From positions 6,828 to 70,827 of the forward strand of contig PCVY01000023.1 of assembly GCA_002787155.1 (NCBI GenBank): a stretch of 64,000 nt of DNA, given 5' to 3'. Below the pieces are notes generated by a model. That model did no database searches, was not told the origin of the DNA, and was given only the letters and a program-made list of their open reading frames with translations. The stretch is from Candidatus Abzuiibacterium crystallinum (GTDB taxonomy: Bacteria; Omnitrophota; Omnitrophia; Omnitrophales; Abzuiibacteriaceae). Both the position numbers and the translations under genes were made by a program. Shown one piece after another: positions 1 to 64,000 of the stretch (its first letter is position 1; each line of letters opens with the position of its first letter).

Positions 1-728
1 TCGAGAAAGCGGCGCAGGAAAAAATCATCCAATTCAGTGCCAAGGGACAAATAGGCGAGCAGCGTGCTGTGGTGGATCAAATTTTAGTGGCGGTTGGCCG
101 CACGGTCAATGTGGAAGGGTTAGCGCTTGAGAAAGTCCGTGTGGCGTACGAAACGCGCCGCGGGGTGCAGGTGAACGATTATCTGCAAACAACAAACCCG
201 GATATCTATGCGGCCGGTGATATTTGCATGAATTGGAAATTTACGCATGCGGCTGATGCAGCGGCACGTATCGTAATCCAAAATACGCTCTTTGGCGGCA
301 AAAAAAAGTTAAGCAGTCTCACAATGCCGTGGTGTACTTATACAGATCCTGAAATTGCGCATGTCGGATTGTATGAGCATGATGCGAAGCAACGGGGCAT
401 CTCCATCACCACATTCACGCGAGAACTCAAACAAGCCGACCGGGCAGTTGCGGACGGTGAAACCGACGGATTAATTAAAGTGCATGTCAAAAAAGGGACG
501 GATCAGATTTTAGGCGCCACAATGGTCGCGCGTCATGCCGGTGAAATGATCAGCGAAGTCAGTGTTGCCATGGCCGCCAAAATGGGTTTAGGTCGATTGG
601 CAGCGGTGATCCATCCTTACCCGACCCAAGCAGAGATCATCAAGCAAATTGCCGATCAATACAACCGGACCCGCCTGACACCGGTCATTAAGACCTTATT
701 TAAGAAGTGGCTGACGTGGACTCGCTAA
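1..728 (+). CDS. FAD-dependent pyridine nucleotide-disulfide oxidoreductase, class I (Lpd/MerA/Gor-like), C-terminal part; 5' end outside window
   Basis: Frame is open from nt 3 to the stop at 726-728; the listed ORF 69..728 is only the first Met. Motifs 'AAGDI' (FAD site), dimerisation-domain 'TDPEIAHVGL', C-terminal 'HPYPTQAE' (HPT-x-SE-like). Confidence 0.7.
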   Translation, partial: EKAAQEKIIQFSAKGQIGEQRAVVDQILVAVGRTVNVEGLALEKVRVAYETRRGVQVNDYLQTTNPDIYAAGDICMNWKFTHAADAAARIVIQNTLFGGKKKLSSLTMPWCTYTDPEIAHVGLYEHDAKQRGISITTFTRELKQADRAVADGETDGLIKVHVKKGTDQILGATMVARHAGEMISEVSVAMAAKMGLGRLAAVIHPYPTQAEIIKQIADQYNRTRLTPVIKTLFKKWLTWTR

Positions 729-834
729 GCGCTAAATTTCAATATCTCATTTCGAATTTCTGATTTGTTTAGGATTTTTCACCAAAGGGACGGATCGGCC
801 TTAGGCTGAAGATATTGGGATTTAGAATTTGAAA

Positions 835-1455
835 TTAGGGATATAACAACTGCTGTTTCCAGCTGCCCGCTTGACGGCTGTACAAAACACGTTCGTGCAA
901 ACGATCAGACTTGCCGTACCAAAATTCAATTCTTTCGGGGATCAACAAAAAACCAGACCAATGAGCCGGGCGGGGCACTTGCTTACCCTTGAATTTTTGC
1001 TCCACTTTTTTATATTCTGCCAACAACGTTTCGCGCGAGGTCAACGTTTTGCTTTGCTTGGATGCCCATGCGCCTAACTGGCTGCCTCTCGGCCTGGTGG
1101 CAAAATAAGCATCTGCTTCGGTGTCGCTCACACTTTCTACTTTACCTTCGGCTCGAATCTGTTGTTCCAAAGTCGGCCACCAGAAAGAAATAGCGGCGTG
1201 AGGATTTTTAAGTAATTCTGCGCCTTTGCGGCTGTTTAAATTGGTGTAAAAAACAAAACCACGCTCATCCACATGTTTTAAGAGCATCAGCCGCACGGCA
1301 GGTTTGCCTTGTTTGTCGCAGGTGGCGAGCGCCATCCCATTGGCAAGTGGTAAGCCTTTCTTTTCTGCCCGTTCGAGTGCTTTTTGGCATTCAAGAATAG
1401 GATCAAGAGTATTCATGTGTATCATCATAAATCGAAATAGAAAGAAGTCAAGCAA
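835..1455 (-). CDS. pdxH: pyridoxamine 5'-phosphate oxidase
   Basis: 206-aa ORF. Motifs 'RPRGSQLGAWASKQS' and C-terminal 'RIEFWYGKSDRLHERVLY' are typical of PdxH. The likely true start is the internal Met (MNTLDPI) at 1416, because the first 13 codons look non-native. Confidence 0.85.
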   Translation of the reverse strand: MLDFFLFRFMMIHMNTLDPILECQKALERAEKKGLPLANGMALATCDKQGKPAVRLMLLKHVDERGFVFYTNLNSRKGAELLKNPHAAISFWWPTLEQQIRAEGKVESVSDTEADAYFATRPRGSQLGAWASKQSKTLTSRETLLAEYKKVEQKFKGKQVPRPAHWSGFLLIPERIEFWYGKSDRLHERVLYSRQAGSWKQQLLYP

Positions 1456-1665
1456 CTCTACCCCTCTTTGCTAGGGTGTTGTTTCTACAGTATTTGTTAT
1501 TTGTAGAACAATATGGTTGGGTTTTTAATTAATCTTTTAGAAAAATCCGCTAAGTTGATTTTTGAAATTGACTTATCAAATTAACTTTGCTAGTCTTCAA
1601 TCCCATTGGTTTTTATGACCATCACACTACCGATTTAACGGCATCATTTCATCAGGAGGAATGAT

Positions 1666-2901
1666 ATGCACTCTATTAACACAGGCGATACTGCATGGGT
1701 CATGATTTCATCTGGGTTGGTTCTACTCATGACACCAGGACTTGCTTTTTTCTACGGTGGATTAGTCCGCCGCAAGAATTTTCTTTCCGTTTTAATGCAA
1801 TGTTTCATGATGATTTGTTTGATTACATTGCAATGGATCTTAATCGGTTATAGTTTGTCTTTCGGTCCTGATATCAAAGGATTCATTGGTAACTTAGATT
1901 GGTTTGGATTAAAAAACGTCGGTTTGGAGCCGTCTGCTCAATACGGCACAACGATTCCGCATATTGTTTTCATGATTTTTCAGGGCATGTTTGCCATCAT
2001 CACACCTGCTTTGATTTTGGGCGCTTTTGCGGAACGGATGAAATTTTCCGCCTTTTGTATTTTTTCGGTTCTTTGGGCAACTTTTGTTTACAATCCCATT
2101 TGTCATTGGGTATGGGGTGGCGGATTTCTGGGTGCGGATGGCGCGCTTGATTTTGCCGGCGGTACGGTGGTGCACATTAATGCGGGTGTCGCCGCTTTGG
2201 CGGCGGCGCTGGTACTTGGTAAGCGCAAGGGATATCCTCATAATGTTTCACCTCCGCACAACCTACCTTTTGCGGTTTTAGGTGCAGGACTTTTATGGTT
2301 TGGCTGGTTTGGTTTTAATGCGGGCAGTGCTTTGGCTGCTGATGGGATTGCGGGCAATGCTTTTGTAACGACGCATGTTTCTGCAGCAGCTGCGGGATTA
2401 ACTTGGTCAGTGCTGGATTGGAAATACAATGCCCGCCCAACGATGTTGGGTATGATCACAGGCGCCGTAGCGGGTTTGGTGGCCATTACACCTGCGGCAG
2501 GTTTTGTCGGTCCGTTGGATGCTATCTGGATCGGCGTCGGCTCGGCCATTGTTTGCTACATAGCGGTGGCTGTCATTAAAACAAAATTAGGCTACGATGA
2601 TTCATTGGATGCTTTTGGTGTGCACGGAGTTGGTGGTATATGGGGCGCCTTGGCAACCGGCTTGTGGGCTCATACGGCTGTGAATGCCAATGGTGCAGAT
2701 GGACTTTTTTACGGCAATCCGGAACTCGTGCAAATTCAATTAAAAGCAGTTATCGTCACCGTCATTTATTCTTTTGTCGTGAGCTTCGTTTTACTGAAAG
2801 CAATTGATATGGTGTTAGGTGTGCGTGTGAAAGACGAAGATGAACGTATCGGGCTTGATTTAACACAGCACCGCGAATCCAGCTACACCATGTTGGAATA
2901 A
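1666..2901 (+). CDS. amt: ammonium transporter (Amt/MEP family)
   Basis: 411 aa, multi-TM. Amt signatures 'DFAGGTVVHINAGVAALAAALVLGKR' and 'FGWFGFNAGS'. AGGAGG ribosome-binding site 7 nt upstream. Followed directly by a P-II gene. Confidence 0.9.
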   Translation: MHSINTGDTAWVMISSGLVLLMTPGLAFFYGGLVRRKNFLSVLMQCFMMICLITLQWILIGYSLSFGPDIKGFIGNLDWFGLKNVGLEPSAQYGTTIPHIVFMIFQGMFAIITPALILGAFAERMKFSAFCIFSVLWATFVYNPICHWVWGGGFLGADGALDFAGGTVVHINAGVAALAAALVLGKRKGYPHNVSPPHNLPFAVLGAGLLWFGWFGFNAGSALAADGIAGNAFVTTHVSAAAAGLTWSVLDWKYNARPTMLGMITGAVAGLVAITPAAGFVGPLDAIWIGVGSAIVCYIAVAVIKTKLGYDDSLDAFGVHGVGGIWGALATGLWAHTAVNANGADGLFYGNPELVQIQLKAVIVTVIYSFVVSFVLLKAIDMVLGVRVKDEDERIGLDLTQHRESSYTMLE

Positions 2902-2958
2902 AAAGCATGAGCAAATAATGGAATCCAAGAGTCTTTTCATCAAAGAAGGAGAATTATC

Positions 2959-3300
2959 ATGAAATATGTGATTGGCATTATTCAGCCCGATCGTTTGGAT
3001 GATGTGCTTGAGTGCTTGAACGAACGCGGCATCCATCTTGTGACGGTTACACCTGTTTTGGGGCGTGGACGGCAAAAAGGGGTTTCAGAAATCTATCGCA
3101 GCCATAAAGAAATGGGCGGCTTGCTTCGGAAAGTCAAAGTGGAAGTGGCTGTGAATGATGAATTTGTGGAACCTACGGTTGAGTGCATTGCCGGCGCCGG
3201 ACGGACGGGTAACATCGGTGACGGGAAAATTTTTATTCTCGATCTTCAAGAATGCATTCGCATTCGCACGGGTGAACGCAACGCGATCGCCATCGGTTAG
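2959..3300 (+). CDS. glnK: nitrogen regulatory protein P-II
   Basis: 113 aa. T-loop 'GRGRQKG', B-loop 'TGNIGDGKIFI', C-terminal 'IRIRTGE'. The classical amt-glnK pair. Confidence 0.85.
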   Translation: MKYVIGIIQPDRLDDVLECLNERGIHLVTVTPVLGRGRQKGVSEIYRSHKEMGGLLRKVKVEVAVNDEFVEPTVECIAGAGRTGNIGDGKIFILDLQECIRIRTGERNAIAIG

Positions 3301-3311
3301 TTTTTTTCAGG

Positions 3312-3364
3312 TCGGTCCTAAAAAGACCAGTTTTTCATCTGACTGTATCTTATTTTAGGACCGA
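3312..3364 (+). terminator. inverted repeat after the glnK stop (12-bp arms TCGGTCCTAAAA/TTTTAGGACCGA); an inner short hairpin GGTCC-N7-GACC is followed by a T-run
   Basis: Read directly from the sequence. A possible intrinsic terminator or regulatory structure between glnK and otsA. Confidence 0.35.
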
Positions 3365-3374
3365 TCCCCGCTAG

Positions 3375-3403
3375 TTGACAAACATCCTTCCCGGTATTAT
3401 GAT
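3375..3403 (+). promoter_or_regulatory. sigma70-like promoter TTGACA-N17-TATGAT upstream of otsA
   Basis: Consensus -35 hexamer at 3375-3380, a 17-nt spacer, a near-consensus -10 at 3398-3403, about 50 nt before the otsA ATG. Confidence 0.4.
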
Positions 3404-3452
3404 AAAAAACCATTTCAAAATAACTTACACCTAATTTTTATCTGTTAACCAT

Positions 3453-4937
3453 ATGTGGACAAAAGAACGCCTTCAAGAAATTATCGCTACTAAAATGTCC
3501 GACTATACACTGGTGGTTGTCTCGAATCGCCAGCCCTATAGTCATGTCTTAAAATCAGGCAAAGTAATTTGCCAAAGGCAGCCCGGCGGTTTGGTCACCG
3601 CTCTCAATCCCGTTTTACAAGCCACACAAGGTCTCTGGATCGGGGTTGGTATGAGTCCTTACGATCAGCAGGTGCTTGATGCAAGCGGTAAAGTTCGGGT
3701 ACCGCCTCAGGGTGATAATGGTTATTGGTTACGGCGGCTTTTTTTAAGTAAGGAAGACATGGACGGTTATTATTATGGTTATTCAAACGAAGGATTATGG
3801 CCGCTGGCACACATTGCTTACACACGGCCTAACTTTATCGAGTCTGATTGGCAGGCATACCAAAAAGTCAATCGCATGTTTGCGGATGCAATCTTGCAGG
3901 AAGTTGGGGACCGCAATGCCTTTGTGTGGGTTCAGGATTTTCATTTAACCTTGGTGGCTAAATATTTGCGCGAAGCCAACAAACCCAACATTGTCACATC
4001 ACTTTTTTGGCATATTCCTTGGCCCAATTCGGAAGTTTTTCGCATTTGCCCGCAAAAGAATGAAATCCTGGAAGGTTTGTTGGCTTATGATATGCTGGGT
4101 TTTCATATCCGTTACCATTGCGACAATTTTTTTGCTTCCGTAAACCGCGAACTCGAATGCCGCATTGATTACGAACGGCGTTCGGTCAGTATTCAAAATC
4201 ATGAAACCTTGGTGCGTCAATTTCCGATTTCGGTAGATGCGACGTACATTTCCCAAGAGGTGGAGCAGCCGGAGACGGTTGAAAGATGCAACCATTTGAG
4301 AGATCATTTTAACATTGGCGACCGCAAAATTATTTTAGGGATTGATCGCATTGATTACACCAAAGGCATTCCGGAAAAATTAAAAGCACTCAACCGATTC
4401 CTTGAAAAACACCCGGAGCAAAAAGGACAGTTTAGTTTCTTGCAATTGGGGCAAATCAGCCGTATTCATATTCCGCGTTACAAACAACTCAATGATGAAA
4501 TTAACGCCTTGGTAGAAGAGATTAACTGGAAACACTCTGAAGGTACCTGGCAGCCTATTATTTTAGACCGTTCCTACATTGATCAGGCCGACATCAATGC
4601 GCTTTATCGGATGTCGGATGTTTGTGTGGTGAGTTCGCTTCATGACGGCATGAATTTGGTGGCGAAAGAATTTGTGGCTTGCCGTCCCGATTTGAACGGG
4701 GTGTTGTTGCTCTCAGAGTTTACCGGTGCCGCGCGGGAATTAACGGATGCCGTTGTTTTTAATCCTTACGACACGGAATCATTTGCAGATGCTTTGCAAA
4801 TGGCTTTGACCATGCCGCTTGAAGAACAGGAACGCCGGATGCGGCGGATGCGGGAAATCGTTTTTCATAACAATATTTACCGCTGGGCAGGGAAAGTCCT
4901 TTCACAACTTTTAAAATTTGAGTTTCAAGAAATATAA
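3453..4937 (+). CDS. otsA: alpha,alpha-trehalose-phosphate synthase (GT20)
   Basis: 494 aa. Motifs '[10 protein letters not shown]', 'GGLVTAL', 'GLWIGVG', 'WPLAHI', 'VWVQDFHL', 'FWHIPWP', '[10 protein letters not shown]'. Stop overlaps the next start (TAATG). Confidence 0.8.
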
Positions 4938-5746
4938 TGATGAAGCGTCTCAAGCATGAGTGGCAGACGCTATCCAAAAGACTTCAAACCGTTAATCTCG
5001 CCCTTTTCCTTGATTATGACGGCACGTTAACACCGATTGTTCGTCATCCGCGTCTGGCCAAACTTTCGAACCAACATCGGCAGATTTTACGCCGTTTGAA
5101 TCGTTGTCCTCATATTTGGATGGCCATTGTCAGCGGCCGAGAACTGAAGGAAGTGAAGCGTTTTGTCCGCATCCCTTCCATGACCTATGCCGGCAATCAC
5201 GGTTTCCAAGTCTCGGGACCTGGTCTACACTTGGTTCATCCGCAAGCTAAAAAAAGTGCCCGTTTATTTCAAAAATTGTTGCCGGCTTTACGCGCTGAGC
5301 TCAAAACCATTTCCGGTTTGTGGGTGGAAAACAAGCAATTAACTTTGAGCATTCACTACAGACAGGTGCGAGCCCGGGATGTTGCCAGAGCCAAACAGAC
5401 GCTCCAGAAGATTTTAAAGCCCTTTTTACGTCAAAGACGACTCAAAATGACTGAAGGAAAAAAAGTGTGGGAGCTCAGGCCGCCGGTGACATGGCATAAG
5501 GGCGAAGCCGTGAAATGGCTTTTGCGTCAAAAGCAATCCAAAAGCAAACGGCCTTGGCTGCCGATTTTTATAGGGGATGATGTGACGGATGAAGATGCTT
5601 TTAAGGCAGTGAAAGGGCATGGCATCGGGGTCAAAGTAGTATATAATTTAAAGAGAAAGCCGGTCAGGAGCCAAGCTTCCTATGGTGTCGCATCCGTACG
5701 AGAAGTATTTTGGTTTCTGCAGGTTCTACAGCAATTGAGGGGTTAA
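4937..5746 (+). CDS. otsB: trehalose-6-phosphate phosphatase (HAD family)
   Basis: 269 aa. HAD motif I 'LFLDYDGTLTP', 'IVSGRE', 'GNHG', motif IV 'IFIGDDVTDEDAF'. Translationally coupled to otsA. Confidence 0.8.
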   Translation: MMKRLKHEWQTLSKRLQTVNLALFLDYDGTLTPIVRHPRLAKLSNQHRQILRRLNRCPHIWMAIVSGRELKEVKRFVRIPSMTYAGNHGFQVSGPGLHLVHPQAKKSARLFQKLLPALRAELKTISGLWVENKQLTLSIHYRQVRARDVARAKQTLQKILKPFLRQRRLKMTEGKKVWELRPPVTWHKGEAVKWLLRQKQSKSKRPWLPIFIGDDVTDEDAFKAVKGHGIGVKVVYNLKRKPVRSQASYGVASVREVFWFLQVLQQLRG

Positions 5747-5755
5747 CAATTCTTC

Positions 5756-6433
5756 ATGGGAAGTGACAAACGGCATCGCATTGAAAAACCATTTCGCTTT
5801 TATAGCCGTGTCCACCTCCTCGAATTAACCGGTCTTAAAGTTTCTAATCTTGAAGGGCTTTTGGAGCATATCAAAACCATTGATGGCGCTTCTATTTATC
5901 ATCACACACACCATTTTCTGCAACAACACCAATTTTCCTCACCGGAACCGCCTAATGACTTTGCTTTTTGGGTGACCAAAGCTTTAAATGATAAACGTTT
6001 GGGAGAAAAGCTGGCCGCAATTAACATATGCGAATTTGGTTCCATTAATACTTTACGGCAATCGATTGTCCATACGCTTGAAACTTACCTAAAGGCACAT
6101 CCGGAGGCAGCCAATCGCAGCGTCGTGGAGGGAGATGAATTTTATTTTCTAAAATCGGTTAGTTTTGTTTTTCCGCTGCCTTATGAAGTACAGTCGCTTG
6201 AAGCTTTTGCGGAAGTCATTCGAAAGATTACGATTCATTCCATTTACTTTCACATGTTTGAAGCACGCCTCAGGATGGCGAAAGGCACCAATGACTTTTC
6301 TTACTGGCTGGAAACGGCTGCTTGGGAAGGTGAGTTGGCCAAGCAAATTGCCCGATTAGACCCTTATACGTTTACGATGGAATCACTGAGAAAAAAAATC
6401 ATCGAGTTAATCGAGAAACGAATCAACTTATGA
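5756..6433 (+). CDS. hypothetical protein (His-rich segment), embedded in the trehalose cluster
   Basis: 225-aa ORF in an operon-like position. Its 4-nt stop/start overlap with the next gene supports coding status. No motif recognised. Confidence 0.45.
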   Translation: MGSDKRHRIEKPFRFYSRVHLLELTGLKVSNLEGLLEHIKTIDGASIYHHTHHFLQQHQFSSPEPPNDFAFWVTKALNDKRLGEKLAAINICEFGSINTLRQSIVHTLETYLKAHPEAANRSVVEGDEFYFLKSVSFVFPLPYEVQSLEAFAEVIRKITIHSIYFHMFEARLRMAKGTNDFSYWLETAAWEGELAKQIARLDPYTFTMESLRKKIIELIEKRINL

Positions 6434-7662
6434 GCGTCAAAACTTTTCATTTGAAGGATTACGAAAAAATTGTCGGACATCAAGTGGTCGAAGAGCTTTA
6501 CTTGATTGGCGAAAGAACCAAAGGCTTAAAAATCCGCAATGTCAATTCCACGGCGGTGGGCGGAGGTGTGGCAGAGATTCTGACGCGCATGATTCCACTG
6601 TTAAAAGATGTCGGCGTGGATGCTTCGTGGGATGTCATTAAGGGCAACGCGCGGTTTTATCAGGCCACCAAACGATTTCATAACGCTTTACACGGCAATG
6701 CAGCCGATTTATCCGAAGAGGATTTCGATGCTTTCTTGGCAACCAGCGAGGAAAACGGCAAAGCCATGGACATGTCCGGAGACGTGCTTTTTATCCACGA
6801 TCCTCAACCAATTACTTTAATCGAACAAAAAAGCCGCCAAAAAGGCAAATGGGTTTGGCGGTGCCATGTGGATGTTTCCAATCCCGATCAACGTGTCTGG
6901 GATTTTCTAAGACGTTACATGGATCAATATGACGCCACAGTTTTCTCGGCGCCCATGTTCAGCCGCTCGCTGCCCAACCGCCAATTTTTGATTGCGCCTT
7001 CCATTGATCCGTTGGCCGAAAAGAATAAGGAACTCTCTGAGAAGACCATTCAATCCGTTTTAGATAAATACAAGCTTGATCTCTCCAAACCCATGGTGAC
7101 TCAGGTGTCGCGGTTTGATTATTTAAAAGATCCGATTGGGGTGATTGAGGCTGTTGAAATGGTGCAGCGTTATGTGGATTGCCAATTGGTTTTGGTGGGC
7201 GGGGAAGCCGCGGATGATCCTGAAAGTACCGAAGTGTTGGCAAAGGTGAGAGAGCGGGCACAGAAAAACCCTGATGTGCATGTGCTGGCCATTCCCTCGG
7301 GAAGTGATGTTGAGATTAATGCGCTTCAGCGCGCTTCCGCGGTGGTGGTTCAAAAGTCCATCAAAGAGGGTTTTGGCCTGACGGTTTCGGAGGCGCTTTG
7401 GAAGGCGAAACCGGTTGTGGCTTCGGCGGTCGGAGGCATTACACTTCAAATTACACATCAGTATTCGGGGCTCTTATGTCATAGCGTGGAAGGGGCAGCT
7501 CATCAGATTAAACAATTACTGCAAAATCCAAAATTTGCCGAAAAGCTGGGTAAAAACGGCCAAGAACATGTGAAGCAGAATTTCTTGTTAACCCGTCATC
7601 TGCGCGACTATCTGCTGTTGTTCCTTGCTTTAACCCATGACGGGGACGTAGTGCACTTGTAA
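6430..7662 (+). CDS. treT: GT4 glycosyltransferase, trehalose glycosyltransferring synthase (TreT)-like
   Basis: 410 aa. 'VNSTAVGGGVAEIL', 'FHNALHGN', 'HDPQP', 'WRCHVD', 'FLRRY', 'APSIDPLAEKN', 'TQVSRFD', 'KEGFGLTVSEALWKAKPVVASAVGGI' match the TreT/GT4 pattern as I recall it. Not database-verified. Confidence 0.65.
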   Translation: MSVKTFHLKDYEKIVGHQVVEELYLIGERTKGLKIRNVNSTAVGGGVAEILTRMIPLLKDVGVDASWDVIKGNARFYQATKRFHNALHGNAADLSEEDFDAFLATSEENGKAMDMSGDVLFIHDPQPITLIEQKSRQKGKWVWRCHVDVSNPDQRVWDFLRRYMDQYDATVFSAPMFSRSLPNRQFLIAPSIDPLAEKNKELSEKTIQSVLDKYKLDLSKPMVTQVSRFDYLKDPIGVIEAVEMVQRYVDCQLVLVGGEAADDPESTEVLAKVRERAQKNPDVHVLAIPSGSDVEINALQRASAVVVQKSIKEGFGLTVSEALWKAKPVVASAVGGITLQITHQYSGLLCHSVEGAAHQIKQLLQNPKFAEKLGKNGQEHVKQNFLLTRHLRDYLLLFLALTHDGDVVHL

Positions 7663-7688
7663 ATTATCTTGAGGAAGAGAATCATTTC

Positions 7689-9716
7689 ATGAAAAACGGT
7701 TTTCAGCAGCGGTTGACTCAATTTTTTCCGACAGAGCGCATTATTTTCCCAACCTTATTGGCTACTTTGGTCGGCATTTCTATTGGTTTTGCGGTTGTGT
7801 TTTTTATTAAAACCATTGATCTAAGTGAATATCTTTTCTTTGGAGCAGGTCGAGGAAAACTGGGTCTGTTGGGACCTTATGCGGTGGTATTTATTCCTGC
7901 TTTAGGCGGTCTTTTAGTCGGGTTATTGGTGACGTTAGGTGCCAAGCAAGCCGGCGGTCATGGTGTGCCGGAGGTGATTAAAGCCATTGCCCTTAAGGGC
8001 GGAAAAATTCCTATTTTTTCTGTTTTGATTAAACTCATTGCTTCCGCTATTTCAATTGGTTCAGGCGCGTCTGTTGGCCGTGAAGGTCCTGCGGTTCATA
8101 TCGGCTCAGGCATTGCTTCATTTACCGCACGCATTTTTAAACAAAGTGAAGCACGCATCAAAAATTACGTCGCCTGCGGTGCGGCAGCCGGTATTTCGGC
8201 CGTTTTTAACGCACCCATTACGGGTGTGATGTTTGCTTCTGAAATTGTCATTCGCGACTTTGGTGCACGCGCGCTCAGCACAGTCGTGATTGCTTCGGTG
8301 TCTGCCAGTACGATCAGCCGTATGTTTTTGGGGCACTCACCGGCATTTACCGTTCCCGTTTATAGTGTCTGGCATCCTTTGGAACTAATTCTTTATTTTA
8401 CGTTGGGTATTTTATCTGCTTTTGTATCACTGTTCATGATTAGTTCGTTGGACCGTTTGGAGCGCGGATTTGAATCTTATCAAGTGCCGGCATGGTTAAA
8501 ACCGGCCGTGGGCGGTTTTATTGTCGGGTGTATCGGGCTTTACTATCCGCAAGTGTTCGGCATGGGTTTTCATTCCATTGAAGGCATGCTAAACGGTGCT
8601 TTGGGTTCGGTCATGCTGCTTTTAGCGCTGGTTTTCATGAAAGCCGTGGCAACCAATGTTTCCATTAGTTCGGGAAGTTCAGGCGGTGTTTTTGCTCCGG
8701 CACTTTTCATCGGAGCCGCGTTAGGCGGTGTCGTGGGAAAATTGTTTTATAACCATTTACCGTTTCCCGTGGCGCCTCCCGGTGCTTATGCTTTAGTAGG
8801 CATGGCGAGTGTGTTTGCGGGCGCTTTTCATGCTCCGGTGACGGCGATTTTGCTCGTGTTTGAAATGACGGGCGACTACCGAATGATATTGCCGATCATG
8901 ATTGCGGTAGTGGCTTCGACATCCATTTCACAGTTATTCAGCCGCGACTCGATCGATACAATCAGTTTAAGGCGGAGCGGCATTGACCCTGGTTTTTTTG
9001 AAGAAGTGAAGGTGCTCGGCGCTTTGCAGGTACGGGATGCGATGACAGCTCAATTTGCCACCGTTCACCGAGACTTGCCCGGAAAGTTGCTGCTCGACAA
9101 AATGGCGAAAGAAAAAGATAAAAGTATTTTTGTTGTGAATGACCAAGAGCAATTGGTAGGACTCATCAAACCCGAAGAGGTGCAAAAAGCGCTTTTTGGG
9201 GAAGACATGACGGCGATTGTGGCAGATGACCTTATGTATCCGTTGGAGGAGCATTGTTTTGAGGATGAACCGCTTAGCGAAGTAGCGCATTTTATGATGG
9301 AACGGCACATCACGCAAATGTCCGTCATGGATTCGGTTGATCCCAAAAAAGTGGTGGGGGTCATCAAAAGCGAAGACATTTTTCATGCTTACACGGAGGT
9401 AACCGAAAAACGTTCCAGTCTCCTTAGCCGGATGGAGCACGAAAGCAGTCATGCCAGCGGGATGGTTCAGATTCGCTTTGTCATTTCACCCCGCTCGACA
9501 GTCACCGGAAAACCCATTAAAGAAATTAATTTACCGGACGGCATTGTCCTGACCTCGATCAAACGCCGGCAAGCTGTTTTAATTCCCGAAGGCAACACGA
9601 TTTTGAAAGCCCGCGACAAAATTTGGGCTGTCATGATCCCGTCTCAGGAAGAAGTATTTCGCAGTTGGCTGAAAGATGCTCAGTTAGCGCCTTTTACTTT
9701 TGATGCGGCTTATTAA
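7689..9716 (+). CDS. ClC-family chloride channel/transporter with C-terminal CBS pair and a TrkA-C-like domain
   Basis: 675 aa. 'GSGASVGREGP' (GREGP selectivity motif), 'GVFAPALFIGAALG', many TM helices, then CBS-like repeats. Confidence 0.85.
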   Translation: MKNGFQQRLTQFFPTERIIFPTLLATLVGISIGFAVVFFIKTIDLSEYLFFGAGRGKLGLLGPYAVVFIPALGGLLVGLLVTLGAKQAGGHGVPEVIKAIALKGGKIPIFSVLIKLIASAISIGSGASVGREGPAVHIGSGIASFTARIFKQSEARIKNYVACGAAAGISAVFNAPITGVMFASEIVIRDFGARALSTVVIASVSASTISRMFLGHSPAFTVPVYSVWHPLELILYFTLGILSAFVSLFMISSLDRLERGFESYQVPAWLKPAVGGFIVGCIGLYYPQVFGMGFHSIEGMLNGALGSVMLLLALVFMKAVATNVSISSGSSGGVFAPALFIGAALGGVVGKLFYNHLPFPVAPPGAYALVGMASVFAGAFHAPVTAILLVFEMTGDYRMILPIMIAVVASTSISQLFSRDSIDTISLRRSGIDPGFFEEVKVLGALQVRDAMTAQFATVHRDLPGKLLLDKMAKEKDKSIFVVNDQEQLVGLIKPEEVQKALFGEDMTAIVADDLMYPLEEHCFEDEPLSEVAHFMMERHITQMSVMDSVDPKKVVGVIKSEDIFHAYTEVTEKRSSLLSRMEHESSHASGMVQIRFVISPRSTVTGKPIKEINLPDGIVLTSIKRRQAVLIPEGNTILKARDKIWAVMIPSQEEVFRSWLKDAQLAPFTFDAAY

Positions 9717-9772
9717 CGGGAGACAATCCTGGCCTCTGAAAGTTCCACTTCACAGCAGTCGATAATTGACAT

Positions 9773-11449
9773 ATGAATCTCGGCAGCATACTCAAAGAGC
9801 GCGGTCTTCTGAATGCGGATCAATTGATTAAGGCCGAATCTTACGCTCAATCGAAAAAAATACCGTTAGGTTCGGCGATTCAGCGCCTTAATCTTGCCGC
9901 CAAAGAGCAAATTTACATGACGGTAGCCGAATCCATCGGTGTTCCTTATGTGGATCTATCCAGCTATGAAATTTCTCCCGATTGCACAAAATTGATCGCG
10001 CAAGAAACCGCGCGGCGTTACCGGGCCATTCCGCTTTTCAAAATCCAACAAACACTCACAGTCGCCATGGAAGACCCCACCAAATTGGCGGCGATTGACC
10101 GGATCCGGCATGAATCCAAAATGGAAATCGAATTGTGTTTGGCCGCCCCTGAAGACGTGCAAGAAGCTTTAGACCGTTACTTTGGCGTTTCGGGGACCAT
10201 TTCGAAATTGCTGGCTTCTTTAGATGCCGAAGACAAAGTCCGCCGGCGCGGAAGTGCGCCGCCCAAAGCAAAGCCGCTTAGCTTTGAAGCAACGGGGGGT
10301 GAACAGCCGATTGTGCAATTGGTCAATTTGATAGTCGAAGAAGCCGTGGAGCGGGGCGCCAGTGACATTCATATTGAACCCGAAGCAAACGAACTGCGCG
10401 TTCGTTACCGCATTGATGGTGTTTTGCAGGAAGCTCCTTCGCCGCCCAAACACTATGAAAGCGCGATCGTGTCGCGCTTAAAAGTGTTGGCCAATTTAGA
10501 TATTGCCGAAACCCGCATGCCCCAGGACGGTCAAATGAAAATCCAAGTCAAGAGCCGGGCCATTGATATTCGTGTCTCGGTCGTCCCGACCATTTATGGG
10601 GAAAACGCGGTCTTACGTATTCTAGATACCAACCGCGCTTTGCTCGACTTAAAACAATTGGGTTTTGCCGATGCCATGCTCCATCAGTTTGAAGAACTCA
10701 TCCGAAAATCCTACGGCATGATTTTAGTCACAGGCCCTACGGGCAGCGGCAAAACCACTTCACTTTATGCAGCTTTAACAGCCATTAATTCGGTTGAGCG
10801 CAGCATTGTCACCATTGAAGACCCGGTGGAATTCAAATTATCCCTCATTCGCCAAATCCAAGTGAACCCCAAAGCACAGCTGACGTTTGCCAACGGGCTT
10901 CGTTCCATTGTGCGGCAAGATCCGGATGTCATTATGGTCGGTGAAATCCGTGACTCCGAAACGGCCCACATTGCTACGCAAGCGGCGCTCACGGGCCATT
11001 TGGTTTTTAGTACGCTGCATACGCAAAATGCGGCGGGAGCCATTACGCGATTAGATGACATGGGGGTTGAGCCGTTTTACATTTCCTCATCGCTTCTATG
11101 CGTGGTTGCGCAGCGGCTGGTGCGTACCATTTGCGGGCAATGTAAAAAAACATATGATCCGCCTTCGGATATTCTAAACGCGATTCCGGCCAAGCACCGT
11201 TCAGAGATGAAGTTCTATAAAGGAAAAGGCTGTCAAAAATGCCAGCAAACGGGTTATCGAGGCCGTATTGGTATTTTTGAATTGCTTCGCATGACCGATG
11301 CGATCCGCCGGATGATTGCCAAAAAAGCAGTCAGTGCCGACATCCAACAACAAGCCGAAGCTGATGGCATGCAAACTTTATTTCTTGATGGTTTGGAAAA
11401 AGTGAAAGCGGGTATTACCACCATTGATGAAATTTTGAAAGTGATGTAG
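9773..11449 (+). CDS. pilB: type IV pilus assembly ATPase (GspE/PilB family) with an MshEN-like N-terminal domain
   Basis: 558 aa. Walker A 'VTGPTGSGKTT', Walker B/Asp box 'IMVGEIRD', His box, tetra-Cys 'CGQCKK...CQKCQQTGYRGRIGIFELL'. The N-terminus 'LGSILKERGLLNADQLIKAESYAQ' resembles the MshEN c-di-GMP-binding motif. Confidence 0.9.
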   Translation: MNLGSILKERGLLNADQLIKAESYAQSKKIPLGSAIQRLNLAAKEQIYMTVAESIGVPYVDLSSYEISPDCTKLIAQETARRYRAIPLFKIQQTLTVAMEDPTKLAAIDRIRHESKMEIELCLAAPEDVQEALDRYFGVSGTISKLLASLDAEDKVRRRGSAPPKAKPLSFEATGGEQPIVQLVNLIVEEAVERGASDIHIEPEANELRVRYRIDGVLQEAPSPPKHYESAIVSRLKVLANLDIAETRMPQDGQMKIQVKSRAIDIRVSVVPTIYGENAVLRILDTNRALLDLKQLGFADAMLHQFEELIRKSYGMILVTGPTGSGKTTSLYAALTAINSVERSIVTIEDPVEFKLSLIRQIQVNPKAQLTFANGLRSIVRQDPDVIMVGEIRDSETAHIATQAALTGHLVFSTLHTQNAAGAITRLDDMGVEPFYISSSLLCVVAQRLVRTICGQCKKTYDPPSDILNAIPAKHRSEMKFYKGKGCQKCQQTGYRGRIGIFELLRMTDAIRRMIAKKAVSADIQQQAEADGMQTLFLDGLEKVKAGITTIDEILKVM

Positions 11450-11503
11450 TTTAGAGATACCAGAAACCGGTTTCATAAGTCCTCGTAAACCTAATAAAGA
11501 CAT

Positions 11504-11585
11504 GTCATTGCGAGCTGAAGGCGAAGCAATCTCAGGTTTTAAAGAGGGATTGCCGCGTCGCTCCTTCGGAGTTCCTCGCAATGAC
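11504..11585. repeat. structured palindromic intergenic element with 11-bp terminal inverted repeats GTCATTGCGAG...CTCGCAATGAC (copy 1)
   Basis: Perfect 11-bp terminal inverted repeats enclosing about 60 nt with further internal complementarity. Lies between pilB and pilC. A related copy is at 19804..19940. Confidence 0.45.
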
Positions 11586-11714
11586 GTGAATAAGGTAACT
11601 TATGAAGCCGCTTCCAGAAACCGGTTGCCAGTCAGCAGGTTAGTGATTCAGAAAATTTCAGCGGCACCTGGATTCTGGTTGCTGTTTTCCGGTTACTTGC
11701 TAAAGGGAACACAC

Positions 11715-12956
11715 GTGCCCATTTATCGTTATAAAGTCAAAACCGCGCAAGGTGAAGTGGTCACCGGTGCGATTGATGTTGAGAACAAGGAGTCGCTTCA
11801 AAAACAGTTGCGCACGCAAGGCCTGAGGCTTTTAGCGGCACAATTGGTTTCCACCAAGCCTGTTCCGGATGAAGACCGGTCCCTTCTGGTCGAACAAAAA
11901 AGAATCCGCGTTTCAAAAGCCCGTGTCCGCGATGAAGATATTTTAATGTTTACCCGTGAATTGCACAGTCTGGTCCGCTCCGGCATTCCGATCTTAAGCG
12001 GACTGCATTCCATGGCAGCCTCCACGAGTCACCGGACGATTAAAAATGTTGTTCTGTCTTTAGCCAATGATGTGGAAGCGGGCGAGCGGCTCTCAGATGC
12101 CATGCGCCGTCATCCGAACGTTTTCGAAGAAGTCTATGTGAGCAGCGTGGTAGCCGGTGAAGCGGCAGGGCAATTGCCGGAAGTATTAAGTCATTTAATT
12201 TCACTGCTTGAGCACCGGATTGAAACGCGAGGCGATATTCAAACGGCGACCCGTTATCCGTTAATTGTTTTAATCACGCTCGGTATTGGGTTTGGGATTA
12301 TCATTAATTTTGTCATTCCAAAGTTTGCCGGTTTCTACGCCAAATTTAACGCCGAACTTCCGCTGCCGACAAGGTTTTTAATTGCCTTGGGTCATTTGAC
12401 TTCCCAGCACGGTCTCGCTATGTTGGTCGTGCTTACTATTTGTATTTTCGCGGTTCGTATTTTTCTGCGTACGCCGATCGGAAAAAGTAGGTGGGACCAG
12501 CTCACGCTTCAAGTGCCTGTTTTTGGTCCGCTGTATCATAAAATTGCGTTATCTACTTTTGCAGCAACACTTGAGATGCTATATCGAAGCGGTGTTCCTA
12601 TCACGGAAGCTTTGCGTGTTGCCGCGCATGTGACCGGTAATGATATCGTAAGGCGCGGTGTGATCGACGTGCGGGAAGGTGTTTTGGCAGGCGAACCGAT
12701 TGCGGCGGTCATGAAACGGCATGCGATTTTTCCTTCGCTCATGGTGCAAATGATGTCCACTGGGGAGCAGACGGGTAACTTGGATCAATTGTTGCGTGAT
12801 TTGGCCAATCATTACGACCGGCAAGTCAAATATGAAACCAAGAACCTGACCACTTTAATCGAGCCCATGCTGACCATTTTATTAGGAGGGATGGTGCTGG
12901 TATTTGCCCTGGGTATTTTCTTACCCATGTGGAACATGATTCATCTCTTCAGATAA
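11715..12956 (+). CDS. pilC: type IV pilus platform protein (GspF/PilC family)
   Basis: Listed ORF 11502..12956 has no internal Met before the GspF domain. An in-frame GTG at 11715 is preceded by AAGGGA and yields 'MPIYRYKVKTAQGEV..', the typical PilC N-terminus. Two GspF repeats and three TM segments. Confidence 0.8.
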   Translation: MPIYRYKVKTAQGEVVTGAIDVENKESLQKQLRTQGLRLLAAQLVSTKPVPDEDRSLLVEQKRIRVSKARVRDEDILMFTRELHSLVRSGIPILSGLHSMAASTSHRTIKNVVLSLANDVEAGERLSDAMRRHPNVFEEVYVSSVVAGEAAGQLPEVLSHLISLLEHRIETRGDIQTATRYPLIVLITLGIGFGIIINFVIPKFAGFYAKFNAELPLPTRFLIALGHLTSQHGLAMLVVLTICIFAVRIFLRTPIGKSRWDQLTLQVPVFGPLYHKIALSTFAATLEMLYRSGVPITEALRVAAHVTGNDIVRRGVIDVREGVLAGEPIAAVMKRHAIFPSLMVQMMSTGEQTGNLDQLLRDLANHYDRQVKYETKNLTTLIEPMLTILLGGMVLVFALGIFLPMWNMIHLFR

Positions 12957-12973
12957 TGCCTTGGGGTGTCTTG

Positions 12974-13092
12974 GGGTCAGCACCTGAAGTTCATTGACAT
13001 TATTTAATATTCTTAATGAAAGCTTCAGGTACAGTCCCAACCAACCCTTAATATATAAATTGGAAGGTTGGGACAGGTCGGGGTCTGACCCC
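12974..13092. repeat. cluster of hairpins after pilC: CCTGAAG..CTTCAGG stem around an AT-rich loop; GTCCCAACC..GGTTGGGAC inverted repeat; then GGGGTCTGACCCC palindrome at 13080-13092
   Basis: Read directly. Plausible terminator plus the first copy of the pilin-associated palindrome family. Confidence 0.4.
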
Positions 13093-13211
13093 AAGAGTAT
13101 TGAACTTAACGTATTCTGTGGTATGATAATTAAAGTTCAGTAAGCAGTTTTAGTTTCTATGTTTTCATGACGTTATGTTATAAAGATATCACTGCAAACG
13201 GAGGTCGTGCA

Positions 13212-13727
13212 ATGAAAAGTCGTCGTTTATCCCGAAAAGGTTTTACCCCGTTAGAGAATGAATCAGTATTAATTGGAAGTCATGACAAAAAGCCTATTGA
13301 TTGTCAAAGTGGAAAAACCCGCTTGAGAAAGAAACGCTCTCTAACGGGGTTTACGTTAATTGAATTAGTGATGGTCATTGTTGTATTAGGTTTTCTAGCG
13401 GTTGCCGCATTGCCGTCCTACTTTGATATTTCAACCGCTGCCCAAACAGCCAATGAAGATGGTGTCGTTGGCGGTGTCCGAGCCGGCATTGCCACCCAAT
13501 TTGTATCAGTGTTTACCACCGGAATCGGAACGCCTACATTTCCGGCTTCATTGGATACAGTAGGTGTTGCAACTACCTGTGATTCGGCTAACCCATGTTT
13601 TTCAACAGTATTACCAGGCGGTGTAACAGACGGTAATTGGACAAAAACAACCGCCACGCAATACACGGGCCCAAACAGCGGAACGTATACTTACAATTCA
13701 TCAAACGGCACTTTTACATCACCCTAA
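13212..13727 (+). CDS. prepilin-type N-terminal cleavage/methylation domain protein (pilin/pseudopilin)
   Basis: Class-III signal 'RKKRSLTG|FTLIELVMVIVVLG'. Start chosen at the ATG at 13212 with GGAGG 8 nt upstream. The ORF track start at 13167 is less likely. Confidence 0.65.
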   Translation: MKSRRLSRKGFTPLENESVLIGSHDKKPIDCQSGKTRLRKKRSLTGFTLIELVMVIVVLGFLAVAALPSYFDISTAAQTANEDGVVGGVRAGIATQFVSVFTTGIGTPTFPASLDTVGVATTCDSANPCFSTVLPGGVTDGNWTKTTATQYTGPNSGTYTYNSSNGTFTSP

Positions 13728-13918
13728 TTTATTTATTCTCTGTTTTTCCTGTTAAGTGCTGCTACTGATGGGAAACTATTATTTCCATGTGATAACATGT
13801 ATTTTCACACAAAAAGTATTACTCCGCCCACGGACGCTCAAACAGTTCTATCAATAATTAATAGAAAAACTTCCCTAACGCAATCCGTTAGCAACAGCAC
13901 TCTTCAGAACTTAACCTT

Positions 13919-14386
13919 ATGCTGAATTTTCGCGCTGAGCGATGCAACCGAGTTTCTCGCGGGGCGGGGTTTACGCTTATTGAGCTCACCATCATCATTG
14001 TGATTATCGGTGTTTTGGCTGCTGCTGCTATTCCGCGTTATCTTGATCTCACCAACGAAGCAAAATTAAATGCCACCAAAGGTATTTTAGGTAATATGCG
14101 TGCCGCCATTATGATGCAGCGTGTGGATAACATCATCAAAACAGGTCAAGACCGTTTTCCGTCGTTAGCAGATATTCAGGATAATCCTTTTCAAACGGGT
14201 TGTACCGTTTTAGAAACGGGGGATCTTCCCGACAATCCTTTTAGTACAGGCTCGGATCCGGACGGTGTGGTGAGTACCACAGGCCGCCCCGTACCGACCG
14301 GTACGGATGGGGCGTGGGCCTATGATCCGCGAACGGGCGGTTTTTACGCAAACACCAAGAGCGGGAATGGCGAGGAACTTTTCTAA
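13919..14386 (+). CDS. type IV pilin (candidate major pilin)
   Basis: 155 aa. 'RGAG|FTLIELTIIIVIIGVLAAAAIPRYL' is the canonical T4a pilin N-terminus. Size fits a major pilin. Confidence 0.7.
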   Translation: MLNFRAERCNRVSRGAGFTLIELTIIIVIIGVLAAAAIPRYLDLTNEAKLNATKGILGNMRAAIMMQRVDNIIKTGQDRFPSLADIQDNPFQTGCTVLETGDLPDNPFSTGSDPDGVVSTTGRPVPTGTDGAWAYDPRTGGFYANTKSGNGEELF

Positions 14387-14399
14387 TTTAGTAACTTAT

Positions 14400-14969
14400 A
14401 TGGGGTCAGACCCTGACCTGACCCCAAGACTAAGGGTCAGGTCAGGGTCTGACCCCAGGAAGAAGCGTTCCCTGTCTCTAACGGGGTTTACCCTCATCGA
14501 AATCCTGGTTGTTTTCACCGTCATCGTTTTTCTTTCCGTTTTTGCACTGACTAATTTCATCGATTTCTCCGCAACCCGTATCGAGGGGGCTGCCAAACGC
14601 ATTCAAACCGACATTCGTTATATTCAGCAAATTGCGTTGGCGCAGCAAAGAAGAACGCGTATCACCTTTGATGCCGGCACGGATAGTTATGCGGCTGAAA
14701 TGGAAAACACGCCCAATGCGGAAGATTGGACGTCGATCAATGACCCGCTGACCCGCCAGACTTTTCAGGTTATTTTTAATACGGGCGACTATCAAGGGGT
14801 TGATATCACAGGGGTGACGCTTGGCAGCGGGGATGTTTTGATATTTGATGAGATGGGCGATCCTTATACGGATGGAAACGTCGCTTTGGTAGAACCCGCC
14901 AATATTGTTTTAAACGGGACGCGTCAGATCCAAATCACAAGGGAAACAGGCCGTGTTCAAATTGTTTAA
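14400..14969 (+). CDS. GspH/FimT-like minor pilin
   Basis: Start moved from 14307 (which overlaps the upstream gene) to the in-frame ATG at 14400. Leader 'MGSDPDLTPRLRVRSGSDPRKKRSLSLTG|FTLIEILVV'. GspH-like body 'ATRIEGAAKRIQTDIRYIQQIA'. Confidence 0.65.
   Translation: MGSDPDLTPRLRVRSGSDPRKKRSLSLTGFTLIEILVVFTVIVFLSVFALTNFIDFSATRIEGAAKRIQTDIRYIQQIALAQQRRTRITFDAGTDSYAAEMENTPNAEDWTSINDPLTRQTFQVIFNTGDYQGVDITGVTLGSGDVLIFDEMGDPYTDGNVALVEPANIVLNGTRQIQITRETGRVQIV
14402..14456. repeat. perfect 23-bp-arm inverted repeat (GGGGTCAGACCCTGACCTGACCC / GGGTCAGGTCAGGGTCTGACCCC) lying inside the leader-coding region of the 14400 pilin gene
   Basis: Read directly. A member of the GGGGTC(A/T)GACCCC family. Confidence 0.8.
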
Positions 14970-14985
14970 CCCGTTAGAGACGCAC

Positions 14986-14998
14986 GGGGTCTGACCCC
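14986..14998. repeat. GGGGTCTGACCCC palindrome immediately 5' of the AGGAG ribosome-binding site of the 15014 pilin gene
   Basis: Read directly. Confidence 0.7.
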
Positions 14999-15013
14999 AG
15001 GAGTACTACTAAA

Positions 15014-15436
15014 ATGCTTATCCAATTTCAAGTTGGAAAGACGCAATTGCAAAAAAGACGCTCTCTAACGGGGTTTACCCTGATCGAAATCGTGATTGTC
15101 ATCGTGGTTCTTTCGCTGGTAGCAGCCACACTTCTGACGGTGATGGGTGCCATTAGTCAAAACGTGATCCTTCCTTTCATGACTCAAATTGCAACCGGGC
15201 TCGCTGAAGAGCAGTTTGAACGCGTGATCGGACTTCGGTTTTCACAAGTCACAGACGAAGGGCCGGCAGCATTTGCGTTTCCCTTTACGGATTATTCGTA
15301 TGAGATTACCGTGAGTCCCGTTCCGGCAAATCTTTTTAATGATCCTTCCATGACACGTTACAAACAAGTGGAAATTGAAGTGAGTCACGCCTTAGTTGGC
15401 CATGTGAATGTGTACACGGTGGTAACCAATCATTAA
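15014..15436 (+). CDS. minor pilin (GspI/PilV-like)
   Basis: 140 aa. Leader 'QKRRSLTG|FTLIEIVIVIVVLS'. Confidence 0.6.
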   Translation: MLIQFQVGKTQLQKRRSLTGFTLIEIVIVIVVLSLVAATLLTVMGAISQNVILPFMTQIATGLAEEQFERVIGLRFSQVTDEGPAAFAFPFTDYSYEITVSPVPANLFNDPSMTRYKQVEIEVSHALVGHVNVYTVVTNH

Positions 15437-15453
15437 CGGAGGGCTCGGGGCGC

Positions 15454-15478
15454 GGGGTCAGGTCCCGGACCTGACCCC
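15454..15478. repeat. perfect 25-bp palindrome GGGGTCAGGTCCCGGACCTGACCCC just upstream of the 15483 pilin start
   Basis: Read directly. Confidence 0.75.
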
Positions 15479-15482
15479 TGAA

Positions 15483-16043
15483 ATGGATGACATGTTAAGT
15501 CGAATGATGCAAAAAAGAAGAGGGTTTACCCTTGTCGAACTGGTGATGGTGATTGCCATCATCGGGATCATGGCAGGCCTCCTTGGCCCTTTTTTGATTG
15601 TCACCGCTGATGCGCTGGATTTAATGTCCGTACAGTCCAATCTACAGGAAAGCGCTCAGGCGGCACTGGAACGCATGAGCCGTGATATTCGGCGGCTTCG
15701 GGATGATGAAAGTGTGGTGAATGCATCTTCCAGCTTTTTTTGGTTTTATGATGTGGATGACCGTCAAATGATTTATATTTTGGTCGGCAATACTTTGGTC
15801 CGGGTGATTTTTCCCGTTACACTTCCGCTGACTGTTCTAGCCGATCACGTTCAAACACTTTTGTTTCGCTATTATGATGACGATGGAAACCTCATTCCTT
15901 CTCCTGTGGTCGGATTGGGAACCGCCACCAATATCCGCCGCGTTCAAGTCGATATTCTTTTTGCAGACGGCAGTAAAAATTTAGTCGTGGAAGATAACAT
16001 TAGACCGAGAAATTTAAGACATGAATCCGATCGATTCTTTTAA
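15483..16043 (+). CDS. pilW: minor pilin (GspJ/PilW-like)
   Basis: 186 aa. 'RRG|FTLVELVMVIAIIG', then 'LQESAQAALERMSRDIRRL', which is typical of GspJ/PilW. Confidence 0.6.
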   Translation: MDDMLSRMMQKRRGFTLVELVMVIAIIGIMAGLLGPFLIVTADALDLMSVQSNLQESAQAALERMSRDIRRLRDDESVVNASSSFFWFYDVDDRQMIYILVGNTLVRVIFPVTLPLTVLADHVQTLLFRYYDDDGNLIPSPVVGLGTATNIRRVQVDILFADGSKNLVVEDNIRPRNLRHESDRFF

Positions 16044-17517
16044 AAGCTTGGGGTCAGGTCCGGGACCTGACCCCAGGAAAAAAGGTGTTTCACTGATCGC
16101 AGCCGTTGTGCTCATGCTGTTATTGGGCCTTTCGGGTGCCATTGGTTCGGCCATTGTGGCCAATGCCGGCATCCGCACGGTGCATACAGCACAAAGTTTA
16201 CAAGCCTTAGGCATTGCGCATGCCGGCATCGAATGGTATTTGGAACAATTGGAAGACGATACCGATTGGACTGATCAAACAAATGAAGTTCGCTTATTTG
16301 GGCCGCCGAGCACAGTGAGTAGTTTTACAATCCAGATTAACAATGCGTCTGCTACGGAAGTGAATTTCACATCCCTAGGACTTTTGGCGGGTTTGGATGG
16401 ACGGACCATGCAGCGCCGTTTAACGGTCACGGCTCAAAAAATGCCGTCCGCTTTTCTTTTTGCCTTGTATCAAGGCGAAGACCCGGGGGCTAACTTGGAA
16501 ATCAGAAATTCTTCCGTGGTCACAGGGGACATGTGGTCGCGGGGTTCAGTCAATGTTTTTTCTGGTAACACGGTACAGAATGGTTTGGTGTATGTGCCTG
16601 ATACCGAAACGGTGAGTGGTGCCGGTACGTTTACCGCTAAACAAATGACAGCGCCCTATCCCGCGATGCCGCAGATCACAACCACCAGTTACACCACGCT
16701 CATGGATGGATACGACACTACGATTGATACCGCTTCTGGTGCGGGTGATGATCCGCGAAATAGCGATATATTTTTATCGGGCAATACCATTTTGGCCAGA
16801 AACTTTTCAACATCAGGCACCATGACCATTACCGGGCACGGCACGATCGTCGCATTTCGAAATATGGACCTGCATACCGGCAATGGCGGAACGCTCACCA
16901 TCACACCATCCGGTGGGGACATTGTTTTCTTAGCAGGCCGCAATCTGGAAATCGGTAATACCAATGGCAATTCCACAGTTACAGTGAATGGCTCTGTGAC
17001 ACCCGGCAGTACCTGCCGCTTTTATTCAGAAGCCATGACCAATGCGAGTCAGCGCGTGCGGGTAAGCGGCAGTAATACCAATGTACACGGAGCTAATTTT
17101 TATGCGCGCCGCCGCATCTCAGTGGATAATAATGCTGTCATTGATCAGGGGAGTCTGCTTTATATTGATCGCGCCTCTTCCGCCAATAACAACCAAATTG
17201 ATATTACGGGTTCCGCCACGGCAGTCATCGGCTCTGTGATTAGTACCGGTCGGAATAATCTAAACCTTAGGATCCGGAATCAAGCGACGGTAACCGGTCT
17301 TGTTTATTCGTATGACACGGGCGGCAACGGACGTTTAGAGCTCAACAATTGCACCGTAACGGGTGCGGCGGCGGCCCAAAATTTCCGTGTCGGTAATAAT
17401 AACAATCGGATTCAAAGCGCAGCCGTTACTTACAGCGCCAGCGCTTTACCTTCAAGTGTTCCGAATGGATTTGAGACTTATGTTGTCAAAAAACCGAATT
17501 CGTGGGATCCTTTATAA
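16021..17517 (+). CDS. pilX: PilX-N/GspK-like large pilus-tip-associated protein
   Basis: 498 aa. N-terminus 'RKKGVSLIAAVVLMLLLGLSGAIGSAIVAN' resembles the PilX_N domain. The rest is Thr/Gly/Asn-rich and looks like beta-helix. A second 25-bp palindrome copy (16050..16074) lies inside its 5' end. Confidence 0.55.
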   Translation: MNPIDSFKSLGSGPGPDPRKKGVSLIAAVVLMLLLGLSGAIGSAIVANAGIRTVHTAQSLQALGIAHAGIEWYLEQLEDDTDWTDQTNEVRLFGPPSTVSSFTIQINNASATEVNFTSLGLLAGLDGRTMQRRLTVTAQKMPSAFLFALYQGEDPGANLEIRNSSVVTGDMWSRGSVNVFSGNTVQNGLVYVPDTETVSGAGTFTAKQMTAPYPAMPQITTTSYTTLMDGYDTTIDTASGAGDDPRNSDIFLSGNTILARNFSTSGTMTITGHGTIVAFRNMDLHTGNGGTLTITPSGGDIVFLAGRNLEIGNTNGNSTVTVNGSVTPGSTCRFYSEAMTNASQRVRVSGSNTNVHGANFYARRRISVDNNAVIDQGSLLYIDRASSANNNQIDITGSATAVIGSVISTGRNNLNLRIRNQATVTGLVYSYDTGGNGRLELNNCTVTGAAAAQNFRVGNNNNRIQSAAVTYSASALPSSVPNGFETYVVKKPNSWDPL

Positions 17518-17906
17518 TGATGAGTGAAAAAAATCAACCCAAACGCCAAATTAATTCGCGTCAGGTACCGCGGGTGCCTGTCCAAGGCAAAATCCAACTT
17601 GTCATTTCACCCCGTATGCAAAGTGCGGTTGGCTTGGTCCAGAAACGCATTGAGGGCGAACTGACCGATATGAGTACGCTGGGTTTGGGGATGACCTCCG
17701 GCATTTTTTTACCCAAAGGGTCAAGAATTCAAGGCCAAGTCAGCTCAGCAAGGATTTTTAAATCCCGGCCGCTCCGCTTTGTCGGCACGGTGATGAACAT
17801 TGGCATGCAATCGGGTCATCGTTACCGGGTTGGGATTAAGTTTGAACGGATCAAGTCTCATGATCGCGGCCTCATCCAAAACTTCATTGACCGTGAGTCA
17901 ATTTAA
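17502..17906 (+). CDS. PilZ-domain protein
   Basis: 134 aa. PilZ motifs 'RQVPRVP' (RxxxR) and 'DMSTLGLG' (DxSxxG). Confidence 0.65.
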   Translation: MGSFIMMSEKNQPKRQINSRQVPRVPVQGKIQLVISPRMQSAVGLVQKRIEGELTDMSTLGLGMTSGIFLPKGSRIQGQVSSARIFKSRPLRFVGTVMNIGMQSGHRYRVGIKFERIKSHDRGLIQNFIDRESI

Positions 17907-17911
17907 TTATC

Positions 17912-19771
17912 ATGACCAGGATGTCCCCGCGTTTTTCTCTGTCTCAAGATCATAAAAAGCTTGGGCCCTTTATCAGTTTCTTCCTCATGGCTTTGGTTTT
18001 GCTGGTATTTTTTCAGGTCCGCACGTTCGAATTCATTAATTACGACGATCAAACCTATGTAGCGGATAATCCCCATATCACAGACGGCCTCACGCCTCAA
18101 GGTGTTGCGTGGGCCTTCAAGGCCGATTTGGTGAGCGATTCGCCAAATGCCGATTATTGGCAGCCGCTCACTTTTATTTCGCGGATGATGGATATCTCGC
18201 TTTTTGATCACCGTCCGAGCGGTCATCATTTGATGAATGTTTGGTTTCATTTGTTTAATACGCTGATTCTTTTTGTCTGGCTGCGCCGCTCAACCGGATC
18301 CATTTGGGCAAGCGGACTTTGCGCCGCTTTATTTGCGGTTCATCCGCTGCAAGTCGAGCCGGTGGCTTGGGTCACTGCACGCAAAGACCTGTTGAGCACT
18401 TGTTTTGCTTTGCTTGCTTTGTGGCAATACGATGGTTATGTTCAGCACCGCCGGAAGGCTGCTTATGTTTTAGTTTTTGTCTTATTTCTGCTCGGCATTT
18501 TTGCCAAACCGATGGTGATGACACTGCCGATTTTGTTCTTGCTGTGCGACTTTTGGCCTTACAAACGTTTTAAACAAGCGACCGCCCGAAACTTGATTGT
18601 TGAGAAAGCGCCTTTTCTTATTTTGTCAATTTTTTCTCTTTTAGTGACACTCAGGACACAGTCCTTTGTTTATCAGCTTGATTCCTGGCTCGTCATGATG
18701 AAGCGTATACCGGCCGCATACGTCTGGTATCTATTTAAATTCTTCTTGCCATTCAACTTGGCTTTGCGAAACGGCCAGCTATTCTATGAACCGCTCATGT
18801 GGCAGTGGTTGTTAGCGGCAGGGTTTTTAGCGGGTTTGTTGACAGCGGCCATCCGGTATCACAAACAAGCGCCTTACGTTTTGTTTGGCGTCCTTTGGTT
18901 TCTCGTGACGCTTTCTTTGGTGACTTTCATGCGTGGTTTTAGCGACCGGTTTATGTATTTACCGATGATTGGACTGATCACAGCTTGTGTTTGGTTGGCT
19001 CATGATTTAATAAACTGTCTGTCATTGTCCGCCAAAGGCGGATCCGTCCTCCGGCGGACGAGTGTTCAAGCGACAGTTGTTTCTCTCGTCATTATTTTCT
19101 TAAGCTTCCTGTCATACCGCCAAACCCGTTACTGGAAAAACAGCATCACTTTATTCGAACATGCGATTGAGGTGACCCAGCACAATTACATTGCGAACAT
19201 CAATTTAGGCAGTGCTTTGGTGGTAGACGAATGGCGCCAAGAAGCCAAACAACCCAAACCGGATGTTCAAGAAACTGCAACGCATGATCCTGTGTTTCTC
19301 AATCAATTGGGATATGCATGGGATGAGAGGGGAGACTACGAAAAAGCCATCCGTTATTACCGTCAAGCTGTCGCGGTCAATCCTGATTATGTGTTTCCAT
19401 ATAATAATTTAGGTGTGACGCTTGGCAAACAAGAAAAATACCAAGAAGCCATTCAACAGTTTCAAAAAGCACTTGCCCTGAATCCTCAATACATTGCAGC
19501 GCGTTACAATTTAGCCAAAGCGTATGCCATTGAAGGTAAAATGGAAGACGCCAAAGCCGCTTACGAAAAAGTACTTTCAATCGATCCGGAACATGTTGAT
19601 GCCTTGACCAATCTAGGACACATCTTCACAAGCGAATCTCAATATGCCCAAGCGATTTCTTACTATGAACGTGCGCTTCGGATTTCTCCGCGTCACGGCA
19701 AAGCCCGCTACGGCCTTGGCGTGGCTGAGAGCCAACTCGCACATCTTACTCATTCCGGATTTGCCGAATAA
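17912..19771 (+). CDS. GT-C-fold (PMT/TMTC-like) membrane glycosyltransferase with C-terminal TPR repeats
   Basis: 619 aa. About 11 TM helices with an N-terminal loop 'NYDDQTYV' (DD/DE motif), then at least 5 TPRs ('AIRYYRQAVAVNPDY', 'AIQQFQKALALNPQY', and so on). Confidence 0.6.
   Translation: MTRMSPRFSLSQDHKKLGPFISFFLMALVLLVFFQVRTFEFINYDDQTYVADNPHITDGLTPQGVAWAFKADLVSDSPNADYWQPLTFISRMMDISLFDHRPSGHHLMNVWFHLFNTLILFVWLRRSTGSIWASGLCAALFAVHPLQVEPVAWVTARKDLLSTCFALLALWQYDGYVQHRRKAAYVLVFVLFLLGIFAKPMVMTLPILFLLCDFWPYKRFKQATARNLIVEKAPFLILSIFSLLVTLRTQSFVYQLDSWLVMMKRIPAAYVWYLFKFFLPFNLALRNGQLFYEPLMWQWLLAAGFLAGLLTAAIRYHKQAPYVLFGVLWFLVTLSLVTFMRGFSDRFMYLPMIGLITACVWLAHDLINCLSLSAKGGSVLRRTSVQATVVSLVIIFLSFLSYRQTRYWKNSITLFEHAIEVTQHNYIANINLGSALVVDEWRQEAKQPKPDVQETATHDPVFLNQLGYAWDERGDYEKAIRYYRQAVAVNPDYVFPYNNLGVTLGKQEKYQEAIQQFQKALALNPQYIAARYNLAKAYAIEGKMEDAKAAYEKVLSIDPEHVDALTNLGHIFTSESQYAQAISYYERALRISPRHGKARYGLGVAESQLAHLTHSGFAE
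19037..19058. repeat. 22-nt palindromic core GGCGGATCCGTCCTCCGGCGGA (copy inside the GT-C/TPR gene)
   Basis: Identical 22-mers at 37046..37067, 37737..37758 and 39683..39704 inside the giant gene. Confidence 0.8.
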
Positions 19772-19803
19772 TCATTAATAGGTTCTATTAACATTTCTAA
19801 CCG

Positions 19804-19940
19804 GTCATTCTGAGTCCCCTCTGCCGAAGGCAGTGGAGGACGAAGAATCCAGATAAAAAGAGATCCTTCACGGCGTTTACCCTGAGATGCTTCCCGCCAG
19901 AAGCGAGGCTCGCCAAAGGCGGGGCTTCGCTCAGCATGAC
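19804..19940. repeat. palindromic intergenic element with terminal inverted repeats GTCATTCTGAG...CTCAGCATGAC (copy 2, larger), containing the CTGCCGAAGGCAG hairpin
   Basis: Termini match copy 1 (11504..11585) at 10 of 11 positions. Internal similarity is patchy. Confidence 0.4.
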
Positions 19941-19956
19941 ATCGAAGGGCTCAGGG

Positions 19957-19979
19957 TGACGCTTTGCCATGGCAAACGT
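19957..19979. promoter_or_regulatory. near-perfect 23-bp palindrome GACGCTTTGCCATGGCAAACGTC (core TTGCCATGGCAA), candidate operator upstream of the MerR-type gene
   Basis: Read directly, about 140 nt upstream of the 20115 start. Confidence 0.3.
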
Positions 19980-20114
19980 CAACAGAACCCAGTCTTTTCC
20001 CAACAAATTTTTCTCTTTTCGTTAAAGATTTCCGTCTCCTGTCGATATTTATGATAGTACAGGTAAGAGTACTTCCTTGTTCCTGGTTCCTGGTTTTAAA
20101 GAGAGCGACTCTGA

Positions 20115-20366
20115 ATGACATTGATCCGAAAAGGGCAGCTGGCAAAAGAGCTTAACATTCCTTGGCCGACCGTGAAGTATTACACGGCAGTGGGGCTTTT
20201 CCCCGTGGCGGGCAGAACGCCCAATGGTCAGCACTTGTACCACTTACCGCTCATTCGAGAAAAATACGAACGCATCAAAACGCTGAAACGTCAGCGTTTG
20301 ACGATCGGTGAAATTATCGATCGTCTCAAAATGGAGAGTATTGTCCAAGAAACAAGCGCGGTTTAA
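20115..20366 (+). CDS. MerR-family helix-turn-helix protein (short, effector domain absent)
   Basis: 83 aa. '[36 protein letters not shown]' is a MerR-type HTH. Confidence 0.55.
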
Positions 20367-20389
20367 GCGCGCGCGAGAGGAGAACGGCG

Positions 20390-21445
20390 ATGACGATTAT
20401 CACGATTGCAAACCAAAAGGGAGGTTGCGGCAAAACCACCACCACCGTTAATTTGAGTGCCAGCTTGGCCGAGCGCGGTTACAAAGTATTATTAGTTGAT
20501 CTTGATCCGCAGGCGCACGCCACGCTGGGTTTGGGTATTGATCCTTATGAGCTCAAAGAATCCATTTATGAGATTCTCATTCATCCCGACAGGCATATTT
20601 CGGAAGTGATCCGCCGCACCTGTGTGCCTAACCTTTTTATCGCGCCTTCCAACATTCTCTTATCCGGCGCGGATTTGGACCTCAACAATGTGGTGGGACG
20701 CGAAGGAGTTTTAAAAGACCACTTACGCAAGCTCGATCCGTCCTACGAGTTCGTTTTAATTGATTGTTCACCGTCGCTCAATATCGTGACGGTCAATGGG
20801 TTAACGACAGCCAATTATTTGTTGATCCCGGTGCAAGCGCAGTACTATGCCATGGAAGGGATGAAGCAGCTGTTTAATACCGTTGATATTGTGCGCCGGC
20901 ATCTCAATCATGAGTTAAAATTGCTCGGTATTTTACTCACCATGTATGACGGACGGACCAATATCTGCCGCGATGTCGCACGCGGGATTCGCGAGCATTT
21001 TCAAAACAAAGTCTTCCAAACCATGATCAATGTCAATGTCAAAATTACAGAAGCGCCCAGTGCCGGGAAACCCGTCACCATGTACGACCCTTGTTCGATT
21101 GGTGCGCGTGATTATCAACAATTGACAACGGAAGCTTTGGCCATTCTCAACGGACGCCCTTTTGCACGGCCCGAAATTCAGGAAAAAACCAACGGGGCGC
21201 TGCCGGCACCGGCCGTTGAAGTCACTTCCGAGCCCGCCGCGGAAAAAAGCGAAAATGCCGTAGTGCAGGAAGAAGTTCAGACAGAGAAAACGCCTGATCC
21301 ATCACCGGTTTCGCCGGCACCCGAACCCTCTGCCTCAGAGCCTGCTGAAATTGAAACCCAAACATCCAAAGTCCAAGAAACGCCAAAGACTGAAGAAACC
21401 GAATCCGTTGATATTGAAAAAAAAGACGAAGTAAGCGTCGAATAA
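20390..21445 (+). CDS. ParA/MinD-family ATPase with an acidic Pro/Glu-rich C-terminal tail
   Basis: 351 aa. Deviant Walker A '[11 protein letters not shown]'. AGGAGA ribosome-binding site. Confidence 0.8.
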
Positions 21446-21454
21446 ATTATTCAC

Positions 21455-23320
21455 ATGGCTAAGAAACCGACAGGGCTCAACAAGAAAGTCTCATCCATTT
21501 TTTCGGGCATTCCTTCATTCGGTGAAGAGAAGGAATCATCGTCACCTGAAGTCAAGCCGGAGGCGCAGGCAGCTGCTTCACTGAGCGGCGCCAAACCTGC
21601 TCAATTGCCACGGCCCATGGAACCAGGCCATCCCATACCAAAGTCAGAATTAAAATTTAATCTTGGCTCTCTTTTTCAAGTGCAGCCTCGTCCCCGGTTA
21701 ATTTTTGATATCGGGTCCAGCAACGTCAAGGCTGTCTTAATGAAACCGGGCTTGCGGTCATGGACCATACAAGATGCGCGTGACAGTGAGTTTACCGTTG
21801 ATCATCAAGGTGTTCGGCGGGCAGCGGGGGATGACATGGTGCTGGCATTAAAAGAAATTGCGGCGGCGCTTGATCCCAAACATGAAGCGTCGGTAGGGAT
21901 GGTGATTGGCAGCGCGAACTCATTTTTCAAAGTGATCCCGGCACCCGAGGGGCCAGAGAACACGTGGCGCGAAGAAATCGTTTGGCAGTTAGCGGAAACA
22001 GCTCCCTTTTCTTTGGAAGAAGCCGAGGTGGAATGGGTGAAAGTGCCTCGGTTGAACTTGCCTCATATCAAAGGTGTGCCGCTGCTCGCTGCTGCGGTTG
22101 AACGTTTTGAATTAGACCGATGGATGACTATTTTTCGGAAAGCCGGTTTGCATCTGGAGCTGATTATCCCTGCACCGCTTGCGGTTGAATCAATGCTCAC
22201 CCGTTATCGCCAGCCGGCAGCCGAATCAATGTTGATTGCAGATTTTGGCGCCGAACACACGCAGTTTTACGTTTTTGTGAAGGGGCAGTTTGTACTCATG
22301 AGAGATATTTCGTTCGGAACAGAACTCGTGATTCGCTCTTTAATCGGACCAATTCAAATTGATAATGAACGAGTTGAAATCGGGTTTCAGGAAGCCAGCA
22401 CCTTGGTTCGGGAATATCAATTATTTGCCGGAATCGGGCAGTATGATTCTGCGCAGCCCAAGCGTTCCCAGTTGGCGGCCCGTGTTCGCCCGCACATGGA
22501 AAAATTGGTCAACGAAATCAAGCGGTCTATCACATATTACCAGACAGAATTTCATGGCCCCGAAGTTTCTAATGTTTTCATTATTGGCGGCGGCGCCGGT
22601 TTAGAGGGGATCGATCAATTTTTATCGCATGAACTCAATGCGTCGGTTTCACGCGTTGACTTGGTCAAAGATTTTACTTGGCACTTGGATCCGCATCTAT
22701 TGAAACACACCCCGTCACTTCGCAGGACTTTCGGGGTGGTGCTGGGCGGCGCATATGTTAAATCACCTCGTATTAATTTTGCTGATTGGCAGGACCGATG
22801 GGCCTCCGTTGCCGCCCAAATCAAACAATGGTCGAAAGTAGCCATGCTGGGTGTCATGGTTGTCGCCGGCATAGGCTGGTCGTCTTTGACTGTGCAGCAG
22901 ACATTGCTTGATCGTGAATTGAAGGCTGTGCAGCAGAAAATTGATCAAGCGGGTCCCGTGACGGCTAAATTAACCGAATTAGAAACGTTAGGGCAGCAAA
23001 TCGAATTACGCCAGTCGCTTCTTGCGCAGGCTTTTGGTTATGAGCCTTATTGGGGAGGTATATTGAGGGAATTGAGTCATTTGATTCCCCGGGAACTGGT
23101 TTTAGATACCTTCAGTGCGGCAGAGAACAAGGGAGTGCCCGAAATCATTTTAACCGGGCATGTTCAAGTTTCGTCCAGACCCAGTGACATGGTGGTATCG
23201 GAATTGCTGCATGTTCTAAACGAATCACCCTTTTTTTCTTCGGCCCAGTTGATTAAGCGAACTCAGCAGGAAGAAGAAACAACCAAAACGACTTTTAGTG
23301 TCAAAGCAGATTTAGCCTAA
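21455..23320 (+). CDS. pilM: PilM-PilN fusion protein with an N-terminal extension of about 90 aa
   Basis: 621 aa. Actin-like PilM region 'LIFDIGSSNVKAVL'. The C-terminal third has a TM segment ('VAMLGVMVVAGIGW') and a coiled coil, as PilN does. Confidence 0.65.
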   Translation: MAKKPTGLNKKVSSIFSGIPSFGEEKESSSPEVKPEAQAAASLSGAKPAQLPRPMEPGHPIPKSELKFNLGSLFQVQPRPRLIFDIGSSNVKAVLMKPGLRSWTIQDARDSEFTVDHQGVRRAAGDDMVLALKEIAAALDPKHEASVGMVIGSANSFFKVIPAPEGPENTWREEIVWQLAETAPFSLEEAEVEWVKVPRLNLPHIKGVPLLAAAVERFELDRWMTIFRKAGLHLELIIPAPLAVESMLTRYRQPAAESMLIADFGAEHTQFYVFVKGQFVLMRDISFGTELVIRSLIGPIQIDNERVEIGFQEASTLVREYQLFAGIGQYDSAQPKRSQLAARVRPHMEKLVNEIKRSITYYQTEFHGPEVSNVFIIGGGAGLEGIDQFLSHELNASVSRVDLVKDFTWHLDPHLLKHTPSLRRTFGVVLGGAYVKSPRINFADWQDRWASVAAQIKQWSKVAMLGVMVVAGIGWSSLTVQQTLLDRELKAVQQKIDQAGPVTAKLTELETLGQQIELRQSLLAQAFGYEPYWGGILRELSHLIPRELVLDTFSAAENKGVPEIILTGHVQVSSRPSDMVVSELLHVLNESPFFSSAQLIKRTQQEEETTKTTFSVKADLA

Positions 23321-23334
23321 ACACAGGACAACAG

Positions 23335-23946
23335 ATGGCGGTCAGACCCGAATCGCAAAAAATCGTTTTACAATGGGCTGTCAAAGAGAAAGTGGTATTG
23401 CACTTGTCTGTTTTGGCAGGGTTAATTGTTTTTGCAGCTTTCGCCGTGATAGGTCCGCGGATAGCTGATTTAAACAAACAAAAAGCAAAGTTAAAGGAGT
23501 TTAATTCTTTTTTACTGGGTACACAAGAAGCCGCGAAACGGCTGAGAAATCTAGAACAATTGCTCGCAGATCAGAGGCAGGCATTAAAAGAGCTCAACGC
23601 ACAAACGCTGAAACGAACTTCCATTGCTGCTATGCTGCAGAATTTTACGGCCGCTTCCGAATCACTGCCAATGACCATTTTGGACATCAGACCGGATGAG
23701 GCACCCGCGGTCAATGATCCAAAGGCCGTCGTGCCGGCCTGGAAAGAAAACGGCTTTGATCAAAAGTTATTGAATATTCATTTTCAATGCCGGTACCAAA
23801 CGCTGGGTCGTTTACTGGAACGCTTAGAAGAAACACCTTTAATTTATCATGTCACTAAACTTGAAATGGGGACCAAGGATTTAATCGCACCTAATTTGGA
23901 CATTTCATTAACGTTAGCTTCTTATGTGGAAAATTCACCTCACTAA
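23335..23946 (+). CDS. pilO: PilO-like inner-membrane pilus alignment protein
   Basis: 203 aa with an N-terminal TM and coiled coil. Called by position between pilMN and pilP. Confidence 0.5.
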   Translation: MAVRPESQKIVLQWAVKEKVVLHLSVLAGLIVFAAFAVIGPRIADLNKQKAKLKEFNSFLLGTQEAAKRLRNLEQLLADQRQALKELNAQTLKRTSIAAMLQNFTAASESLPMTILDIRPDEAPAVNDPKAVVPAWKENGFDQKLLNIHFQCRYQTLGRLLERLEETPLIYHVTKLEMGTKDLIAPNLDISLTLASYVENSPH

Positions 23947-23955
23947 GCAGATACC

Positions 23956-24489
23956 ATGGCACTCAGCAAAAAAGATAAAATTCAATTAGGCATCATCGTG
24001 ATGATGGTCGGACTGATTATTTTTAAATTGCCGGACTTCGTGCGGTTCGTGAGCGGTACCACACAAAAAGCCTCCTCAGGCGTTCCAAATGCCTTACCGG
24101 CACTGCCCGAGAATGCGCCCGATTTTTTGAAGGCCATGGTCATGCAAGTACGCAGCGGCACCGCTCATCCTCATTTCAATTTAACGCAAGAGCGGGCTCT
24201 TAGAGAACAGCAAGCGCTTCTCAAAGAACAATCCTGGGGAAGAGATCCGTTTTTTTCGATCCCCATTGATGAATCGCGGTCCAAAAAAATCGAAGTCACC
24301 GACAGCTCCGAATTGGTTCTCAAAGCGATCTCATTAAAAGGCACAACCGCCATGGCCATTATTAACCAAACGGTCATTCATGTCGGTGATGAAATTTTGG
24401 GAATGACTGTCAAATCCATTGAGCGCGGTCGTGTGATTTTAGCGAACAGCGAACGCGAACGTGTTTTACGTTTTGGAGGCATGACATGA
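23956..24489 (+). CDS. pilP: PilP-like lipoprotein/alignment protein
   Basis: 177 aa with an N-terminal hydrophobic segment and a C-terminal beta-domain 'GTTAMAIINQTVIHVGDEILGMTVKSIERGRVIL'. Confidence 0.5.
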   Translation: MALSKKDKIQLGIIVMMVGLIIFKLPDFVRFVSGTTQKASSGVPNALPALPENAPDFLKAMVMQVRSGTAHPHFNLTQERALREQQALLKEQSWGRDPFFSIPIDESRSKKIEVTDSSELVLKAISLKGTTAMAIINQTVIHVGDEILGMTVKSIERGRVILANSERERVLRFGGMT

Positions 24490-26147
24490 CAAAACCAATC
24501 CAGTTTGGTTTTGTTTTTCTTATGGTGTTGGCATTAACCGTCTCGCAGGCACAGGCAGACTACTCGCCGTCAACCGTTCAAAGCGATGATTCATTGGTGA
24601 CGCTGGATGTTCAGCAAACTGATATCAGAAGCGTGCTTAATCTGCTTGCCGAGCAGTACGACTTGAATATGGTGATTGATGATGACGTGACCGGCCTGAT
24701 CACCATTCGTTTGCAGGATGTCTCACTGCACGGAGCGTTACAGGCCATTTTATTATCGCACGGGTACGATTATGAAACCGTGGATAACATTGTCCGGATC
24801 GCTCCGACCGAAGTCCTGGCAGGCGAAAGAGTCATTCGGCAGGAACGGCAGGGGATTGAACCGCTTGTTTCTGAGGTGATTACGCTGCAATATTTAGACG
24901 CCAGCGACATACGCCCAGCCATTGAGGCGCTTCTCTCAGAGCGCGGTTCCATCAGCGTGGTTGAACGCAAGAACTTTACCGGGTTTCAGTTTGGTGCGCA
25001 GGCTGTTCAAACCGGATCAAGCACTTCCGGCGCAGCTGGTGAAGGATTAATTCGTGATAGACGCAAAGGAGATTCTACTGCACGGTCACGATTTTTATTG
25101 GTGACCGATACGCGCAGCCATGTGGAACGCATCAAGAGCGTGATCCGCAATGTTGATGTCAGGCCGCCGCAAATCCTGATTGATGCCAAAATCTTAGAGG
25201 TAGAAACAGACACCTTAGAGGATTTGGGTATTGAGTTTGATTCGCAAGTGACGCCGCCGACAGAAAATGATCATAACAGCGTGTTAAATTTTGATTTTAA
25301 TCAGGGCGTGAGCGGCAAAACTTTTCCCACGTCAAGTGATCAAGGGCTGAATGTTCAGTTTCAAAAAATCATCGGTGAGAATTTTCAAGCGGTTTTACAT
25401 GCGCTGCTGCAGGATGAGCGAACACGAACGCTTTCCAGCCCGCGTATTTTGGTTTTAGACGGACAAGAAGCTGCCATTTTGGTAGGGGAACAGTTCCCGA
25501 TTTTCGAAAGCACCGTTTCCGATCAAGGAACGGCCACCGAATCACTTTCTTTTTTCCAACCGATCGGTATTAGTTTGCAAGTGATTCCGCAAATTACCGC
25601 TGACAATAATATCCAGATGATCATTCACCCGACCGTCAGCTCAGTCGGTAATTTTGTGACGGGCAGCACCGGGCTCACTCAGCCCCGTATTAACATTCGC
25701 GAAGCTGACACTCAAGTGCTCGTGAAGAACAGCGAAACGCTTGTGATCGGCGGGCTGCTCGAAGACATTACAGTCGAATCTGAATTTAAGGTGCCAATTT
25801 TAGGGTATATTCCTTATCTGGGAAAACTATTTACACGTACCCGGACCGATGTGGATCAAAGAAATCTCATTGTTTTTATTACGCCTCAAATCATCAGCCC
25901 GGATGTTGGGTTGAGTGACAAACGGGCCAAGGAGGCATTCCTGGGCATTGTGGATTCGGATCGTTACGGTTTCTTGCATGAAAGGCGTGAGAATGTTAAA
26001 ACACATATCCAAGAAGGTGTGCGTGCTTTTCATTTAGGTGATTACGAAGTGGCCCGGCAGGCATTTGAACGCGTTCTGCGCTTGGATGATCAAAATCAAA
26101 CCGCCCGTGAGTACCTCAATAAGATCTACAACGCCCTCAGAAATTGA
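24486..26147 (+). CDS. pilQ: type IV pilus secretin
   Basis: 553 aa with a signal peptide. C-terminal secretin domain 'VLVKNSETLVIGGLLED....VPILGYIPYLGKLF....NLIVFITPQII'. Confidence 0.85.
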   Translation: MTKPIQFGFVFLMVLALTVSQAQADYSPSTVQSDDSLVTLDVQQTDIRSVLNLLAEQYDLNMVIDDDVTGLITIRLQDVSLHGALQAILLSHGYDYETVDNIVRIAPTEVLAGERVIRQERQGIEPLVSEVITLQYLDASDIRPAIEALLSERGSISVVERKNFTGFQFGAQAVQTGSSTSGAAGEGLIRDRRKGDSTARSRFLLVTDTRSHVERIKSVIRNVDVRPPQILIDAKILEVETDTLEDLGIEFDSQVTPPTENDHNSVLNFDFNQGVSGKTFPTSSDQGLNVQFQKIIGENFQAVLHALLQDERTRTLSSPRILVLDGQEAAILVGEQFPIFESTVSDQGTATESLSFFQPIGISLQVIPQITADNNIQMIIHPTVSSVGNFVTGSTGLTQPRINIREADTQVLVKNSETLVIGGLLEDITVESEFKVPILGYIPYLGKLFTRTRTDVDQRNLIVFITPQIISPDVGLSDKRAKEAFLGIVDSDRYGFLHERRENVKTHIQEGVRAFHLGDYEVARQAFERVLRLDDQNQTAREYLNKIYNALRN

Positions 26148-26214
26148 TGATTTTTTACCCCCATCTCATCAGCCCTGATTTATAATAGAAATTAGCGCCG
26201 TGCGCGAGTTTCTC

Positions 26215-26241
26215 CCTTTCCCCTCAAATAAGGGGGAGAGG
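26215..26241 (+). terminator. stem-loop CCTTTCCCC-N9-GGGGAGAGG after pilQ, with no U-tract
   Basis: 9-bp stem including one G-U pair. Confidence 0.25.
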
Positions 26242-26264
26242 AAATTCGGAATGTCAAAAAATAG

Positions 26265-27749
26265 ATGATCTTATTACGAAAGATTATTTTTTACCTTTTT
26301 GTCGTCATTTACATTGTCGTTTGCCCCATGGTCATCATGTACGCGATTGGCTACATCTATCGCCCGGGCGCTCGGCAGGAACTTGTTCAGACCGGATTGA
26401 TTTACCTTTCTACGGTACCGCCGGGTGCTGCGGTGTATTTAGAGGGAAAACGTTTTGCTCAGAAAACACCCGCCATGATTCGTGATTTGTTCCCGGGGCA
26501 ATACCAAGTCACGATGTCATTGAAAGGGTATGAAGACTGGTCACAGTCCGTTCCGATTACGGCAGAGCAAGCTTCTGTGTTGGATCACGTGCTTTTCCAT
26601 CCTAAAAGATGGCCGATTCAAACATTATCAAGCGGCTCTTTTCACAATTTTCAAGTGATCCAAAATTTCCATGTGATTCCCAAATCAGACCTCTTTGTGC
26701 TTGAAACGGCTGATCGTCAGGTGGGCGGCCTTTACCTTTATGACACACAATCAAAGGAATTGAAACCGCTGATCGGAAGTGATTCGCCTTGGCGTTCTCA
26801 AAGTATTGAACATCTTTACGCCGTGAAAGAAAGCTCGCAATTAATTTTGTCTGCCAAAGATAAGGGAGATCTAATTTTTTTGTCTGTCAATTTAGATGAC
26901 AAACCGCCGGCCATTCGTGAAATAACGTCTTTGTTCCAAGAGGAGAAACCCAAATACTTATGGTGGAGTGCTGATAACAAGGAGAATCTATTTGTTTACC
27001 GGAATCGGCAGTTACATCGTTTGAACTTAAGGCGTTATGAAGTCAATCCTGAATTTGCCGAAGGCACACGCGGATTTGGCGTGATGAAAGACAGCGCTTA
27101 CATTTTGCGTTCAGACGGCATTTTTATGAAGCGTTCCATTAACGGGCAAGACGAAAAAATTCTCTTAAAAGATCAAGACCTCATGCATTCACTATTCGGA
27201 GACGAAGGATTTTTCAAGATTTATGCCTATCCGTCGGATTTGTTTCTTTTTTGGGGAGACAAAGGACAATTATTGACCAACAAATTACCTTATCAATTGG
27301 TCAGGCAAGGTGTGAAGGGTTTCGCTTATGACGTCAAGAAAGAACTGCTGCTGATTTGGCGGCGCCAAGACTTAGGCATCGTTGATTTTGCCACGCGGCC
27401 TTTTGAGCGTGATGATGTTTTTGAACCCGCTCCGCGGCTCAAGTGGGTCTATCATGGCGGTGATCAGATTAATCAAGCTTTCCTGGTCTATGAGGGATCC
27501 GCGGTGATATTTCGTGACGGCAATCAGGTGCTTTTGCTTGATTTAGAAACGTTTGAAGAACCTCATTTGAGCCCGGTGGTTGAAGTGTTCCCAAGGTCCG
27601 ATATCTATTATTCAGATGATTCCGGATTTTTGTACTATTTAGATCAGGCCAAGGGTCACTTCATGTCGCTTCAAGTGGTTCCCAAGGAGTCAGTGATCCA
27701 GTTTCCGGAATGGAAAGAAACTTTTAAAAGAAGAAAGAAGCTATCATGA
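26265..27749 (+). CDS. PEGA-domain membrane-anchored protein
   Basis: 494 aa. N-terminal TM, then a PEGA-like segment 'LSTVPPGAAVYLEGKRFAQKTPAMIRDLFPGQYQVTMSLKGY'. Confidence 0.5.
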   Translation: MILLRKIIFYLFVVIYIVVCPMVIMYAIGYIYRPGARQELVQTGLIYLSTVPPGAAVYLEGKRFAQKTPAMIRDLFPGQYQVTMSLKGYEDWSQSVPITAEQASVLDHVLFHPKRWPIQTLSSGSFHNFQVIQNFHVIPKSDLFVLETADRQVGGLYLYDTQSKELKPLIGSDSPWRSQSIEHLYAVKESSQLILSAKDKGDLIFLSVNLDDKPPAIREITSLFQEEKPKYLWWSADNKENLFVYRNRQLHRLNLRRYEVNPEFAEGTRGFGVMKDSAYILRSDGIFMKRSINGQDEKILLKDQDLMHSLFGDEGFFKIYAYPSDLFLFWGDKGQLLTNKLPYQLVRQGVKGFAYDVKKELLLIWRRQDLGIVDFATRPFERDDVFEPAPRLKWVYHGGDQINQAFLVYEGSAVIFRDGNQVLLLDLETFEEPHLSPVVEVFPRSDIYYSDDSGFLYYLDQAKGHFMSLQVVPKESVIQFPEWKETFKRRKKLS

Positions 27750-29380
27750 AGTTTAATTATACCGCTCAAAACTTGAGTGTTGAGGAGTATAAGTGGCAGC
27801 GTTTTTTTGAGATTTTACCGGGGCTTACCAGCTGGCTGATCATCGTTGGCCTGGTTGTGTTGACAATTTTTCAGCCCATTTTGGGCGCTTGCGGTGTTAT
27901 TGCGCTCATGTTGTATTGGATCTTAAGACTTTCTTACCTGACCATTTTTCTGCTTATTTCTTTTTTCAGGTTTTCAATGGAAAAAGAAATTGATTGGTTG
28001 GCACTCGCACACCTCGCGAGCGGAACCGGTGATATGTCCCGGTCGAATCGGACGCGCAAGGGATTGCGTGCTTTTAAATATCGCTTAGCCTATTTGCTTC
28101 ACAAAAAAGAGATTGAGCAATTAAGAAAAAATACTCAACCAGTCCCGTCGATGGATAAACTGATTCATTTGGTCATGATACCCATTGTCAATGAGCCTAG
28201 TCAAATTTTGGAGCAAAGCATCCAAAGTCTTGCGGGAGGGTCATTTTCAGCCAAGCAATTACTCGTTGTTCTCGCTGTGGAGGAAAGATCATCTCAGACG
28301 ATACAAGAGAATGCCATTCGGCTGCAGAAAAGATTTCAAAAATATTTTTATGATTTTAAAATCATTGTCCATCCCGATGGCATACCCGGGGAAGCCAAGG
28401 TCAAGGGGGCAAATGTGACTTTTGCAGCCAAGAAAATGGCTGCTTACTTTAACGAAAAAGGTATTCAGTATGAAAATGTTATTTTGTCTTGCTTTGATGC
28501 CGACACGGTCGTGGATCCCCAGTACTTTGCCTGCCTGACTTATCAATTTTTAGTTTGTCCCGATCGATTGCAGTCTAGTTTTCAGCCGGTTCCGGTTTAT
28601 ACCAATAATATATGGCAAGCGCACGGGTTTACGCGCGTACTTGAAATGGGCGCCTCATTTTTCCAGCTCATTGAAGCCACCAATCCGGAAAAATTGGTCA
28701 CCTTTTCAAGTCACAGCATGAGTTTTAAGGTTCTCGCGGATATCAATTATTGGCCCGTTGATATGATTTCAGACGATTCCTCTATTTTTTGGAAAGCATT
28801 CATTTATTATGATGGTCATTACCAAGCTGTCCCGCTTTATGTGACGGTTTCAATGGATGTGGTCGATGCCGGTAGTTGGTGGAGAACAGCCGTGAATGTT
28901 TATAAACAAAAAAGAAGGTGGGCTTGGGGAATCGAAAATTTTCCTATTATCCTGCGGGCCTTTATGAAGGCTGAACAAATTTCATTTTATGATAAATTTC
29001 GCTATGCCTTTAAAATGTTCGAAAGTCATGTCTCATGGGCGACGTGGGCTTTCATTCTGTCGTTTGTCGGATGGGTTCCGGCGTTACTGGCCAGCCGCAC
29101 TTTCTCGGAAACCGTGCTTTATTACACAGCACCTCGGATTACACATTTAATTCTCAATCTTTCATTGGGCGCTTTGATCGTTAGTATTATCTTAAGTTTA
29201 TTGATGCTGCCCAAACGTAAAGTCAAACACTCTTTCCTTAAAAAAACGGGTTTTACTTTGCAATGGTTTTTGCTGCCATGGACTTTTATTTTCTTGGGAG
29301 CACTTCCGGCTTTGGATGCCCAAACGCGCTTAATGTTTGGAAAATACATGACCTTTTGGGTCACAGAAAAGAAAAGGTGA
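27746..29380 (+). CDS. processive family-2 glycosyltransferase (cellulose/chitin-synthase-like), integral membrane
   Basis: 544 aa. 'CFDADT' (DxD) and 'QKRRWAWG' (QxxRW), flanked by TM segments. Confidence 0.7.
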   Translation: MKFNYTAQNLSVEEYKWQRFFEILPGLTSWLIIVGLVVLTIFQPILGACGVIALMLYWILRLSYLTIFLLISFFRFSMEKEIDWLALAHLASGTGDMSRSNRTRKGLRAFKYRLAYLLHKKEIEQLRKNTQPVPSMDKLIHLVMIPIVNEPSQILEQSIQSLAGGSFSAKQLLVVLAVEERSSQTIQENAIRLQKRFQKYFYDFKIIVHPDGIPGEAKVKGANVTFAAKKMAAYFNEKGIQYENVILSCFDADTVVDPQYFACLTYQFLVCPDRLQSSFQPVPVYTNNIWQAHGFTRVLEMGASFFQLIEATNPEKLVTFSSHSMSFKVLADINYWPVDMISDDSSIFWKAFIYYDGHYQAVPLYVTVSMDVVDAGSWWRTAVNVYKQKRRWAWGIENFPIILRAFMKAEQISFYDKFRYAFKMFESHVSWATWAFILSFVGWVPALLASRTFSETVLYYTAPRITHLILNLSLGALIVSIILSLLMLPKRKVKHSFLKKTGFTLQWFLLPWTFIFLGALPALDAQTRLMFGKYMTFWVTEKKR

Positions 29381-29416
29381 TTTGATGAGACGGTCTGAGC
29401 GGTATGAGAGGGGCGC

Positions 29417-30064
29417 ATGAAATTTAAATTACCGATTGACCAAAGAGCTTGGCCGGGTTCGGCAATCCTCTTGGCGCTCTCTTTTTTGCTTTATTTTATA
29501 TGTCATCTGCCTGGCTGGGCGTTGGTTGTTTTTATTTTATGGATGGGGCATTTGGTTTTTTTCAGGGATTTGCCTTGCCGTCCTCAGGAAACGAATGTCA
29601 TTTATTCACCCGCCTGCGGCACGGTGGTTGACATTGAAACGGTGGCGGAAGATCAATTTTTAAAAACCGCCTGTATCAAAATAGGCATTTTTTTATCCAT
29701 TTTTGACGGACATGTAACTTTGGCGCCCTTAACGGGAGAAATCGATCACATTCAATATGTCCCGGGCAAGTTTTTGAATGCCCTTAAACAGGATTCGGCA
29801 CTCAAAAATGAGGCCAATTGGATCGTGTTGAAAAAGGAGGGAAAAAAAGTTGTCGTCAAGCAAATCACTGGTGCCATTGCCCGCCGCATTTATTGTGATG
29901 TGAAAGTTGGAGAAAAGGTTGCAGTTGGCCGGAAAATGGGTATTATCTGTTATGGTTCTCGTGTCGAAGTCTATATACCAGAGGGCATGAGCCGGTTACA
30001 GGTTCGCAAAGGGGATTATGTGCGTGCCGGTCAATCAATCTTAGGAGCATGGATAAATGAATGA
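29417..30064 (+). CDS. psd: phosphatidylserine decarboxylase-related (short/archaeal-type) proenzyme
   Basis: 215 aa. 'GRKMGIICYGSRVEVYIP' has a GS(R/T) self-cleavage-like motif. Paired with pssA. Confidence 0.65.
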   Translation: MKFKLPIDQRAWPGSAILLALSFLLYFICHLPGWALVVFILWMGHLVFFRDLPCRPQETNVIYSPACGTVVDIETVAEDQFLKTACIKIGIFLSIFDGHVTLAPLTGEIDHIQYVPGKFLNALKQDSALKNEANWIVLKKEGKKVVVKQITGAIARRIYCDVKVGEKVAVGRKMGIICYGSRVEVYIPEGMSRLQVRKGDYVRAGQSILGAWINE

Positions 30065-30812
30065 TCAAATCGGGAGTGATCATCCAGGGCTGGCATCTTG
30101 GATTCCCAATATCCTGACGTTTCTCAACTTGTGTACGGGTTTTTTAGCTTTACTCAAGATACATCAGGGTTATTTTTTTCAGGCGGTTTGGTTAATCGTA
30201 TTGTGTCTTGTTTGGGATTCACTCGACGGAAACATTGCCCGGATATTTAAAGTGACTTCACAATTGGGCCGCGAGCTTGATTCTTTGGCGGATGCCGTTT
30301 CATTTGTAGTGGCGCCTACATTTTTGGTTACGATCTATATGTGGTCACAGTTAGATATCCAAGTTCTTTTCTTTGCCGGTATTTTCTTGGTGGCCGGCGT
30401 TTACCGTCTGGCTCGTTTCAATTTAAAACCACCCGTCGCTTATTACTTTAAAGGTTTGCCGACGCCTGCTGCTGCAATTGCTTTAAGCATGACCGTTCTG
30501 GCCCACATGAAAAGTGCCGATCTTCATCCCGAAATTTCCAATTTTTCTTTGTTGTTACTGATGATCTTGCTCAGTATCTTGATGGTCAGCAAAGTCCCTT
30601 ATCCCAAAATATCTGCTTTACCATTCAAGAATTGGCAGATTCTGTCTTATGCCAGCTTGATCATTTTTGCTCTCACAACCTGGATGGTTAATTTGGAATC
30701 TGGAGCGGTCATGATTATTTATCTTTTTTTAGCTTTTTCACCTTTTTGTCGTCAACCTGAATCACCGGCAGTGATGGATCCCTCCGGGGCGCACGCACCT
30801 ATCCCCAAATAA
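30057..30812 (+). CDS. pssA: CDP-alcohol phosphatidyltransferase (phosphatidylserine synthase-like)
   Basis: 251 aa. 'DSLDGNIARIFKVTSQLGRELDSLADAVSF' matches D-x2-DG-x2-AR...G-x3-D-x3-D. Confidence 0.8.
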   Translation: MNDQIGSDHPGLASWIPNILTFLNLCTGFLALLKIHQGYFFQAVWLIVLCLVWDSLDGNIARIFKVTSQLGRELDSLADAVSFVVAPTFLVTIYMWSQLDIQVLFFAGIFLVAGVYRLARFNLKPPVAYYFKGLPTPAAAIALSMTVLAHMKSADLHPEISNFSLLLLMILLSILMVSKVPYPKISALPFKNWQILSYASLIIFALTTWMVNLESGAVMIIYLFLAFSPFCRQPESPAVMDPSGAHAPIPK

Positions 30813-30822
30813 AGCAGATTTC

Positions 30823-31425
30823 ATGCTCATTAGTTTTCTCCTTGGTTTCGTCGTTGCTTTGCTTAGTTGGCAGGTTAATTTAATTGCGACACATCAAGGA
30901 TTGCGCTACCGCCGGAGCGCAGCTTTCGCCGCAGGGATTGGTGCTACCTTTGGGGATTTGATTTACTTAGCGATTGCGCTCACCGGCAGCATTCGATTAG
31001 AACAGTTTCCGCAAGCCTGGTGGCTCATTAAATGGATCAGTGCGCTCGTTATTATTTTTATGGCTGCGCGCATGTTTTTTTACCCCATCGAATTAGCAGA
31101 TTCTCAAATGACGGCTGAAAAAGCGCATGTGCATAGTTTCGCGTTTGGTTTCATTCTGGTCGTCGGAAATCCGTTAATTCTTCTCATTTGGTTCGTGATT
31201 GTTAATTCTTTTTTGGAAGAAGTATTAAACCTTCATCGTCCCATGATGCAGGTCTTCATTTTGGCAGGTTTTTTCTTGGGCAGCTTATCCTGGTTTGCTC
31301 TATTAGCAGGTTTTCTGCTCGAGAAGATAAATCGTTTGGAAACGAAGTATCTGCAACAATTCTCGCGCGCAGGCGGTATCCTCCTCTTATTTGCCGGCAT
31401 CATGACACTACTGAAACATATCTAA
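30823..31425 (+). CDS. LysE/RhtB-type small membrane exporter (tentative)
   Basis: 200 aa with 5-6 TM segments. Assignment rests on a loose family resemblance. Confidence 0.45.
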   Translation: MLISFLLGFVVALLSWQVNLIATHQGLRYRRSAAFAAGIGATFGDLIYLAIALTGSIRLEQFPQAWWLIKWISALVIIFMAARMFFYPIELADSQMTAEKAHVHSFAFGFILVVGNPLILLIWFVIVNSFLEEVLNLHRPMMQVFILAGFFLGSLSWFALLAGFLLEKINRLETKYLQQFSRAGGILLLFAGIMTLLKHI

Positions 31426-31701
31426 ACAGTTCTTCACTATTCCGTATATATATGAGTCATCGGGGAATCAATCCCCGCTGGCTCAGGGTGAGAGGTCTGG
31501 AAACTCCCAGACCCCTCATATATATAAAATATGACCTAATATATGACTATTATAAAATAGAATTATATTATATTAATGTAAGTTGTTTATATATAATGAC
31601 TTACATATCATATTTTTTTCATTTCTATCCTTGTAATTTACCGGATATGCGGTAGACTTTCTAAAGTGCTTTAGTAAGTCAGTTCGCATGGTAAATAATG
31701 C
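31426..31701. promoter_or_regulatory. AT-rich 276-nt intergenic region upstream of the giant gene: 12-bp inverted repeat TATATATATGAG/CTCATATATATA (31445-31456 / 31515-31526) enclosing two GC hairpins, then a highly AT-rich presumed promoter tract with a GTAAGT..ACTTAC inverted repeat
   Basis: Read directly. I could not assign -35/-10 hexamers with confidence. Confidence 0.4.
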
Positions 31702-31800
31702 ATGTTCATCCCTAAAAATATCCAGAGAGCCATAGCCTTTTTTCTTGCCATTTCATTCTCTTTATCGAATGGCCCAACGCTTTTACTTGCCGAAACTTAT
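31702..31800 (+). other. N-terminal signal-peptide-like / signal-anchor segment of the giant protein
   Basis: 'MFIPKNIQRAIAFFLAISFSLSNGPTLLLAETY': positively charged n-region (K5, R9), a 12-aa hydrophobic core, possible cleavage at LLA|ETY. Confidence 0.45.
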
Positions 31801-34800
31801 CCGGGAAGCAGCCTGCCATACCATGCGAGCTCTGTGAATCCAAATGCTATTTTGGATTCCCTTAAGCTTCCCGGTGAGTTAGGCATTGTTCAAGAGGTTT
31901 ATAGCGCGGTACCAGGTACAACGGTGCCAGGTTCACAGAACCCGGCACCGGCTGTACCTGGTACCGGAATTGGTTTCAAAGTTAATCAACTGGTCATCCT
32001 CGTGCAAAATGCCCACGCCAATTATGATTCAGAGTCAAACGTCCGCAAAATCATCCAGTTCTTCCAAGAGCACTATCAATTAGGACTTGTTTTACTGGAA
32101 GGCGGGGAAGGCAAGTTAGACCCGCTTTTTTTTAAATCTTTTCCCGATGGCAAAATAAAAGAAAAACTGCTGGATCAATATTTAAAACATGGGGATTTAC
32201 AAGGCGGTGAAGCAGCAGCCATTTTGAATCATTCAAACAACCCAACGAGTTATTGGGGCATTGAAGATGAAACTTTGTACCAGCAAAACAAAGCGGCCTT
32301 CTTAAAAGCCATTGTTCAAACGGATCAAATCTTAAAACAGCTTACTCAAAAAGAAGCCGCACTCGAGGAAAACATTGCTTCATTGCCTGAATCATCACAA
32401 ACCTTTTACAAGGCTTGGCAGGCTTTTCATGCGGATGAGATGAATTTGCTGGAATACGTGAAAACGTTAGCTGAGCATACATCGGGTACCGGTTCTGTTG
32501 ACAGTGTCATTCCCGCTCGTCTTTGGCGGGAATCTACTGTGATCGGTGCTCTTGTGCGCTCATTTCCCGAACTTGCCAAATTGTTGGAAGTAGAGAAAGG
32601 CGAGCAAGCCCTCCAAAAAAGCGAAATTGACATGACCGTCAACCAACTGTTGAAAGAATTTCAATCAACTGCGCTGCCGGCGCTGTCAGTCGAATCACAG
32701 AAAGAATGGGGCCAGCGGATCCAGGATTATCAAACCGGCCGGCTCGGCGTGGGTTTTTTGATCAAACAGCTTGAAAGTTTTCTTACCATTCCCGATGTTC
32801 TAAAACCTGCTATTCAGCACGCCCAAACCATTTCTTCCGTCCGGGGAACAGAAATATTCCATGAACTTGAGCATTTAGAGAATGCTGTTCGCGATCAATT
32901 GCCGGGGCGTGAGCGCCTTCATCAAGTTAACGAACTGCATCTCTTGAAACGGTTTGCGCGTTTAGAAATTACACATGAAGAGTGGAAGGTCATTGCGAGC
33001 GCAGCGAAGCAATCTCAAGACCAAGGATTGCTTCGGTCATTTCATTCCCTCGCAATGACAGAAATGCTTAAGAACCATTTCACTTTCTACCAACTCGCAC
33101 TCAAGCGTGACGGCATTTTATCCGGCCGCATTCTCGAAATCATGCGCCGTGAATCTCAAAAAGTTTCGCTCGTGGTGACCGGCGGTTTTCATGAAAGCGG
33201 TATCAAAGAGCGCCTCCGGGCAAACGGCACCGCTTATGTTTTGATTTCTCCTGCGATTCAGGAAGTCGGATCAAACGAGGCTTACCTCAATGCCATGCAC
33301 GACAAGCGTTCTTTTATGAAATATTTTCAAGGCAGTTATTGGGATGCTTTGGCAAAGGATTACATGCAGCAATCGTCAGCGGCTGCGGGTCCGCAGGAAG
33401 AAAAGTTTATTTTTAAGCAGTGGCGCGATCAACTCATCCAAAACACGCTGCAGGAGGGCAGAATCACGCAGGCAACGCGTTACACGCGCTATTTGGATTC
33501 ATTTTTACAAACCGAGGGAAAACCAGCGGATGACAAAGTTGGCAGAAAAACTCAATTAGAAGGTGCTTTCGAAAGTTTCCTTTCAACTTATTTTAAACAG
33601 CATCAAGCTGATTTGAATGCCAAGCTTGATCATTTTGCGGCAGGTTTCAAAAATATGCTCACACAGGGCACCTTCACGCAAGGGGCGGTCGAAGCCTTGT
33701 TGCGTCAAACACAAGTCCTGCAAACGGCTCAACTCGCACCGGATCTCGCTTTGATTCCGGCCTGGAACCAATTTCATTTAAGTGAAGCAACGATTGAAAC
33801 ACTGCCTGATATCAACCAACCTCTTTGGCTCGAGCACAAGCAAAAATCCGAACTCAGGAGTGAAGAGGTAGACTCTGATTATTGGTATGCTTATGGTGAG
33901 GAATTCCTTATTTTGATGGAAGAGGTGGGGTACCGGATAGATGAAACTGACCTTGAAGGTGATATAACTCTGGAGGTAGAGACAGTATCAGACGATCGCT
34001 TTCCTAAAGATTTTAGCAAATTAGCTAAAAGTGTTCCCGAATCGGACCTCACACGTTTACGCGACACATATATCCATATTCTAAAGAATGCCATTGGGAA
34101 AAGTCGAACACTTGAGGAGATAGTTGAAGGCTTGAGCACTTTAATATTAAGGCAGGCAGGAATTCGATTAAATGACAGAAAATTAATTGAAGCCATTACT
34201 GATATTTTACTAACCTATAAAGAAAAAGGGGTGACGGGACCCACCCTGCAGCTGCGCCACGTTTATCTATTTCCAAGATATGGTGATGTGAATGAAATCA
34301 TTCAATTACTGGCCAACCATCGAGGGAAACGCGGAACCTTGAGCCAAACCCAACGGCAACTGATTGCACAGCAACTCGAAAACATGAAAGAGCAATGGCA
34401 AGCAAATTACGAAAGAGCTCAAGCCGAAAAAACCGAAGAACCTAAGGTTGATGGTCAACCCAAAACCGGTGAATCGCTTTGGCTGGAGGGTCAACCAAAA
34501 CCCGAACTCAGAAACGCAAAAGATTATACTCAGATGAGTGTCAAAGAATTGCTTGTAGAACTTCAATCAACTCGAAGTCAAAGTAGTCAAGTCAATTTTA
34601 AAATACTTAGGATTACCAGCGAGCTGGAGCAGCGCTCAGAGAAGATGTTAGACAGCGAGATAGTGGCGACTATCAATGCTTTACTTTCTGCATTGATGTT
34701 AATTGAGCCATCCAGCGAGGATGCGCTTCACGCTCACACTTCATTGAGGGCGGTGTTAGAACGATTGATAGAGGAAGTCTCTCAAGATGAGCTTGTTTCT

Positions 34801-37800
34801 ATAATCCCTGTTTTACATACAACACTTGAACAAATTCACGGAACGAGCAGTCAAGCCAATATGGCCAGAGTAACCATTACACGAATATTGGAAAAACTCT
34901 CGAAAAAGGTTCCTCTCCCTGCGTTGGCCAGTATTCAGAATGCCTTACTTTTAGCGCTCAAATTGACCGAAGGTTCAGATATTGATACAAGTCACACCAG
35001 AAATAACATAGCTCATTGCTTGGCTTTGGTCACACTGCGTTATTATCAGGTTATTCATTTGACTGATAATAGGTTACCCTTCATCAGTTTAGAAAAACTT
35101 TTGTCAATGGTAAGTTCCGGTCCGGATCGTATTTCACTTTTTCCTATTTATGGGGATCTTGAAGTGATTGGTCAAATCCTGCAATCTCAAGACCAGACAA
35201 ACATGATACAACAACTGAATGCTTACCGGGAACAATTGATGGCACAGTATCAAAGGGAACAGAGATCAGGGATCAGGGGACAGGGAACAGGGAACAGCTT
35301 GCCGGATCATGATCCGCTTTGGACAGCGGGGGTTGCCGGCGGCGTGAATGCGGGAGCAGGAGCTGACCGAGCAGAATTAAGAAACAAAAACTATTCCCAA
35401 ATGACAGCAGACGAACTGCTGCAAGCGCTCAAGTCTGTTCAAGGGACGAATGAAGCGTCGACGGATACTAGACGAGCTCTTTCAAATGCGCTGAATGCTG
35501 CTTTCAGAAGAATGAATCAAGAAGAACTACCCGCCATTTTTCAGGACTCGCTCGCCGCGATCAAAGAAATTGGTGAAAGTGATGAGCGCACTCAAGCTAG
35601 AGATTGGATTGCCATGCCACTCTTTGCCCTCATCCAAAAGATTGACGAGGATCAGCTTGCTTTCGTCTTTGAAAATCTGATAGCTGTTCTAAGAGAAATA
35701 AAAGGATCGAGTCATGCGGCGATTCAAGTACGATTCAGCATCATACAAAATTTAATCTTGATTGTGCACCGCCGTCATCATCGATCTTACACAAGCCCCG
35801 GGGATAAACTCGCTCAGGCGCTTCACGTCCTTTTCTCAGCTGCTTCTTCAAAAGTCTGGGTTTTTGAAACGTATGGCAGTTTACATGCGTTGGATCAAAT
35901 CTTTGAATCCAAAGATGACAAAACAATCATTGCAAAACTGAGCGCTTACAGGGAACAATTAATCGCACTGTCTCTAAGGGAAGAAGCGCCGCGGGTCAAG
36001 GGTCAAGAGCAGCAAGACACGGGCGGCGGATCAGGGGACACGGATCAAAATGATTCCATCTGGGCAGCCACTGTCTTGGGGCCTGCGAATGTGAGCGCCT
36101 CTATCAAAATTCATTCATCACGGTCTGAATTACGCATGAAACGCCGTTTGGATCCTTTAGATCAACTCTTGAATGATCTTAAGTCACTCAAAGGTTCGGG
36201 TGATACCACAAACGGCATCAGGGCAGATCTTGCGGATGCCCTGACAACATTGGGCAGAAAATTAACCGAATCTCAATTATTTCTTATCGTTGATCCCATC
36301 ATTACACAATTAGAACAAATTGAAGGATCACGATATACGGCCAATCGGGCAAAACTGGCCATTACCTCATTCATTAATATGGCAGCATCGCGCCTTTCGC
36401 CTACTCAACTGGGCGGTTTGGTTAAGCCATTATTTAACCAAATTGTGTTCAAACGTGAACTGGAAGAATTGACTTCAAACATACCAGTTTCATTTGGCGA
36501 CAGTTTGCTGGAAGTTGTCAGAGAAATCGATCAAACCCAATTACAGGAAGTGGCACGTTTACTGTTTGATTATTTAACAAATCTTCCGGATGACTTGGAA
36601 TACACAAATCTAAGTCTACGTTCTATTTGCCGGGCTTTGACAATGGTATTTAAACGTATCGATACCTTCCCATGGTCGGAAGCAGTTGCTGCGTTTAAAA
36701 CATTACACAGAAACACTGAGCAGACCCGAACATTCTACCCAGCCTTTCCATGGATTTCAGATGTTTTAGCCATGGCGCTCCTCAGAATGCACCAGATTGA
36801 AATTGAAAAAGGGAGGGACAGCCTTTTTTCTGCGCTTTCCCGTCTTTTGGAGTTTCATAAGGACGACACGGTTCTTTTTCTGCGTCATGGAGATTTTAAC
36901 GAAGTTAATTCCATCCTCCAGTCTCACGCGGATCGTTCTACCAAAACCGCGCAACTCAATCATTACCGCGAACAATTACTGGCCTTACATCAAAGGGAAC
37001 AGGGAGCAGGGAGCAGGGAACAGGGAACTCCGCCACACAGCGTCGGGCGGATCCGTCCTCCGGCGGAAGGGATCAGGTCACAGGATACGGATCACGAACT
37101 CTGGCTCAGCGGACCGGTGGGGGCAGGAGCAGTTGGTGTTGGCGCAGCAGTGTTGAATACCAAATCGGAGCTCCGAACTCATGGAGATGATGAATATGAT
37201 GTCATGGGTTTTGAGTCAAAATATTGGAAAATGGATTTAAACGAGTTACTCGATGAACTTTGGTTCATCTTATGGTTCAACGAAGAAGGGTGGGGAAAAA
37301 GTTTTGATAGGAACACCATTATTGAAATTACCGATCATATTCAAAGGAAAAGTAAGGAAGCCGATCAAGATGAACTTGTTCCTGCCGCCCGGCGGCTTTT
37401 TGATGCTTTGGAAAAAACGGTGAAGTATTTCAATCGTGACACGGCGGCACCGCACTTGGCGGTTGCCAGAGCGCTTGCGGCCGTTCATTGGAAGATTCAT
37501 GGTTTCAATACTTCGGAATGGTCAAACGAGTTATTTTTGACGCTCGAAGATATTTTTGTAATTGCCATCGGTGAGAAATCACTTTTCTTAAGTTACAGCA
37601 GCCCGGCTGCCATTAAGCAAATTCTTGAGCTCAAAGATCAAAATGCCATGATTTACCAACTCAAAGCGCTGCGCGAACAAATTCTTGCCGCCTATCAAAG
37701 AGAACAGGGAACAGGGGACTCCGCCGCACATCGTCGGGCGGATCCGTCCTCCGGCGGAAGGGAGCAGGAACCGCGGGACACGGGATCACATGAGCCTCTT

Positions 37801-40800
37801 TGGACTGCAGGGGTAGGCGCCGGCGTTCTGCTATCGGCCAAATCAGAATTACGCGTGCAATTTTTTCAGATTGCTTTAACAAAGCTCGTTGACTTTGCAA
37901 GACAAAACGCATCTCTTTTCTTTCGATATGTCATCAACCGTCAGAAGGTTGTTGAGCGGGATGATGACGATTATGAAAAAATGAGTACCGATGAACTATT
38001 AGACGACCTTCAATTTATTCACCTGGCTTATGCTTTTCGCCATGTCCCGCCTCAGCGCAGGTGGGATATTTCACTTTCGCTTGGGTGGCGCGTGCAAAAA
38101 ATGACAAAACCCGAACTTCTCGACTTTTCAAGAAAACTTCTCACTATCTTAACAACCACAAAAGGTTCTAGTGAAAACGCACATCAAATAAGAAGTGCCG
38201 CTGCCGGAGTCTTTAAGGAAGTGGTTAGAATTATTCCAGATACCGAATTATTAGCTATCTTTAAGGCGCTTTTTTCAGCATTAAAAATAACGCACCAGTC
38301 GCTTAGCGTTGCCTTTAGTCACGCCGCCAGGATTGAAGAGCGTGCAATCACAGACACTTTTGAAATAATACGTAAAAGAATGCCTAAAGCTGATTTTTCG
38401 CAAGTGGTTGACGAATACTTGGCAGTGTTGGAAGAAATAAAGAATCGAAAATTTCTTTTCTGGGAAAAAACAATACAACACCAAACTCTCCATTTAATGG
38501 GGGAAGCAGTCTATTCCTTTCCGGAAGCTCAACTGAGGCGAACGGCTAAAGAATTGATCGCTATTTTACGAGCTCTCAAGGACCAGGGCGGAAATGTGAA
38601 CGAAATTCGAATTTTATTACTTTATGTTTTTCGGAACATCGTCGAGCGTTTACCCGAAGCTGATCTGGGCGGCTATGTGACTGAATTACTCTCAACGTTT
38701 GATGCTATCAAAGGATCGAACGAACACGCTGGAGAAGCAAAAGGAGACATAGGTCATATTTTGTCGAAAGCAGCTGAACGGATGCCGCCCTCAGAACTAC
38801 CTCATTTTGCGGATGAAGCATTGATCAGGCTAGAGTCAACGCCAAATCGGGGAAATCAAGCTTATCAGACAACGCGAGCGATGGCGGAGGCTCTTTGGGG
38901 TTTTGCAAAGGCAGTTGATCCCGAAAAGGCGGATCCGCAAAAGATGTCTAAAATCATGAATCTACTTCTTGAAAAATTAAAGCTGATCAAAGGAAAAGGT
39001 GACAATGAGGAGTGGGCCAAAATACATATCTTGCTCGCTTTAGGAGCCATAGCTAAAAAAATCCCACATCAAGAGCTTCCCGGGCTTTCCAATGCAATTC
39101 TTTCAGAGTTAACGCATTATGAGTTTAATGACGGACTCAAAGGCCGTTTAATTGATGTGCTGATAGCAATTGCAGACAGCATTGATCTTGCTGAGCTGCC
39201 AAAGATATCAAACGAGCTTCTGGATGTTTTAAAAGAGATGGGAGAATTAAATGATGACGAAGATGGAGGGTATCAAACACTCGTCACTATAGCTGTATTT
39301 TTTGAACAGATCACACCCAAAATCTCAGAAACAGAACTCCCTCGTATTTCAAAAGCATTTCTCACTGCACTCGCCGCCATCAAAGGATCTAGTTACAATC
39401 TAGACCGTGTGAGAAGGTTTGTCGGAGACGTGCTGGCTTTGATATCACTGAGGATCAATCACTTACCATTGGATAATAAGCCATTAATTGAACAGCTTCA
39501 AAAGTTCTTCTCGCTTGCTCCGGCTAGTCATTCACTTTTTCCGATGTACGGCGACCTAAATGAAATTGGGCATATTTTAAAGCTTGAAGATCACAAGCAA
39601 GTAATAGCCCAACTCAATGCCTACCAGGCACAATTACTGGCACGGTATCAAAGGGAACAGGGAACTCCGCCACACAGCGTCGGGCGGATCCGTCCTCCGG
39701 CGGAAGGGAACAGGGAACAGGGGACGGGGATCAGGTCACAAGACACGGATCACGATCTCTGGCTCAGCGGACCGGTAGGGGCGGGTATCCGGGCAGAATT
39801 AAGAAACAAAGACTATTCCAAAATGACGATCGATGAATTGTTACAGGCACTTCAAATGGGAAGGTCTGATCAAGAAGCTCAGGAACTTAAAATTGGAATT
39901 GCCAAAGTTTTAAAAGAATCAGCTAAAACCATGCAACCAACGGAACTTCAGCATCTTTCTAATAGGCTCCTTTTACTGCTAGAGGCAGCACCGGCAAAGG
40001 GGAGGGCGGGCCGGCAAACCATTCAAGCAGTTGCAGATATTTATCAAGTGATTGCGATGAAAATTGACCCTGCCGAATTGCCTAAGATTTTAGAGGCACT
40101 GCTTACCGCCTCAAAACTACCGCTCAAATATGACGTTGACGGCAGAGATGCTAAAAGGTTCATTACGATTGCATTGACAAAAGTTGCTGAACGAATCCCA
40201 GAAGAAAAACTTCCTACCATATTAAATTATGCGCTTCTTGAATTAAGCCATTATGATTTGGATGATCAATTAACATACAGTTTAATTTTTGTGCTCGATG
40301 CAGTTGCTAACCGAATCCAACCAACCGAACTGCCAAGAATTTTGCATGCCTTACTCGATAAGCTTAAAACAATCAAATCATTAGATGATAAAGATGAAGA
40401 GGATCTCATTTGGCAGGTAGTGATGATAGCAGCATTTACCTTTAAATCGATTGCCGCCAGAATGAGCGCAACGGAACTACCGGCCATTTCGAAAAGACTT
40501 CTCGAAATACGCTCGCTTGCCAAAAGAGATAGCACTCAGGCGGAAAAAACAAGAGACGCTCTCTTAGCGCCTTTTCCTGCCATTGCTGCCCGTATAGACA
40601 AAAAAGAATTACCTAACTTATTTGATCAATTTGTTGACATTTTGAAAAATACACACCGAACAGACGCATCGCCGGGATCAAGTTCTAACATGAGATTGCG
40701 TTCGCGCAAAGTATTGGCAATTATTTTTCTCAGGAACCATCAATTACCTCTGGATGATGAAACCTTGGCCAAAGCGCTTGAGAACCTCTTGGGCATTCAC

Positions 40801-43800
40801 TCTCCTACCGATTCACTTTTTCCCATTTATGGTGAGTTCTCCGAAATCGACCGCATTTTACGATTGCCAGGCCGTGAACAAATGATTGCTCAGCTCACTA
40901 TTTACCGGAAACAATTAATCGCACAGTCTCAAAGGGATCAGGGAACAGGGAACAGGGAACAGGGAACAGGGGACGGGGAACAGGGGACGGGGATCAGGTC
41001 ACAAGACACAGAATCAAATGATACGCTTTGGGTAATTAGTCCTGCTGTCGAACGCTCCGAACTCAGAACCAAAGATTATTCCCGCATGAGCGTTGATGAA
41101 TTGTTAAACGAACTTCAGTCAATCAAAGGATCAACTATTGATGTCAATTGGGCAAGAGAGGCCATTGCCGATACCCTCACAGAAATATTAAAAAGAATTG
41201 ATCCAACCAAACTTCCCGCTATTTCACAAGCCTTGTTGACCGCTTTAAAAGAAATCAAAGGATTTGCTGATGATGCTAATCGGACAAGATGGGCCATTAC
41301 CTTTTCCTTCCCAGAAATATTGCAAAGAATTGATCCAACCGAACTCCCCGCTATTTCACAAGCGTTGTTGATCACTTTAAAAGAAATCAAAGGATTATCT
41401 AATGCGACCAATGAGGCAAGACGGACCATTACCTTTTCCTTCCCAGAAATATTGCAAAGAATTGATCCAACCGAACTCCCCGCTATTTCACAAGCCTTGT
41501 TGATCGCTTTAAAAGAAATCGAAGGATCAACTGATGCTGCCAATCAGGCAAGATGGGTTATTGCCGATGCCTTCAGAGAAATGCCAAAAAGAATTGATAA
41601 GTCTGAACTTCCCGCTATTTCACAAACCCTCTTAGCTGCTTTAAAAGAAATCAAAGGATCAACTATTGGTGCCAATCAGGCAAGAGAAGCTATTGGCAAA
41701 ACCCTAGCTGTTATTGTCTTTCGTCATCATCAAATCCCTGTCACCGATGAGACAAATGATTTATTGAGCGCTCTTCAAGATGTCTTTACACTTGAAATGA
41801 ACGGTGTTTCCATCTATCCCATAGAAAACCATCATCCATTGAACAACCCGGACAATCCCATTCATCAAATCTTTAAACAACATGATCAAGATTACGCACA
41901 AATCATGAGCCAGCTCAATCGTTACAGGGAACAATTGAGCGCACAGCATCAAAGGGATCAGGGAACAGGGAACAGGGAACAGGGGACGGGGATCAGGTCA
42001 CAAGACACGGATCACGATCTCTGGCTCAGCGGACCGGTAGGGGTGGGTGCTGGTTTAACAAAAGCCGGTCGACAGTCCGCAGACCATGATAAAAGGGTAG
42101 AACTGCGAAATGAATCACCCAACCTAGAAGACTTGAGTCCAACCGATGAGGCCCGTGAAGTTGAAGTGGTCATTAAGGCAATTCATGCATTGACAGATTC
42201 GGTTTGGAAGCAACCGCTGCCCCGTCTCAATACCCGATCGAACGCAGGAGCTGAACTTGCTTCATTAGTGAACCAGTGCGTTCACTTGATACGGGATACA
42301 AAGATGACGGTTAACGAGCAAATACAATTGGTGAAGGCGTTCCTGCATTTGCTCGAGTCTTTCGAGTCCTTATACTTGAAGACACTGGTTGGAAGTGCGA
42401 GTCATTTGCAACTGCATTGGCTGCTTAGGCACGTCATGACGGCAATACCGTTCGGGCAAATCACGCCTATCCGTCATGAGATCTATTTATCCCAAGAAAT
42501 AGCCAGAAGGCAGGGTCCTTCCCGTAACACAACCTTGCATATAGATTTTCTAAGCGAAATATTAATCATGCTTGCATTGAAGCAAGCAGGTTTTAAAGGA
42601 ACGTGGGATACGTTAGCCGTTGATAAAATATACAACACAAACGTGTGGAAAGAATTGGGTGATTTCTATTCGGGAACTGTCAGGGTGCGGAGGGAAGGTA
42701 TCGGATTCCTGCATCAATATGCTGATGATGCTGAAATTAACAAGATTATAAATATCTGGCTGGATGATAGCGGCAATCTTGATCACACGCGTGCAGAACA
42801 AGTCATCACTCAACTTAAGCTCTATATCGATCAGTTGCTTCATCAAATTAAAATAAAAGCAAATGAAGAACCCGGGACCGATGATGCTGAACAATCAGCT
42901 GACTCTCGTCCGGAAGATATTTGGCTGCGGGGCTCGTTCCGCCCTCAAGGCGGATTGGGGCCTTCAAAATCTGAATTGCGCACGGCCAAGTCAAAATCTG
43001 ACCTTGGAAAGCGCTTAACCCAATTAGCAAAAGATTTAGAAGCCGAGGTTGAAGCGCGGCAGATAAAAGGATTGGCAAAGCAATTGCTTGAGAATAAAAG
43101 CACCCGCACAAAAACAGATGCCCAAATCGAATCAGAGATCAAAGAAAAAGCGGCGGATGATGCCGCTATGGACCGGTTAATTGCTCATTTAAAAATTGCG
43201 CGCGCTCTTAAGGAAGCGGGAAATGATTTTTTGAGGGATTATGAACAAACGCATTATCTCAAATTAGCTAAAATTCAGCAGCCAAACGCTGTTTTGTGGG
43301 GTCTGCGCTTTCTGGATCTTGATGATATCCAGGATCCGGAAATTCGCCGGTTGATGGGGAAACTTCAGTCACTTTTGATGGTGAACGAGTTCTTTGGGCG
43401 TTCTAGCGCCGCCTTTGTCGAAAGCGTGCTGACGGAATTTATTGTCAACACCGTGATCGGAGATGATTTTGGCATGACGGAACTCTTGACGTCTCTTGAT
43501 CCTAACCAAAACCTGATCGAATTGTTTCAAGATTGGGGCGTTAACGTTCAGCTCAAATACAGCCGGGAGCACACGGGCATTCAAGCGCTCTATGACATAG
43601 CACGTCTTTATTCCAAGGTGTTCCCGGAGTTCAACAATAATGCACGTACCGGTTTTATCACGCATGATTTCAAGGAAATGCTGAGGGAGCCTGAAGGGGA
43701 TGCCGATCGAAATCAGCAGGCACGCGCGTTGGCAAGGGGAGGAGCCGCGCAAGCACTCAATCTGTTAACCATTCGCTTGCTGGGTTTGCCAGCGGGGCGC

Positions 43801-46800
43801 ACCATGGAACAACAGTGGCAGGAACTTTTTAAAATCACCGAAAAAGGAATTCCCAATCTTCAGAAACCGGAACATTTAAACGGCGCGCGCGCCGAAGATA
43901 TTTTGGCGGGTCTGGCAGAAATTTCCAAGACGTCTCAAGGACAACTCAAAGAAGTGGTGGCTGAGCTCATCCAGGGACGGTTTAAATTGCTGGTGAATCA
44001 CGATGTCGAACGGTTTAAACAAATTGGCATCATCATTGGTTTTACGGGGATTGACGGTTTTGCAAAGATTCCGTTCGGCCGCTTGCGGGAAAAATATCAT
44101 CTGACCGAAGGCAGTGAAGAGGAAGGCCGGCTGCTCAAAATCGTTGCCCAAATTTCCAGAACAGCCCGGGAAGGGACAGGCGGCCTCATTGAAGAAGTGT
44201 TTGATCTTTACAGCCAAGAAGCCGGCGAACATTTGGACGATTTGAACAAACTGCTTCAGGCATTTAGTTACTTTGTGCGGCTTGTGAATTTTCACCACGA
44301 TTATGAACGGCTTGTCTTAGAAGGTGATATCGGCAAGGTGAACAATGAAGCGCTCTTTGTCAGCTTGCGGGATTTGAAGCGCACACTTGATATCGTGAAG
44401 AAAAACGATGCCAAAGGGATGGACATTCGCGATGCCATTGCTTCTGCTGTCAAGCGCCGCTATTACAACCGCTTGAGCATCGAAGATCGGGGTATTGTTC
44501 GTGATTTAATGGCGAGACACCGGCTGATTCATGAAAACGATCTCCTGGATTTTGATTATGTGATTGATGGTTTCAAAAACGGCAGTTCCCGAATTCGTAT
44601 CTATCGCAAACGTAAATCAGGCCCGGCGCGGTTTAAACGAACGGAAGTCAAGCCCGGCGAATATAAGATGGAATTAATTCAAGAAAGCGTGGGAAAACCC
44701 GAACTGCTGCTCGAGATTCCGCTGGCTCAGCCGCTTGCCAACGTTGACCCGAAAATTATTTTAAACGAAACGACCCGCCGTAACCTGGCCAATATTCTGG
44801 ATGCATTGGAAGTGGAGGAGGGAAAGCGCTTTAATCCGGTGCTCGAATTTGGCGTGACTTCAGGCGGCAAAAGTACGACGGCAGCGTTGGTTGCCAAGAT
44901 TCTGGGCGTTGGTTTTACGCGCATTCAAATCAATGAACGCACCGATGAATTTGACCTTTTCGGATCGTTTCAGCCTTATGAAATCAATATCACGTTAGAA
45001 GAAGCCATCCAGCTTTTGCAGGAAGCGCTGGCCACGAACAATTATAACGGTCTTGAGGATGTGTTTAGTCGTTTAAAGTCGGATCAAACGGGACAATTTT
45101 GGGAAAATTATTTCAATGCTCAAGAACGACAGACAATCGAGCTTGGAAAGGACAGCCGTTATCCCCAGCGTTCGGTATTGGAGCGTCAACGAGCCGCCAT
45201 TCGTGATAAATTAAAACAATTGGCGGATAAACAGTTAGAACTTGCTCAATCGCTCAAAAGTTTAAGCGCTCAGGAACGCCGCCTCATTGATTCCAAGACA
45301 GATAACCCTGTCTGGCAAGCGCAGCTTGCCCAGCTGCGCCGGGAAGAAGCGGAAGGTTTTGATCAGCTGAACCGCATCAAATCCATTGCATTTATGTTAA
45401 ACCACGAGGTGGGCCTTCGGTATAAGGAAGGGCGTTTTCTCACGGCTTACAAGCGCGGAGATCTCATTCTGCTTGATGAAGTGAATTTAGCCAACGAAGA
45501 AATGCTGGGCGTGCTTTATCAATTACTCACTTTGGGTTATTTGGAATATAACGGCAAAGTGATCGAACCGCCTTTGGGCAAACAAGCCCGCATTCTAGCC
45601 ACGGCCAATCCCTCCGGTTATGCGGGCCGCAGACGCATGAGCGAAGCTTTTATGAACCGTTTTGAAATTATCCATGTTGATGAAATGACGGATGAGGAAA
45701 TGCGCGATATCGTGGTTGGGCAAATGATGAAAGATCTCATCGCCTCAGGCCGCTATACAGCCGGGGATTTTGAACAAAACTCGGATGAAGCGCCGGAAGT
45801 ATGGGATAAAAAAATCAACAAGATTTTACAGGAAGAATATGGTATTACGCGCGAAAGCACTCGATTGTTAGCTGGAGTTCAGCGAAAATTTAACAGCATT
45901 TTGGCGACGGGCAGTTTTCCGCGCATGGGATCCGACTCCAATTATGTCTTCACGCTTCGGAATCTTCAACGGATCGCCGGCGATGTGAAAGAACGCAAAG
46001 AAAATGGCGAACGCATCACCCTTGAAACCTGGATTCGGGAAGCGTACGGCGAATATGCCGGCGTCCTCATGCGGCCCAGCACACAGCCTTCCTACACCGC
46101 AGAGCGGCTTAAGCCTGATGAATCATTGCCGGCGGAACATCATTTATGGGATGATCCGGATTACAAAACCATTCGGCGGGTATTTACGACTTTCATGGGT
46201 GAATTGATTGCCGGAGAAAGTCATCAAAGTTACGATGACGCTTTTGACGAACTCATTCGCCGGCATTTTGAAACCATTCCGTATGTCTATGACTCAACCG
46301 CCCATGCCATCAAGCTGGACGGTCTTCTTACCCAAGGTGCTGAGCCAAACGATCAAAACCCCATTGAACCTTTAATCGAAGTGGGGTCAACCAAAATGGT
46401 TCAAAGGCAAATTTTAAAAGGCATTCGCCGGAATATCCCAACGCTCCTTGTCGGTCAATCCGGCGGCGGTAAAACAGAAATCATCGGCGACTTAGTCAAT
46501 CGCCTTGGCCGTCAATATATCAGCGTGTCTTTGGGCGATGCCACACTGGAAAGTCTGATCGGCACCATGGAATACAACCGAATGGAAAAACGTTTTGTTT
46601 ATCGGCGGGGTGTGCTCGTCAAAGCCATGGAAGAAGGTTCGGTTTTGGTGCTGGAAGAACTCAACATGGCTAAATCGGGCATATTAGAAATTTTGAATGA
46701 ATATTTCGATGACGGAACGTTTACCAACCCGTTTACCCTAAAACAGGTAGCGGTACACCGTGACTTCCGGTTGTTCGCTACCATGAACCCGATTCAGGGT

Positions 46801-49800
46801 GAGACGGGAGAAAATTTAGGCCGCGTGAGTTTGTCGCCCGCTCTCAGAAACCGCTTTCGGGAAATTTGGGTGCCGCACAAGAAAACGGACGCTGAAATGA
46901 ACGAAATTTTAATCGGAAAATTCAAGCAATTGGGTGTTGAAAAAATCGAAAAAGCAACAGGCGCCAAAATCATCGGCTTTTTCCGTGCCTATGAAGAGGC
47001 TTTTAAAGATCAAGCTGATCCGGTGTATTACACCAGTCTGCGCGATTTGAATCGGATTGCCAAAATCATGGCTTATTTAATCAATGAGCTCGACATGCAT
47101 GAGTCGGATGCATTGGCGCGCGCCATTGACCGCGTTTACCGTTTACGCATGCAAAACAGCGGCGCCTTGGCAGTGGTCGATCAAATTCTCATTGAGCTTA
47201 AAATCAAGATCCCGGGTGCCGGTCAATTGTCGTACCAGTCTCGGAATGGCGTCTTGGAAGTGCGCGATGGTCAAACACTGGTTGCCAAATTAGACCTTTC
47301 TTTGATACAGGCCAAGCTTCGCGACCGCATCCGCGGAGAACTCAGTGCTGATACGGATCCGGCAGAACTTGAAGCACTGACAGAGAAGCGTCTAAAAACT
47401 CTCTTGGATGAAGCTGTCTTGGTAGAAAATCCGCGCACGAAGGCTCATCTGCTGGATTTAATGGAAGCCGTCACGCTTCCTTCCGGCGAAGTGAAAAAAG
47501 GAAAATTTAACCCGATTTTTCTTTTGGGTGAGACCGCCGGCGGGAAAAGCTCCCTTACCAAATATTTGGCACTCCATCTTTTGGGCCAAAACTATACGCG
47601 CATTCAATTCAACGAACGCACGGATGAGTTCGACCTTTTTGGCGCCTATGAACCGCGCGAGCTTCACATGGGTCTGGACCGCGCTTTTCGGATTGTTCAA
47701 AATGCGATGGAACAAGGGGAGTGGGTCAAAATCAAGAAAGCCTTGAAGCTTTGGCAAACGGGGGCATTGACCGAAGATGATCTGTCCGAACTTGAAATGA
47801 TTGAGAAGGTGGAAGAGCGCATTCGCACGGTAGATTTAGAGGCCTCTCAACAGATCACAAAGATCTTAAAGGATGCTTCCGAGGAAGATGTCTTAGGTGA
47901 CCCCGGTCAGAAACGTGAAGCCGAACGCAAACTCAAAACCATTGCGTTTTTGATTGAAAATAACATGTTAAATGTCGAGCTGGAATTTCGCGAAGGCAGG
48001 TTATTACAGGCGATCAGGCGCGGCGATGTGGTGGTGCTGGATGAAATGAACCTGGCGAATGAAGAAGCGCTCGCTGTTTTATATCAACTCCTGACTCTGG
48101 GTTATGTGGAGTATTACCACAAAGATACCCGGCAAGTCGAACGCATTACCCCGGCACCGGGCTTTAAACTCATGGCGACCGCAAACCCCGCCTCATATGC
48201 GGGTCGTCATCGGTTGAGTGAAGCCTTAATGAACCGGTTTGAGATTCATTATGTGATGAACATGACACCCCAAGAAATGACCGAGATTCTGCGCGGTGAA
48301 AATAGTCATGAACCAGTGTTCGAACGCGATCAGTCATTTCAGACCACTGTTGAGAAACTGACATTGCTTCAAGAAAATATCAATGAAGCGCTCCGAAACG
48401 GTCAATTTCCCGAAGTGAGTTCCGACCAAGTGCAAGGCTATTTATTTACGCTTCGCAATTTGAAACGTGTTTTACGGAATACAGCAGAACTCTTACGCCA
48501 AGGCGACAGTTCGCCGCCATCTGAGTCACTCATTCGACAAGCCTACCTTGAATACTTAGGCGTCCTCGGACGTTCAGACGCCTCCATCAAAACGCTGCAG
48601 TCTCTTTTCAAAGCGCCAAAACAATTTCCCCAATTTAACCCTGATTTTCGAATTTCCTTTGAGTCAATGACTATGCCCAACGGTCAATCGGGTATTTTAG
48701 CGGGTGGTTTCAAAGTCGTGAGACGTTTTTATGAAGATGAGGCAGAAGGCGTTTCGCACGATGCAGATGTCATTGAAGAGCTTGAAGAGGGTGCAACGAC
48801 TAATTTGATCCGCCAAGCAATTGCGAAAGGACTGTTAGATTCTCGGATGGCGGTTTTGCTGGTGGGGCAAAGCGGCGGGGGTAAAACAGAAATGATCGGT
48901 GATTTAGCAAGGCGTCTGGGCTGGCGCTACCGCTCCGTTTCGCTTGGTAATGCCACCCTGGAGAGTTTAGTCGGCGGTTATGCCATGGACCACGAAACAA
49001 AAAAATTCCGTTATATCCCCGGGATTTTAATCCAGGCCATGCGCGAAGGCGCCATTTTGGTTTTGGAAGAAATGAATATGGCACCGTCCGGACTATTAGA
49101 AATTCTGAATGAATATTTTGACGAAAGTACCTTTACCAATCCCATGACGGGACAGAAAGAAAAAATTCATCCCAATTTTCGGTTATTTGCCACCATGAAT
49201 CCGGAAAAAGGTGTGACGAGTACCAGCGAAGGCCGTGTCGGCTTGTCGCCCGCTCTTCGCAGCCGTTTCTCAGAAGTATGGGTGCCCCATATACGGACGC
49301 AGGCGGAAACAGAGAGAATTATTCGTAAGAAATTCAGCAATCGAGGGGTAAGCCATGTACCGCCCAAAGTGACGGAAGATATTTACCGCGTCTATGACCA
49401 ATACCGCCGGTTTGTTGAAGAAGGCAAAATTGGCCAAGAAAGCAACGAAGGCTATTACGTCGGTTTGCGTGATGTGGTGAAAATAATTGACCTGGTAGCG
49501 CAGGATCAATCGCGCGGCATTCCAATGGAAGAAGCGCTGCGTTTTGCCTTCAAACGAATTTTTTATTTACGCCTCAATAGCGATGCGGACCGCAAAACAG
49601 TTCAAGAAGAGATTCTAAAAACATACGACATGAGCAAGACGGAATACCAATGGAAAAGTGTGAATGACCATTGGGTGGTTAAGCGCACTCAGTGGCAAAC
49701 GGCAGAAGTTCCGAAGGCACTTTTGAAGGAAAAAGGATTTATTTTAACGCCGCAAAGCCAAGAAGAGCTCGCGCTTCTGCTAGAGGCAATGCAGCGCGGC

Positions 49801-52800
49801 GTGACTATTCAGGGCAAAGCAGCCGCGCGTTCCTTTAATCCCATGATGCTGTTTGGTGAGACTTCCGGAGGAAAGTCTACCTTGGTTGAAATTGCCGCCA
49901 GTATTTTCCGGACCCCCTTTACCCGTATTCAAATGAATCAACGAACCGATGAATACGATTTGTTGGGCAGTTACCATCCTGTTGAAGTGAAGTTGACATT
50001 TGAACAAGCCTATGAAGTCGTTCAATCGGTTATTCGCCAAAATCAAACACTGCGTACCGCACAAGTGCTGCGGGCTTTACACATCACGGATGATCACGTG
50101 AAATCGGTTTTGCGCATAAACCCTGATCAAACGATGCCCTTAGAGCAGCTTCAAAAGCGCTTTTTAGAAGAACATGTTTTGGCAAATGCACGGCAGGGAA
50201 ATCCCAAGAGCATTGAACAAATGAAAGATATCGGCGCACTCCTCTTGAACGGCGTTGCCGGCATTGAACTTATTTTCCGTGAAGGCATGCTGCTTCAGGC
50301 CATGGGCGACCGTGAAACCGGTCGACCGGGTCAAGTGGTTCTGTTGGATGAATTTAATTTAGCCAATGAAGAAGCAATCGGCATTCTTTATCAACTGCTA
50401 ACGCTGGGATATATCGAATTTCAAGGGCGGAAAATCTTTCCCGGTAAAGGGTTTCAATTAATTGTGAGCGGCAACCCTTCCCGCTACTCGGGCCGAAGGC
50501 GGATGAGTGAAGCTTTTATGAACCGCTTTGAGATCTTGAACCGTCCTTCAATGACCAAAGAGGAAATGGTTAAAATCTTGACGGAGAAATATGCTTTAGA
50601 AGCATCGGGGATTTCGAAATCCGGCATCGAAGCCCTGGTTGATTTGCAGTTCGACATCGAAGAAACGGCTCAGTCCATCGGTTTTGACTTTTTCAACCAA
50701 GATAACACGTACCGATTTAGTTTGCGGAACTTGGAACGTATTGTGCAGGATTTGAAAAAACGGATGGAAGTGGAGCCCGAACGTTCCGTGCAAGTCATGT
50801 TGCGCGAAGAGGCCTATTTAGAATATGCCGGTTTGCTTTCACAGTCCACCGATGAGGATGATCCGAAGAAGAATAATTTGAAAGTCTTAGCAGGTCTTTT
50901 TAAGAAACACTTCAATTGGGAGATCGATCCGGAAACGGTTTTACCCGAATTCAAGAAGCAGACGCTTGTTAAAGGAGAAGACGAATGGATTTCCTTAAAC
51001 GGGGTGCGTGTGAGAAAACTCTCACCGCATCAAATGTTAGAGAGTTTGCAGTTGGAATTAAATGAAGAAATCAGAAGCGGCGCCTTGGCAGATGATGATG
51101 GCGGAAAATTAGTGCTTTTAACAGAGGCGAATCTTGTGCGCATTTTAGCGCAGGTAGAAAAACGGCTCGCCAGTCATGATCCGCTTTCAAGAAAAGAAAT
51201 CATGCGCGAGGAAGCGCGCACGGAATATCTTAAGATGCTGGGGGAATCGCCTCGTTTGGTCAAGCGCTTAGACGAACTGATTAACCAGCATTTTTATACT
51301 CAAGCCGAGCGCATCGAGCCTTTGGTAGAACTCAAATCAACACGTTTGGTGCGCATGCAAATTTTAAAAGGCTTCCGTGACGGCGGCGTGATTCGTTCTC
51401 GTGATACGGAAGGACGGGAGGTTTTGAATCATCGTTCGCAGCCCGTGCTTTTAGTCGGACAATCGGGCGGCGGTAAAACCGAAGAAATTGCCGATGCGGC
51501 CAGGGAGCTCAACCGGCCTTATATTTCGGTGGCGTTGGGTGCGGCGACCATTGAATCGTTAATCGGCAGCTTTGTGCTGAATAGCGAAACGGGCACTTTT
51601 GAATTTCGAAAAGGGATTATGGTGCGCGCGATGGAAGAAGGGAGCGCGCTCACGCTCGAAGAGCTCAATATGGCGGAAAGCAGCATTATCGAAGTGCTGA
51701 ATGAATATTTTGATCGAGGAACGATGACGATTCAAGAGCGGAATGTTCCCATCCGCATTCATCCCAACTTCCGCTTGTTTGCGACAATGAATCCGACCGA
51801 AGGCAGAACCGGCAGAAATGCGGGACGTATCCCGCTGTCTCCTGCGCTGAGAAGCCGGTTTCGGGAAGTCTGGGTCCGCAATGAACGCAATAAGGGCGAA
51901 CAATACCGCCTCATGTTAGGCGGGATTCACGCGCTTGTTTCTTCTTTAATTACAAGAGGTCTGCCGGAAGATAGGCCGGATGAATTGGAAAACTTAGAGC
52001 TTGATTGGACACGCCGAAGATTGGCTGAGACCGCCGGGCAGCAGGTGCAATTCGCAAGCAGCGAGTCATTGTCCGCCGCATTAAAGGCGGGTCCGTCCAT
52101 TACACTGCCTCGCCATGACAGTTCAGCTATCCGCATGGCCAAAGCATCTGAAGACGGAACGCCCAAAGAAAAACCCACATCAAAGGAATGGGAGCGTATG
52201 GCTATCAATGAAAGAAAACGCATTTATGAAGAACAGTTTCGGATTGTGAGCCACGGCATCATGAACATCATGTCTTCCGATGAAGCCATCGAGTTAGGCC
52301 TATCAAGAGATGGAAGCCATCATTGGGCGTATGCACCTAGTATCAATACATTAATTTATAACAGCCGGGAAATCATGACTTTGAGCTTGGATGCGTTAAT
52401 CGGTGTCGGCGTTCATGAATCGATGCACCGTTACGGCACCCGGTATACGTCTCTTTTTGCAGACTTTTTAGATGCACAGAGTTTGGCGGGCAGTTTTTTT
52501 AATATTTTAGAAGACGGACGCATTGAAAATTGGGCACGTTATCGATTCCGGGGCGTGGAGCGGCCGCTGCGCACACTGAATGATGAAATTATTTTTGATT
52601 TTGAAGATGATAATGAAATGGTTGAGCGCATGATTAAAACTTCTAAAGATGGTAAAGACATAGGTCATGCCGGTGCCATCGGTAATTTCTTTCTTTATCT
52701 CGCAAAACGCGGATCAGATCCGGGCGCCGGCAAAGTCATCGAAAAGTTCTTAAAAGCGTTTGAAGAAAGAGATCCGGCTTTGAAAGAGGATATAGAAAAT

Positions 52801-55800
52801 CTCATGCAAGCCGGCTATTTTGGCGGTGCCAGAGACGAAGATATTATTGATGCGGCACGGCAGCGCAAAGCACAAGGCGTTTTTTCAGCTATTCCAGTCT
52901 CGCCTGATGATGTGGGTGTTTATCGTGTGGATCCCAATCCTTCGGAAGAAACAATTTTGCAATTGGCCATTCACCAAGGTATTTTGATTCGCGATTTTAT
53001 CATGCCCGTTGTTTACAAATGGGCGGTGCTCCAAGCCGAAGGCGAAGGAAGCGGGAAAAGCGGTTCGGGCGGCGCGCCGGGTAGAGGGAAAATCGTCATT
53101 CGGCCGGGCAAACCCGGCGAAGAAAGCACGCCTATTTCACCGCGTGAGTGGAAAAAAATTTGGGATTCATTATCTGAAAATGACAAAAAGAAAATTCTGG
53201 ATACGCTGGATGATCTCAAGAAAAAAGCCCAGGACCGCACAGCCAAAGATTCTATCGATCATAAGAACGCCGCCATCGATGCGGAAATTACCGAACCTAA
53301 GAGCGAGCGCGACCGCTTGATGAGCCAAATGGGCAAGATGATTCATGAGTTGGCAGGATATCTGAGAGATCTTATTCAAAATACGATTCGGCCCAAAGAA
53401 ATTACCGGCCTCAAAAAAGGCCGTATCGACGTCCGGCGTCTCATGAACGCCATGGCGCGCGGTTTTACCGACATGCGTTTTTACAAACAGCGCATCATCC
53501 CTGACAAAAAGGATATCAAATTTACCTTAATCATTGATGAAAGCGGCAGTATGGCAGGGATGGGTGAGTCCGGCAAAGGTCCTGAGGACAATGCGGCAGC
53601 CAAAGGTTACCGCACCTTAATGGGCGCCGCCCTATTAATGGAAGTCCTTGAAACTTTAGGCATTGATTTTGCAGTCCGTGGTTACGGGGATGACACTTTT
53701 CTGCATAAGCGATTTAAAGGACAGCGTATCGAACTATCCGATCAGCGCGCTCACTTTCCGCCGGTGCCGGATGGTTATGCCACACGCAAAGAAAAAGATA
53801 CTTTAATCGATGACTTATACGGTTCTATCGGTAACCATGGCGGCAACAACGAAGGGCCGGCGCTTCAAGCCGCGATTCGGGATATCTTAAAGGCAGGCGG
53901 TGAAAAACATTTTGTCATCGTGATTACCGATGCGATGGGTGACACCAAAGCCATACAAGAGATTTTAGACGAAGTCAGAGCTAAAAAAGGCATGATTGGT
54001 TCCACACAAACCGAGTTCATTGCCATTGGTTTGGGTAATGATACGGAATCGGTGCCGGAGGTCTACGGCAGCGAACACGGATTTTGGCTGCATGATGACG
54101 AAGTCCACAAACTGCCTTCCGAAATTAAAAAGCTGCTGCAAAACGTGATCCGCGGTGTTTATGCACCCGGCAGCGGAACCCCCAGCCGTTTTTCACAGTT
54201 CGGCAAACGGATGACTGATAGTGCTTCAATGGCGGGTGCGGCGGGTGTCGGTGCAAGTACTGCTTCTGCTTCGAGCGCAGCCCGCTCGCACTCAGAGCTG
54301 CGTGCAGATGATTTGGAGTCAAAGGTGCGGAAGATCATTATTCGCTTAGCGCGTTCCCAAGGCGATGGTTTATCTGCTGAACAAGAGCACACGGATATGC
54401 TCAGGCGGTTAGGGGTGCTGGCCAATCGAAGATCACCAGAGGAAGTTTTTGAAATTGTGATCGAAATGATGGCAGACGAGACAGTTGGTTTTAGTCGAAA
54501 AGAAAATGCGATTCGCCGCGCTATCATGGAAGCGTTTCTGAAAGAACTGACACCATCGGCTGTCCTAACCTCGAGCGCGATTAATGAGTTACAAGATTTA
54601 ATGCACACTTTAGCCAGGGAAGCCCACTCACCGGAGGCTCAAGCAGAAATTGACGTGATCAAGAGTCGCATCAAAGAGCTCAGGCTTAAACTGATCATGC
54701 GTCAAGAGGTCTTTACTTATGCCAAAATCACCCAACTTTTGTCTCTCGATCCCTCTGAGACGGTTGATTTATTTCTTGAATCTCTTTTAAGCGGCGATTA
54801 CAGCTCGGGAGTTGATCGTAAAAGAATGGCTAGTAATTTTGGAAATTTGATCTCAAACCTAAACGGCGAACTATTGTTGCAAACAACCGAGCAAATCATT
54901 GAAGCTATCCGGACAGATCCTCGAGCTCACATTGATCCTTATGAGAACCTTGAGAAATATGGGTCAAAGATAGCTTACGAACGACATTCGATTCTGTTGG
55001 AAGGTTTATTGGTGGCTGTGAAAAAGGTGGATCGTTCTATATTGCAGTCAATTGTTGATTGCATGGTTCAAGACTTGCAATATGAGAGGAGCAAGAAACT
55101 CAAGGCGGAAATTTTAGCTATTGCTTTGTTGCGTCAGGAAAATATTATTACTACCAATCCATCTCAAGAAGAAAAAAGTCTCATTAATGCATTAGTAAAC
55201 TTGCCGGGACGTTCCACTTTTCAAACCAGTGATCTAAAAGAAATAACGCTCATGTTGCAGCATGCCAAACCAAAACGAGGGCGCCTGTCAAGCCAAGCCA
55301 TTAAAGTCCTGAGGGAACAGATTAAGAATTTTGATGAGCAAATCAGAGCCCGGGCAACACGCGCACAAAATGAAAATGAACAGCGTTCTGAAGACAATTT
55401 GTTGCCTCCGGATACTGAATCTGAGCTTTGGTTAGAAAATCCTCGCGCGGAACTCCGTACCGAAAATGATGGCAGCAGACGTGTCGATCAATTGTTAAAA
55501 GAACTTCAATCGATTCAGGGATCAAGCGATGAAGCGAATCGCATCAGGCGCGACATTGGGCGGGCTTTAAAGAAGACGGTGGAAGAAAATGCAATCATTG
55601 ATCCCTCTCACGCTGCCCAAGTTCTCATCTCAACGCTTCATCAAATCAAAGGGTCAAACGCCGGGGCTTATAAAGCCAAAGAAGCCATCGGATGGGCGCT
55701 GGCCGAAGTAGCCAAAAAAATTGAAACAACGGAACTTCCCAAGATTTCTCAAGCTTTTATTTCGGTTCTTGAAGCAATAGAAGGATCGAGTGCTGCCGCC

Positions 55801-58800
55801 ACTAATTTGAGATTAAACGCTGCGTGGATGCTGGACGGAACCGCTCAAAGAATTGATTTAACCGAACTCCCTGCCATTTTCCAGGCGCTCATTTCAGCAC
55901 TTGGTCAATTAAGAGGGTCAGATGCCGGCACCAGGAATGGCAGAACAGATTTTGGCTTTGTGCTTACCGATATCGTGTTTCGTTACCATCAGCTTGCTCC
56001 TTATTTAGAAAGCAGTGAAAGTGAGTTACATTCAGCAATGAGAAACCTGATGACAATGCTTTCCTTTTCCGATGATGTTCCTCTTTTTCCTCGATATGGT
56101 GACTGGGACACTCTTCATCAAATTTTTGAGATGGGGGATTCAAAAAAAATTATTCAAAACTTAAAGAAATTCCGGGAACAAATTTTTGCACAGTATCAAA
56201 GGGAACAGAGATCAGGGGACAGGGAACAGGGGACGAGGGACAGGTTACAGGACACGGGAACAAATGAAACCCTTTGGACGGCGGGGGTTGCCGGCAGCGT
56301 GAGTGCGGGAGCTTTCGTTCCCGCTGCCCGCAGTGAGCTTAGGACCAAAAATTATTTTCGAACGGCAGTTGATAAATTATTAAGAAAACTTAGATCCATG
56401 AGAGTTCATAGATTATTAAGAGAACTCAAAGGATTAATTGGTAATACAACGTCTGATGCCCATTGGGCAAGATTGGACATTGCCGGCGCCCTCATAAGAA
56501 TATCAAAAAAAACTGATTCAACGGATCTTCCCGCTGTTACACAAGCCTTGTTTTTAGTACTCAGTACAACTGAAAGATCATCTTCTCTTGGTCTTGAAGA
56601 GGAAAGAAGGTTAGGTGTTTTTCGTGCATTAAGAGAAATATCAAAAAGAATTGATTCAGCAGAGCTTTCCGCTATCTTACATGCTTTGTTTTCAGTCTTA
56701 AGAGAAACTAAGGGATCATTTGTTTCTGCTGCTTATGAAAGAAGGGCCATTGCCAATATATTCATAGAAATATCACGAAGAATTGATCAAACAGAACTTC
56801 CTGCCATGATGCAAGGCCTGCTGAGCGTTCTTCTGGAAGTATTTGAAGATTCAGGTTCTGCGGACCATGATGCAATAGAGGCCGTTGCCGGCGTATTAAA
56901 CGAAATTTCAAAAAGAATTGATCAAGCCAATCTTCTCAATTTCACGCAAGCTCTGCTTTTAGCGCTAAGTGAAATTAAAGGATCAAATCAGGATGCCAGT
57001 ACGGCAAGAACAAAAATTGCCATCGTATTAAGGGAAATATCAAAAAGCATTGCTGACACGGAACTTCCTACCGTCACCCAAGCCCTGCTTAAAGCGCTAA
57101 ATGAGAGTGAAGGATTCGATACGTATGCCAGTGATGCAAGAGCGCAAATTGCCGTTGCATTAGAAGAAATATTAAAACGCATCGATGAAACAGAACTTCC
57201 CGCTGTCGCCCAAGCTCTGATTTCGATCTCGAACAAATTTAAAAGCTTAGGTTATAGCTTTTGGCCAAATTCGACCATTCAAGAGGCTCTTGCTGTTATT
57301 GTCTTTCGTCATCATCAAATGCCTGTTACAGATGAAACAAATGATTTATTGAGCGCTCTTCAAGATGTCTTTACACTTGAAATGAACGGTGTTTCCATCT
57401 ATCCCATAGAAAACCATCATCCGTTGAACAACCCAGACAACCCCATTCATCAAATCTTTAAACAACATGGTCAAGATCACGCACAAATCATGAGCCAACT
57501 CAATCGTTACAGGGAACAATTGAGCGCACAGCATCAAAGGGAACAGAGATCAGGGGACAGGGGACAGGGAACAGGGAACAGCTTGCCGGATCAGGATTCG
57601 CTTTGGGCAGCGGGAGTGGGTTTGGGTACTTTCTTGTTCACTGCTCGCAACGAACTTAGAAACGGATGGTTGGCTGAGCGGGGACACTATCTTGTTCACC
57701 GCTTTGTTCACATGGTTTATGGGATCCGGATTAAATTTAGAAAGAAAGATCATATTACCGAAAGAGTGCTTGCGCTCATTAACGAACTTAAATCATTAAA
57801 AGGATCTGGCCCGGATGTTGTTCAATCCATCACGGATCTTGCCACTTCATTAGTCGAGAATTTAAAGCACATCGATCAAAAGGATCTGCCTTATGTGCTA
57901 GATGTGCTTCTTTCAACTCTCAAACAAATCAAAGGCTCAGATGATCGAGCGACCGATGCGCGAGTGTGGATAACAACTGTATTGGGCACAATGGTGGATC
58001 GCCTTGATAAGAAGGAACGGACTAAACTGGTAAAAGAATTCCTTTCCATTTCTCGACAAATGAAAGGAACCATGGTGAACAACATTTTTGTTTGGACCAA
58101 TATCTTGCAAACGTTTGCGGCCATGTTGGCATATCTGGATGATCATGAGCGTCCCTTGATTATCGAAGAGTTGGTGACAGCTCTCAAGGACATAGAAGAT
58201 CCTACTGGGAATGCGGATCTGATTCGCAAAAATATCAGTGAAACTTTAAGTATTTTCTTCTTTCATCGCCATGGTTATCCTGATCTGGAAAATAAAGATC
58301 CGCTATTTGTTGCTTTAAAAAAGCTTTTTGGAGCAACACAAAACGCTGTTTCGCTCTTCCCGCGTTATGGTGATTTAACGGAAGTAGACAGGATTTTACA
58401 ACTTGAAGACCGTGAGAAAATTATTTCTCAACTTAACGCTTACAGGGAACAATTGATGGCACAGTATCAAAGGGATCAGAGATCAGGGAACAGGGATCAG
58501 GTGTCAGGGGATGGGGGGCAGGGATCAGGGAACAGGTCGCAAGATATGAACGATGATCTTTGGTTGGTCGGATTAGCCGGAGCGGCAGCTGTTCATCGGA
58601 CCGAATTAAGAGGCGTCGAGTCGCTTTTTAGGCAGTTGATTAATCTTGTTCGCTCAGCACTTGGCCGCAAGCAGCCGGCCGGCTCGTTAAAAACAAAACT
58701 TCATGCGCTGATCGGCATGCGGACCGAGGAGGCACATCAACAACGTGCATCACTTTTGGTGCAGCTTAAAAATGAAGTGTCTTATGCAAGCCTCAGTGAA

Positions 58801-61800
58801 CTGACAGTCATCATTTCTGTTCTCTTCGATTTAATAAAGGCATATGAAGATTCAAGCCAAAGCGAGCAGGCGCTGATCCGGTCGATTTTCAAAAAGGTGA
58901 TTAAACGTCTTGATCAAACAGAACTGCTCCATCTGAGCCAACGCTTGTTAGGTGTTTTCCAATCGATGGATAGTTCCGAATATTTGGCGCATCAAGCCCG
59001 AGAATCGTTGGTAAAAGCTTTTATTGCGGTCACGCAAAACATTGATTACTCAGCTTTTCCGCGCGTGATTGAAATCATGCTTAATTTTGCGCAATCACGT
59101 GAGCTGCAATATGATATCGGCGGCACACGTGGGGAGCCGGCAAGGTTAAGATTTGAGTTGGCACCCGCTCTCGCGGCTATGGTGAAGCGTGTTCCGCGAA
59201 ATAAGCGTCTTCAAACCATTCAATTTTTGCTTGATCATCTTCGTTTGATGGCTCAAACGTACGAAACCGTGAATATGGGTTCAGAGATCGTCCGGTATTC
59301 GTTGAATGAGATAACAGAGCAAATGGATTCCCGCGCGTTGCTTGATCTGACTCAATTATTATGGCGCACATTGGAATTACTGGAAGATTCAAGCAGGTCT
59401 GCCTTTGATGTGAAGTTTAGGATTCTTTATGTTTTGGATGATGTGATAGGGAAAGAGGCCGAAGTAAACTCTAGCCGTTTGACGGAAGACTGGCGTCACA
59501 GGATTGATCAATTGATATCGTATTTACGTCGGACACCTAATCACAAGAGAGATACATTTGATATCAGATGGATGGTCAGACGGATTTTAATGACCATTAC
59601 CTCAAAACTTGAGGGGCCTAGACTTAACGATGCTGTTGCCGGGCTTTTAGATCAACTGGAGTCTATCCATGACTCTGATGATGTCAGTAACGGCGCCAGG
59701 CAGGTGATAGCGGATGTTTTGGCTAAAGCCGTTCATGGTTATGATAAGGCGTTATTGTCTCGTGCGGCATCCGTGCTTTTTGAAACGTCAAAATTAATTG
59801 TCACGCAAAATCAAGAAGCCAATCAAGCAAAAGCCGCATATGGAAAAGTATTAGTGGAAATTGTTTTACGGCTGGATGAATCCGCATTGTCTGCCCTGGT
59901 AGCGCCTCTCGGGCAATTACTCGATTCCGTTATCCCTATACACAAAGATAGAGTGATTCAGTACGAGAGAGATTCGCTTGGCGCAGCTTTATCAATTGTT
60001 ATTTTGCGATTACACCAGATTAATTTTCATTATGTAAGAGATCCCAGCGCTTATCCAGATCCCAATGATTATATTGATTTTTTACAATATAACATCGCAA
60101 TGCTATTTAACCTCTATATCGAAGACCCTTCTTTTTCCGCGCAGACTAAATGGGATGCCATTGAGCAATTCACTCGAGATGTTATGGGTGACGATCAAGT
60201 GCTTCCGGAAGCAAAGCGCGAGGCCCTGATGGGAAAAATTGGCACATACCGTGAACAGTTGGATGCTGCTTACAAAAGGCATCAGTCCGAGGAAGGCGGC
60301 AGCCAAGACACCGGCCCTGAAGTCCAGGATGAACCGGGCGATTCGCTTTGGTTGGCACGTGCTTCTACCGGAAAGTCAGAACTCAGGGAGGATGCGCTAA
60401 GTCGGATGACAGAGAATCAGTTATTTGATGCATTAATATCCATATCATTTCATGACGACACAACCATTTTTCATCGTTATGCAGGTCCTTTGATATGGGA
60501 ATTGGCCGCAAGGGTAAGGCGTATTAAGAACCCGCTTAGTCAGGAGGTTTTGCTTCAGATGGTGCCAAAACTCCTGGAAGTTTACTTGAGGCATAAAGTT
60601 GTTGAGGAATGGCTTGATCAATTAAGGCAGGAAATCGATCATACACTCAGCGACATTGCCAAACGGTTAAAAAATCAAGAACGTACAGAAATGTTGAAGA
60701 TGATTTTGGATTTCTTGTATTCATTCCCAGGCGCCGGGGTTGAGCTGAATCGCGTCCGGGTAACTGCGGGAGACGTTTTGCGGGAAATCGCAAGAGGCAC
60801 TGATGCCGAAGAACTGCCTGATTTATTAAATTCGGTTTTATCCATTTATCAAGCAATCAAAGGATCAGACAGAGATGCCAATCAAGCCAGATGGAGAATG
60901 GGAAGTGCGTTAAAAGAAATCGCTAAACGTATTGATTCATCCCAATTACTTCCCTTGGTTACACCTCTTTTGGATTCTCTTTCACTGATGGCAGATCCAA
61001 GAGACCCGTCAAGCGCGTACGCAAATACGGCATACCGCACTGTTGCCAATATTTTAAGAACCATCGTGAAACGCATAGATCCCCATCAACTGCCTGAAAT
61101 AAAAGCGCCGCTTTTAGGTGCGCTGACGCATATACAAGGCGACACCGAAGCTGCGCGTTTTGCACGGGGTGATATTAGCAGATTGCTTGCGGAACATTAT
61201 TTACGCTCACATGGATTAGCCTTAAGCGGACGCGGGGGTAATTTACTCAAAGCTTTTGCGGATGTTTTTGCGGCCGCATCACCGGACGGAATATCGGTAT
61301 TTCCTCTCTATGGTGATCAAAAAGAAATTGATCGTCTTTTTCAAAGTGCCGCAGACAAAAATGGCCGCATAGCACCTCAAATGCGTCAGCAACTCATTTC
61401 ACAACTTCAAACTTACCAAGAACAATTAATCGCCGCGTATCAAAGGGATCAGAGATCAGGGAACAGGGATCAGGGGACAGGGAACAGGTCACAAGACACG
61501 GGAACAGATGAGACGCTTTGGGCGGCGGGGGTTGCCGGCAGCGTGAGTGCGGGAGCCATCGCGTCCGCGGCCCGCAGTGAACCATCGACTCGCAGCGAAC
61601 TGCGCTCAAAAGATTATTTCCATCAGGCAACAGAGAACTTGCTGCGCGAATTGGCCGCGCTTCAAGGGTCTAGCGATGATGTCAATCAACGCAGGAAATG
61701 GATGGCGGATGCGCTGGACGGAGAGGTTATTAAGAGAGTACAGTCTTCGATGCTTCCCGTGTTTTTATATCCGCTCCTCCGCCAGCTTGATGCGATTGAA

Positions 61801-64000
61801 AACGCCGGTGTATTAGCCAACCAAGCCAGAGCATCTCTTGGGAATCATTTGGTAACCATCGCCGTCTATGTTGATGCCGGTCATTTACCGGCCATGTCAG
61901 GAGTTACGATGAAAGCTTTGGCGCGAATTCAGGGGGATGATCCCGCAGCTAATAATGCCAGAGGCGTGATGACATCGATTTTAAGACAAGTTACAAGACG
62001 CATCGAACCGCATGAACTGCTTCAAATCAAAGGGGCGTTTCTCGCAGAACTCGCAAAACCTCTGGGCAATGGTCAAGAAGCACGCTATGTAAGGTGGGGT
62101 ATTTTTTATTCATTAGAAGAGCTTGCTAAACGGATTGACACGGCAGAACTGCCGCACTTAACGGCCGTGATGCTGAATGAACTAGTGAATACGGCTGAGC
62201 GAACGGATGATACTGCCAATGAAACCAAGCAATCGGTCGGAAGGGTTTTAAAAGAAATTGCTCATCGTATTGATTCTGATGCCCTGCCCGGTCTGATAGC
62301 GCCTGTCGTGGCGGCGTTGGATGGTGTCACAGACCTCAGCAAATCTGCCTACGAAGTTCAAAGCTCTCTCACATCGGCGTTGACAGCAATCGCAAATCGT
62401 GTGCATGAACGGGAACTTCCCCAACTGATTCCGCCGCTTCTTGGGACATTAAAAAAGATTTCGGAAGCAAAAGGCGAAGATGAAAAAAAGGCGGCTGATG
62501 ATGTGAGACTGCACGCGGCGGTTGCCGTCCAGGCAGTGTCTCGGCGTGTTGCTGATGTTCGTGAGATTGATCTGCTTGCTGCGTCCATGACGGATGAACT
62601 TGCGAAATTCAAAGACCCGAATCATTCAACGTTAGCCACACTAAGAGCGGTTGCAGAAGCGCTTGCCGTTATTTATATGAGGCTTCACGATCTTTCATTA
62701 AAAAATGAACCGTTATTTCACGCCCTCAGAGATCTTTTGAAAGTGGAATATGTAGTTGACGCAAAGCTCTTTCCCGCTTATGGAAGCTTGGAAAATGTTA
62801 AACAGATCCTCCAACACGCAGATCCGGCACGGATGACTGCCCAATTGAACGCTTACCGCAAACAATTAATCGCTGAGTATCAAAGAGATCAGGGAACAGG
62901 GATCAGGGATCAGGTGTCGGGGGATGGGGATCAGGGGACGGGGAACAGGTCAAAAGACACGAGAACAAATGAAACCCTTTGGACGGCGGGGGTTACCGGC
63001 GGTGTGAGTGCGGGAGCGGAGATTACAGGAAGAAGTGAAATGCGGAAAAAAGTAGACAGCACTGCCGGTTCTCGCTCCGAACCCCACTTGAGTCCAACCG
63101 ACTCAAGTGCTGTCCGTCCCGAAAAGCCAACCGCTTTTCGAGCGGAACTGCGAACCAAAGATTATTCCCGCATGAGCGTTGATGAATTGTTAAATGAACT
63201 TCAGTCAATCAAAGGATCAACTGATGATGCCAATTGGGCAAGACGAGTCATTACCGATGTCTTCACAGAAATATCAAAAAGAATTGATGAAACCGAACTT
63301 CCCGCTATTTCACAAGCGTTGTTGATCACTTTAAAAGAAATCAAAGGATCAACTATTTATGCCAATATTTATGCCAATTGGGCAAGACGGGCCATTGCCG
63401 ATGCCCTCGGAGAAATATCAAAAAGAATTGCTGAAACCGAACTTCCCGCTCTTTCACAAGCCTTGTTGATTGCTTTAAAAGAAATCAAAGGATCAACTTT
63501 TGATGCCCATCCGGCAAGACGGGCCATTGCTGATGCCTTCCGAGAAATATCAAAAAGAATTGATGAAACCGAACTTCCCGCTATTTCACAAGCCTTGTTG
63601 ATCGCTTTAAAAGAAATCGAAGGATCAACTGATGATGCCAAGCATATGAGATGGGTCATTGTCGATGCCCTCAGAGAAATATCAAAAAGAATTGATGAAA
63701 CTGAACTCATCGCTATTTCACAAGCCTTGTTGGCAGCTTTGAAGAAAATCAAAGGATCAACAACTGATGATTATGCTCATGGTGCAAGAGAGGCTATTGG
63801 CAAAACCCTAGCTGTTATTGTGTTGCGATATCATCAAATCCCTATTTCAGATGAGAGAAATGATTTATTGAGCGCTCTTCAAGATGTCTTTACACTTGAA
63901 ATGAACGGTGTTTCCATCTATCCCATAGAAAACCATCATCCATTGAATAACCCAAACAATTCCATTCATCAAATCTTTAAACAACATGGCCAAAACCACG
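31702..64000 (+). CDS. giant modular protein (at least 10,766 aa; 3' end beyond window): N-terminal signal-like segment, HEAT-like repeat arrays, six tandem MoxR/midasin-class AAA+ domains, HExxH motif, CoxE-like VWA/MIDAS domain, further repeat modules
   Basis: Frame 1 (positions = 1 mod 3) has a stop at 31696-31698, an ATG at 31702, and no stop through nt 64000. I translated the frame by eye and found no in-frame stop; about 25 stretches were checked in detail for frame. Every + strand ORF in the supplied track between 31.8 and 64 kb is in frame 2, and no terminated frame-1 ORF is listed. The translation contains six Walker A/B pairs, a DxSxS MIDAS motif and at least 15 conserved linker cassettes. 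Confidence 0.85.
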   Translation, partial: MFIPKNIQRAIAFFLAISFSLSNGPTLLLAETYPGSSLPYHASSVNPNAILDSLKLPGELGIVQEVYSAVPGTTVPGSQNPAPAVPGTGIGFKVNQLVILVQNAHANYDSESNVRKIIQFFQEHYQLGLVLLEGGEGKLDPLFFKSFPDGKIKEKLLDQYLKHGDLQGGEAAAILNHSNNPTSYWGIEDETLYQQNKAAFLKAIVQTDQILKQLTQKEAALEENIASLPESSQTFYKAWQAFHADEMNLLEYVKTLAEHTSGTGSVDSVIPARLWRESTVIGALVRSFPELAKLLEVEKGEQALQKSEIDMTVNQLLKEFQSTALPALSVESQKEWGQRIQDYQTGRLGVGFLIKQLESFLTIPDVLKPAIQHAQTISSVRGTEIFHELEHLENAVRDQLPGRERLHQVNELHLLKRFARLEITHEEWKVIASAAKQSQDQGLLRSFHSLAMTEMLKNHFTFYQLALKRDGILSGRILEIMRRESQKVSLVVTGGFHESGIKERLRANGTAYVLISPAIQEVGSNEAYLNAMHDKRSFMKYFQGSYWDALAKDYMQQSSAAAGPQEEKFIFKQWRDQLIQNTLQEGRITQATRYTRYLDSFLQTEGKPADDKVGRKTQLEGAFESFLSTYFKQHQADLNAKLDHFAAGFKNMLTQGTFTQGAVEALLRQTQVLQTAQLAPDLALIPAWNQFHLSEATIETLPDINQPLWLEHKQKSELRSEEVDSDYWYAYGEEFLILMEEVGYRIDETDLEGDITLEVETVSDDRFPKDFSKLAKSVPESDLTRLRDTYIHILKNAIGKSRTLEEIVEGLSTLILRQAGIRLNDRKLIEAITDILLTYKEKGVTGPTLQLRHVYLFPRYGDVNEIIQLLANHRGKRGTLSQTQRQLIAQQLENMKEQWQANYERAQAEKTEEPKVDGQPKTGESLWLEGQPKPELRNAKDYTQMSVKELLVELQSTRSQSSQVNFKILRITSELEQRSEKMLDSEIVATINALLSALMLIEPSSEDALHAHTSLRAVLERLIEEVSQDELVSIIPVLHTTLEQIHGTSSQANMARVTITRILEKLSKKVPLPALASIQNALLLALKLTEGSDIDTSHTRNNIAHCLALVTLRYYQVIHLTDNRLPFISLEKLLSMVSSGPDRISLFPIYGDLEVIGQILQSQDQTNMIQQLNAYREQLMAQYQREQRSGIRGQGTGNSLPDHDPLWTAGVAGGVNAGAGADRAELRNKNYSQMTADELLQALKSVQGTNEASTDTRRALSNALNAAFRRMNQEELPAIFQDSLAAIKEIGESDERTQARDWIAMPLFALIQKIDEDQLAFVFENLIAVLREIKGSSHAAIQVRFSIIQNLILIVHRRHHRSYTSPGDKLAQALHVLFSAASSKVWVFETYGSLHALDQIFESKDDKTIIAKLSAYREQLIALSLREEAPRVKGQEQQDTGGGSGDTDQNDSIWAATVLGPANVSASIKIHSSRSELRMKRRLDPLDQLLNDLKSLKGSGDTTNGIRADLADALTTLGRKLTESQLFLIVDPIITQLEQIEGSRYTANRAKLAITSFINMAASRLSPTQLGGLVKPLFNQIVFKRELEELTSNIPVSFGDSLLEVVREIDQTQLQEVARLLFDYLTNLPDDLEYTNLSLRSICRALTMVFKRIDTFPWSEAVAAFKTLHRNTEQTRTFYPAFPWISDVLAMALLRMHQIEIEKGRDSLFSALSRLLEFHKDDTVLFLRHGDFNEVNSILQSHADRSTKTAQLNHYREQLLALHQREQGAGSREQGTPPHSVGRIRPPAEGIRSQDTDHELWLSGPVGAGAVGVGAAVLNTKSELRTHGDDEYDVMGFESKYWKMDLNELLDELWFILWFNEEGWGKSFDRNTIIEITDHIQRKSKEADQDELVPAARRLFDALEKTVKYFNRDTAAPHLAVARALAAVHWKIHGFNTSEWSNELFLTLEDIFVIAIGEKSLFLSYSSPAAIKQILELKDQNAMIYQLKALREQILAAYQREQGTGDSAAHRRADPSSGGREQEPRDTGSHEPLWTAGVGAGVLLSAKSELRVQFFQIALTKLVDFARQNASLFFRYVINRQKVVERDDDDYEKMSTDELLDDLQFIHLAYAFRHVPPQRRWDISLSLGWRVQKMTKPELLDFSRKLLTILTTTKGSSENAHQIRSAAAGVFKEVVRIIPDTELLAIFKALFSALKITHQSLSVAFSHAARIEERAITDTFEIIRKRMPKADFSQVVDEYLAVLEEIKNRKFLFWEKTIQHQTLHLMGEAVYSFPEAQLRRTAKELIAILRALKDQGGNVNEIRILLLYVFRNIVERLPEADLGGYVTELLSTFDAIKGSNEHAGEAKGDIGHILSKAAERMPPSELPHFADEALIRLESTPNRGNQAYQTTRAMAEALWGFAKAVDPEKADPQKMSKIMNLLLEKLKLIKGKGDNEEWAKIHILLALGAIAKKIPHQELPGLSNAILSELTHYEFNDGLKGRLIDVLIAIADSIDLAELPKISNELLDVLKEMGELNDDEDGGYQTLVTIAVFFEQITPKISETELPRISKAFLTALAAIKGSSYNLDRVRRFVGDVLALISLRINHLPLDNKPLIEQLQKFFSLAPASHSLFPMYGDLNEIGHILKLEDHKQVIAQLNAYQAQLLARYQREQGTPPHSVGRIRPPAEGNREQGTGIRSQDTDHDLWLSGPVGAGIRAELRNKDYSKMTIDELLQALQMGRSDQEAQELKIGIAKVLKESAKTMQPTELQHLSNRLLLLLEAAPAKGRAGRQTIQAVADIYQVIAMKIDPAELPKILEALLTASKLPLKYDVDGRDAKRFITIALTKVAERIPEEKLPTILNYALLELSHYDLDDQLTYSLIFVLDAVANRIQPTELPRILHALLDKLKTIKSLDDKDEEDLIWQVVMIAAFTFKSIAARMSATELPAISKRLLEIRSLAKRDSTQAEKTRDALLAPFPAIAARIDKKELPNLFDQFVDILKNTHRTDASPGSSSNMRLRSRKVLAIIFLRNHQLPLDDETLAKALENLLGIHSPTDSLFPIYGEFSEIDRILRLPGREQMIAQLTIYRKQLIAQSQRDQGTGNREQGTGDGEQGTGIRSQDTESNDTLWVISPAVERSELRTKDYSRMSVDELLNELQSIKGSTIDVNWAREAIADTLTEILKRIDPTKLPAISQALLTALKEIKGFADDANRTRWAITFSFPEILQRIDPTELPAISQALLITLKEIKGLSNATNEARRTITFSFPEILQRIDPTELPAISQALLIALKEIEGSTDAANQARWVIADAFREMPKRIDKSELPAISQTLLAALKEIKGSTIGANQAREAIGKTLAVIVFRHHQIPVTDETNDLLSALQDVFTLEMNGVSIYPIENHHPLNNPDNPIHQIFKQHDQDYAQIMSQLNRYREQLSAQHQRDQGTGNREQGTGIRSQDTDHDLWLSGPVGVGAGLTKAGRQSADHDKRVELRNESPNLEDLSPTDEAREVEVVIKAIHALTDSVWKQPLPRLNTRSNAGAELASLVNQCVHLIRDTKMTVNEQIQLVKAFLHLLESFESLYLKTLVGSASHLQLHWLLRHVMTAIPFGQITPIRHEIYLSQEIARRQGPSRNTTLHIDFLSEILIMLALKQAGFKGTWDTLAVDKIYNTNVWKELGDFYSGTVRVRREGIGFLHQYADDAEINKIINIWLDDSGNLDHTRAEQVITQLKLYIDQLLHQIKIKANEEPGTDDAEQSADSRPEDIWLRGSFRPQGGLGPSKSELRTAKSKSDLGKRLTQLAKDLEAEVEARQIKGLAKQLLENKSTRTKTDAQIESEIKEKAADDAAMDRLIAHLKIARALKEAGNDFLRDYEQTHYLKLAKIQQPNAVLWGLRFLDLDDIQDPEIRRLMGKLQSLLMVNEFFGRSSAAFVESVLTEFIVNTVIGDDFGMTELLTSLDPNQNLIELFQDWGVNVQLKYSREHTGIQALYDIARLYSKVFPEFNNNARTGFITHDFKEMLREPEGDADRNQQARALARGGAAQALNLLTIRLLGLPAGRTMEQQWQELFKITEKGIPNLQKPEHLNGARAEDILAGLAEISKTSQGQLKEVVAELIQGRFKLLVNHDVERFKQIGIIIGFTGIDGFAKIPFGRLREKYHLTEGSEEEGRLLKIVAQISRTAREGTGGLIEEVFDLYSQEAGEHLDDLNKLLQAFSYFVRLVNFHHDYERLVLEGDIGKVNNEALFVSLRDLKRTLDIVKKNDAKGMDIRDAIASAVKRRYYNRLSIEDRGIVRDLMARHRLIHENDLLDFDYVIDGFKNGSSRIRIYRKRKSGPARFKRTEVKPGEYKMELIQESVGKPELLLEIPLAQPLANVDPKIILNETTRRNLANILDALEVEEGKRFNPVLEFGVTSGGKSTTAALVAKILGVGFTRIQINERTDEFDLFGSFQPYEINITLEEAIQLLQEALATNNYNGLEDVFSRLKSDQTGQFWENYFNAQERQTIELGKDSRYPQRSVLERQRAAIRDKLKQLADKQLELAQSLKSLSAQERRLIDSKTDNPVWQAQLAQLRREEAEGFDQLNRIKSIAFMLNHEVGLRYKEGRFLTAYKRGDLILLDEVNLANEEMLGVLYQLLTLGYLEYNGKVIEPPLGKQARILATANPSGYAGRRRMSEAFMNRFEIIHVDEMTDEEMRDIVVGQMMKDLIASGRYTAGDFEQNSDEAPEVWDKKINKILQEEYGITRESTRLLAGVQRKFNSILATGSFPRMGSDSNYVFTLRNLQRIAGDVKERKENGERITLETWIREAYGEYAGVLMRPSTQPSYTAERLKPDESLPAEHHLWDDPDYKTIRRVFTTFMGELIAGESHQSYDDAFDELIRRHFETIPYVYDSTAHAIKLDGLLTQGAEPNDQNPIEPLIEVGSTKMVQRQILKGIRRNIPTLLVGQSGGGKTEIIGDLVNRLGRQYISVSLGDATLESLIGTMEYNRMEKRFVYRRGVLVKAMEEGSVLVLEELNMAKSGILEILNEYFDDGTFTNPFTLKQVAVHRDFRLFATMNPIQGETGENLGRVSLSPALRNRFREIWVPHKKTDAEMNEILIGKFKQLGVEKIEKATGAKIIGFFRAYEEAFKDQADPVYYTSLRDLNRIAKIMAYLINELDMHESDALARAIDRVYRLRMQNSGALAVVDQILIELKIKIPGAGQLSYQSRNGVLEVRDGQTLVAKLDLSLIQAKLRDRIRGELSADTDPAELEALTEKRLKTLLDEAVLVENPRTKAHLLDLMEAVTLPSGEVKKGKFNPIFLLGETAGGKSSLTKYLALHLLGQNYTRIQFNERTDEFDLFGAYEPRELHMGLDRAFRIVQNAMEQGEWVKIKKALKLWQTGALTEDDLSELEMIEKVEERIRTVDLEASQQITKILKDASEEDVLGDPGQKREAERKLKTIAFLIENNMLNVELEFREGRLLQAIRRGDVVVLDEMNLANEEALAVLYQLLTLGYVEYYHKDTRQVERITPAPGFKLMATANPASYAGRHRLSEALMNRFEIHYVMNMTPQEMTEILRGENSHEPVFERDQSFQTTVEKLTLLQENINEALRNGQFPEVSSDQVQGYLFTLRNLKRVLRNTAELLRQGDSSPPSESLIRQAYLEYLGVLGRSDASIKTLQSLFKAPKQFPQFNPDFRISFESMTMPNGQSGILAGGFKVVRRFYEDEAEGVSHDADVIEELEEGATTNLIRQAIAKGLLDSRMAVLLVGQSGGGKTEMIGDLARRLGWRYRSVSLGNATLESLVGGYAMDHETKKFRYIPGILIQAMREGAILVLEEMNMAPSGLLEILNEYFDESTFTNPMTGQKEKIHPNFRLFATMNPEKGVTSTSEGRVGLSPALRSRFSEVWVPHIRTQAETERIIRKKFSNRGVSHVPPKVTEDIYRVYDQYRRFVEEGKIGQESNEGYYVGLRDVVKIIDLVAQDQSRGIPMEEALRFAFKRIFYLRLNSDADRKTVQEEILKTYDMSKTEYQWKSVNDHWVVKRTQWQTAEVPKALLKEKGFILTPQSQEELALLLEAMQRGVTIQGKAAARSFNPMMLFGETSGGKSTLVEIAASIFRTPFTRIQMNQRTDEYDLLGSYHPVEVKLTFEQAYEVVQSVIRQNQTLRTAQVLRALHITDDHVKSVLRINPDQTMPLEQLQKRFLEEHVLANARQGNPKSIEQMKDIGALLLNGVAGIELIFREGMLLQAMGDRETGRPGQVVLLDEFNLANEEAIGILYQLLTLGYIEFQGRKIFPGKGFQLIVSGNPSRYSGRRRMSEAFMNRFEILNRPSMTKEEMVKILTEKYALEASGISKSGIEALVDLQFDIEETAQSIGFDFFNQDNTYRFSLRNLERIVQDLKKRMEVEPERSVQVMLREEAYLEYAGLLSQSTDEDDPKKNNLKVLAGLFKKHFNWEIDPETVLPEFKKQTLVKGEDEWISLNGVRVRKLSPHQMLESLQLELNEEIRSGALADDDGGKLVLLTEANLVRILAQVEKRLASHDPLSRKEIMREEARTEYLKMLGESPRLVKRLDELINQHFYTQAERIEPLVELKSTRLVRMQILKGFRDGGVIRSRDTEGREVLNHRSQPVLLVGQSGGGKTEEIADAARELNRPYISVALGAATIESLIGSFVLNSETGTFEFRKGIMVRAMEEGSALTLEELNMAESSIIEVLNEYFDRGTMTIQERNVPIRIHPNFRLFATMNPTEGRTGRNAGRIPLSPALRSRFREVWVRNERNKGEQYRLMLGGIHALVSSLITRGLPEDRPDELENLELDWTRRRLAETAGQQVQFASSESLSAALKAGPSITLPRHDSSAIRMAKASEDGTPKEKPTSKEWERMAINERKRIYEEQFRIVSHGIMNIMSSDEAIELGLSRDGSHHWAYAPSINTLIYNSREIMTLSLDALIGVGVHESMHRYGTRYTSLFADFLDAQSLAGSFFNILEDGRIENWARYRFRGVERPLRTLNDEIIFDFEDDNEMVERMIKTSKDGKDIGHAGAIGNFFLYLAKRGSDPGAGKVIEKFLKAFEERDPALKEDIENLMQAGYFGGARDEDIIDAARQRKAQGVFSAIPVSPDDVGVYRVDPNPSEETILQLAIHQGILIRDFIMPVVYKWAVLQAEGEGSGKSGSGGAPGRGKIVIRPGKPGEESTPISPREWKKIWDSLSENDKKKILDTLDDLKKKAQDRTAKDSIDHKNAAIDAEITEPKSERDRLMSQMGKMIHELAGYLRDLIQNTIRPKEITGLKKGRIDVRRLMNAMARGFTDMRFYKQRIIPDKKDIKFTLIIDESGSMAGMGESGKGPEDNAAAKGYRTLMGAALLMEVLETLGIDFAVRGYGDDTFLHKRFKGQRIELSDQRAHFPPVPDGYATRKEKDTLIDDLYGSIGNHGGNNEGPALQAAIRDILKAGGEKHFVIVITDAMGDTKAIQEILDEVRAKKGMIGSTQTEFIAIGLGNDTESVPEVYGSEHGFWLHDDEVHKLPSEIKKLLQNVIRGVYAPGSGTPSRFSQFGKRMTDSASMAGAAGVGASTASASSAARSHSELRADDLESKVRKIIIRLARSQGDGLSAEQEHTDMLRRLGVLANRRSPEEVFEIVIEMMADETVGFSRKENAIRRAIMEAFLKELTPSAVLTSSAINELQDLMHTLAREAHSPEAQAEIDVIKSRIKELRLKLIMRQEVFTYAKITQLLSLDPSETVDLFLESLLSGDYSSGVDRKRMASNFGNLISNLNGELLLQTTEQIIEAIRTDPRAHIDPYENLEKYGSKIAYERHSILLEGLLVAVKKVDRSILQSIVDCMVQDLQYERSKKLKAEILAIALLRQENIITTNPSQEEKSLINALVNLPGRSTFQTSDLKEITLMLQHAKPKRGRLSSQAIKVLREQIKNFDEQIRARATRAQNENEQRSEDNLLPPDTESELWLENPRAELRTENDGSRRVDQLLKELQSIQGSSDEANRIRRDIGRALKKTVEENAIIDPSHAAQVLISTLHQIKGSNAGAYKAKEAIGWALAEVAKKIETTELPKISQAFISVLEAIEGSSAAATNLRLNAAWMLDGTAQRIDLTELPAIFQALISALGQLRGSDAGTRNGRTDFGFVLTDIVFRYHQLAPYLESSESELHSAMRNLMTMLSFSDDVPLFPRYGDWDTLHQIFEMGDSKKIIQNLKKFREQIFAQYQREQRSGDREQGTRDRLQDTGTNETLWTAGVAGSVSAGAFVPAARSELRTKNYFRTAVDKLLRKLRSMRVHRLLRELKGLIGNTTSDAHWARLDIAGALIRISKKTDSTDLPAVTQALFLVLSTTERSSSLGLEEERRLGVFRALREISKRIDSAELSAILHALFSVLRETKGSFVSAAYERRAIANIFIEISRRIDQTELPAMMQGLLSVLLEVFEDSGSADHDAIEAVAGVLNEISKRIDQANLLNFTQALLLALSEIKGSNQDASTARTKIAIVLREISKSIADTELPTVTQALLKALNESEGFDTYASDARAQIAVALEEILKRIDETELPAVAQALISISNKFKSLGYSFWPNSTIQEALAVIVFRHHQMPVTDETNDLLSALQDVFTLEMNGVSIYPIENHHPLNNPDNPIHQIFKQHGQDHAQIMSQLNRYREQLSAQHQREQRSGDRGQGTGNSLPDQDSLWAAGVGLGTFLFTARNELRNGWLAERGHYLVHRFVHMVYGIRIKFRKKDHITERVLALINELKSLKGSGPDVVQSITDLATSLVENLKHIDQKDLPYVLDVLLSTLKQIKGSDDRATDARVWITTVLGTMVDRLDKKERTKLVKEFLSISRQMKGTMVNNIFVWTNILQTFAAMLAYLDDHERPLIIEELVTALKDIEDPTGNADLIRKNISETLSIFFFHRHGYPDLENKDPLFVALKKLFGATQNAVSLFPRYGDLTEVDRILQLEDREKIISQLNAYREQLMAQYQRDQRSGNRDQVSGDGGQGSGNRSQDMNDDLWLVGLAGAAAVHRTELRGVESLFRQLINLVRSALGRKQPAGSLKTKLHALIGMRTEEAHQQRASLLVQLKNEVSYASLSELTVIISVLFDLIKAYEDSSQSEQALIRSIFKKVIKRLDQTELLHLSQRLLGVFQSMDSSEYLAHQARESLVKAFIAVTQNIDYSAFPRVIEIMLNFAQSRELQYDIGGTRGEPARLRFELAPALAAMVKRVPRNKRLQTIQFLLDHLRLMAQTYETVNMGSEIVRYSLNEITEQMDSRALLDLTQLLWRTLELLEDSSRSAFDVKFRILYVLDDVIGKEAEVNSSRLTEDWRHRIDQLISYLRRTPNHKRDTFDIRWMVRRILMTITSKLEGPRLNDAVAGLLDQLESIHDSDDVSNGARQVIADVLAKAVHGYDKALLSRAASVLFETSKLIVTQNQEANQAKAAYGKVLVEIVLRLDESALSALVAPLGQLLDSVIPIHKDRVIQYERDSLGAALSIVILRLHQINFHYVRDPSAYPDPNDYIDFLQYNIAMLFNLYIEDPSFSAQTKWDAIEQFTRDVMGDDQVLPEAKREALMGKIGTYREQLDAAYKRHQSEEGGSQDTGPEVQDEPGDSLWLARASTGKSELREDALSRMTENQLFDALISISFHDDTTIFHRYAGPLIWELAARVRRIKNPLSQEVLLQMVPKLLEVYLRHKVVEEWLDQLRQEIDHTLSDIAKRLKNQERTEMLKMILDFLYSFPGAGVELNRVRVTAGDVLREIARGTDAEELPDLLNSVLSIYQAIKGSDRDANQARWRMGSALKEIAKRIDSSQLLPLVTPLLDSLSLMADPRDPSSAYANTAYRTVANILRTIVKRIDPHQLPEIKAPLLGALTHIQGDTEAARFARGDISRLLAEHYLRSHGLALSGRGGNLLKAFADVFAAASPDGISVFPLYGDQKEIDRLFQSAADKNGRIAPQMRQQLISQLQTYQEQLIAAYQRDQRSGNRDQGTGNRSQDTGTDETLWAAGVAGSVSAGAIASAARSEPSTRSELRSKDYFHQATENLLRELAALQGSSDDVNQRRKWMADALDGEVIKRVQSSMLPVFLYPLLRQLDAIENAGVLANQARASLGNHLVTIAVYVDAGHLPAMSGVTMKALARIQGDDPAANNARGVMTSILRQVTRRIEPHELLQIKGAFLAELAKPLGNGQEARYVRWGIFYSLEELAKRIDTAELPHLTAVMLNELVNTAERTDDTANETKQSVGRVLKEIAHRIDSDALPGLIAPVVAALDGVTDLSKSAYEVQSSLTSALTAIANRVHERELPQLIPPLLGTLKKISEAKGEDEKKAADDVRLHAAVAVQAVSRRVADVREIDLLAASMTDELAKFKDPNHSTLATLRAVAEALAVIYMRLHDLSLKNEPLFHALRDLLKVEYVVDAKLFPAYGSLENVKQILQHADPARMTAQLNAYRKQLIAEYQRDQGTGIRDQVSGDGDQGTGNRSKDTRTNETLWTAGVTGGVSAGAEITGRSEMRKKVDSTAGSRSEPHLSPTDSSAVRPEKPTAFRAELRTKDYSRMSVDELLNELQSIKGSTDDANWARRVITDVFTEISKRIDETELPAISQALLITLKEIKGSTIYANIYANWARRAIADALGEISKRIAETELPALSQALLIALKEIKGSTFDAHPARRAIADAFREISKRIDETELPAISQALLIALKEIEGSTDDAKHMRWVIVDALREISKRIDETELIAISQALLAALKKIKGSTTDDYAHGAREAIGKTLAVIVLRYHQIPISDERNDLLSALQDVFTLEMNGVSIYPIENHHPLNNPNNSIHQIFKQHGQNH
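37028..37068 (+). repeat. 39-41 nt palindromic mini-insert CTCCGCC(A/G)CACA(G/T)CGTCGGGCGGATCCGTCCTCCGGCGGAA embedded in-frame in the heptamer arrays of the giant gene (other copies 37720-37759 and 39667-39705)
   Basis: Three near-identical copies encode 'TPPHSVGRIRPPAEG' or 'SAAHRRADPSSGG'. They share the 22-nt core with 19037-19058. Confidence 0.8.
40934..40996 (+). repeat. coding heptanucleotide tandem repeat (GGGAACA and variants, 9 units; 4 perfect copies at 40941-40968) encoding 'QGTGNREQGTGDGEQGTG'
   Basis: Period 7 nt, read directly. Similar arrays at 35255-35296, 36990-37027, 41954-41995, 56199-56250, 57539-57580, 58469-58530, 61445-61490 and 62885-62950. Confidence 0.85.
41100..41720 (+). 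repeat. array of near-identical 132-nt (44-aa) tandem repeats 'IDPTELPAISQALLIALKEIKGS..A..AR..I...F.EI.KR'. A second near-identical array lies at 63150-63790.
   Basis: 'ATTTCACAAGCC' recurs at 41221, 41353, 41485 and 41614, and at 63307, 63451, 63583 and 63715. Minus-strand 'ORFs' 41115..41543 and 63369..63752 are shadows of these repeats. Confidence 0.85.
44780..51900 (+). other. block of six tandem AAA+ domains (MoxR/midasin/dynein-related, AAA_5-like). Walker A at 44851-44880 (GVTSGGKST), 46453-46476 (GQSGGGKT), 47527-47550 (GETAGGKS), 48865-48888 (GQSGGGKT), 49855-49881 (GETSGGKST), 51457-51480 (GQSGGGKT)
   Basis: Each unit has a Walker A, a Walker B (odd units 'LLDE(V/M/F)NLANEE', even units 'L(V/T)LEE(L/M)NMA'), a sensor-like 'ATANP/ATMNP' and 'MNRFE / LSPALR(N/S)RF'. 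All are hallmarks of the MoxR/AAA_5 family. Confidence 0.8.
52414..52428 (+). other. HExxH motif (HESMH) between the AAA block and the VWA domain
   Basis: 'LIGVGVHESMHRYGT'. Could be a zincin-like site or chance. No third ligand identified. Confidence 0.25.
53430..54100 (+). other. VWA domain (CoxE/MoxR-associated type) with a MIDAS motif DxSxS at 53536-53550
   Basis: 'GRIDVRRLMNAMARG....KKDIKFTLIIDESGSMAG', later 'GNHGGNNEGPAL' and 'FVIVITDAMGD', so MIDAS ligands are present. Confidence 0.75.
63355..63378 (+). repeat. 12-nt in-frame tandem micro-duplication ATTTATGCCAAT x2 ('IYANIYAN') inside one HEAT-like repeat
   Basis: Read directly. It makes this repeat unit 144 nt instead of 132 nt. 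Confidence 0.8.

What the first reader, a model, noticed from the sequence alone, without database searches (positions are those of the whole stretch)
40934..40996. Heptanucleotide (GGGAACA)n tandem repeats inside coding sequence: frameshift-prone tracts in the linker cassettes
The Gly/Thr-rich part of most linkers is encoded by a 7-nt periodic array (GGGAACA, GGGGACA, GGGATCA, GAGATCA). The longest has 9 units with 4 perfect copies at 40941-40968. Because 7 is not a multiple of 3, the peptide is read in all three phases in rotation ('QGTGNRE'). A gain or loss of one unit by slipped-strand mispairing would frameshift and truncate the giant protein at that hinge. About ten such arrays with different unit counts suggest ongoing expansion and contraction. 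This is the architecture of phase-variable contingency loci, and could produce truncated variants of the mega-protein.
Basis: partly seen in the sequence, partly recalled or inferred. Interest (0 to 1): 0.65.

Follow-up and report, generated by a model that had tools for sequence, protein, structure and literature searches.

The report
Seven-base repeats in giant-protein hinges
An 11,000-residue protein gene of an uncultured Omnitrophota bacterium has short 7-base tandem repeats in its inter-domain hinges; they look like tolerated replication-slippage microsatellites kept in frame by selection, and no evidence shows that they work as on/off switches.

Summary
At 40934-40996 there are nine 7-nt units (GGGAACA and variants, four of them perfect). 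They lie in frame in a giant ORF (31702 to beyond 64000) and are read in three rotating phases as QGTGNRE. Ten more arrays occupy the same position in a recurring linker cassette, all on the sense strand, and there are none in the 31.7 kb upstream.

The contingency-locus interpretation is only partly supported.

In its favour:
- A change of one unit at any array would place a stop 5-73 codons downstream.
- One paralogous linker carries a fixed unit difference that is not a multiple of three, compensated downstream. The same 42-nt insert is read in two frames.

Against it:
- Perfect tracts are short: 4.7 units at the focal array and 3.7 or fewer elsewhere.
- Clean arrays have 5 or 8 units, so they differ by three units.
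- Five arrays are identical in the window and two other assemblies of one population.
- All seven long contigs carry an intact ORF of 11,094-11,497 aa. Their lengths differ by the 44-aa unit of the 132-nt repeat.

Every array starts at the conserved Q-R-E/D-Q codons (CAAAGGGAACAG), which already contain one unit. The encoded segment is predicted to be disordered. A distant homologue has about 24 such arrays with unrelated units, and seven homologous genes from five other assemblies have none.

Best reading: lineage-specific heptanucleotide microsatellites in permissive hinges.

The parts
31702..64000 (+). Giant ORF, running off the window end. Full length is 11,094-11,497 aa in other contigs of the same population. 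It has an N-terminal signal-like hydrophobic segment, alpha-helical repeat modules, six AAA_5 (dynein/midasin-type) ATPase domains at about 44.7-52.0 kb, and an HExxH plus DxSxS region at about 52.4-53.6 kb.
   Evidence: Stop-free frame. Pfam AAA_5 at E = 6e-110 with 8 stretches. Product lengths. Hydropathy. The HExxH and DxSxS motifs were read by eye, with no Pfam hit.
40934..40996 (+). Focal heptanucleotide array of nine units. The perfectly periodic core is 40939-40971 (33 nt, 4.7 units). It encodes DQGTGNREQGTGDGEQGTGI(R).
40930..40941 (+). Seed: the codons CAA AGG GAT CAG (Q-R-D-Q) that end the conserved helix. CAAAGGGAWCAG already contains one repeat unit, and every array begins at codon position 1 of this CAG.
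40741..41127 (+). Focal copy of the linker cassette. Its order is ..SLFPxYGD.., helix QL.xYRxQLxAxxQR[ED]Q, the 7-nt array, SQDT..LW, a short G/A/V-rich stretch, SELR, then the start of the next module. There are 17 copies in the window.
   Evidence: AlphaFold2 gives helix to residue 68, then coil with pLDDT below 50 across the array-encoded part (residues 69-117), then helix.
35254..35297 (+). Paralogous array, five units from the anchor, with tail CAGCTTGCC.
36994..37028 (+). Paralogous array, four units, followed by the 42-nt insert.
37702..37718 (+). Paralogous array, two units, followed by the 42-nt insert read in a different frame.
39705..39735 (+). Paralogous array. One unit precedes the 42-nt insert and about 4.4 units follow it.
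41953..41997 (+). Paralogous array, five units from the anchor, with a perfect core of 26 nt. The focal array is this one plus three units.
56200..56262 (+). Paralogous array, five units, degenerate.
57538..57581 (+). Paralogous array, five units. Its upstream flank is 95% identical to that of linker 41923, but its downstream flank is only 53% identical.
58471..58536 (+). Paralogous array, eight units. TRF scores a 21-nt period higher than a 7-nt period here.
61444..61488 (+). Paralogous array, five units.
62887..62949 (+). Paralogous array, eight units.
37028..37069 (+). 42-nt insert CTCCGCCRCACAKCGTCGGGCGGATCCGTCCTCCGGCGGAAG, inside the array. Other copies are at 37719-37760 and 39665-39706. 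It starts at codon position 2, 3 and 2 respectively and is read as TPPHSVGRIRPPAEG or as DSAAHRRADPSSGG.
   Evidence: It has no hairpin beyond what shuffles give.
41026..41067 (+). Conserved end of the linker, LW ... SELR. W, E and R are invariant in the 16 aligned cassettes.
41121..41686 (+). 132-nt (44-aa) tandem repeat directly after the focal linker. Similar arrays lie at 56895-57219 and 63227-63761. This is where the assemblies differ, and it is the likely source of the 44-aa length steps between alleles.

Best explanation
The arrays are heptanucleotide microsatellites. They grew by replication slippage inside the disordered hinge of a repeated linker cassette in an Omnitrophota giant protein.

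Proposed steps:
1. Growth is seeded by the codons of the conserved helix end, Q-R-E/D-Q (CAA AGG GAA/T CAG). These codons already contain one unit, AGGGAAC, plus the start of the next.
2. The expansions are tolerated for two reasons. On the sense strand the unit has no stop codon in any phase and encodes only R, E, Q, G, T, G and N. The segment is also an unstructured spacer between helical modules.
3. Selection for an intact 11,000-residue ORF passes only net changes of three units (21 nt, 7 aa), or slips that a nearby second indel puts back in frame. This gives the 5-versus-8 unit pattern and one linker read in another frame.
4. The permissive linkers, with their arrays, also mark the places where duplicated or converted modules are joined.

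Shown: the anatomy, the frame bookkeeping, the seed, the predicted disorder, the stability across assemblies and the lineage-specific distribution. Inferred: slippage as the generating process, and the absence of a regulated switching role.
For: - **Anatomy.** There are 11 arrays, all in one ORF, all on the sense strand and all at the same place in the cassette.
- **Seed.** Every array starts at codon position 1 of the CAG in CAAAGGGAWCAG. Cassettes without that codon string (35974, 42787, 60214) have no such array.
- **Unit counts.** Uninterrupted arrays have 5, 5, 5, 5, 5, 8, 8 and 8 units, all congruent to 2 modulo 3. The distance from array start to the conserved W is always a multiple of three.
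- **Compensated shift.** The 42-nt insert follows 4, 2 and 1 units. It is therefore read in two frames, and the frame is restored before LW.
- **Disorder.** The array-encoded residues are coil with pLDDT below 50 between confident helices.
- **Stability.** Five arrays are identical in the window, GCA_002781965.1 and ERZ27293413. All 7 long contigs have intact ORFs whose lengths differ by 44 aa, or by 8x44+7 aa.
- **Distribution in the family.** A cassette profile finds 29 proteins. One of them, P0015 (locus L161), has 24 arrays of period 7 or 14 and three of period 8, with many unrelated units. Of the 27 mapped, 25 lie within 33 residues of the linker LW motif. In its (GAGCCCT)n arrays, the unit whose phase would read TGA carries CGA instead, or the array ends there (read by eye). 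This points to selection for an open frame. Seven other family genes, from five further assemblies, have only arrays of period 6/9/12/15/18 and a few other non-7 periods.
- **Mutational background.** Heptanucleotide repeats are reported as the most abundant class of long simple-sequence repeats in most prokaryotic genomes, attributed to polymerase slippage (Mrazek et al. 2007, as summarised in PMC4679880). (CAGGGAA)n-type arrays occur in many phyla. Most are not inside a long open frame: only 16 of 121 lie in an open frame of at least 300 aa on the repeat strand. Some are apparently in-frame inserts in ordinary-looking proteins.
Against: - Slippage itself was not observed. No read-level data and no sister strain were available, and the nearest relative of the flanking LysE protein is only 36% identical.
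- The dominance of 7-nt over 3n-nt periods inside a coding region is unusual. It needs a strong lineage-specific mutational bias that I cannot demonstrate outside the gene: the 31.7 kb upstream holds only one weak 7-nt array.
- The same unit in 11 linkers could reflect gene conversion rather than independent seeding.
- A remainder of 7 aa (three units?) in the allele-length differences hints at real array polymorphism, but I could not locate it.
Confidence: 0.6

Rival explanations
1. Contingency locus. Slipped-strand gain or loss of single units at the arrays switches the reading frame at a useful rate. The population would then carry a mix of full-length protein and N-terminal truncations ending at different hinges.
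For: - The unit is not divisible by three and lies in a coding sequence.
- A change of one unit gives a stop within 5-73 codons at all 11 arrays.
- The focal tract (4.7 perfect units) and the 41959 tract (3.7) exceed the 3-unit threshold used for heptanucleotide SSRs in H. influenzae.
- A non-3n unit difference is fixed in one paralogue.
- A proven precedent exists in neuO.
- The mega-genes of relatives are often split into consecutive ORFs, so shorter products may be viable.
Against: - No unit-count difference at five arrays in three assemblies.
- None of 7 long contigs is truncated. In neuO, 66% of genomes are phase-OFF.
- The arrays are short and interrupted, with 68-92% matches.
- They are not at the 5' end.
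- Eleven independent switches would make the full-length state rare.
- The splits in relatives are at in-frame stop codons or homopolymers, not at 7-nt arrays.
- Most family members lack arrays altogether.
Confidence: 0.12
2. Recombination joints. The arrays and the conserved cassette around them serve as homology or microhomology tracts. Modules are duplicated, deleted or converted at these tracts, and this drives the modular growth of the giant gene.
For: - Flank relationships are discordant across the arrays. Linkers 41923 and 57508 are 95% identical in the 150 nt upstream but 53% identical downstream. Linkers 56170 and 61414 are 57% identical upstream and 87% downstream. Linkers 39622 and 41923 are 59% and 73%.
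- One long internal duplication ends exactly at an array: 41704-41996 matches 57289-57581 at 93.5%.
- The alleles differ in module-scale length.
Against: - Breakpoints would survive preferentially in any permissive linker, with or without arrays.
- Family members without arrays are just as modular.
- The arrays offer only 20-60 nt of imperfect homology.
Confidence: 0.15
3. Signal at the nucleic-acid level. The G-runs (GGGN4)n on the sense strand form G-quadruplexes in the mRNA or the non-template DNA. These would pause transcription or translation at domain boundaries of a 33-kb gene.
For: All 11 canonical G4 motifs in the 64-kb window are on the + strand inside the giant gene, and 10 of them are in the arrays. 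There are none elsewhere on either strand. The array has no competing Watson-Crick structure.
Against: The G4 motif follows automatically from the unit sequence. The homologue with the most arrays (L161) uses units such as AGACCAC, CGCCATC and GTACGGA, which cannot form G4. Seven family genes have no arrays. Only arrays with four or more G-runs qualify.
Confidence: 0.05
4. Assembly or sequencing artefact, or a pseudogene in which the repeats are no longer translated.
For: The sequence comes from metagenome-assembled data. Repeats are prone to mis-assembly, and the assemblies do disagree in the neighbouring 132-nt repeat.
Against: The same array sequences appear in independent assemblies from NCBI and ENA. 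An open frame of more than 10,766 codons cannot persist by chance. Contigs from NCBI, ENA, JGI and Logan carry the locus.
Confidence: 0.02

Closest known systems
neuO of E. coli K1 (CUS-3 prophage): (AAGACTC)n heptanucleotide repeat in the coding sequence
   Same: A 7-nt tandem repeat lies inside an ORF. The full-length protein is made only when the unit count keeps the frame, that is, in steps of three units. Three units encode one heptapeptide read in three phases (PMC13001214).
   Different: neuO has one long perfect tract (3-53 units, mode 20) at the 5' end. Its count varies among strains and within cultures, and 66% of genomes are OFF. Here there are 11 short, interrupted arrays (4.7 perfect units at most) deep in the ORF, with no variation seen and 7 of 7 contigs ON.
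Haemophilus influenzae hmw1A/hmw2A heptanucleotide SSRs
   Same: They are heptanucleotide SSRs. One of them, (AATTTTG)14, lies 3.5 kb inside a 7.3-kb adhesin ORF and is associated with a frameshift (PMC2651432).
   Different: Those tracts have 13-38 perfect units and vary between strains. Most are in promoters.
Prokaryotic long simple-sequence repeats, heptanucleotide class (Mrazek, Guo & Shah 2007), including the TAACTGA repeats of Beggiatoaceae and cyanobacteria and, from my own knowledge, the cyanobacterial STRR heptamers
   Same: These are tandem heptamers generated by slippage, with a sporadic lineage-specific distribution. [quoted passage not shown] (CAGGGAA)n itself is common in Nostocales, Acidobacteriaceae and other groups.
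   Different: Those repeats mostly lie outside long open frames (16 of 121 in my sample lie within one). In this window they are confined to the linkers of one gene.
Omnitrophota giant proteins ('Archaeovorins', West-Roberts et al. 2023 preprint; Omnitrophota complete-genome preprint of 2026)
   Same: The host is Omnitrophota. The ORF exceeds 11,000 aa, with helical repeat modules and AAA_5 domains. A type II secretion / type IV pilus-like cluster lies upstream: PilM_2 and Secretin by Pfam, GspE/F-like ORFs and pseudopilin-like ORFs.
   Different: Term searches of these two papers found no occurrence of 'linker', 'frameshift' or (first paper only) 'heptan'. The recurring linker cassette therefore does not appear to be described there. 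My Pfam scan found no HEAT family at E <= 0.01.

Membership tests
SSR-mediated phase-variable (contingency) locus | Tandem repeat with a unit length not divisible by three (or a homopolymer), inside the ORF or promoter | tested here: met
   7-nt unit in frame in the ORF.
SSR-mediated phase-variable (contingency) locus | Long uninterrupted tract that confers a high slippage rate | tested here: inconclusive
   The focal perfect tract is 33 nt (4.7 units), the 41959 tract is 3.7 units, and the other nine are below 3 units. Known heptanucleotide switches have 13-53 units, and the survey threshold is 3 units.
SSR-mediated phase-variable (contingency) locus | Unit number differs between strains or within populations, including out-of-frame (OFF) alleles | tested here: not met
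   Five arrays are identical in the window and two other assemblies. All 7 long contigs have an intact ORF. Power is limited because this is one population, consensus sequences only, and six arrays were not compared.
SSR-mediated phase-variable (contingency) locus | Repeat placed so that a frameshift abolishes the product (near the 5' end) or alters promoter spacing | tested here: not met
   The arrays lie 1,187-10,397 codons into the ORF. A shift would leave a long N-terminal fragment.
SSR-mediated phase-variable (contingency) locus | Reversible ON/OFF switching measured in culture or in reads | not testable with these tools
   No reads and no culture.
In-frame coding heptanucleotide repeat translated as a heptapeptide repeat (neuO type) | 7-nt DNA period with a 7-aa peptide period, and all three phases used | tested here: met
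   The peptide is QGTGNRE/QGTGDGE. A 7-aa periodicity is detected in three linkers.
In-frame coding heptanucleotide repeat translated as a heptapeptide repeat (neuO type) | Viable alleles differ by multiples of three units | tested here: met
   Paralogous clean arrays have 5 or 8 units. The one exception is compensated downstream.
Omnitrophota giant protein ('Archaeovorin'-type) | Host in the phylum Omnitrophota | tested here: met
   The flanking protein is identical to a protein of 'Candidatus Omnitrophica bacterium CG11_big_fil_rev_8_21...'. The contig is GCA_002781965.1.
Omnitrophota giant protein ('Archaeovorin'-type) | Very long ORF with HEAT-type repeat modules and AAA_5 among the recurrent domains | tested here: inconclusive
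   The ORF is 11,094-11,497 aa and AAA_5 is strongly matched. The helical 44-aa repeats give no Pfam HEAT hit at E <= 0.01.
Omnitrophota giant protein ('Archaeovorin'-type) | Conserved type II secretion-like locus upstream | tested here: met
   PilM_2, Secretin and PEGA by precomputed Pfam. GspE/F-like and pseudopilin-like ORFs at 9.7-17.5 kb were read from the translations. The feature is described.
G-quadruplex-forming sequence | Four or more runs of at least three G separated by 1-7 nt | tested here: met
   10 arrays match, all on the sense strand. Actual folding was not tested.

The most novel reading that the evidence does not exclude
The hinges could be built as mutational breakpoints. 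Occasional one-unit slips at any of the 11 arrays would generate, within a population of a host-dependent Omnitrophota bacterium, a ladder of truncated N-terminal products of its secreted or surface mega-protein. Three-unit slips and array-mediated recombination would vary hinge length and module number. This would be a multi-site contingency system acting on protein length rather than on ON/OFF state.
Probability: 0.1. Interest if true: 0.7.

Novelty: new variant of a known kind. Interest (0 to 1): 0.4.

Why it matters
Giant genes of Omnitrophota are newly recognised, and how they grow and remain intact is an open question. This locus shows three things:
- The inter-module hinges accept microsatellites whose unit is not a multiple of three. 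The same DNA is read in different frames in different copies.
- The frame is policed in 21-nt quanta.
- The hinges coincide with the junctions of duplicated segments.

Together these give a concrete, testable picture of how disordered linkers arise from slippage and how an 11,000-codon frame survives it. If read-level data did show single-unit heterogeneity, this would be the first multi-site coding-repeat switch reported outside host-associated pathogens. On present evidence it is an instructive but ordinary microsatellite phenomenon.

Tried and rejected
- **Homologues of the module next to the focal linker.** A search with 438 aa found nothing at E <= 1e-5. The N-terminal domain found only relatives of 43% identity or less, on 2-4 kb contigs plus one weaker hit on a 13-kb contig. 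Sister strains are not available by that route.
- **Genome-collection scan.** It was useful only as background on how widespread (CAGGGAA)n is.
- **Metagenome scan.** A scan with the linker-array junction returned 33 loci, none homologous to the gene.
- **LysE neighbour as a handle for sister species.** The next relative is 36% identical.
- **Hairpin or mobile-element reading of the 42-nt insert.** Folding is no better than shuffles, with z about 0.
- **Rfam.** No family matched in the whole window.
- **Transmembrane reading of the G/A/V-rich stretch after LW.** Mean hydropathy is 1.26 or less and lengths are 7-26 aa. No 19-residue window in any linker reaches 1.6.
- **Detecting heptad periodicity at protein level across the family.** This was too insensitive for arrays of 3-5 units, so DNA was fetched instead.
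- **Artefact or pseudogene.** Rejected.
Full report
**1. What is at the coordinates**

Positions 40934-40996 read GGGATCA, GGGAACA x4, GGGGACG, GGGAACA, GGGGACG, GGGATCA. Tandem Repeats Finder reports 40933-40998 with period 7, 9.4 copies and 83% matches.

The tract lies inside a single stop-free frame on the + strand. The frame runs from 31699 (first ATG at 31702) through the end of the window, more than 10,766 codons. In frame it reads RDQGTGNREQGTGDGEQGTGIRSQ, so the three phases of the unit rotate to give a heptapeptide period.

Ten more arrays of period 7, 14 or 21 are found, at 35254, 36994, 37702, 39705, 41953, 56200, 57538, 58471, 61444 and 62887. All are in this ORF and on this strand. 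A degenerate four-unit pattern matches eight times against none in 100 shuffles. Perfect 7-periodic tracts of at least 2.5 units number eight in the ORF and zero in the 31.7 kb upstream.

**2. The gene and the organism**

The ORF contains six dynein/midasin-type AAA_5 domains (Pfam E = 6e-110, eight stretches). It has an N-terminal hydrophobic segment and long alpha-helical repeat regions that Pfam does not name.

The LysE-family protein just upstream is identical to a protein of 'Candidatus Omnitrophica bacterium CG11_big_fil_rev_8_21...'. Window positions 20823-41425 are 100% identical to GCA_002781965.1 contig PFGO01000018.1.

Upstream lies a type II secretion / type IV pilus-like cluster. 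PilM_2, Secretin and PEGA are given by precomputed Pfam, and GspE/F-like and pseudopilin-like ORFs appear. This arrangement is the one described for the giant genes of Omnitrophota. Term searches of that paper and of a 2026 survey of long Omnitrophota proteins found no occurrence of 'linker' or 'frameshift', and none of 'heptan' in the first.

**3. The arrays sit in a recurring linker cassette**

Seventeen times in the window the protein shows the same boundary. The order is:
- ..SLFPxYGD..;
- a helix, QLNAYREQLxAQYQR(E/D)Q;
- a polar stretch;
- SQDTxxxLW;
- a short G/A/V-rich stretch;
- SELR.

In eleven copies the polar stretch is the 7-nt array. AlphaFold2 on the focal cassette, with the 16 cassettes as the alignment, gives confident helices up to residue 68. 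Residues 69-117 are coil, with pLDDT below 50 over the array-encoded part, and then another helix follows. The arrays therefore encode a disordered hinge.

**4. Frame bookkeeping**

Every array begins at codon position 1 of the CAG that ends the conserved Q-R-E/D-Q. That motif is always written CAA AGG GAA/T CAG, a string that already contains one unit (AGGGAAC) and the start of the next. Cassettes that lack this codon string have no array.

Counted from that anchor, the uninterrupted arrays have 5, 5, 5, 5, 5, 8, 8 and 8 units. All are congruent to 2 modulo 3, and they then join the tail CAGGTCA.. or CAGCTTG.. at codon position 3. The focal array equals the 41953 array plus three units.

Three linkers carry a 42-nt insert within the array. 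It follows 4, 2 and 1 units, so it starts at codon position 2, 3 and 2. It is translated as TPPHSVGRIRPPAEG in two linkers and as DSAAHRRADPSSGG in the third. In all three the distance from array start to the conserved W is a multiple of three (102, 96 and 102 nt).

This is a fixed unit difference that is not a multiple of three, compensated downstream. It shows that homology in the hinge is at the DNA level, not the peptide level.

**5. Testing the contingency-locus idea**

In favour:
- A gain or loss of one unit at any array meets a stop 5-73 codons later. For the focal array this is 8 codons after a gain and 13 after a loss, which would give a product of about 3,100 aa lacking the ATPase core.
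- Proven precedents exist. neuO has an (AAGACTC)n tract in the 5' coding region and is ON only when n is divisible by three. H. influenzae has an (AATTTTG)14 tract inside hmw1A.

Against:
- The perfect tracts are short: 33 nt (4.7 units) at the focal array, 26 nt at 41959 and 20 nt or less elsewhere. The known switches have 3-53 and 13-38 units.
- The arrays at 35254, 36994, 37702, 39705 and 40933 are identical in the window, in GCA_002781965.1 and in ENA ERZ27293413. The ENA contig has a single mismatch over the 20.5 kb before 41364 and no gaps over the 20.6 kb aligned.
- Repeating the look-up with a small flank showed each contig separately. The giant gene's product is 11,094, 11,138, 11,453 or 11,497 aa in the seven contigs of 50-200 kb. 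The short products (3358, 868, 439 and 88 aa) all end at contig ends. None of the seven is truncated, whereas 66% of neuO genomes are OFF.
- The allele lengths differ by 44 aa, which is one unit of the 132-nt tandem repeat where the assemblies diverge. They also differ by 359 aa = 8x44+7. The remainder of 7 aa would fit a three-unit change, but I could not locate it.

No read-level data were available, so rare slips remain possible.

**6. Relatives**

A profile of the cassette finds 29 proteins among 1.84 billion representatives. I fetched DNA for eight of them, from six other genomes or assemblies.

One gene, P0015 in locus L161, has 24 arrays of period 7 or 14 and three of period 8. The units are many and unrelated, including AGACCAC, CGCCATC, CGGGCAA, GCGCAAC, GTACGGA, GAGCCCT and CACAAGGA. 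Of the 27 arrays mapped, 25 lie within 33 residues of the linker LW motif. In its (GAGCCCT)n arrays, the unit that would be read ..CCC TGA.. reads CGA instead, or the array stops there (by eye). This indicates selection for an open frame.

The other seven genes have no convincing 7-nt arrays. Their short repeats have periods 6, 9, 12, 15 and 18, plus a few other non-7 periods. Heptanucleotide hinges are therefore lineage-specific, found in 2 of 7 genomes. They arose with different units and are not a conserved functional element of the cassette.

This fits the reported general excess of heptanucleotide repeats among long prokaryotic SSRs, attributed to polymerase slippage. A scan of one genome per species shows that (CAGGGAA)n-like arrays are widespread in Nostocales, Acidobacteriaceae, Planctomycetota and other groups. 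Most lie outside long open frames: only 16 of 121 sit inside one. Some appear as in-frame inserts in ordinary-looking proteins.

**7. Other readings**

- **Recombination joints.** Sequence relationships are discordant on the two sides of the arrays. Linkers 41923 and 57508 are 95% identical upstream and 53% downstream. Linkers 56170 and 61414 are 57% and 87%. A 293-nt duplication at 93.5% identity ends exactly at the array. The hinges are thus junctions of duplicated or converted segments. The arrays may assist this, or they may simply mark the only places where junctions are tolerated.
- **G-quadruplexes.** All eleven canonical G4 motifs in the window are sense-strand motifs in the giant gene, and ten lie in the arrays. 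This follows from the unit sequence and is not shared by the units of L161.
- **Other structure.** The insert and the array have no secondary structure beyond shuffles, and Rfam finds nothing.

**8. Verdict**

The arrays are real. They are best explained as slippage-generated heptanucleotide microsatellites, seeded by the QREQ codons, in a disordered and frame-tolerant hinge. Selection for the intact ORF filters changes to 21-nt steps or to compensated shifts. The data available give no support for phase variation, and several features differ from known contingency loci.

Noticed in passing
window 37028-37069, 37719-37760, 39665-39706: An almost identical 42-nt insert (CTCCGCCRCACAKCGTCGGGCGGATCCGTCCTCCGGCGGAAG) lies inside three linker arrays. 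It is translated in two different frames. It has no significant hairpin and its origin is unknown.
   Followed up: partly
window 41121-41686, 56895-57219, 63227-63761: These are 132-nt (44-aa) tandem repeats encoding helical units (..ELPAISQALLxALKEIKGS..). Assemblies diverge here from 41364 on, and the full-length alleles differ by 44 aa. This in-frame repeat, not the 7-nt arrays, is the visible source of length polymorphism.
   Followed up: partly
window, giant gene; product lengths: There are four allele lengths (11,094, 11,138, 11,453 and 11,497 aa) in seven long contigs from different samples. The two size groups differ by 359 aa = 8x44+7. The 7-aa remainder could be a three-unit change in a heptanucleotide array, but it could not be located.
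   Followed up: no
window linkers 41923/57508, 56170/61414, 39622/41923: The upstream and downstream flanks of the arrays have discordant paralogue relationships (95% versus 53%, and 57% versus 87%). The cassettes are mosaics with junctions at or next to the arrays.
   Followed up: partly
window + strand: 35269-35292, 36995-37025, 39706-39729, 40934-40992, 41954-41991, 56215-56239, 57553-57576, 57605-57626, 58507-58530, 61459-61482, 62919-62943: These are the only canonical G-quadruplex motifs in the 64-kb window. All are on the sense strand of the giant gene, and there are none on the other strand.
   Followed up: partly
L161 1001-24232 (JGI 3300077324, Ga0643591_000007): A 7,743-aa homologue has linkers that are mosaics of about 24 different heptanucleotide arrays and three 8-nt arrays. 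In the (GAGCCCT)n arrays a substitution avoids the TGA. An 11,941-aa paralogue lies directly upstream.
   Followed up: partly
L162 about 16263; L168 about 8740; L165/L166 about 14515-14530; L163 about 440-540: In relatives the homologous mega-gene is split into consecutive ORFs. The causes are an in-frame TAA inside an AAA domain, an in-frame TAG, a frameshift at an A6CA9 run, and another frameshift near a G6 run. The protein ending at the TAG (P0011) and the protein ending at the A6CA9 shift (P0012) are each carried, with identical sequence, by three contigs. These could be pseudogenes, sequencing errors, recoding or genuinely split proteins.
   Followed up: partly
window 41026-41067 and 16 other cassettes: The linker end has an invariant W...E.R (LW, then 7-26 G/A/V-rich residues, then SELR). 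It is not hydrophobic enough for a membrane helix. Its role (processing site, docking motif?) is unknown.
   Followed up: partly
window about 52390-52420 and about 53540-53560: An HExxH motif (VHESMHRYG) and a DxSxS motif (IDESGSM) follow the six AAA domains. This suggests a metalloprotease-like region plus a MIDAS/VWA-like region, as in midasin, but Pfam gives no hit for 52000-55398.
   Followed up: no
window 9773-26147: A type II secretion / type IV pilus-like cluster (GspE/F-like, pseudopilin-like, PilM, secretin) lies upstream of the giant gene, as reported for Omnitrophota giant-gene loci.
   Followed up: partly
L055 and L109 (genome scan): (CAGGGAA/CAGGGGT)n arrays appear as apparently in-frame inserts (GNREQGTGN, QGSGVRGQGSG) in ordinary-looking proteins of a Myxococcales MAG and a Chloroflexaceae MAG. 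In L109 the insert sits just upstream of a GPSGAGKS P-loop motif. Function was read from the sequence only, and no family search was run.
   Followed up: no
window 20073-20095: This is the only 7-nt array outside the giant gene: (TTCCTGG)3.3, in the intergenic region upstream of the ParA-like gene at 20390.
   Followed up: no

What the first reader, a model, noticed from the sequence alone, without database searches (positions are those of the whole stretch)
41680..42045. Near-identical segmental duplications of several hundred nt within the giant gene (41.7 kb, 57.3 kb, 63.8 kb; 41.1 kb versus 63.2 kb arrays)
The segment 'IGKTLAVIVFRHHQIPVTDETNDLLSALQDVFTLEMNGVSIYPIENHHPLNNPDNPIHQIFKQH.QD.AQIMSQLNRYREQLSAQHQR' occurs at about 41680-41960, 57270-57540 and 63790-64000. 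The antisense shadow ORFs 41761..41952 and 57346..57537 differ by only 2-3 aa. The 44-aa repeat arrays at 41.1-41.7 and 63.15-63.8 kb are also nearly identical. 'QDTDHDLWLSGPVG' is identical at 39730-39780 and 42000-42045. Such high identity over more than 20 kb means recent duplication or gene conversion. It is an assembly hazard and a substrate for homologous recombination that could delete or reshuffle 15-22 kb modules.
Basis: seen in the sequence. Interest (0 to 1): 0.55.

Follow-up and report, generated by a model that had tools for sequence, protein, structure and literature searches.

The report
Recently copied modules inside a giant gene
Three similar stretches inside a roughly 11,000-codon gene of an uncultured groundwater bacterium (Omnitrophota) are real, fairly young copies of one helical-repeat protein module that are still exchanging sequence with each other; this is expected behaviour for giant repeat genes, although here it has already broken one public assembly.

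Summary
The repeats are real and lie at the stated coordinates, but "near-identical" is overstated. M7 against M14 (41059-41884 / 63145-63988) is 84% identical. The M7 and M9 C-caps (41704-41996 / 57289-57581) are 93.5% identical. Only blocks of 77-90 nt are exact.

The gene (31702 to beyond 64000) belongs to Candidatus Abzuiibacterium crystallinum (Omnitrophota). It encodes a midasin-like AAA+ core flanked by two arms of at least 14 capped HEAT-like modules. Modules are joined by linkers encoded by (AGGGAAC)n heptanucleotide tracts. M7, M9 and M14 form a young clade (dS 0.14-0.30, against more than 1 for a diverged module pair).

Patchy gene conversion is supported by three results:
- Identity between M7 and M9 jumps from 57% to 95% at 41704/57289.
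- An 84-nt block is identical in all three copies.
- The two sides of the linkers have different closest relatives.

Two results support instability. One NCBI contig ends at 41,775, inside the exact triple repeat. An independent assembly lacks one 132-nt unit (41364-41495).

No deletion of 15-22 kb was observed. This is ordinary concerted evolution in a giant repeat gene. The heptanucleotide-coded linkers are the most unusual detail.

The parts
31702..63999 (+). Giant ORF. Open from 31699, ATG at 31702, at least 10,766 codons, and it runs off the window end. The same gene is called at 11,094 aa in an independent 71,961-bp contig.
41026..41961 (+). Module M7, the last module of the N-terminal arm. 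It has the LW..SELR lead-in, an N-cap, five 44-aa HEAT-like units and a C-cap. The AF2 model is an all-alpha solenoid (pLDDT 87, pTM 0.83).
41074..41733 (+). M7 array of five 132-nt (44-aa) units. Units u1, u4 and u5 are closest to the same-position units of M14 (88.6, 89.4 and 80.3%). Units u2 and u3 are closest to each other (87.1%).
41364..41495 (+). One 132-nt unit that is present here and, as far as the fetched locus reaches (41425), in the NCBI contig, but absent from the ENA contig k141_303988. The deletion junction lies within the 70-nt exact repeat 41294-41363 = 41426-41495.
41704..41996 (+). M7 C-cap of the variant type (..SIYPIENHHPLNNPDNPIHQIF..QLNRYREQLSAQHQR) plus its linker. It is 93.5% identical to 57289-57581. 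Upstream of 41704 the identity to M9 drops to 57%.
41754..41837 (+). 84-nt block identical in all three copies (also at 57339-57422 and 63858-63941). The NCBI contig PFGO01000018.1 ends at 41,775-41,776, inside this block.
41953..41997 (+). (AGGGAAC)n heptanucleotide tract that encodes the QGTGNRE-type linker after M7.
41967..42048 (+). 3' half of the M7 junction (..GIRSQDTDHDLWLSGPVG). It is 98.8% identical to the M5/M6 junction at 39705-39786, a different partner from the 5' half.
39705..39786 (+). M5/M6 junction, the partner of 41967-42048.
56272..57546 (+). Module M9. Its array is diverged from M7 (57% nt, dS 1.26), but its C-cap from 57289 onwards is of the M7 type.
57289..57581 (+). M9 C-cap plus heptanucleotide linker (tract at 57538-57581). 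This is the proposed conversion tract shared with M7.
62853..63999 (+). M13/M14 junction plus module M14 (five units at 63160-63837; C-cap from 63808, cut by the window end). It is collinear with 40902-41884 at 84-85.5% identity.
46390..51805 (+). Midasin/Rea1-like AAA+ core between the two arms (8 AAA_5 stretches). It lies between the repeat copies, so recombination between M7 and M9 or M14 would delete it.

Best explanation
The repeats are three paralogous copies of one protein module inside a single giant gene (about 11,100 codons) of Candidatus Abzuiibacterium crystallinum (Omnitrophota).

Architecture. A midasin-like AAA+ core is flanked by two arms of beads-on-a-string modules. There are at least 7 modules before the core and at least 7 after it. 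Each module has these parts in order:
- an LW...SELR lead-in;
- an N-cap;
- 1 to about 12 HEAT-like units of 44 aa;
- a C-cap ending in QLNAYREQLxAQYQREQ;
- a flexible QGTGNRE-type linker encoded by an (AGGGAAC)n tract.

History. M7 and M14 descend from a comparatively recent duplication of a whole module together with its upstream junction. M9 is an older relative whose C-cap alone was replaced by, or donated to, the M7 type through a gene-conversion tract of about 300 nt. Short conversion patches still homogenise the three copies. Inside each array, unequal exchange between 132-nt units turns over the middle units.

The same process acts at every module junction. The last helix and the linker are homogenised at codon level, and the sequences on either side of the heptanucleotide tract have different closest relatives.

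Shown: the architecture, the divergence values, the breakpoints, a one-unit difference between assemblies and the contig break. Inferred: that the mechanism is RecA-type conversion or slippage, the direction of transfer, and that the unit difference is a true population variant.
For: Architecture:
- The ORF is open for 32.3 kb.
- Module grammar was read directly and mapped, with 51 HEAT-like units detected.
- AF2 model of M7: pLDDT 87, all-alpha solenoid. The best PDB fold and sequence neighbours are HEAT proteins.
- The core matches midasin at E = 3e-87.

Young clade:
- C-cap amino-acid identity among M7, M9 and M14 is 69-81%. Every other pair of C-caps is at most 42% identical.
- dS is 0.19 for M7-M14, 0.18 for the M7-M9 C-cap and 1.26 for the M7-M9 arrays.

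Conversion:
- Identity steps abruptly at 41704/57289.
- The identical runs of 84-90 nt give permutation p < 5e-5 (M7-M14), 3.5e-4 (M9-M14) and 0.02 (M7-M9).
- The 5' half of the M7 junction is closest to M9 (97%), while the 3' half is closest to M5 (90%) and M3 (85%). M8 and M9 show the same discordance.
- The fraction of identical codons at identical residues is 0.75-0.91 in the last helix and linker, against 0.22-0.42 expected. In C-cap bodies and N-caps it is about 0.40 against 0.33-0.35.

Array turnover:
- The unit identity matrix shows the middle units closest within their own array.
- An independent assembly lacks exactly one unit, with the junction in a 70-nt exact repeat.

Reality of the structure:
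- The copies differ in a codon-aware way. C-cap dN/dS is 0.11-0.30.

Family pattern:
- C-caps cluster by protein in the few relatives found. P0010 has an internal pair at 64% and P0009 one at 58%.
Against: - No reads were available, so the long-range order from 41 to 64 kb rests on the assembly. Support comes only from the uninterrupted reading frame and from a gene length of 11,094 aa in one other contig, which I could read only up to window position 41,425.
- The dS estimates rest on 64-270 codons and have wide errors.
- The array dN/dS of 1.3 could reflect misalignment among similar units.
- The one-unit difference could be an assembler collapse rather than a true variant.
- The excess of shared codons at junctions could partly come from nucleotide-level selection, or from the tract being a DNA repeat by construction.
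- No outgroup orthologue DNA was obtainable, so the donor, the recipient and the timing of conversion are undetermined.
Confidence: 0.8

Rival explanations
1. Assembly artefact. The distant copies would be produced by mis-joining or duplicating reads from one locus or from co-existing strains, and the true gene would be shorter.
For: - Repeat-rich giant genes fragment and misassemble in short-read metagenomes (West-Roberts et al. 2023, bioRxiv 10.1101/2023.11.21.568195, Curation section).
- One NCBI contig breaks at 41,775.
- Another assembly differs by one 132-nt unit.
- Neither public scan for the 36-nt shared block found another copy.
Against: - The copies differ by 5-16%, mostly by synonymous changes in the C-cap (dN/dS 0.11-0.30). 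Artefactual duplicates would be identical.
- Each copy sits in different flanking sequence, and one frame stays open for 32.3 kb through every junction.
- An independent megahit contig from another sample calls an 11,094-aa gene, compatible with the window's length.
- The exact repeats are at most 90 nt.
Confidence: 0.05
2. The copies are ancient paralogues kept alike purely by strong purifying selection on an essential C-cap and array sequence, with no recent duplication or conversion.
For: - C-cap dN/dS is low, 0.11-0.30.
- The module grammar is conserved across the few relatives.
Against: - Selection on the protein does not remove synonymous differences. dS is 0.14-0.30 here, against 1.26 for the adjacent arrays of the same modules.
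- All three copies are identical over 84 nt, with significant run-length tests.
- The identity step at 41704/57289 falls inside a HEAT-like unit rather than at a domain border.
- The other 11 C-caps perform the same structural role at only 25-42% identity.
Confidence: 0.1
3. The conserved block is maintained for a nucleotide-level or antisense function, such as the 63-aa antisense ORFs, an internal promoter or a small RNA, rather than for the sense protein.
For: - Antisense ORFs of equal length exist at 41761..41952 and 57346..57537.
- The 84-nt block is identical in all three copies.
Against: - Of the 6 nt differences within the antisense ORFs, 4 are silent in the sense frame, which has only 2 aa changes (D/G and Y/H). 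Four residues differ in the antisense frame.
- There is no Rfam match anywhere in the window.
- The ORFs start with TTG, and no homologues were sought or are evident.
- The third copy cannot be checked because the window ends.
Confidence: 0.03

Closest known systems
Omnitrophota giant proteins ('Archaeovorin' type; West-Roberts et al. 2023, bioRxiv 10.1101/2023.11.21.568195). Internal repeats are the rule in Omnitrophota long proteins (bioRxiv 10.64898/2026.06.07.730766).
   Same: - Omnitrophota host.
- Very long single ORF.
- HEAT-type repeats as the most common element, and AAA_5 among the frequent domains.
- A type II secretion-like gene cluster upstream (T2SSE, T2SSF, PilM, secretin; Fig. 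7 legend).
- Repeats cause assembly fragmentation.
   Different: - About 11,100 aa, not 30,000 aa or more.
- No enzyme domains were detected in the window.
- The architecture is a midasin-like core with two arms of capped modules.
- The module C-cap profile matches only 15 of 1.84 billion representative proteins.
- The 2026 survey concludes that most repeats in such genes are old and have dissolved at nucleotide level. Here one clade of modules is still 84-95% identical, with signs of conversion.
- Homology to the type protein of V. archaeovorus was not tested.
Midasin / Rea1 (Mdn1), a eukaryotic giant AAA+ protein (PDB 6hyp, 6i26, 5jcs, 6or5)
   Same: The tandem AAA+ (AAA_5) ring region aligns in 5 stretches at E = 3e-87. 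Both are giant single polypeptides with long helical non-ATPase regions.
   Different: - Bacterial origin.
- A predicted N-terminal hydrophobic signal or anchor.
- The arms are built of repeated capped HEAT-like modules with heptanucleotide-coded linkers.
- No MIDAS/VWA domain was seen in the window, and the C-terminus lies outside it.
- The resemblance concerns the core, not the duplicated segments.
Concerted evolution and gene conversion among intragenic repeats of bacterial repeat proteins. Named from general knowledge, not tested against any specific family here.
   Same: - In-frame tandem units whose internal copies are homogenised while edge copies diverge.
- Unit copy number differs between samples.
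- Mosaic identity blocks have sharp borders.
   Different: - The exchange is between modules 6.5-22 kb apart in the same ORF, not only between tandem neighbours.
- Exchange borders coincide with heptanucleotide tracts that are not a multiple of three.
HEAT / ARM alpha-solenoid repeats (importin-beta, PP2A-A, TOG domains)
   Same: - A 44-aa helix-turn-helix unit.
- The AF2 model is a solenoid.
- The top Foldseek hits are CLASP TOG, Cse1 and importin-beta.
- The profile hits importin-beta and PP2A-A weakly.
   Different: - No Pfam HEAT or ARM model reaches significance.
- Foldseek E is about 1e-2 with TM 0.4-0.55.
- Each short array carries its own dedicated N-cap and C-cap.

Membership tests
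HEAT repeat (Pfam HEAT, HEAT_2, HEAT_PBS and related) | Unit of about 37-47 residues forming two antiparallel helices that stack into a solenoid | tested here: met
   The period is 132 nt, or 44 aa. The AF2 model shows paired helices throughout, with pLDDT 87.
HEAT repeat (Pfam HEAT, HEAT_2, HEAT_PBS and related) | Significant match to a curated HEAT or ARM profile | tested here: not met
   No HEAT family appears at E <= 0.01 in the arms. Scanned module by module, the only matches are Arm_4 at E = 9e-4 and HEAT_Maestro at E = 0.014, each in one module and below the cut-offs.
HEAT repeat (Pfam HEAT, HEAT_2, HEAT_PBS and related) | Fold similarity to solved HEAT solenoids | tested here: inconclusive
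   All the top Foldseek PDB hits are HEAT, TOG or karyopherin proteins, but with E >= 1.2e-2 and TMq 0.36-0.47.
Omnitrophota Archaeovorin-type giant protein (West-Roberts 2023) | Encoded in an Omnitrophota genome | tested here: met
   Neighbouring proteins and the partial giant protein are NCBI records of Candidatus Omnitrophica / Ca. Abzuiibacterium crystallinum.
Omnitrophota Archaeovorin-type giant protein (West-Roberts 2023) | Length of 30,000 aa or more, the paper's working threshold for 'giant' | tested here: not met
   At least 10,766 aa in the window, and 11,094 aa as called in contig k141_303988.
Omnitrophota Archaeovorin-type giant protein (West-Roberts 2023) | Type II secretion-like locus upstream of the giant gene | tested here: met
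   T2SSE 9773-11449, T2SSF 11502-12956, PilM 21455-23320 and secretin 24486-26147, all on the same strand.
Omnitrophota Archaeovorin-type giant protein (West-Roberts 2023) | Sequence homology to the V. archaeovorus type protein, with multiple enzyme domains | not tested
No enzyme domain other than AAA+ was found in the window.
Midasin / Rea1 | Ring of six tandem AAA+ (AAA_5-type) modules in one polypeptide | tested here: met
   8 AAA_5 stretches with E = 1.3e-107. phmmer against midasin chains gives E = 3e-87 in 5 stretches. The exact number of modules was not resolved.
Midasin / Rea1 | C-terminal MIDAS (VWA) domain following an acidic linker | not testable with these tools
   The C-terminal 330-370 residues or so lie beyond the window. 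No VWA hit occurs within the window.
Gene conversion between paralogous segments | Abrupt change of divergence along a pair of paralogues | tested here: met
   57% nt identity (dS 1.26) upstream of 41704/57289, and 95% (dS 0.18) downstream.
Gene conversion between paralogous segments | Identical runs longer than evenly spread differences allow, and discordant relationships of adjacent segments | tested here: met
   Run-length permutation tests. Discordant nearest neighbours of the junction halves.
Gene conversion between paralogous segments | Donor and recipient polarity established with an outgroup | not testable with these tools
   No orthologous DNA was found in genome, metagenome or protein searches.

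The most novel reading that the evidence does not exclude
The (AGGGAAC)n tracts at the module borders may act as built-in recombination joints. Because the unit is 7 nt, the tract encodes the same flexible QGTGNRE-type heptapeptide in all three frames. It also gives every junction a shared stretch of DNA identity. On this reading the tracts seed conversion and module shuffling or duplication between arms 6-22 kb apart. Slippage by one or two units would truncate the protein within 3-71 codons, which would be a possible on/off or length switch. That would make this giant gene a self-remodelling array whose linker is selected at the DNA level.
Probability: 0.3. Interest if true: 0.55.

Novelty: new member of a known kind. 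Interest (0 to 1): 0.38.

Why it matters
- For anyone using this genome: the 41.7, 57.3 and 63.8 kb copies are genuine, but they are the point where short-read assemblies of this gene fail. One public MAG stops there. Unit counts in the 132-nt arrays should not be trusted without spanning reads.
- For the biology of giant genes: West-Roberts et al. left open whether such genes elongate by duplicating repetitive domains. Here one Omnitrophota giant gene grows and is homogenised by whole-module duplication, conversion tracts of a few hundred nt and unit-level slippage.
- The module family is rare, with 15 matches among 1.84 billion representative proteins, and no Pfam model matches it.

Tried and rejected
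Searches that returned nothing useful:
- The search for homologous proteins with the M7 region, and later with the C-cap alignment, gave no hits. With the N-terminal 700 aa it gave only short-contig Omnitrophota fragments at 38-43% identity. Orthologue DNA could therefore not be fetched.
- Exact 36-nt scans for the shared block found 0 matches in genome contigs and in metagenome contigs.
With the C-cap alignment it produced 340 and 367 pattern matches, none confirmed by tblastn.
- blastp of the whole protein against itself reports only the main diagonal. I replaced it with a comparison of 250-aa chunks.
- Literature searches for the assembly accession and for the genus name found nothing. A search on heptanucleotide repeats in reading frames found nothing comparable.

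Ideas rejected:
- A cyanobacterial origin with STRR-type heptamers. HIP1 occurs only once, and the taxonomy is Omnitrophota.
- An RNA element in the conserved block. There are no Rfam hits.
- A hairpin in the 39-nt GC-rich linker insert. The fold z-score is +1.0, no better than shuffled sequence.
- Alternative long reading frames after the heptanucleotide tracts. Stops follow within 3-71 codons.
- The antisense ORFs as genes. The substitution pattern favours the sense frame.
Full report
**Observation**

The window holds one reading frame that is open from 31699 (ATG at 31702) to the last base, at least 10,766 codons.
- 41059-41884 against 63145-63988: 84.0% over 844 columns.
- 41704-41996 against 57289-57581: 93.5% over 293 nt.
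- 39705-39786 against 41967-42048: 98.8% over 82 nt.

Tandem Repeats Finder finds 132-nt arrays at 41121-41686, 63227-63761 and 56895-57219. The antisense ORFs exist at the stated coordinates and differ at 4 of 63 residues.

The longest exact matches are 90, 86, 84, 77 and 70 nt. The features are therefore real and far beyond chance, but "near-identical" applies only to short blocks. The arrays are about 84% identical at nucleotide level and about 70% at protein level.

**What the gene is**

Neighbouring proteins and a partial copy of this protein are NCBI records from Candidatus Omnitrophica / Candidatus Abzuiibacterium crystallinum, an Omnitrophota MAG. Upstream on the same strand lies a type II secretion / type IV pilus-like cluster: T2SSE, T2SSF, PilM, secretin and a PEGA protein. 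West-Roberts et al. 2023 describe such a cluster upstream of Omnitrophota giant genes, and they report HEAT repeats and AAA_5 among the commonest domains of those genes.

The central part of the protein (about 46.4-51.8 kb) carries eight AAA_5 stretches. It aligns to eukaryotic midasin/Rea1 at E = 3e-87. Neither arm has a significant Pfam match.

**Architecture of the arms**

Reading the translation and mapping motifs shows a strict grammar repeated at least 14 times. M1-M7 occupy 34.5-42.0 kb. M8-M14 run from 55.4 kb to beyond 64.0 kb. Each module has these parts in order:
- an 'LW..G..G..SELR' lead-in;
- an N-cap (DYSxMSxDELLxxLQSxKGS);
- 1 to about 12 units of 44 aa (ELPAISQALLxALKEIKGSxxxANxARxxIAxAxxEIxKRID; 51 units detected in total);
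- a C-cap (LAxIxxRxHQ...SLFPxYGDxxEIxxIL...QLNAYREQLxAQYQREQ);
- a polar linker.

With the 14 paralogues as the alignment, AlphaFold2 models M7 as an all-helical solenoid (pLDDT 87, pTM 0.83). Its best structural and profile neighbours are HEAT proteins such as CLASP TOG, Cse1, importin-beta and PP2A-A. These matches are weak, so I call the fold HEAT-like and do not claim family membership.

**Why M7, M9 and M14 stand out**

The C-caps of these three modules share a variant sequence (SIYPIENHHPLNNPDNPIHQIF in place of SLFPxYGDxxEI). They are 69-81% identical to one another. Every other pair of C-caps in the protein is at most 42% identical.

| Comparison | dS | dN/dS |
|---|---|---|
| M7-M14, whole module | 0.19 | 0.77 |
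| M7-M14, array | 0.14 | 1.3 |
| M7-M14, C-cap | 0.30 | 0.30 |
| M7-M9, C-cap | 0.18 | 0.11 |
| M7-M9, arrays immediately upstream | 1.26 | 0.42 |

The trio is therefore young relative to the rest of the gene, but it is not a fresh duplicate.

**Evidence for conversion rather than simple duplication**

1. The M7/M9 alignment changes abruptly from 57% to 95% identity at 41704/57289. That point lies inside the last HEAT-like unit. The high identity then continues to the end of the linker tract.
2. All three copies are identical over 84 nt (41754-41837). Given the number of differences elsewhere, runs of 84-90 nt are improbable: permutation p < 5e-5, 3.5e-4 and 0.02 for the three pairs.
3. M7 and M14 are collinear over the whole module, including the upstream junction (40902-41031 against 62853-62982, 85.5%). 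Units u1, u4 and u5 are closest to the same-position units of the other module (80-89%). The middle units u2 and u3 are closest to their own neighbours (87-90%). This is the classic signature of unequal exchange inside an array.
4. The two sides of a junction have different closest relatives. The last-helix side of the M7 junction is 97% identical to M9, while its LW side is 90% identical to M5 and 85% to M3. The LW side of M9 resembles M1. The LW side of M8 resembles M12 and M13 (90-92%), while its helix side resembles M1.

**The junctions**

Every linker is encoded by a heptanucleotide tandem tract, (AGGGAAC) in 3-9 copies, at 11 junctions and always on the coding strand. Two-unit matches occur 28 times, against 0.04 expected. 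Because 7 is not a multiple of 3, the tract reads as the same heptapeptide, QGTGNRE, in every frame.

At residues that are identical between modules, the same codon is used in 75-91% of comparisons in the last helix and linker, against 22-42% expected from the gene's own codon usage. In C-cap bodies and N-caps the value is about 40%, against 33-35% expected. Homogenisation at nucleotide level is therefore centred on these tracts across the whole gene. The M7/M9/M14 case is simply the largest and youngest example.

Slippage by one or two units would end the frame within 3-71 codons.

**Independent assemblies**

- The NCBI contig PFGO01000018.1 (48,595 bp) is 100% identical to window 20823-41425. 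Its partial protein of 3,358 aa equals the first 3,358 residues of the window ORF exactly. That contig therefore ends at window nt 41,775-41,776, about 25 nt into the 86-90-nt block shared by all three copies.
- An ENA contig from another sample (k141_303988, 71,961 bp) calls the gene at 11,094 aa. Over the 20.6 kb I could read, it matches the window except for one SNP and the absence of exactly one 132-nt unit (41364-41495). Its last 62 nt match 41496-41557 perfectly, and the junction lies in the 70-nt exact repeat 41294-41363 = 41426-41495.
- That is either a true copy-number variant of the 44-aa unit or an assembler collapse. The contig name indicates a final k-mer of 141, which exceeds the 70-nt repeat, so I favour a real variant. 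I cannot prove it.

**Relatives**

A profile of the C-cap matches only 15 of 1.84 billion representative proteins. One of the 15 is the NCBI fragment of this same gene. The longer relatives (P0007, P0008, P0010) use the same grammar of LW..SE[LV]R lead-in, HEAT-like units and SLFxxYGD C-cap. P0010 also shares the N-terminal domain and an AAA+ core. None of the relatives read (P0007-P0010) has the QGTGNRE linker.

C-caps cluster by protein rather than across proteins. Mean identity is 31% within a protein and 23% between proteins, and P0010 and P0009 each contain an internal pair at 58-64%. Lineage-specific duplication or homogenisation of modules therefore recurs in this small family.

**Rivals**

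- An assembly artefact is unlikely. The copies differ in a codon-aware manner, each sits in unique flanking sequence, and the frame stays open through 32 kb.
- Conservation by selection alone does not explain the low dS, the identity step or the identical runs.
- An antisense or RNA function is not supported. Of the 6 nt differences inside the antisense ORFs, 4 are silent in the sense frame (2 sense aa changes), while 4 antisense residues differ. There is also no Rfam match.

**What remains unshown**

No read data were available. The long-range order, the depth ratio and any large deletion between copies (15,585 or 22,104 nt, both in frame) are untested. The direction and date of conversion need an orthologue that the searches did not provide.

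**Verdict**

The finding is real and largely correctly interpreted. It describes the expected behaviour of a modular giant repeat gene, a class already documented in Omnitrophota. It is a new example, with unusually clear traces of conversion and two concrete consequences for assembly. The heptanucleotide-coded linkers that delimit the exchanged segments are the one feature I would not have predicted.

Noticed in passing
window 35254-35297, 36994-37028, 37699-37719, 39705-39725, 40933-40998, 41953-41997, 56200-56244, 57538-57581, 58471-58536, 61444-61488, 62887-62949: Heptanucleotide tandem tracts (AGGGAAC)n, 3-9 units long, sit at every module junction of the giant gene, all on the coding strand. 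Two-unit matches occur 28 times against 0.04 expected. They encode the QGTGNRE linker, which reads the same in all three frames. Codon-level homogenisation between modules peaks here, and the sequences on either side have discordant closest relatives. The relatives read (P0007-P0010) lack this linker.
   Followed up: partly
window 37029-37067 and 39666-39704 (58-nt exact repeat 37015-37072 = 39652-39709); partial copy at 37732-37763: A 39-nt GC-rich in-frame insert, TCCGCC...GGCGGA with 6-nt inverted ends, sits inside the heptanucleotide tract of two or three junctions and encodes PPHSVGRIRPPAE. It does not fold better than shuffled sequence (z = +1.0).
   Followed up: partly
window about 46390-51805: The core of the giant protein is a midasin/Rea1-like tandem AAA+ region (8 AAA_5 stretches; E = 3e-87 to PDB midasin chains). 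This is a bacterial midasin-like motor flanked by HEAT-like arms. No MIDAS/VWA domain was seen in the window, and the C-terminus lies beyond it.
   Followed up: partly
window 41364-41495; L001 20542-20603: An independent assembly from another sample lacks exactly one 44-aa unit of the M7 array. Otherwise there is one SNP in the 20.6 kb compared. This is a possible copy-number polymorphism of the unit in the population.
   Followed up: yes
window 63354-63378: A perfect 12-nt tandem duplication, TATTTATGCCAA x2.1, adds 'IYAN' to the second unit of M14. This is a very recent micro-duplication inside the array.
   Followed up: no
window 41074-41601 against 63160-63699: dN/dS is about 1.3 between the M7 and M14 arrays. 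Substitutions concentrate in the inter-helix loop and second helix of each 44-aa unit, while the ELPAISQALLxALKEIKGS helix is nearly invariant. This suggests a diversifying binding face, but alignment among similar units could inflate the value.
   Followed up: partly
window 9773-27749: A type II secretion / type IV pilus-like cluster lies on the same strand upstream of the giant gene: T2SSE, T2SSF, small pilin-sized ORFs, a TPR protein, a ParA-like ATPase, PilM, secretin and a PEGA protein. It matches the conserved locus reported upstream of Omnitrophota giant genes.
   Followed up: partly
window 3453-7662: A trehalose synthesis block (GT20/OtsA-like, trehalose phosphatase, DUF5752, TreT-like) follows an ammonium transporter at 1666-2901.
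   Followed up: no
window 14401-14457: A 57-nt near-perfect palindrome (91% self-complementary), detected in the self-blastn, lies among the small pilin-sized ORFs.
   Followed up: no
proteins P0006-P0020: The module C-cap profile matches only 15 of 1.84 billion representative proteins, one of which (P0006) is the NCBI fragment of this same gene. The capped-module family is therefore very rare and has no Pfam model.
   Followed up: partly

Follow-up and report, generated by a model that had tools for sequence, protein, structure and literature searches.

A chain of six alternating AAA+ units followed by a MIDAS domain, resembling midasin, within a giant bacterial protein

The window analysed here is a stretch of 64,000 nucleotides from Candidatus Abzuiibacterium crystallinum (GCA_002787155.1 PCVY01000023.1:6828-70827). 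On its + strand, a stop-free frame of 10,767 codons runs from 31699 to 63999 and is still open at the end of the window. The corresponding giant ORF (31702..63999, +) begins at the first ATG, at 31702, and comprises at least 10,766 codons, its 3' end lying beyond the window. The claim of a preliminary description, that the locus encodes a scaffold of more than 10,000 residues in one frame, thus held. The GC content of the giant ORF is that of the adjacent genes, and pilus/secretion genes, with a type II secretion/type IV pilus cluster, and lipid genes lie nearby. No gene for a target metalloenzyme was found among these neighbours, and no SecA or DEAD Pfam match was found in the part of the ORF contained in the window.

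A Kyte-Doolittle scan detects only one hydrophobic segment in the 10,767 residues. This signal-peptide-like or membrane-anchor-like segment is located at the N-terminus (g12-30; 31732..31788, +) and has a counterpart in the homologues P0006 and L008. The N-terminus resembles a Sec signal peptide, with basic residues, a hydrophobic core and then LLA-E. Further on, internal BLAST comparisons delineate two arrays of Leu/Ala-rich alpha-helical repeats (HEAT-like, unclassified), one N-terminal (34006..42138, +) and one C-terminal (55096..63999, +; running off the window), which belong to the same repeat family and share 84% nucleotide identity over 844 nt and 93.5% over 293 nt. No Pfam family was found for the N-terminal repeats, for which only weak matches to importin-beta and to designed helical repeats were obtained. 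Altogether, more than 7,000 residues of helical repeats surround an AAA/MIDAS module on both sides. The order within this module is a degenerate half-unit (D0), three pairs of AAA+ units (D1 to D6), a HExxH domain, a charged linker and a VWA domain with an intact MIDAS motif.

The six AAA+ units, all on the + strand, alternate between two classes. A-type units carry a long helical insert: D1 (44725..46332; GVTSGGKST, LILLDEVN, ATANP, MNRF, TLRNL), where the insert reaches about 190 residues, D3 (47380..48738; GETAGGKSS, VVVLDEMN, ATANP, MNRF, TLRNL) and D5 (49696..51264; GETSGGKST, VVLLDEFN, VSGNP, MNRF, SLRNL), where the lid region is extended. B-type units are compact: D2 (46318..47325; GQSGGGKTE, VLVLEELN, FATMNP, LRNRF, SLRDL), D4 (48724..49713; GQSGGGKTE, ILVLEEMN, FATMNP, LRSRF, GLRDV) and D6 (51295..52068; GQSGGGKTE, ALTLEELN, FATMNP, LRSRF). 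From D1 to D6, Walker A motifs start at nt 44851, 46453, 47527, 48865, 49855 and 51457, and acidic Walker B motifs at 45463, 46642, 48028, 49054, 50335 and 51646. An A-type HMM scores 508 bits on D1 and 522 bits on D5, the latter with an extra lid-like segment; D4 weakly matches the midasin AAA_lid_7 family of Pfam, and the spacing from D4 to D5 is 330 residues. Walker A, the acidic Walker B, the sensor-1 Asn and the RF arginine are kept in all six units, in the window as in nine relatives. The sensor-2 LRD motif is missing from D6, in the window and in all relatives. B-type units share the class motifs GQSGGGKTE, LEE[LM]N, FATMNP and LRxRF; their Walker B has EE in place of the canonical DE, so that their hydrolytic competence is uncertain.

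Scanned separately, D1 to D6 match Pfam AAA_5 (PF07728) with 44.4, 77.1, 63.9, 81.8, 47.9 and 80.8 bits, respectively, for a gathering threshold of 22 bits, and AAA_5 is the top family in each case. The preliminary description, drawn from sequence alone, had proposed six tandem Walker A/B units over about 7.1 kb, a claim that held (6/6 above threshold), as did the span given, 44780-51900, which extends from just before the D1 Walker A to the D6 RF motif. Its assignment to the MoxR/midasin/dynein AAA_5 clade also held. Neither of the outcomes that it named as refuting, units placed outside this clade or only two to three true AAA folds, was met, none of the six units being degenerate. By contrast, the claim that all six carry 'LANEE / ATANP / MNRFE' held in part only, for units 1, 3 and 5, with VSGNP as the variant in unit 5.

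Three elements had been missed. The first, D0 (43990..44628, +), lies upstream of D1 and is the degenerate C-terminal half, with lid, of a B-type unit. It is matched by the B-type HMM (g4199-4273, iE 2.9e-6), aligns with B-type columns 150-303 in hhalign (probability 97%, E 1.6e-11) and weakly matches Pfam AAA_lid_5; neither a P-loop nor a Walker B is present. The other two elements, the HExxH and VWA/MIDAS domains, extend the module past D6, to about 54153. The putatively zincin-like HExxH domain (52174..52818, +) contains IHESMHR (52414-52428) and, 28 residues downstream, NILEDGRIENW. Seven of its residues (H131, E132, H135, R136, N160, D164 and R166) do not vary among 19 sequences drawn from two divergent families. 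A Gly/Lys/Glu-rich low-complexity linker, read from the sequence (53041..53145, +) and longer in relatives, precedes the VWA domain (53341..54153, +), which has DESGSM at 53536-53553 (g7280) and VITDA further on. Pfam VWA matches 17 of the 19 family members, several of which also show weak matches to CobT_C and TIGR01651. Against the PDB, the VWA profile A3 retrieves the Rea1 MIDAS (6qt8, 3.2e-12) and CobT (4.3e-11), and the best fold match is the MDN1 MIDAS (8ql1), followed by NorD. The MIDAS motif lies about 690 residues beyond the D6 P-loop, with the HExxH domain in between.

It is possible, though less likely than a pure remodelling function, that the module is an ATP-dependent protease, in which VWA/MIDAS would recruit the substrate, the AAA ring would unfold it and the HExxH domain between them would cleave it. 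Such a machine would unite in one chain the MoxR-vWA-peptidase systems that have been put forward for bacteria. In favor of this view are the invariance of the HExxH and downstream NxxED residues in the 19 sequences of two divergent families, the predicted secondary structure, which is zincin-like (strands, HExxH helix and a second helix with acidic residues), and the same division of labour proposed by Zhang and Aravind for MoxR-vWA-YebA operons (PMC3495828). However, no peptidase match to the HExxH region was found in Pfam, NCBIfam or PDB, nor any fold match, and the secondary structure comes from a low-confidence model (pLDDT 49 for HExxH-VWA). Moreover, the characterised MoxR-type rings (NorQ, CobS, Rea1) remodel their targets and do not thread them into a protease chamber.

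At least 16 independently assembled Omnitrophota genomes retain the six-AAA module, with domain order and catalytic motifs kept at 45-82% identity, and more distant versions occur in Planctomycetia. In 10 genomes, the catalytic motifs of all six units are conserved position by position. These data bear on the possibility that the gene is an assembly chimera or a decaying, functionless pseudogene. It is true that giant repetitive genes are prone to misassembly and that two relatives have one in-frame stop codon each, inside AAA units. Nevertheless, a stop-free frame of 32.3 kb cannot arise by chance, and such conservation in at least 16 genomes assembled independently all but excludes this explanation.

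In a phylogeny, each position from D1 to D6 forms its own clade (90-100% bootstrap). Therefore, the family inherited the six-unit order from its ancestor, and selection maintains it. Moreover, D1, D3 and D5 together are monophyletic (100%), as are D2, D4 and D6 (100%), and both groups lie outside all midasin AAA clades. The six units go back to an A-B pair that was triplicated internally, in bacteria, so that a single-chain ring would have evolved there either independently of the eukaryotic ring or long before it. Related bacterial proteins with two or four P-loop units exist. A bacterial di-AAA protein, L024, falls within the AAA3 and AAA4 clades of midasin.

A recent horizontal acquisition of a fragment of a eukaryotic midasin gene could be argued on two grounds: eukaryotic midasins are the nearest matches outside the family, and the position of L024 suggests that such transfers may occur. 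This origin is nevertheless very unlikely, given the monophyly of the A-type and of the B-type units outside all midasin clades, an identity to midasin of only 23-29%, the missing linker, a HExxH domain unknown in midasin, an architecture common to distant families in Planctomycetia and other Omnitrophota, and a GC content matching that of the neighbours. A bolder reading cannot be dismissed but remains tentative: the bacterial (A-B)x3 - HExxH - MIDAS family, found in Omnitrophota, Planctomycetia and other lineages mainly of the PVC group, would stand, on the prokaryotic side, as sister group or ancestor to the midasin/dynein lineage. If this were true, bacteria would have possessed the alternating AAA pair of two classes, and the MIDAS linked to it in cis, before eukaryotes arose, and eukaryotes would not have invented the single-chain AAA ring motor.

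Whether the six units close into one ring was approached with an AlphaFold model of three of them (D2, D3 and D4), which superposes as one body on the ring arcs of dynein and Mdn1. It should be noted that the underlying alignment included midasin sequences, a possible source of bias in the geometry. According to DSSP, the model predicts the helix-2 hairpin typical of the AAA_5 clade, after beta2, in each unit (D2 95-110, D3 455-572, D4 899-914), enlarged in D3 by an inserted helical bundle; D4 is modelled with core, lid and small beta element only. Taken singly, the units are structurally nearest to NorQ and CbbQ. The RF arginine of D1 is kept in all genomes although the preceding D0 lacks a P-loop, as would be expected if D1 completed the D6 site in a closed ring; this role is inferred by analogy with the SRF arginine finger of MCM, a family that Pfam aligns to the AAA units. 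The ring put forward in the preliminary description is thus supported as far as a three-unit arc, and a single closed intramolecular ring of six domains remains an inference.

Other assemblies are possible: an open spiral, a ring with D0 as a seventh member, or pairing with a second chain into larger assemblies. They are consistent with the presence of a degenerate half-unit directly before D1, with the modelling of only three units and with the bacterial relatives having two or four P-loop units, which show that other stoichiometries occur. Against them, exactly six intact units are present, each orthologous across genomes, all six have a P-loop and an RF arginine, and the three-unit model tracks the curvature of six-membered single-chain rings.

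Taken together, the core is best read as a self-contained mechanochemical module of the MoxR/midasin kind within a giant bacterial protein, most likely from Omnitrophota, a reading held with moderate confidence (probability about 0.62). According to this reading, the six AAA domains of the chain would assemble, like those of midasin and dynein, into a pseudo-hexameric intramolecular ring. The tethered MIDAS would grip an acidic residue of a target protein via a metal ion and dock on the ring, where ATP hydrolysis would pull on or remodel the target. Precedents for this model are Rea1, which strips assembly factors, and the trans-acting pairs NorQ/NorD and CobS/CobT. Once engaged, the target may be cleaved by the HExxH domain. 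The helical arrays would provide a scaffold or a lever, and anchorage at the cytoplasmic membrane would fall to the N-terminal segment, with the ATPase part necessarily on the cytoplasmic side. The cellular location and the substrate are only inferred, in the absence of substrate, partner or expression data. Several observations sit uneasily with the main reading. A Sec-like N-terminus would imply that most of the protein is exported from the cell, into surroundings that lack ATP. D6 is without a sensor-2 motif, and the degenerate seventh unit, D0, leaves it ambiguous which units occupy the ring. Finally, the HExxH domain lacks recognised relatives and was modelled, together with the VWA, with poor confidence.

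Another function, as a fused cofactor or metal insertion chaperone of the CobS/CobT or NorQ/NorD type that matures a specific metalloenzyme without exerting force on a large assembly, is unlikely. It can be supported by the nearly equal scores of CobT and the Rea1 MIDAS with the VWA profile (4.3e-11 versus 3.2e-12), by the weak CobT_C and TIGR01651 matches and by the structural proximity of single units to NorQ and CbbQ. However, the neighbours are pilus/secretion and lipid genes, with no target metalloenzyme genes nearby, a simple insertion chaperone would hardly be expected to carry more than 7,000 repeat residues and a membrane anchor, and midasin scores about 30 bits per domain above NorQ or CobS.

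Among known systems, midasin (Rea1/MDN1), a maturation factor of the eukaryotic pre-60S ribosome, is the first term of comparison for the mechanochemical module. Rea1 is described in the literature as a six-AAA ring with a linker and a MIDAS domain. A PDB search gives 5e-86 for midasin against 3e-8 for NorQ, or about 78 orders of magnitude in E-value, and in database searches eukaryotic midasins come next after a few close homologues. The AAA region and the VWA domain both find their best match, in sequence and in fold, in midasin. Like the module, it has six AAA_5 domains in one chain, two alternating classes with odd and even units grouping apart (hhalign 233-350 and 314-374), a long helical H2 insert on every second unit and, downstream in the same polypeptide, a MIDAS-type VWA preceded by a charged low-complexity stretch. 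The midasin-like six-AAA chain of the preliminary description is thus supported, midasin being the nearest solved relative, and the interpretation is even stronger than first proposed, since the chain that bears the six units continues into a MIDAS domain of midasin type. Such a layout, six fused ATPases and then a metal-dependent binding domain, was known only from midasin and thought to be a eukaryotic invention. As for its novelty, also claimed at the outset, no paper describing the module was found in the literature searched; the family itself is already in public databases, annotated 'AAA family ATPase' or 'MoxR-like ATPase'.

Nevertheless, the protein is not a midasin orthologue. Its order is A-B-A-B-A-B, with the insert-bearing class first, whereas midasin starts with the compact class, and D1-D6 show no one-to-one orthology with midasin AAA1 to AAA6, because of the internal triplication. 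The midasin linker of about 1,700 residues is absent, phmmer and profile searches aligning only the AAA and MIDAS regions. Conversely, the HExxH domain, six sites that all look catalytically complete, the helical repeats and the N-terminal hydrophobic segment distinguish the module protein from midasin. Moreover, midasin acts on pre-60S particles via the UBL domains of Ytm1 and Rsa4, which have no bacterial counterparts; therefore, the function of the module cannot equal that of midasin. Dynein is more remote (12-16% identity): it lacks a VWA domain and has, between units 4 and 5, a coiled-coil stalk with a microtubule-binding domain, which leaves AAA4 and is accompanied by a buttress from AAA5; none of these elements is found in the module.

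In bacteria, MoxR ATPases are reported to work with VWA partners, for remodelling and metal insertion. NorQ/NorD, CbbQ/CbbO, CobS/CobT and RavA/ViaA share with the module a VWA/MIDAS partner of the CobT/NorD type, but in these systems a single-domain ATPase of about 270-500 residues assembles into homohexamers and the VWA belongs to another chain, whereas the module fuses six diverged units and the VWA in cis inside a giant scaffold. The published Omnitrophota giants (archaeovorin-type and dockerin-type; West-Roberts 2023, Seymour 2023) come from the same phylum and resemble this protein in their extreme length, in being mostly unannotated and in the nearby type II secretion/type IV pilus cluster. 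They are described as rich in transmembrane regions and as bearing divergent SecA DEAD helicase domains as well as domains for adhesion or carbohydrate degradation (West-Roberts 2023), whereas the present protein has one hydrophobic segment, no SecA match and an ATPase-MIDAS core; a supplementary legend lists AAA_5 among the frequent domains of Omnitrophota giant proteins. Finally, P0043 (locus L071), one example of such proteins, combines, like the module, AAA_5 with a midasin-type lid, HEAT_2 helical repeats and a VWA partner, and is 37-38% identical to B-type units. It differs in its size (1,144 residues), in having one or two AAA units and in the location of the VWA on a separate protein of 834 residues. 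It is conceivable that this HEAT-repeat/AAA_5 protein, encoded beside a VWA gene, represents the unfused state of the module.

The giant ORF lies on the + strand, runs from nucleotide 31699 of the window (first ATG at 31702) for 10,767 codons without a stop and is still open at the window end. With residues numbered from 31699, six Walker A motifs are found at residues 4385, 4919, 5277, 5723, 6053 and 6587 (nucleotides 44851 to 51457), each followed by an acidic Walker B motif. When the corresponding units, D1 to D6, were scanned one by one, Pfam AAA_5 was the top family for all six, with scores of 44-82 bits (gathering cut-off, 22 bits). The preliminary description, made from the sequence alone, had claimed six tandem AAA units at 44780-51900. 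This claim held, with six segments each above the AAA_5 threshold, and neither of the outcomes that it had named as refuting, units falling outside AAA_5 or just two or three real folds, was observed. Across a ten-genome set, the Walker A and Walker B motifs, the sensor-1 asparagine and the RF arginine are intact in six units out of six. The identity of the domains, the integrity of their motifs and the conservation of these motifs are shown by these data.

The units are of two alternating types. A-type units (D1, D3, D5) have the Walker A motif G[VE]T[SA]GGKS, an insert of 100-190 residues between beta2 and the Walker B strand, an LDE Walker B, and the motifs NLANEE, [AG]NP, MNRF and TLRNL. 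B-type units (D2, D4, D6) are compact, with no insert, and have the Walker A motif GQSGGGKTE, a Glu-Glu Walker B (LEE), and the motifs FATMNP, LRxRF and SLRD; D6 is without the sensor-2 motif. The hallmarks initially attributed to all units ('LANEE / ATANP / MNRFE') therefore held only in part, since they fit the A-type units and not the B-type ones.

5' of D1, residues 4098-4310 correspond to a degenerate half-unit, D0, in which the lid and C-terminal half of a B-type copy persist in decayed form (hhalign probability 97%, E 1.6e-11). A sensor-2-like FVSLRDL motif is kept and the RF motif is replaced by KY; no P-loop or Walker B was detected, and global hhalign did not reveal a P-loop half either. 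Because D1 retains its RF arginine despite a D0 without a nucleotide site, the simplest account is a closed ring in which D1 would complete the nucleotide site of D6; closure itself is inferred and not shown. An AF2 model of D2-D3-D4 (1,140 residues, pLDDT 75.5, pTM 0.69), built from an 11-sequence alignment without templates, has an H2 beta-hairpin in every unit, enlarged by a helical bundle in D3. In a Foldseek search of the PDB with this model, the top 50 matches were all dynein motors or Rea1/Mdn1 rings, aligned over the whole model (TMq 0.50-0.57). The predicted packing of D2-D3-D4 therefore has the curvature expected for part of a single-chain ring with six members. It should be noted that this packing of three successive units is a model prediction, that midasin sequences present in the alignment may have shaped its geometry, and that it does not show closure.

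Downstream of D6, an HExxH motif (IHESMHR) is found at residue 6906, with NILEDGRIENW 28 residues further on. After the HExxH domain come a Gly/Lys/Glu-rich low-complexity stretch (residues 7115-7149) and, at residue 7280, a classical MIDAS motif, IIDESGSM, followed by VIVITDA. Both motifs are kept in the close family and in a distant family at 19-23% identity. In 19 sequences, the residues H, E, H, R, N, D and R of the HExxH region and D-S-G-S of the MIDAS are invariant. The family alignment was assembled from genome loci; a word-indexed homologue search with the HExxH-VWA region had yielded one fragment only. The best solved relative of the resulting profile is the Rea1 MIDAS domain (6qt8, 3.2e-12), followed by CobT (4.3e-11), and the profile also matches full-length Mdn1 at its MIDAS region. 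Pfam VWA matches 17 of the 19 family members; with NCBIfam, only weak CobT matches were obtained. AF2 modelled this region poorly (pLDDT 49, 4-sequence alignment). Its best fold matches were the human MDN1 MIDAS domain, other VWA domains and NorD, a result informative for the VWA part only. The HExxH domain had no match to Pfam, NCBIfam or known folds, the fold search relying on this low-confidence model. The main rival to a ring remodelling its targets is that the HExxH domain makes the module an ATP-dependent protease. This remains possible, and the same arrangement has been proposed for MoxR-vWA-peptidase operons (PMC3495828).

The module is framed by Leu/Ala-rich helical repeats of one family, at residues 770-3480 and 7800-10767. 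They were recognized by BLAST among 400-residue pieces; self-BLAST of the whole protein gave the self match only. The repeats show weak similarity to importin-beta and to designed helical repeats. Pfam found nothing in the N-terminal 4,000 residues or the C-terminal 3,166 residues, nor in separate scans of the repeat units, the N-terminal domain, the region before D0 and the post-VWA region. Between the N- and C-terminal arrays, one stretch of 844 nt has 84% nucleotide identity (approximately window 41059-41886 with 63145-63990) and one of 293 nt has 93.5% (approximately 41704-41997 with 57289-57582). These values are far above the identity between AAA units; there has been recent intragenic duplication or exchange between the arrays. 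The sole hydrophobic segment, residues 12-30, is conserved in homologues and resembles a signal peptide or an anchor. It is followed by an N-terminal domain (residues 55-700, window 31861-33800) that has 25-26% identity over ~550 residues in the database protein P0006 and the genome locus L008. A Sec-type N-terminus would place the ATPase outside the cell, and this conflict with an inferred cytoplasmic location is unresolved. Published descriptions of Omnitrophota giants report numerous transmembrane regions and SecA-like as well as adhesion or carbohydrate-active domains; the giant ORF has none of these features within the window.

The gene neighbourhood is bacterial. GC content is even over the whole window, and the genes 5' of the giant ORF, on the same strand, encode an ammonium transporter, trehalose synthesis, a CLC channel, a type IV pilus / type II secretion cluster, a PS decarboxylase, a CDP-alcohol phosphatidyltransferase (possibly a PS synthase) and a LysE transporter. 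The three closely spaced trehalose genes (window 3453-7662; OtsA-like GT20, trehalose phosphatase and TreT-type trehalose synthase) suggest two trehalose routes in the organism. The pilus / secretion-like cluster (window 9773-26147, ~5.5 kb upstream of the giant gene) contains a GspE/PilB ATPase, a GspF/PilC platform protein, a prepilin-type N-methylation protein, PilM and a secretin, in agreement with the literature, where T2SS genes have been noted in the vicinity of Omnitrophota giant genes. The intergenic region before the giant gene (31426-31701) is 276 bp long and AT-rich. It contains G+C hairpins flanked by tatatata, resembling a terminator of the upstream LysE gene, and no clear Shine-Dalgarno sequence was seen 5' of the ATG at 31702.

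A scan of one genome per GTDB species returned the module from 18 loci, in no fewer than 16 genomes, with 45-82% identity, the closest relative being a MAG at 82%. These loci are labelled Omnitrophota nearly throughout, including Candidatus Taenariivivens baikalensis; one MAG is labelled Chlamydiae, and one is Candidatus Theseobacter exili (Auribacterota). All 18 have the same six P-loops with conserved spacing, then HExxH, then DESGSM. A distant family with 25-29% identity and the same overall layout occurs in Planctomycetia and other Omnitrophota. An assembly artefact is rejected on this conservation over at least 16 genomes. Single in-frame stops occur inside AAA units in close relatives of the giant gene: a TAG in the D1 insert of locus L002 (9887-9889; also in L003 and L004), identical in the JGI, ENA and NCBI assemblies, and, in D4 of locus L017 (10475-10477), a TAA that separates sensor 1 from the RF motif. 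Sequencing error, pseudogenisation and read-through are each possible.

In a neighbour-joining tree of 91 AAA units (271 columns, 200 bootstraps), each position from D1 to D6 forms its own clade over five genomes (90-100% support), and D1+D3+D5 and D2+D4+D6 are each monophyletic (100%). It follows that the ancestor of the family already had the six-unit chain, and that this chain was made by triplication of an A-B pair. This triplication is old, as nucleotide similarity between units does not exceed 66%. The deep nodes of the tree are unresolved (support at most 25%), so that the relation of the A and B types to the even and odd units of midasin is not settled. Profile-profile scores merely suggest that A-type units resemble AAA2 and B-type units AAA3. 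Thus, a two-unit ancestor common to the bacterial module and midasin is possible, suggested but not shown.

In the database protein P0007 (4,471 aa, on a 512 kb contig), an AAA-AAA pair is present in three near-identical copies, and TPR and VWA domains accompany it. P0007 resembles a very recent triplication of a two-unit module, and would thereby illustrate in a present-day protein what is inferred to have happened in the ancestor of the giant. Locus L071 (3354-9435) encodes a 1,144-residue protein (HEAT_2 repeats, AAA_5, midasin-type lid) with 37-38% identity to B-type units, directly preceded on its 5' side by an 834-residue VWA protein; this pair may be a small unfused version of the system. 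Finally, in a Cyclobacteriaceae MAG, locus L024 (9995-12208; contig of 1.07 Mb) encodes a 738-residue two-AAA protein whose units nest within the eukaryotic midasin AAA3 (100%) and AAA4 (97%) clades. A transfer between eukaryote and bacterium, in either direction, can be envisaged in this case.

Against all PDB sequences, phmmer with residues 4201-6950 retrieved midasin (5e-86; six to seven domain matches of 37-64 bits each), followed by NorQ (2.6e-8, 34 bits), CobS and CbbQ. A 5.8-billion-protein collection gave few close homologues, labelled Omnitrophica, Candidatus Theseobacter exili or 'MoxR-like ATPase', and then directly eukaryotic midasins. An exhaustive search of 1.84 billion representatives returned about 10 close ones, several other bacterial families with alternating P-loop types, HExxHR and DxSGS, and, beyond these, hundreds of proteins that are 4,700-5,500 residues long and whose P-loops are patterned as in midasin. 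Midasin alternates likewise (hhalign 233-350 among odd units and 314-374 among even units). The A-type profile scores 223 against midasin AAA2 over 317 columns, insert included, and the B-type profile 248 against AAA3, for only 110 between A and B; each type is nearer to midasin units than to the other. The units of the module are not individually orthologous to midasin AAA1-6. A recent transfer from a eukaryote is rejected on the tree, the architecture and the distribution, and a dynein homologue is rejected as there is no stalk.

The best-supported reading, to which we would give a probability of about 0.6, is that one chain forms an AAA_5 ring and carries the MIDAS co-factor of this ring as a tethered domain in cis. 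Such a module would work in the manner of Rea1 or of MoxR-VWA pairs: the MIDAS ion would bind an acidic residue of the target, the MIDAS domain would then dock on the AAA ring, and ATP hydrolysis in the ring would remodel or extract the target. Docking, force generation and any role of HExxH are inferred. The giant proteins of Omnitrophota are largely unannotated, and their functions have been described as obscure. An ATPase with a ligand-capturing domain offers a first concrete biochemical handle on one class of them, and suggests that some of them, at least, work as machines inside the cell and not as adhesins on its surface.

A bacterial midasin-like module is not mentioned in the Omnitrophota giant-gene papers, a 2026 preprint on very long Omnitrophota proteins, a huge-protein survey or the MoxR-vWA survey, and the literature searched held nothing relevant on a prokaryotic midasin-like or six-AAA+ protein. 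In these publications, AAA_5 is named only in a supplement, among domains listed as frequent. The components of the module, like the way in which it probably acts, were already known. Not previously described in the literature searched are the arrangement of six units in a single bacterial chain, the inferred independent origin of this arrangement, the inserted HExxH domain and the giant helical scaffold. In the accepted account, a single-domain MoxR-type ATPase gave rise 'early in eukaryotic evolution' to a six-domain chain, and this chain to midasin and dynein (Iyer 2004 via PMC3495828; PMC3791482). Here, a conserved bacterial family already has six AAA_5 domains in fusion with a MIDAS domain of the midasin type. 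Together with its simpler two-unit and unfused relatives, this module makes the route from a hexamer of one, through a trimer of two, to a monomer of six directly testable.
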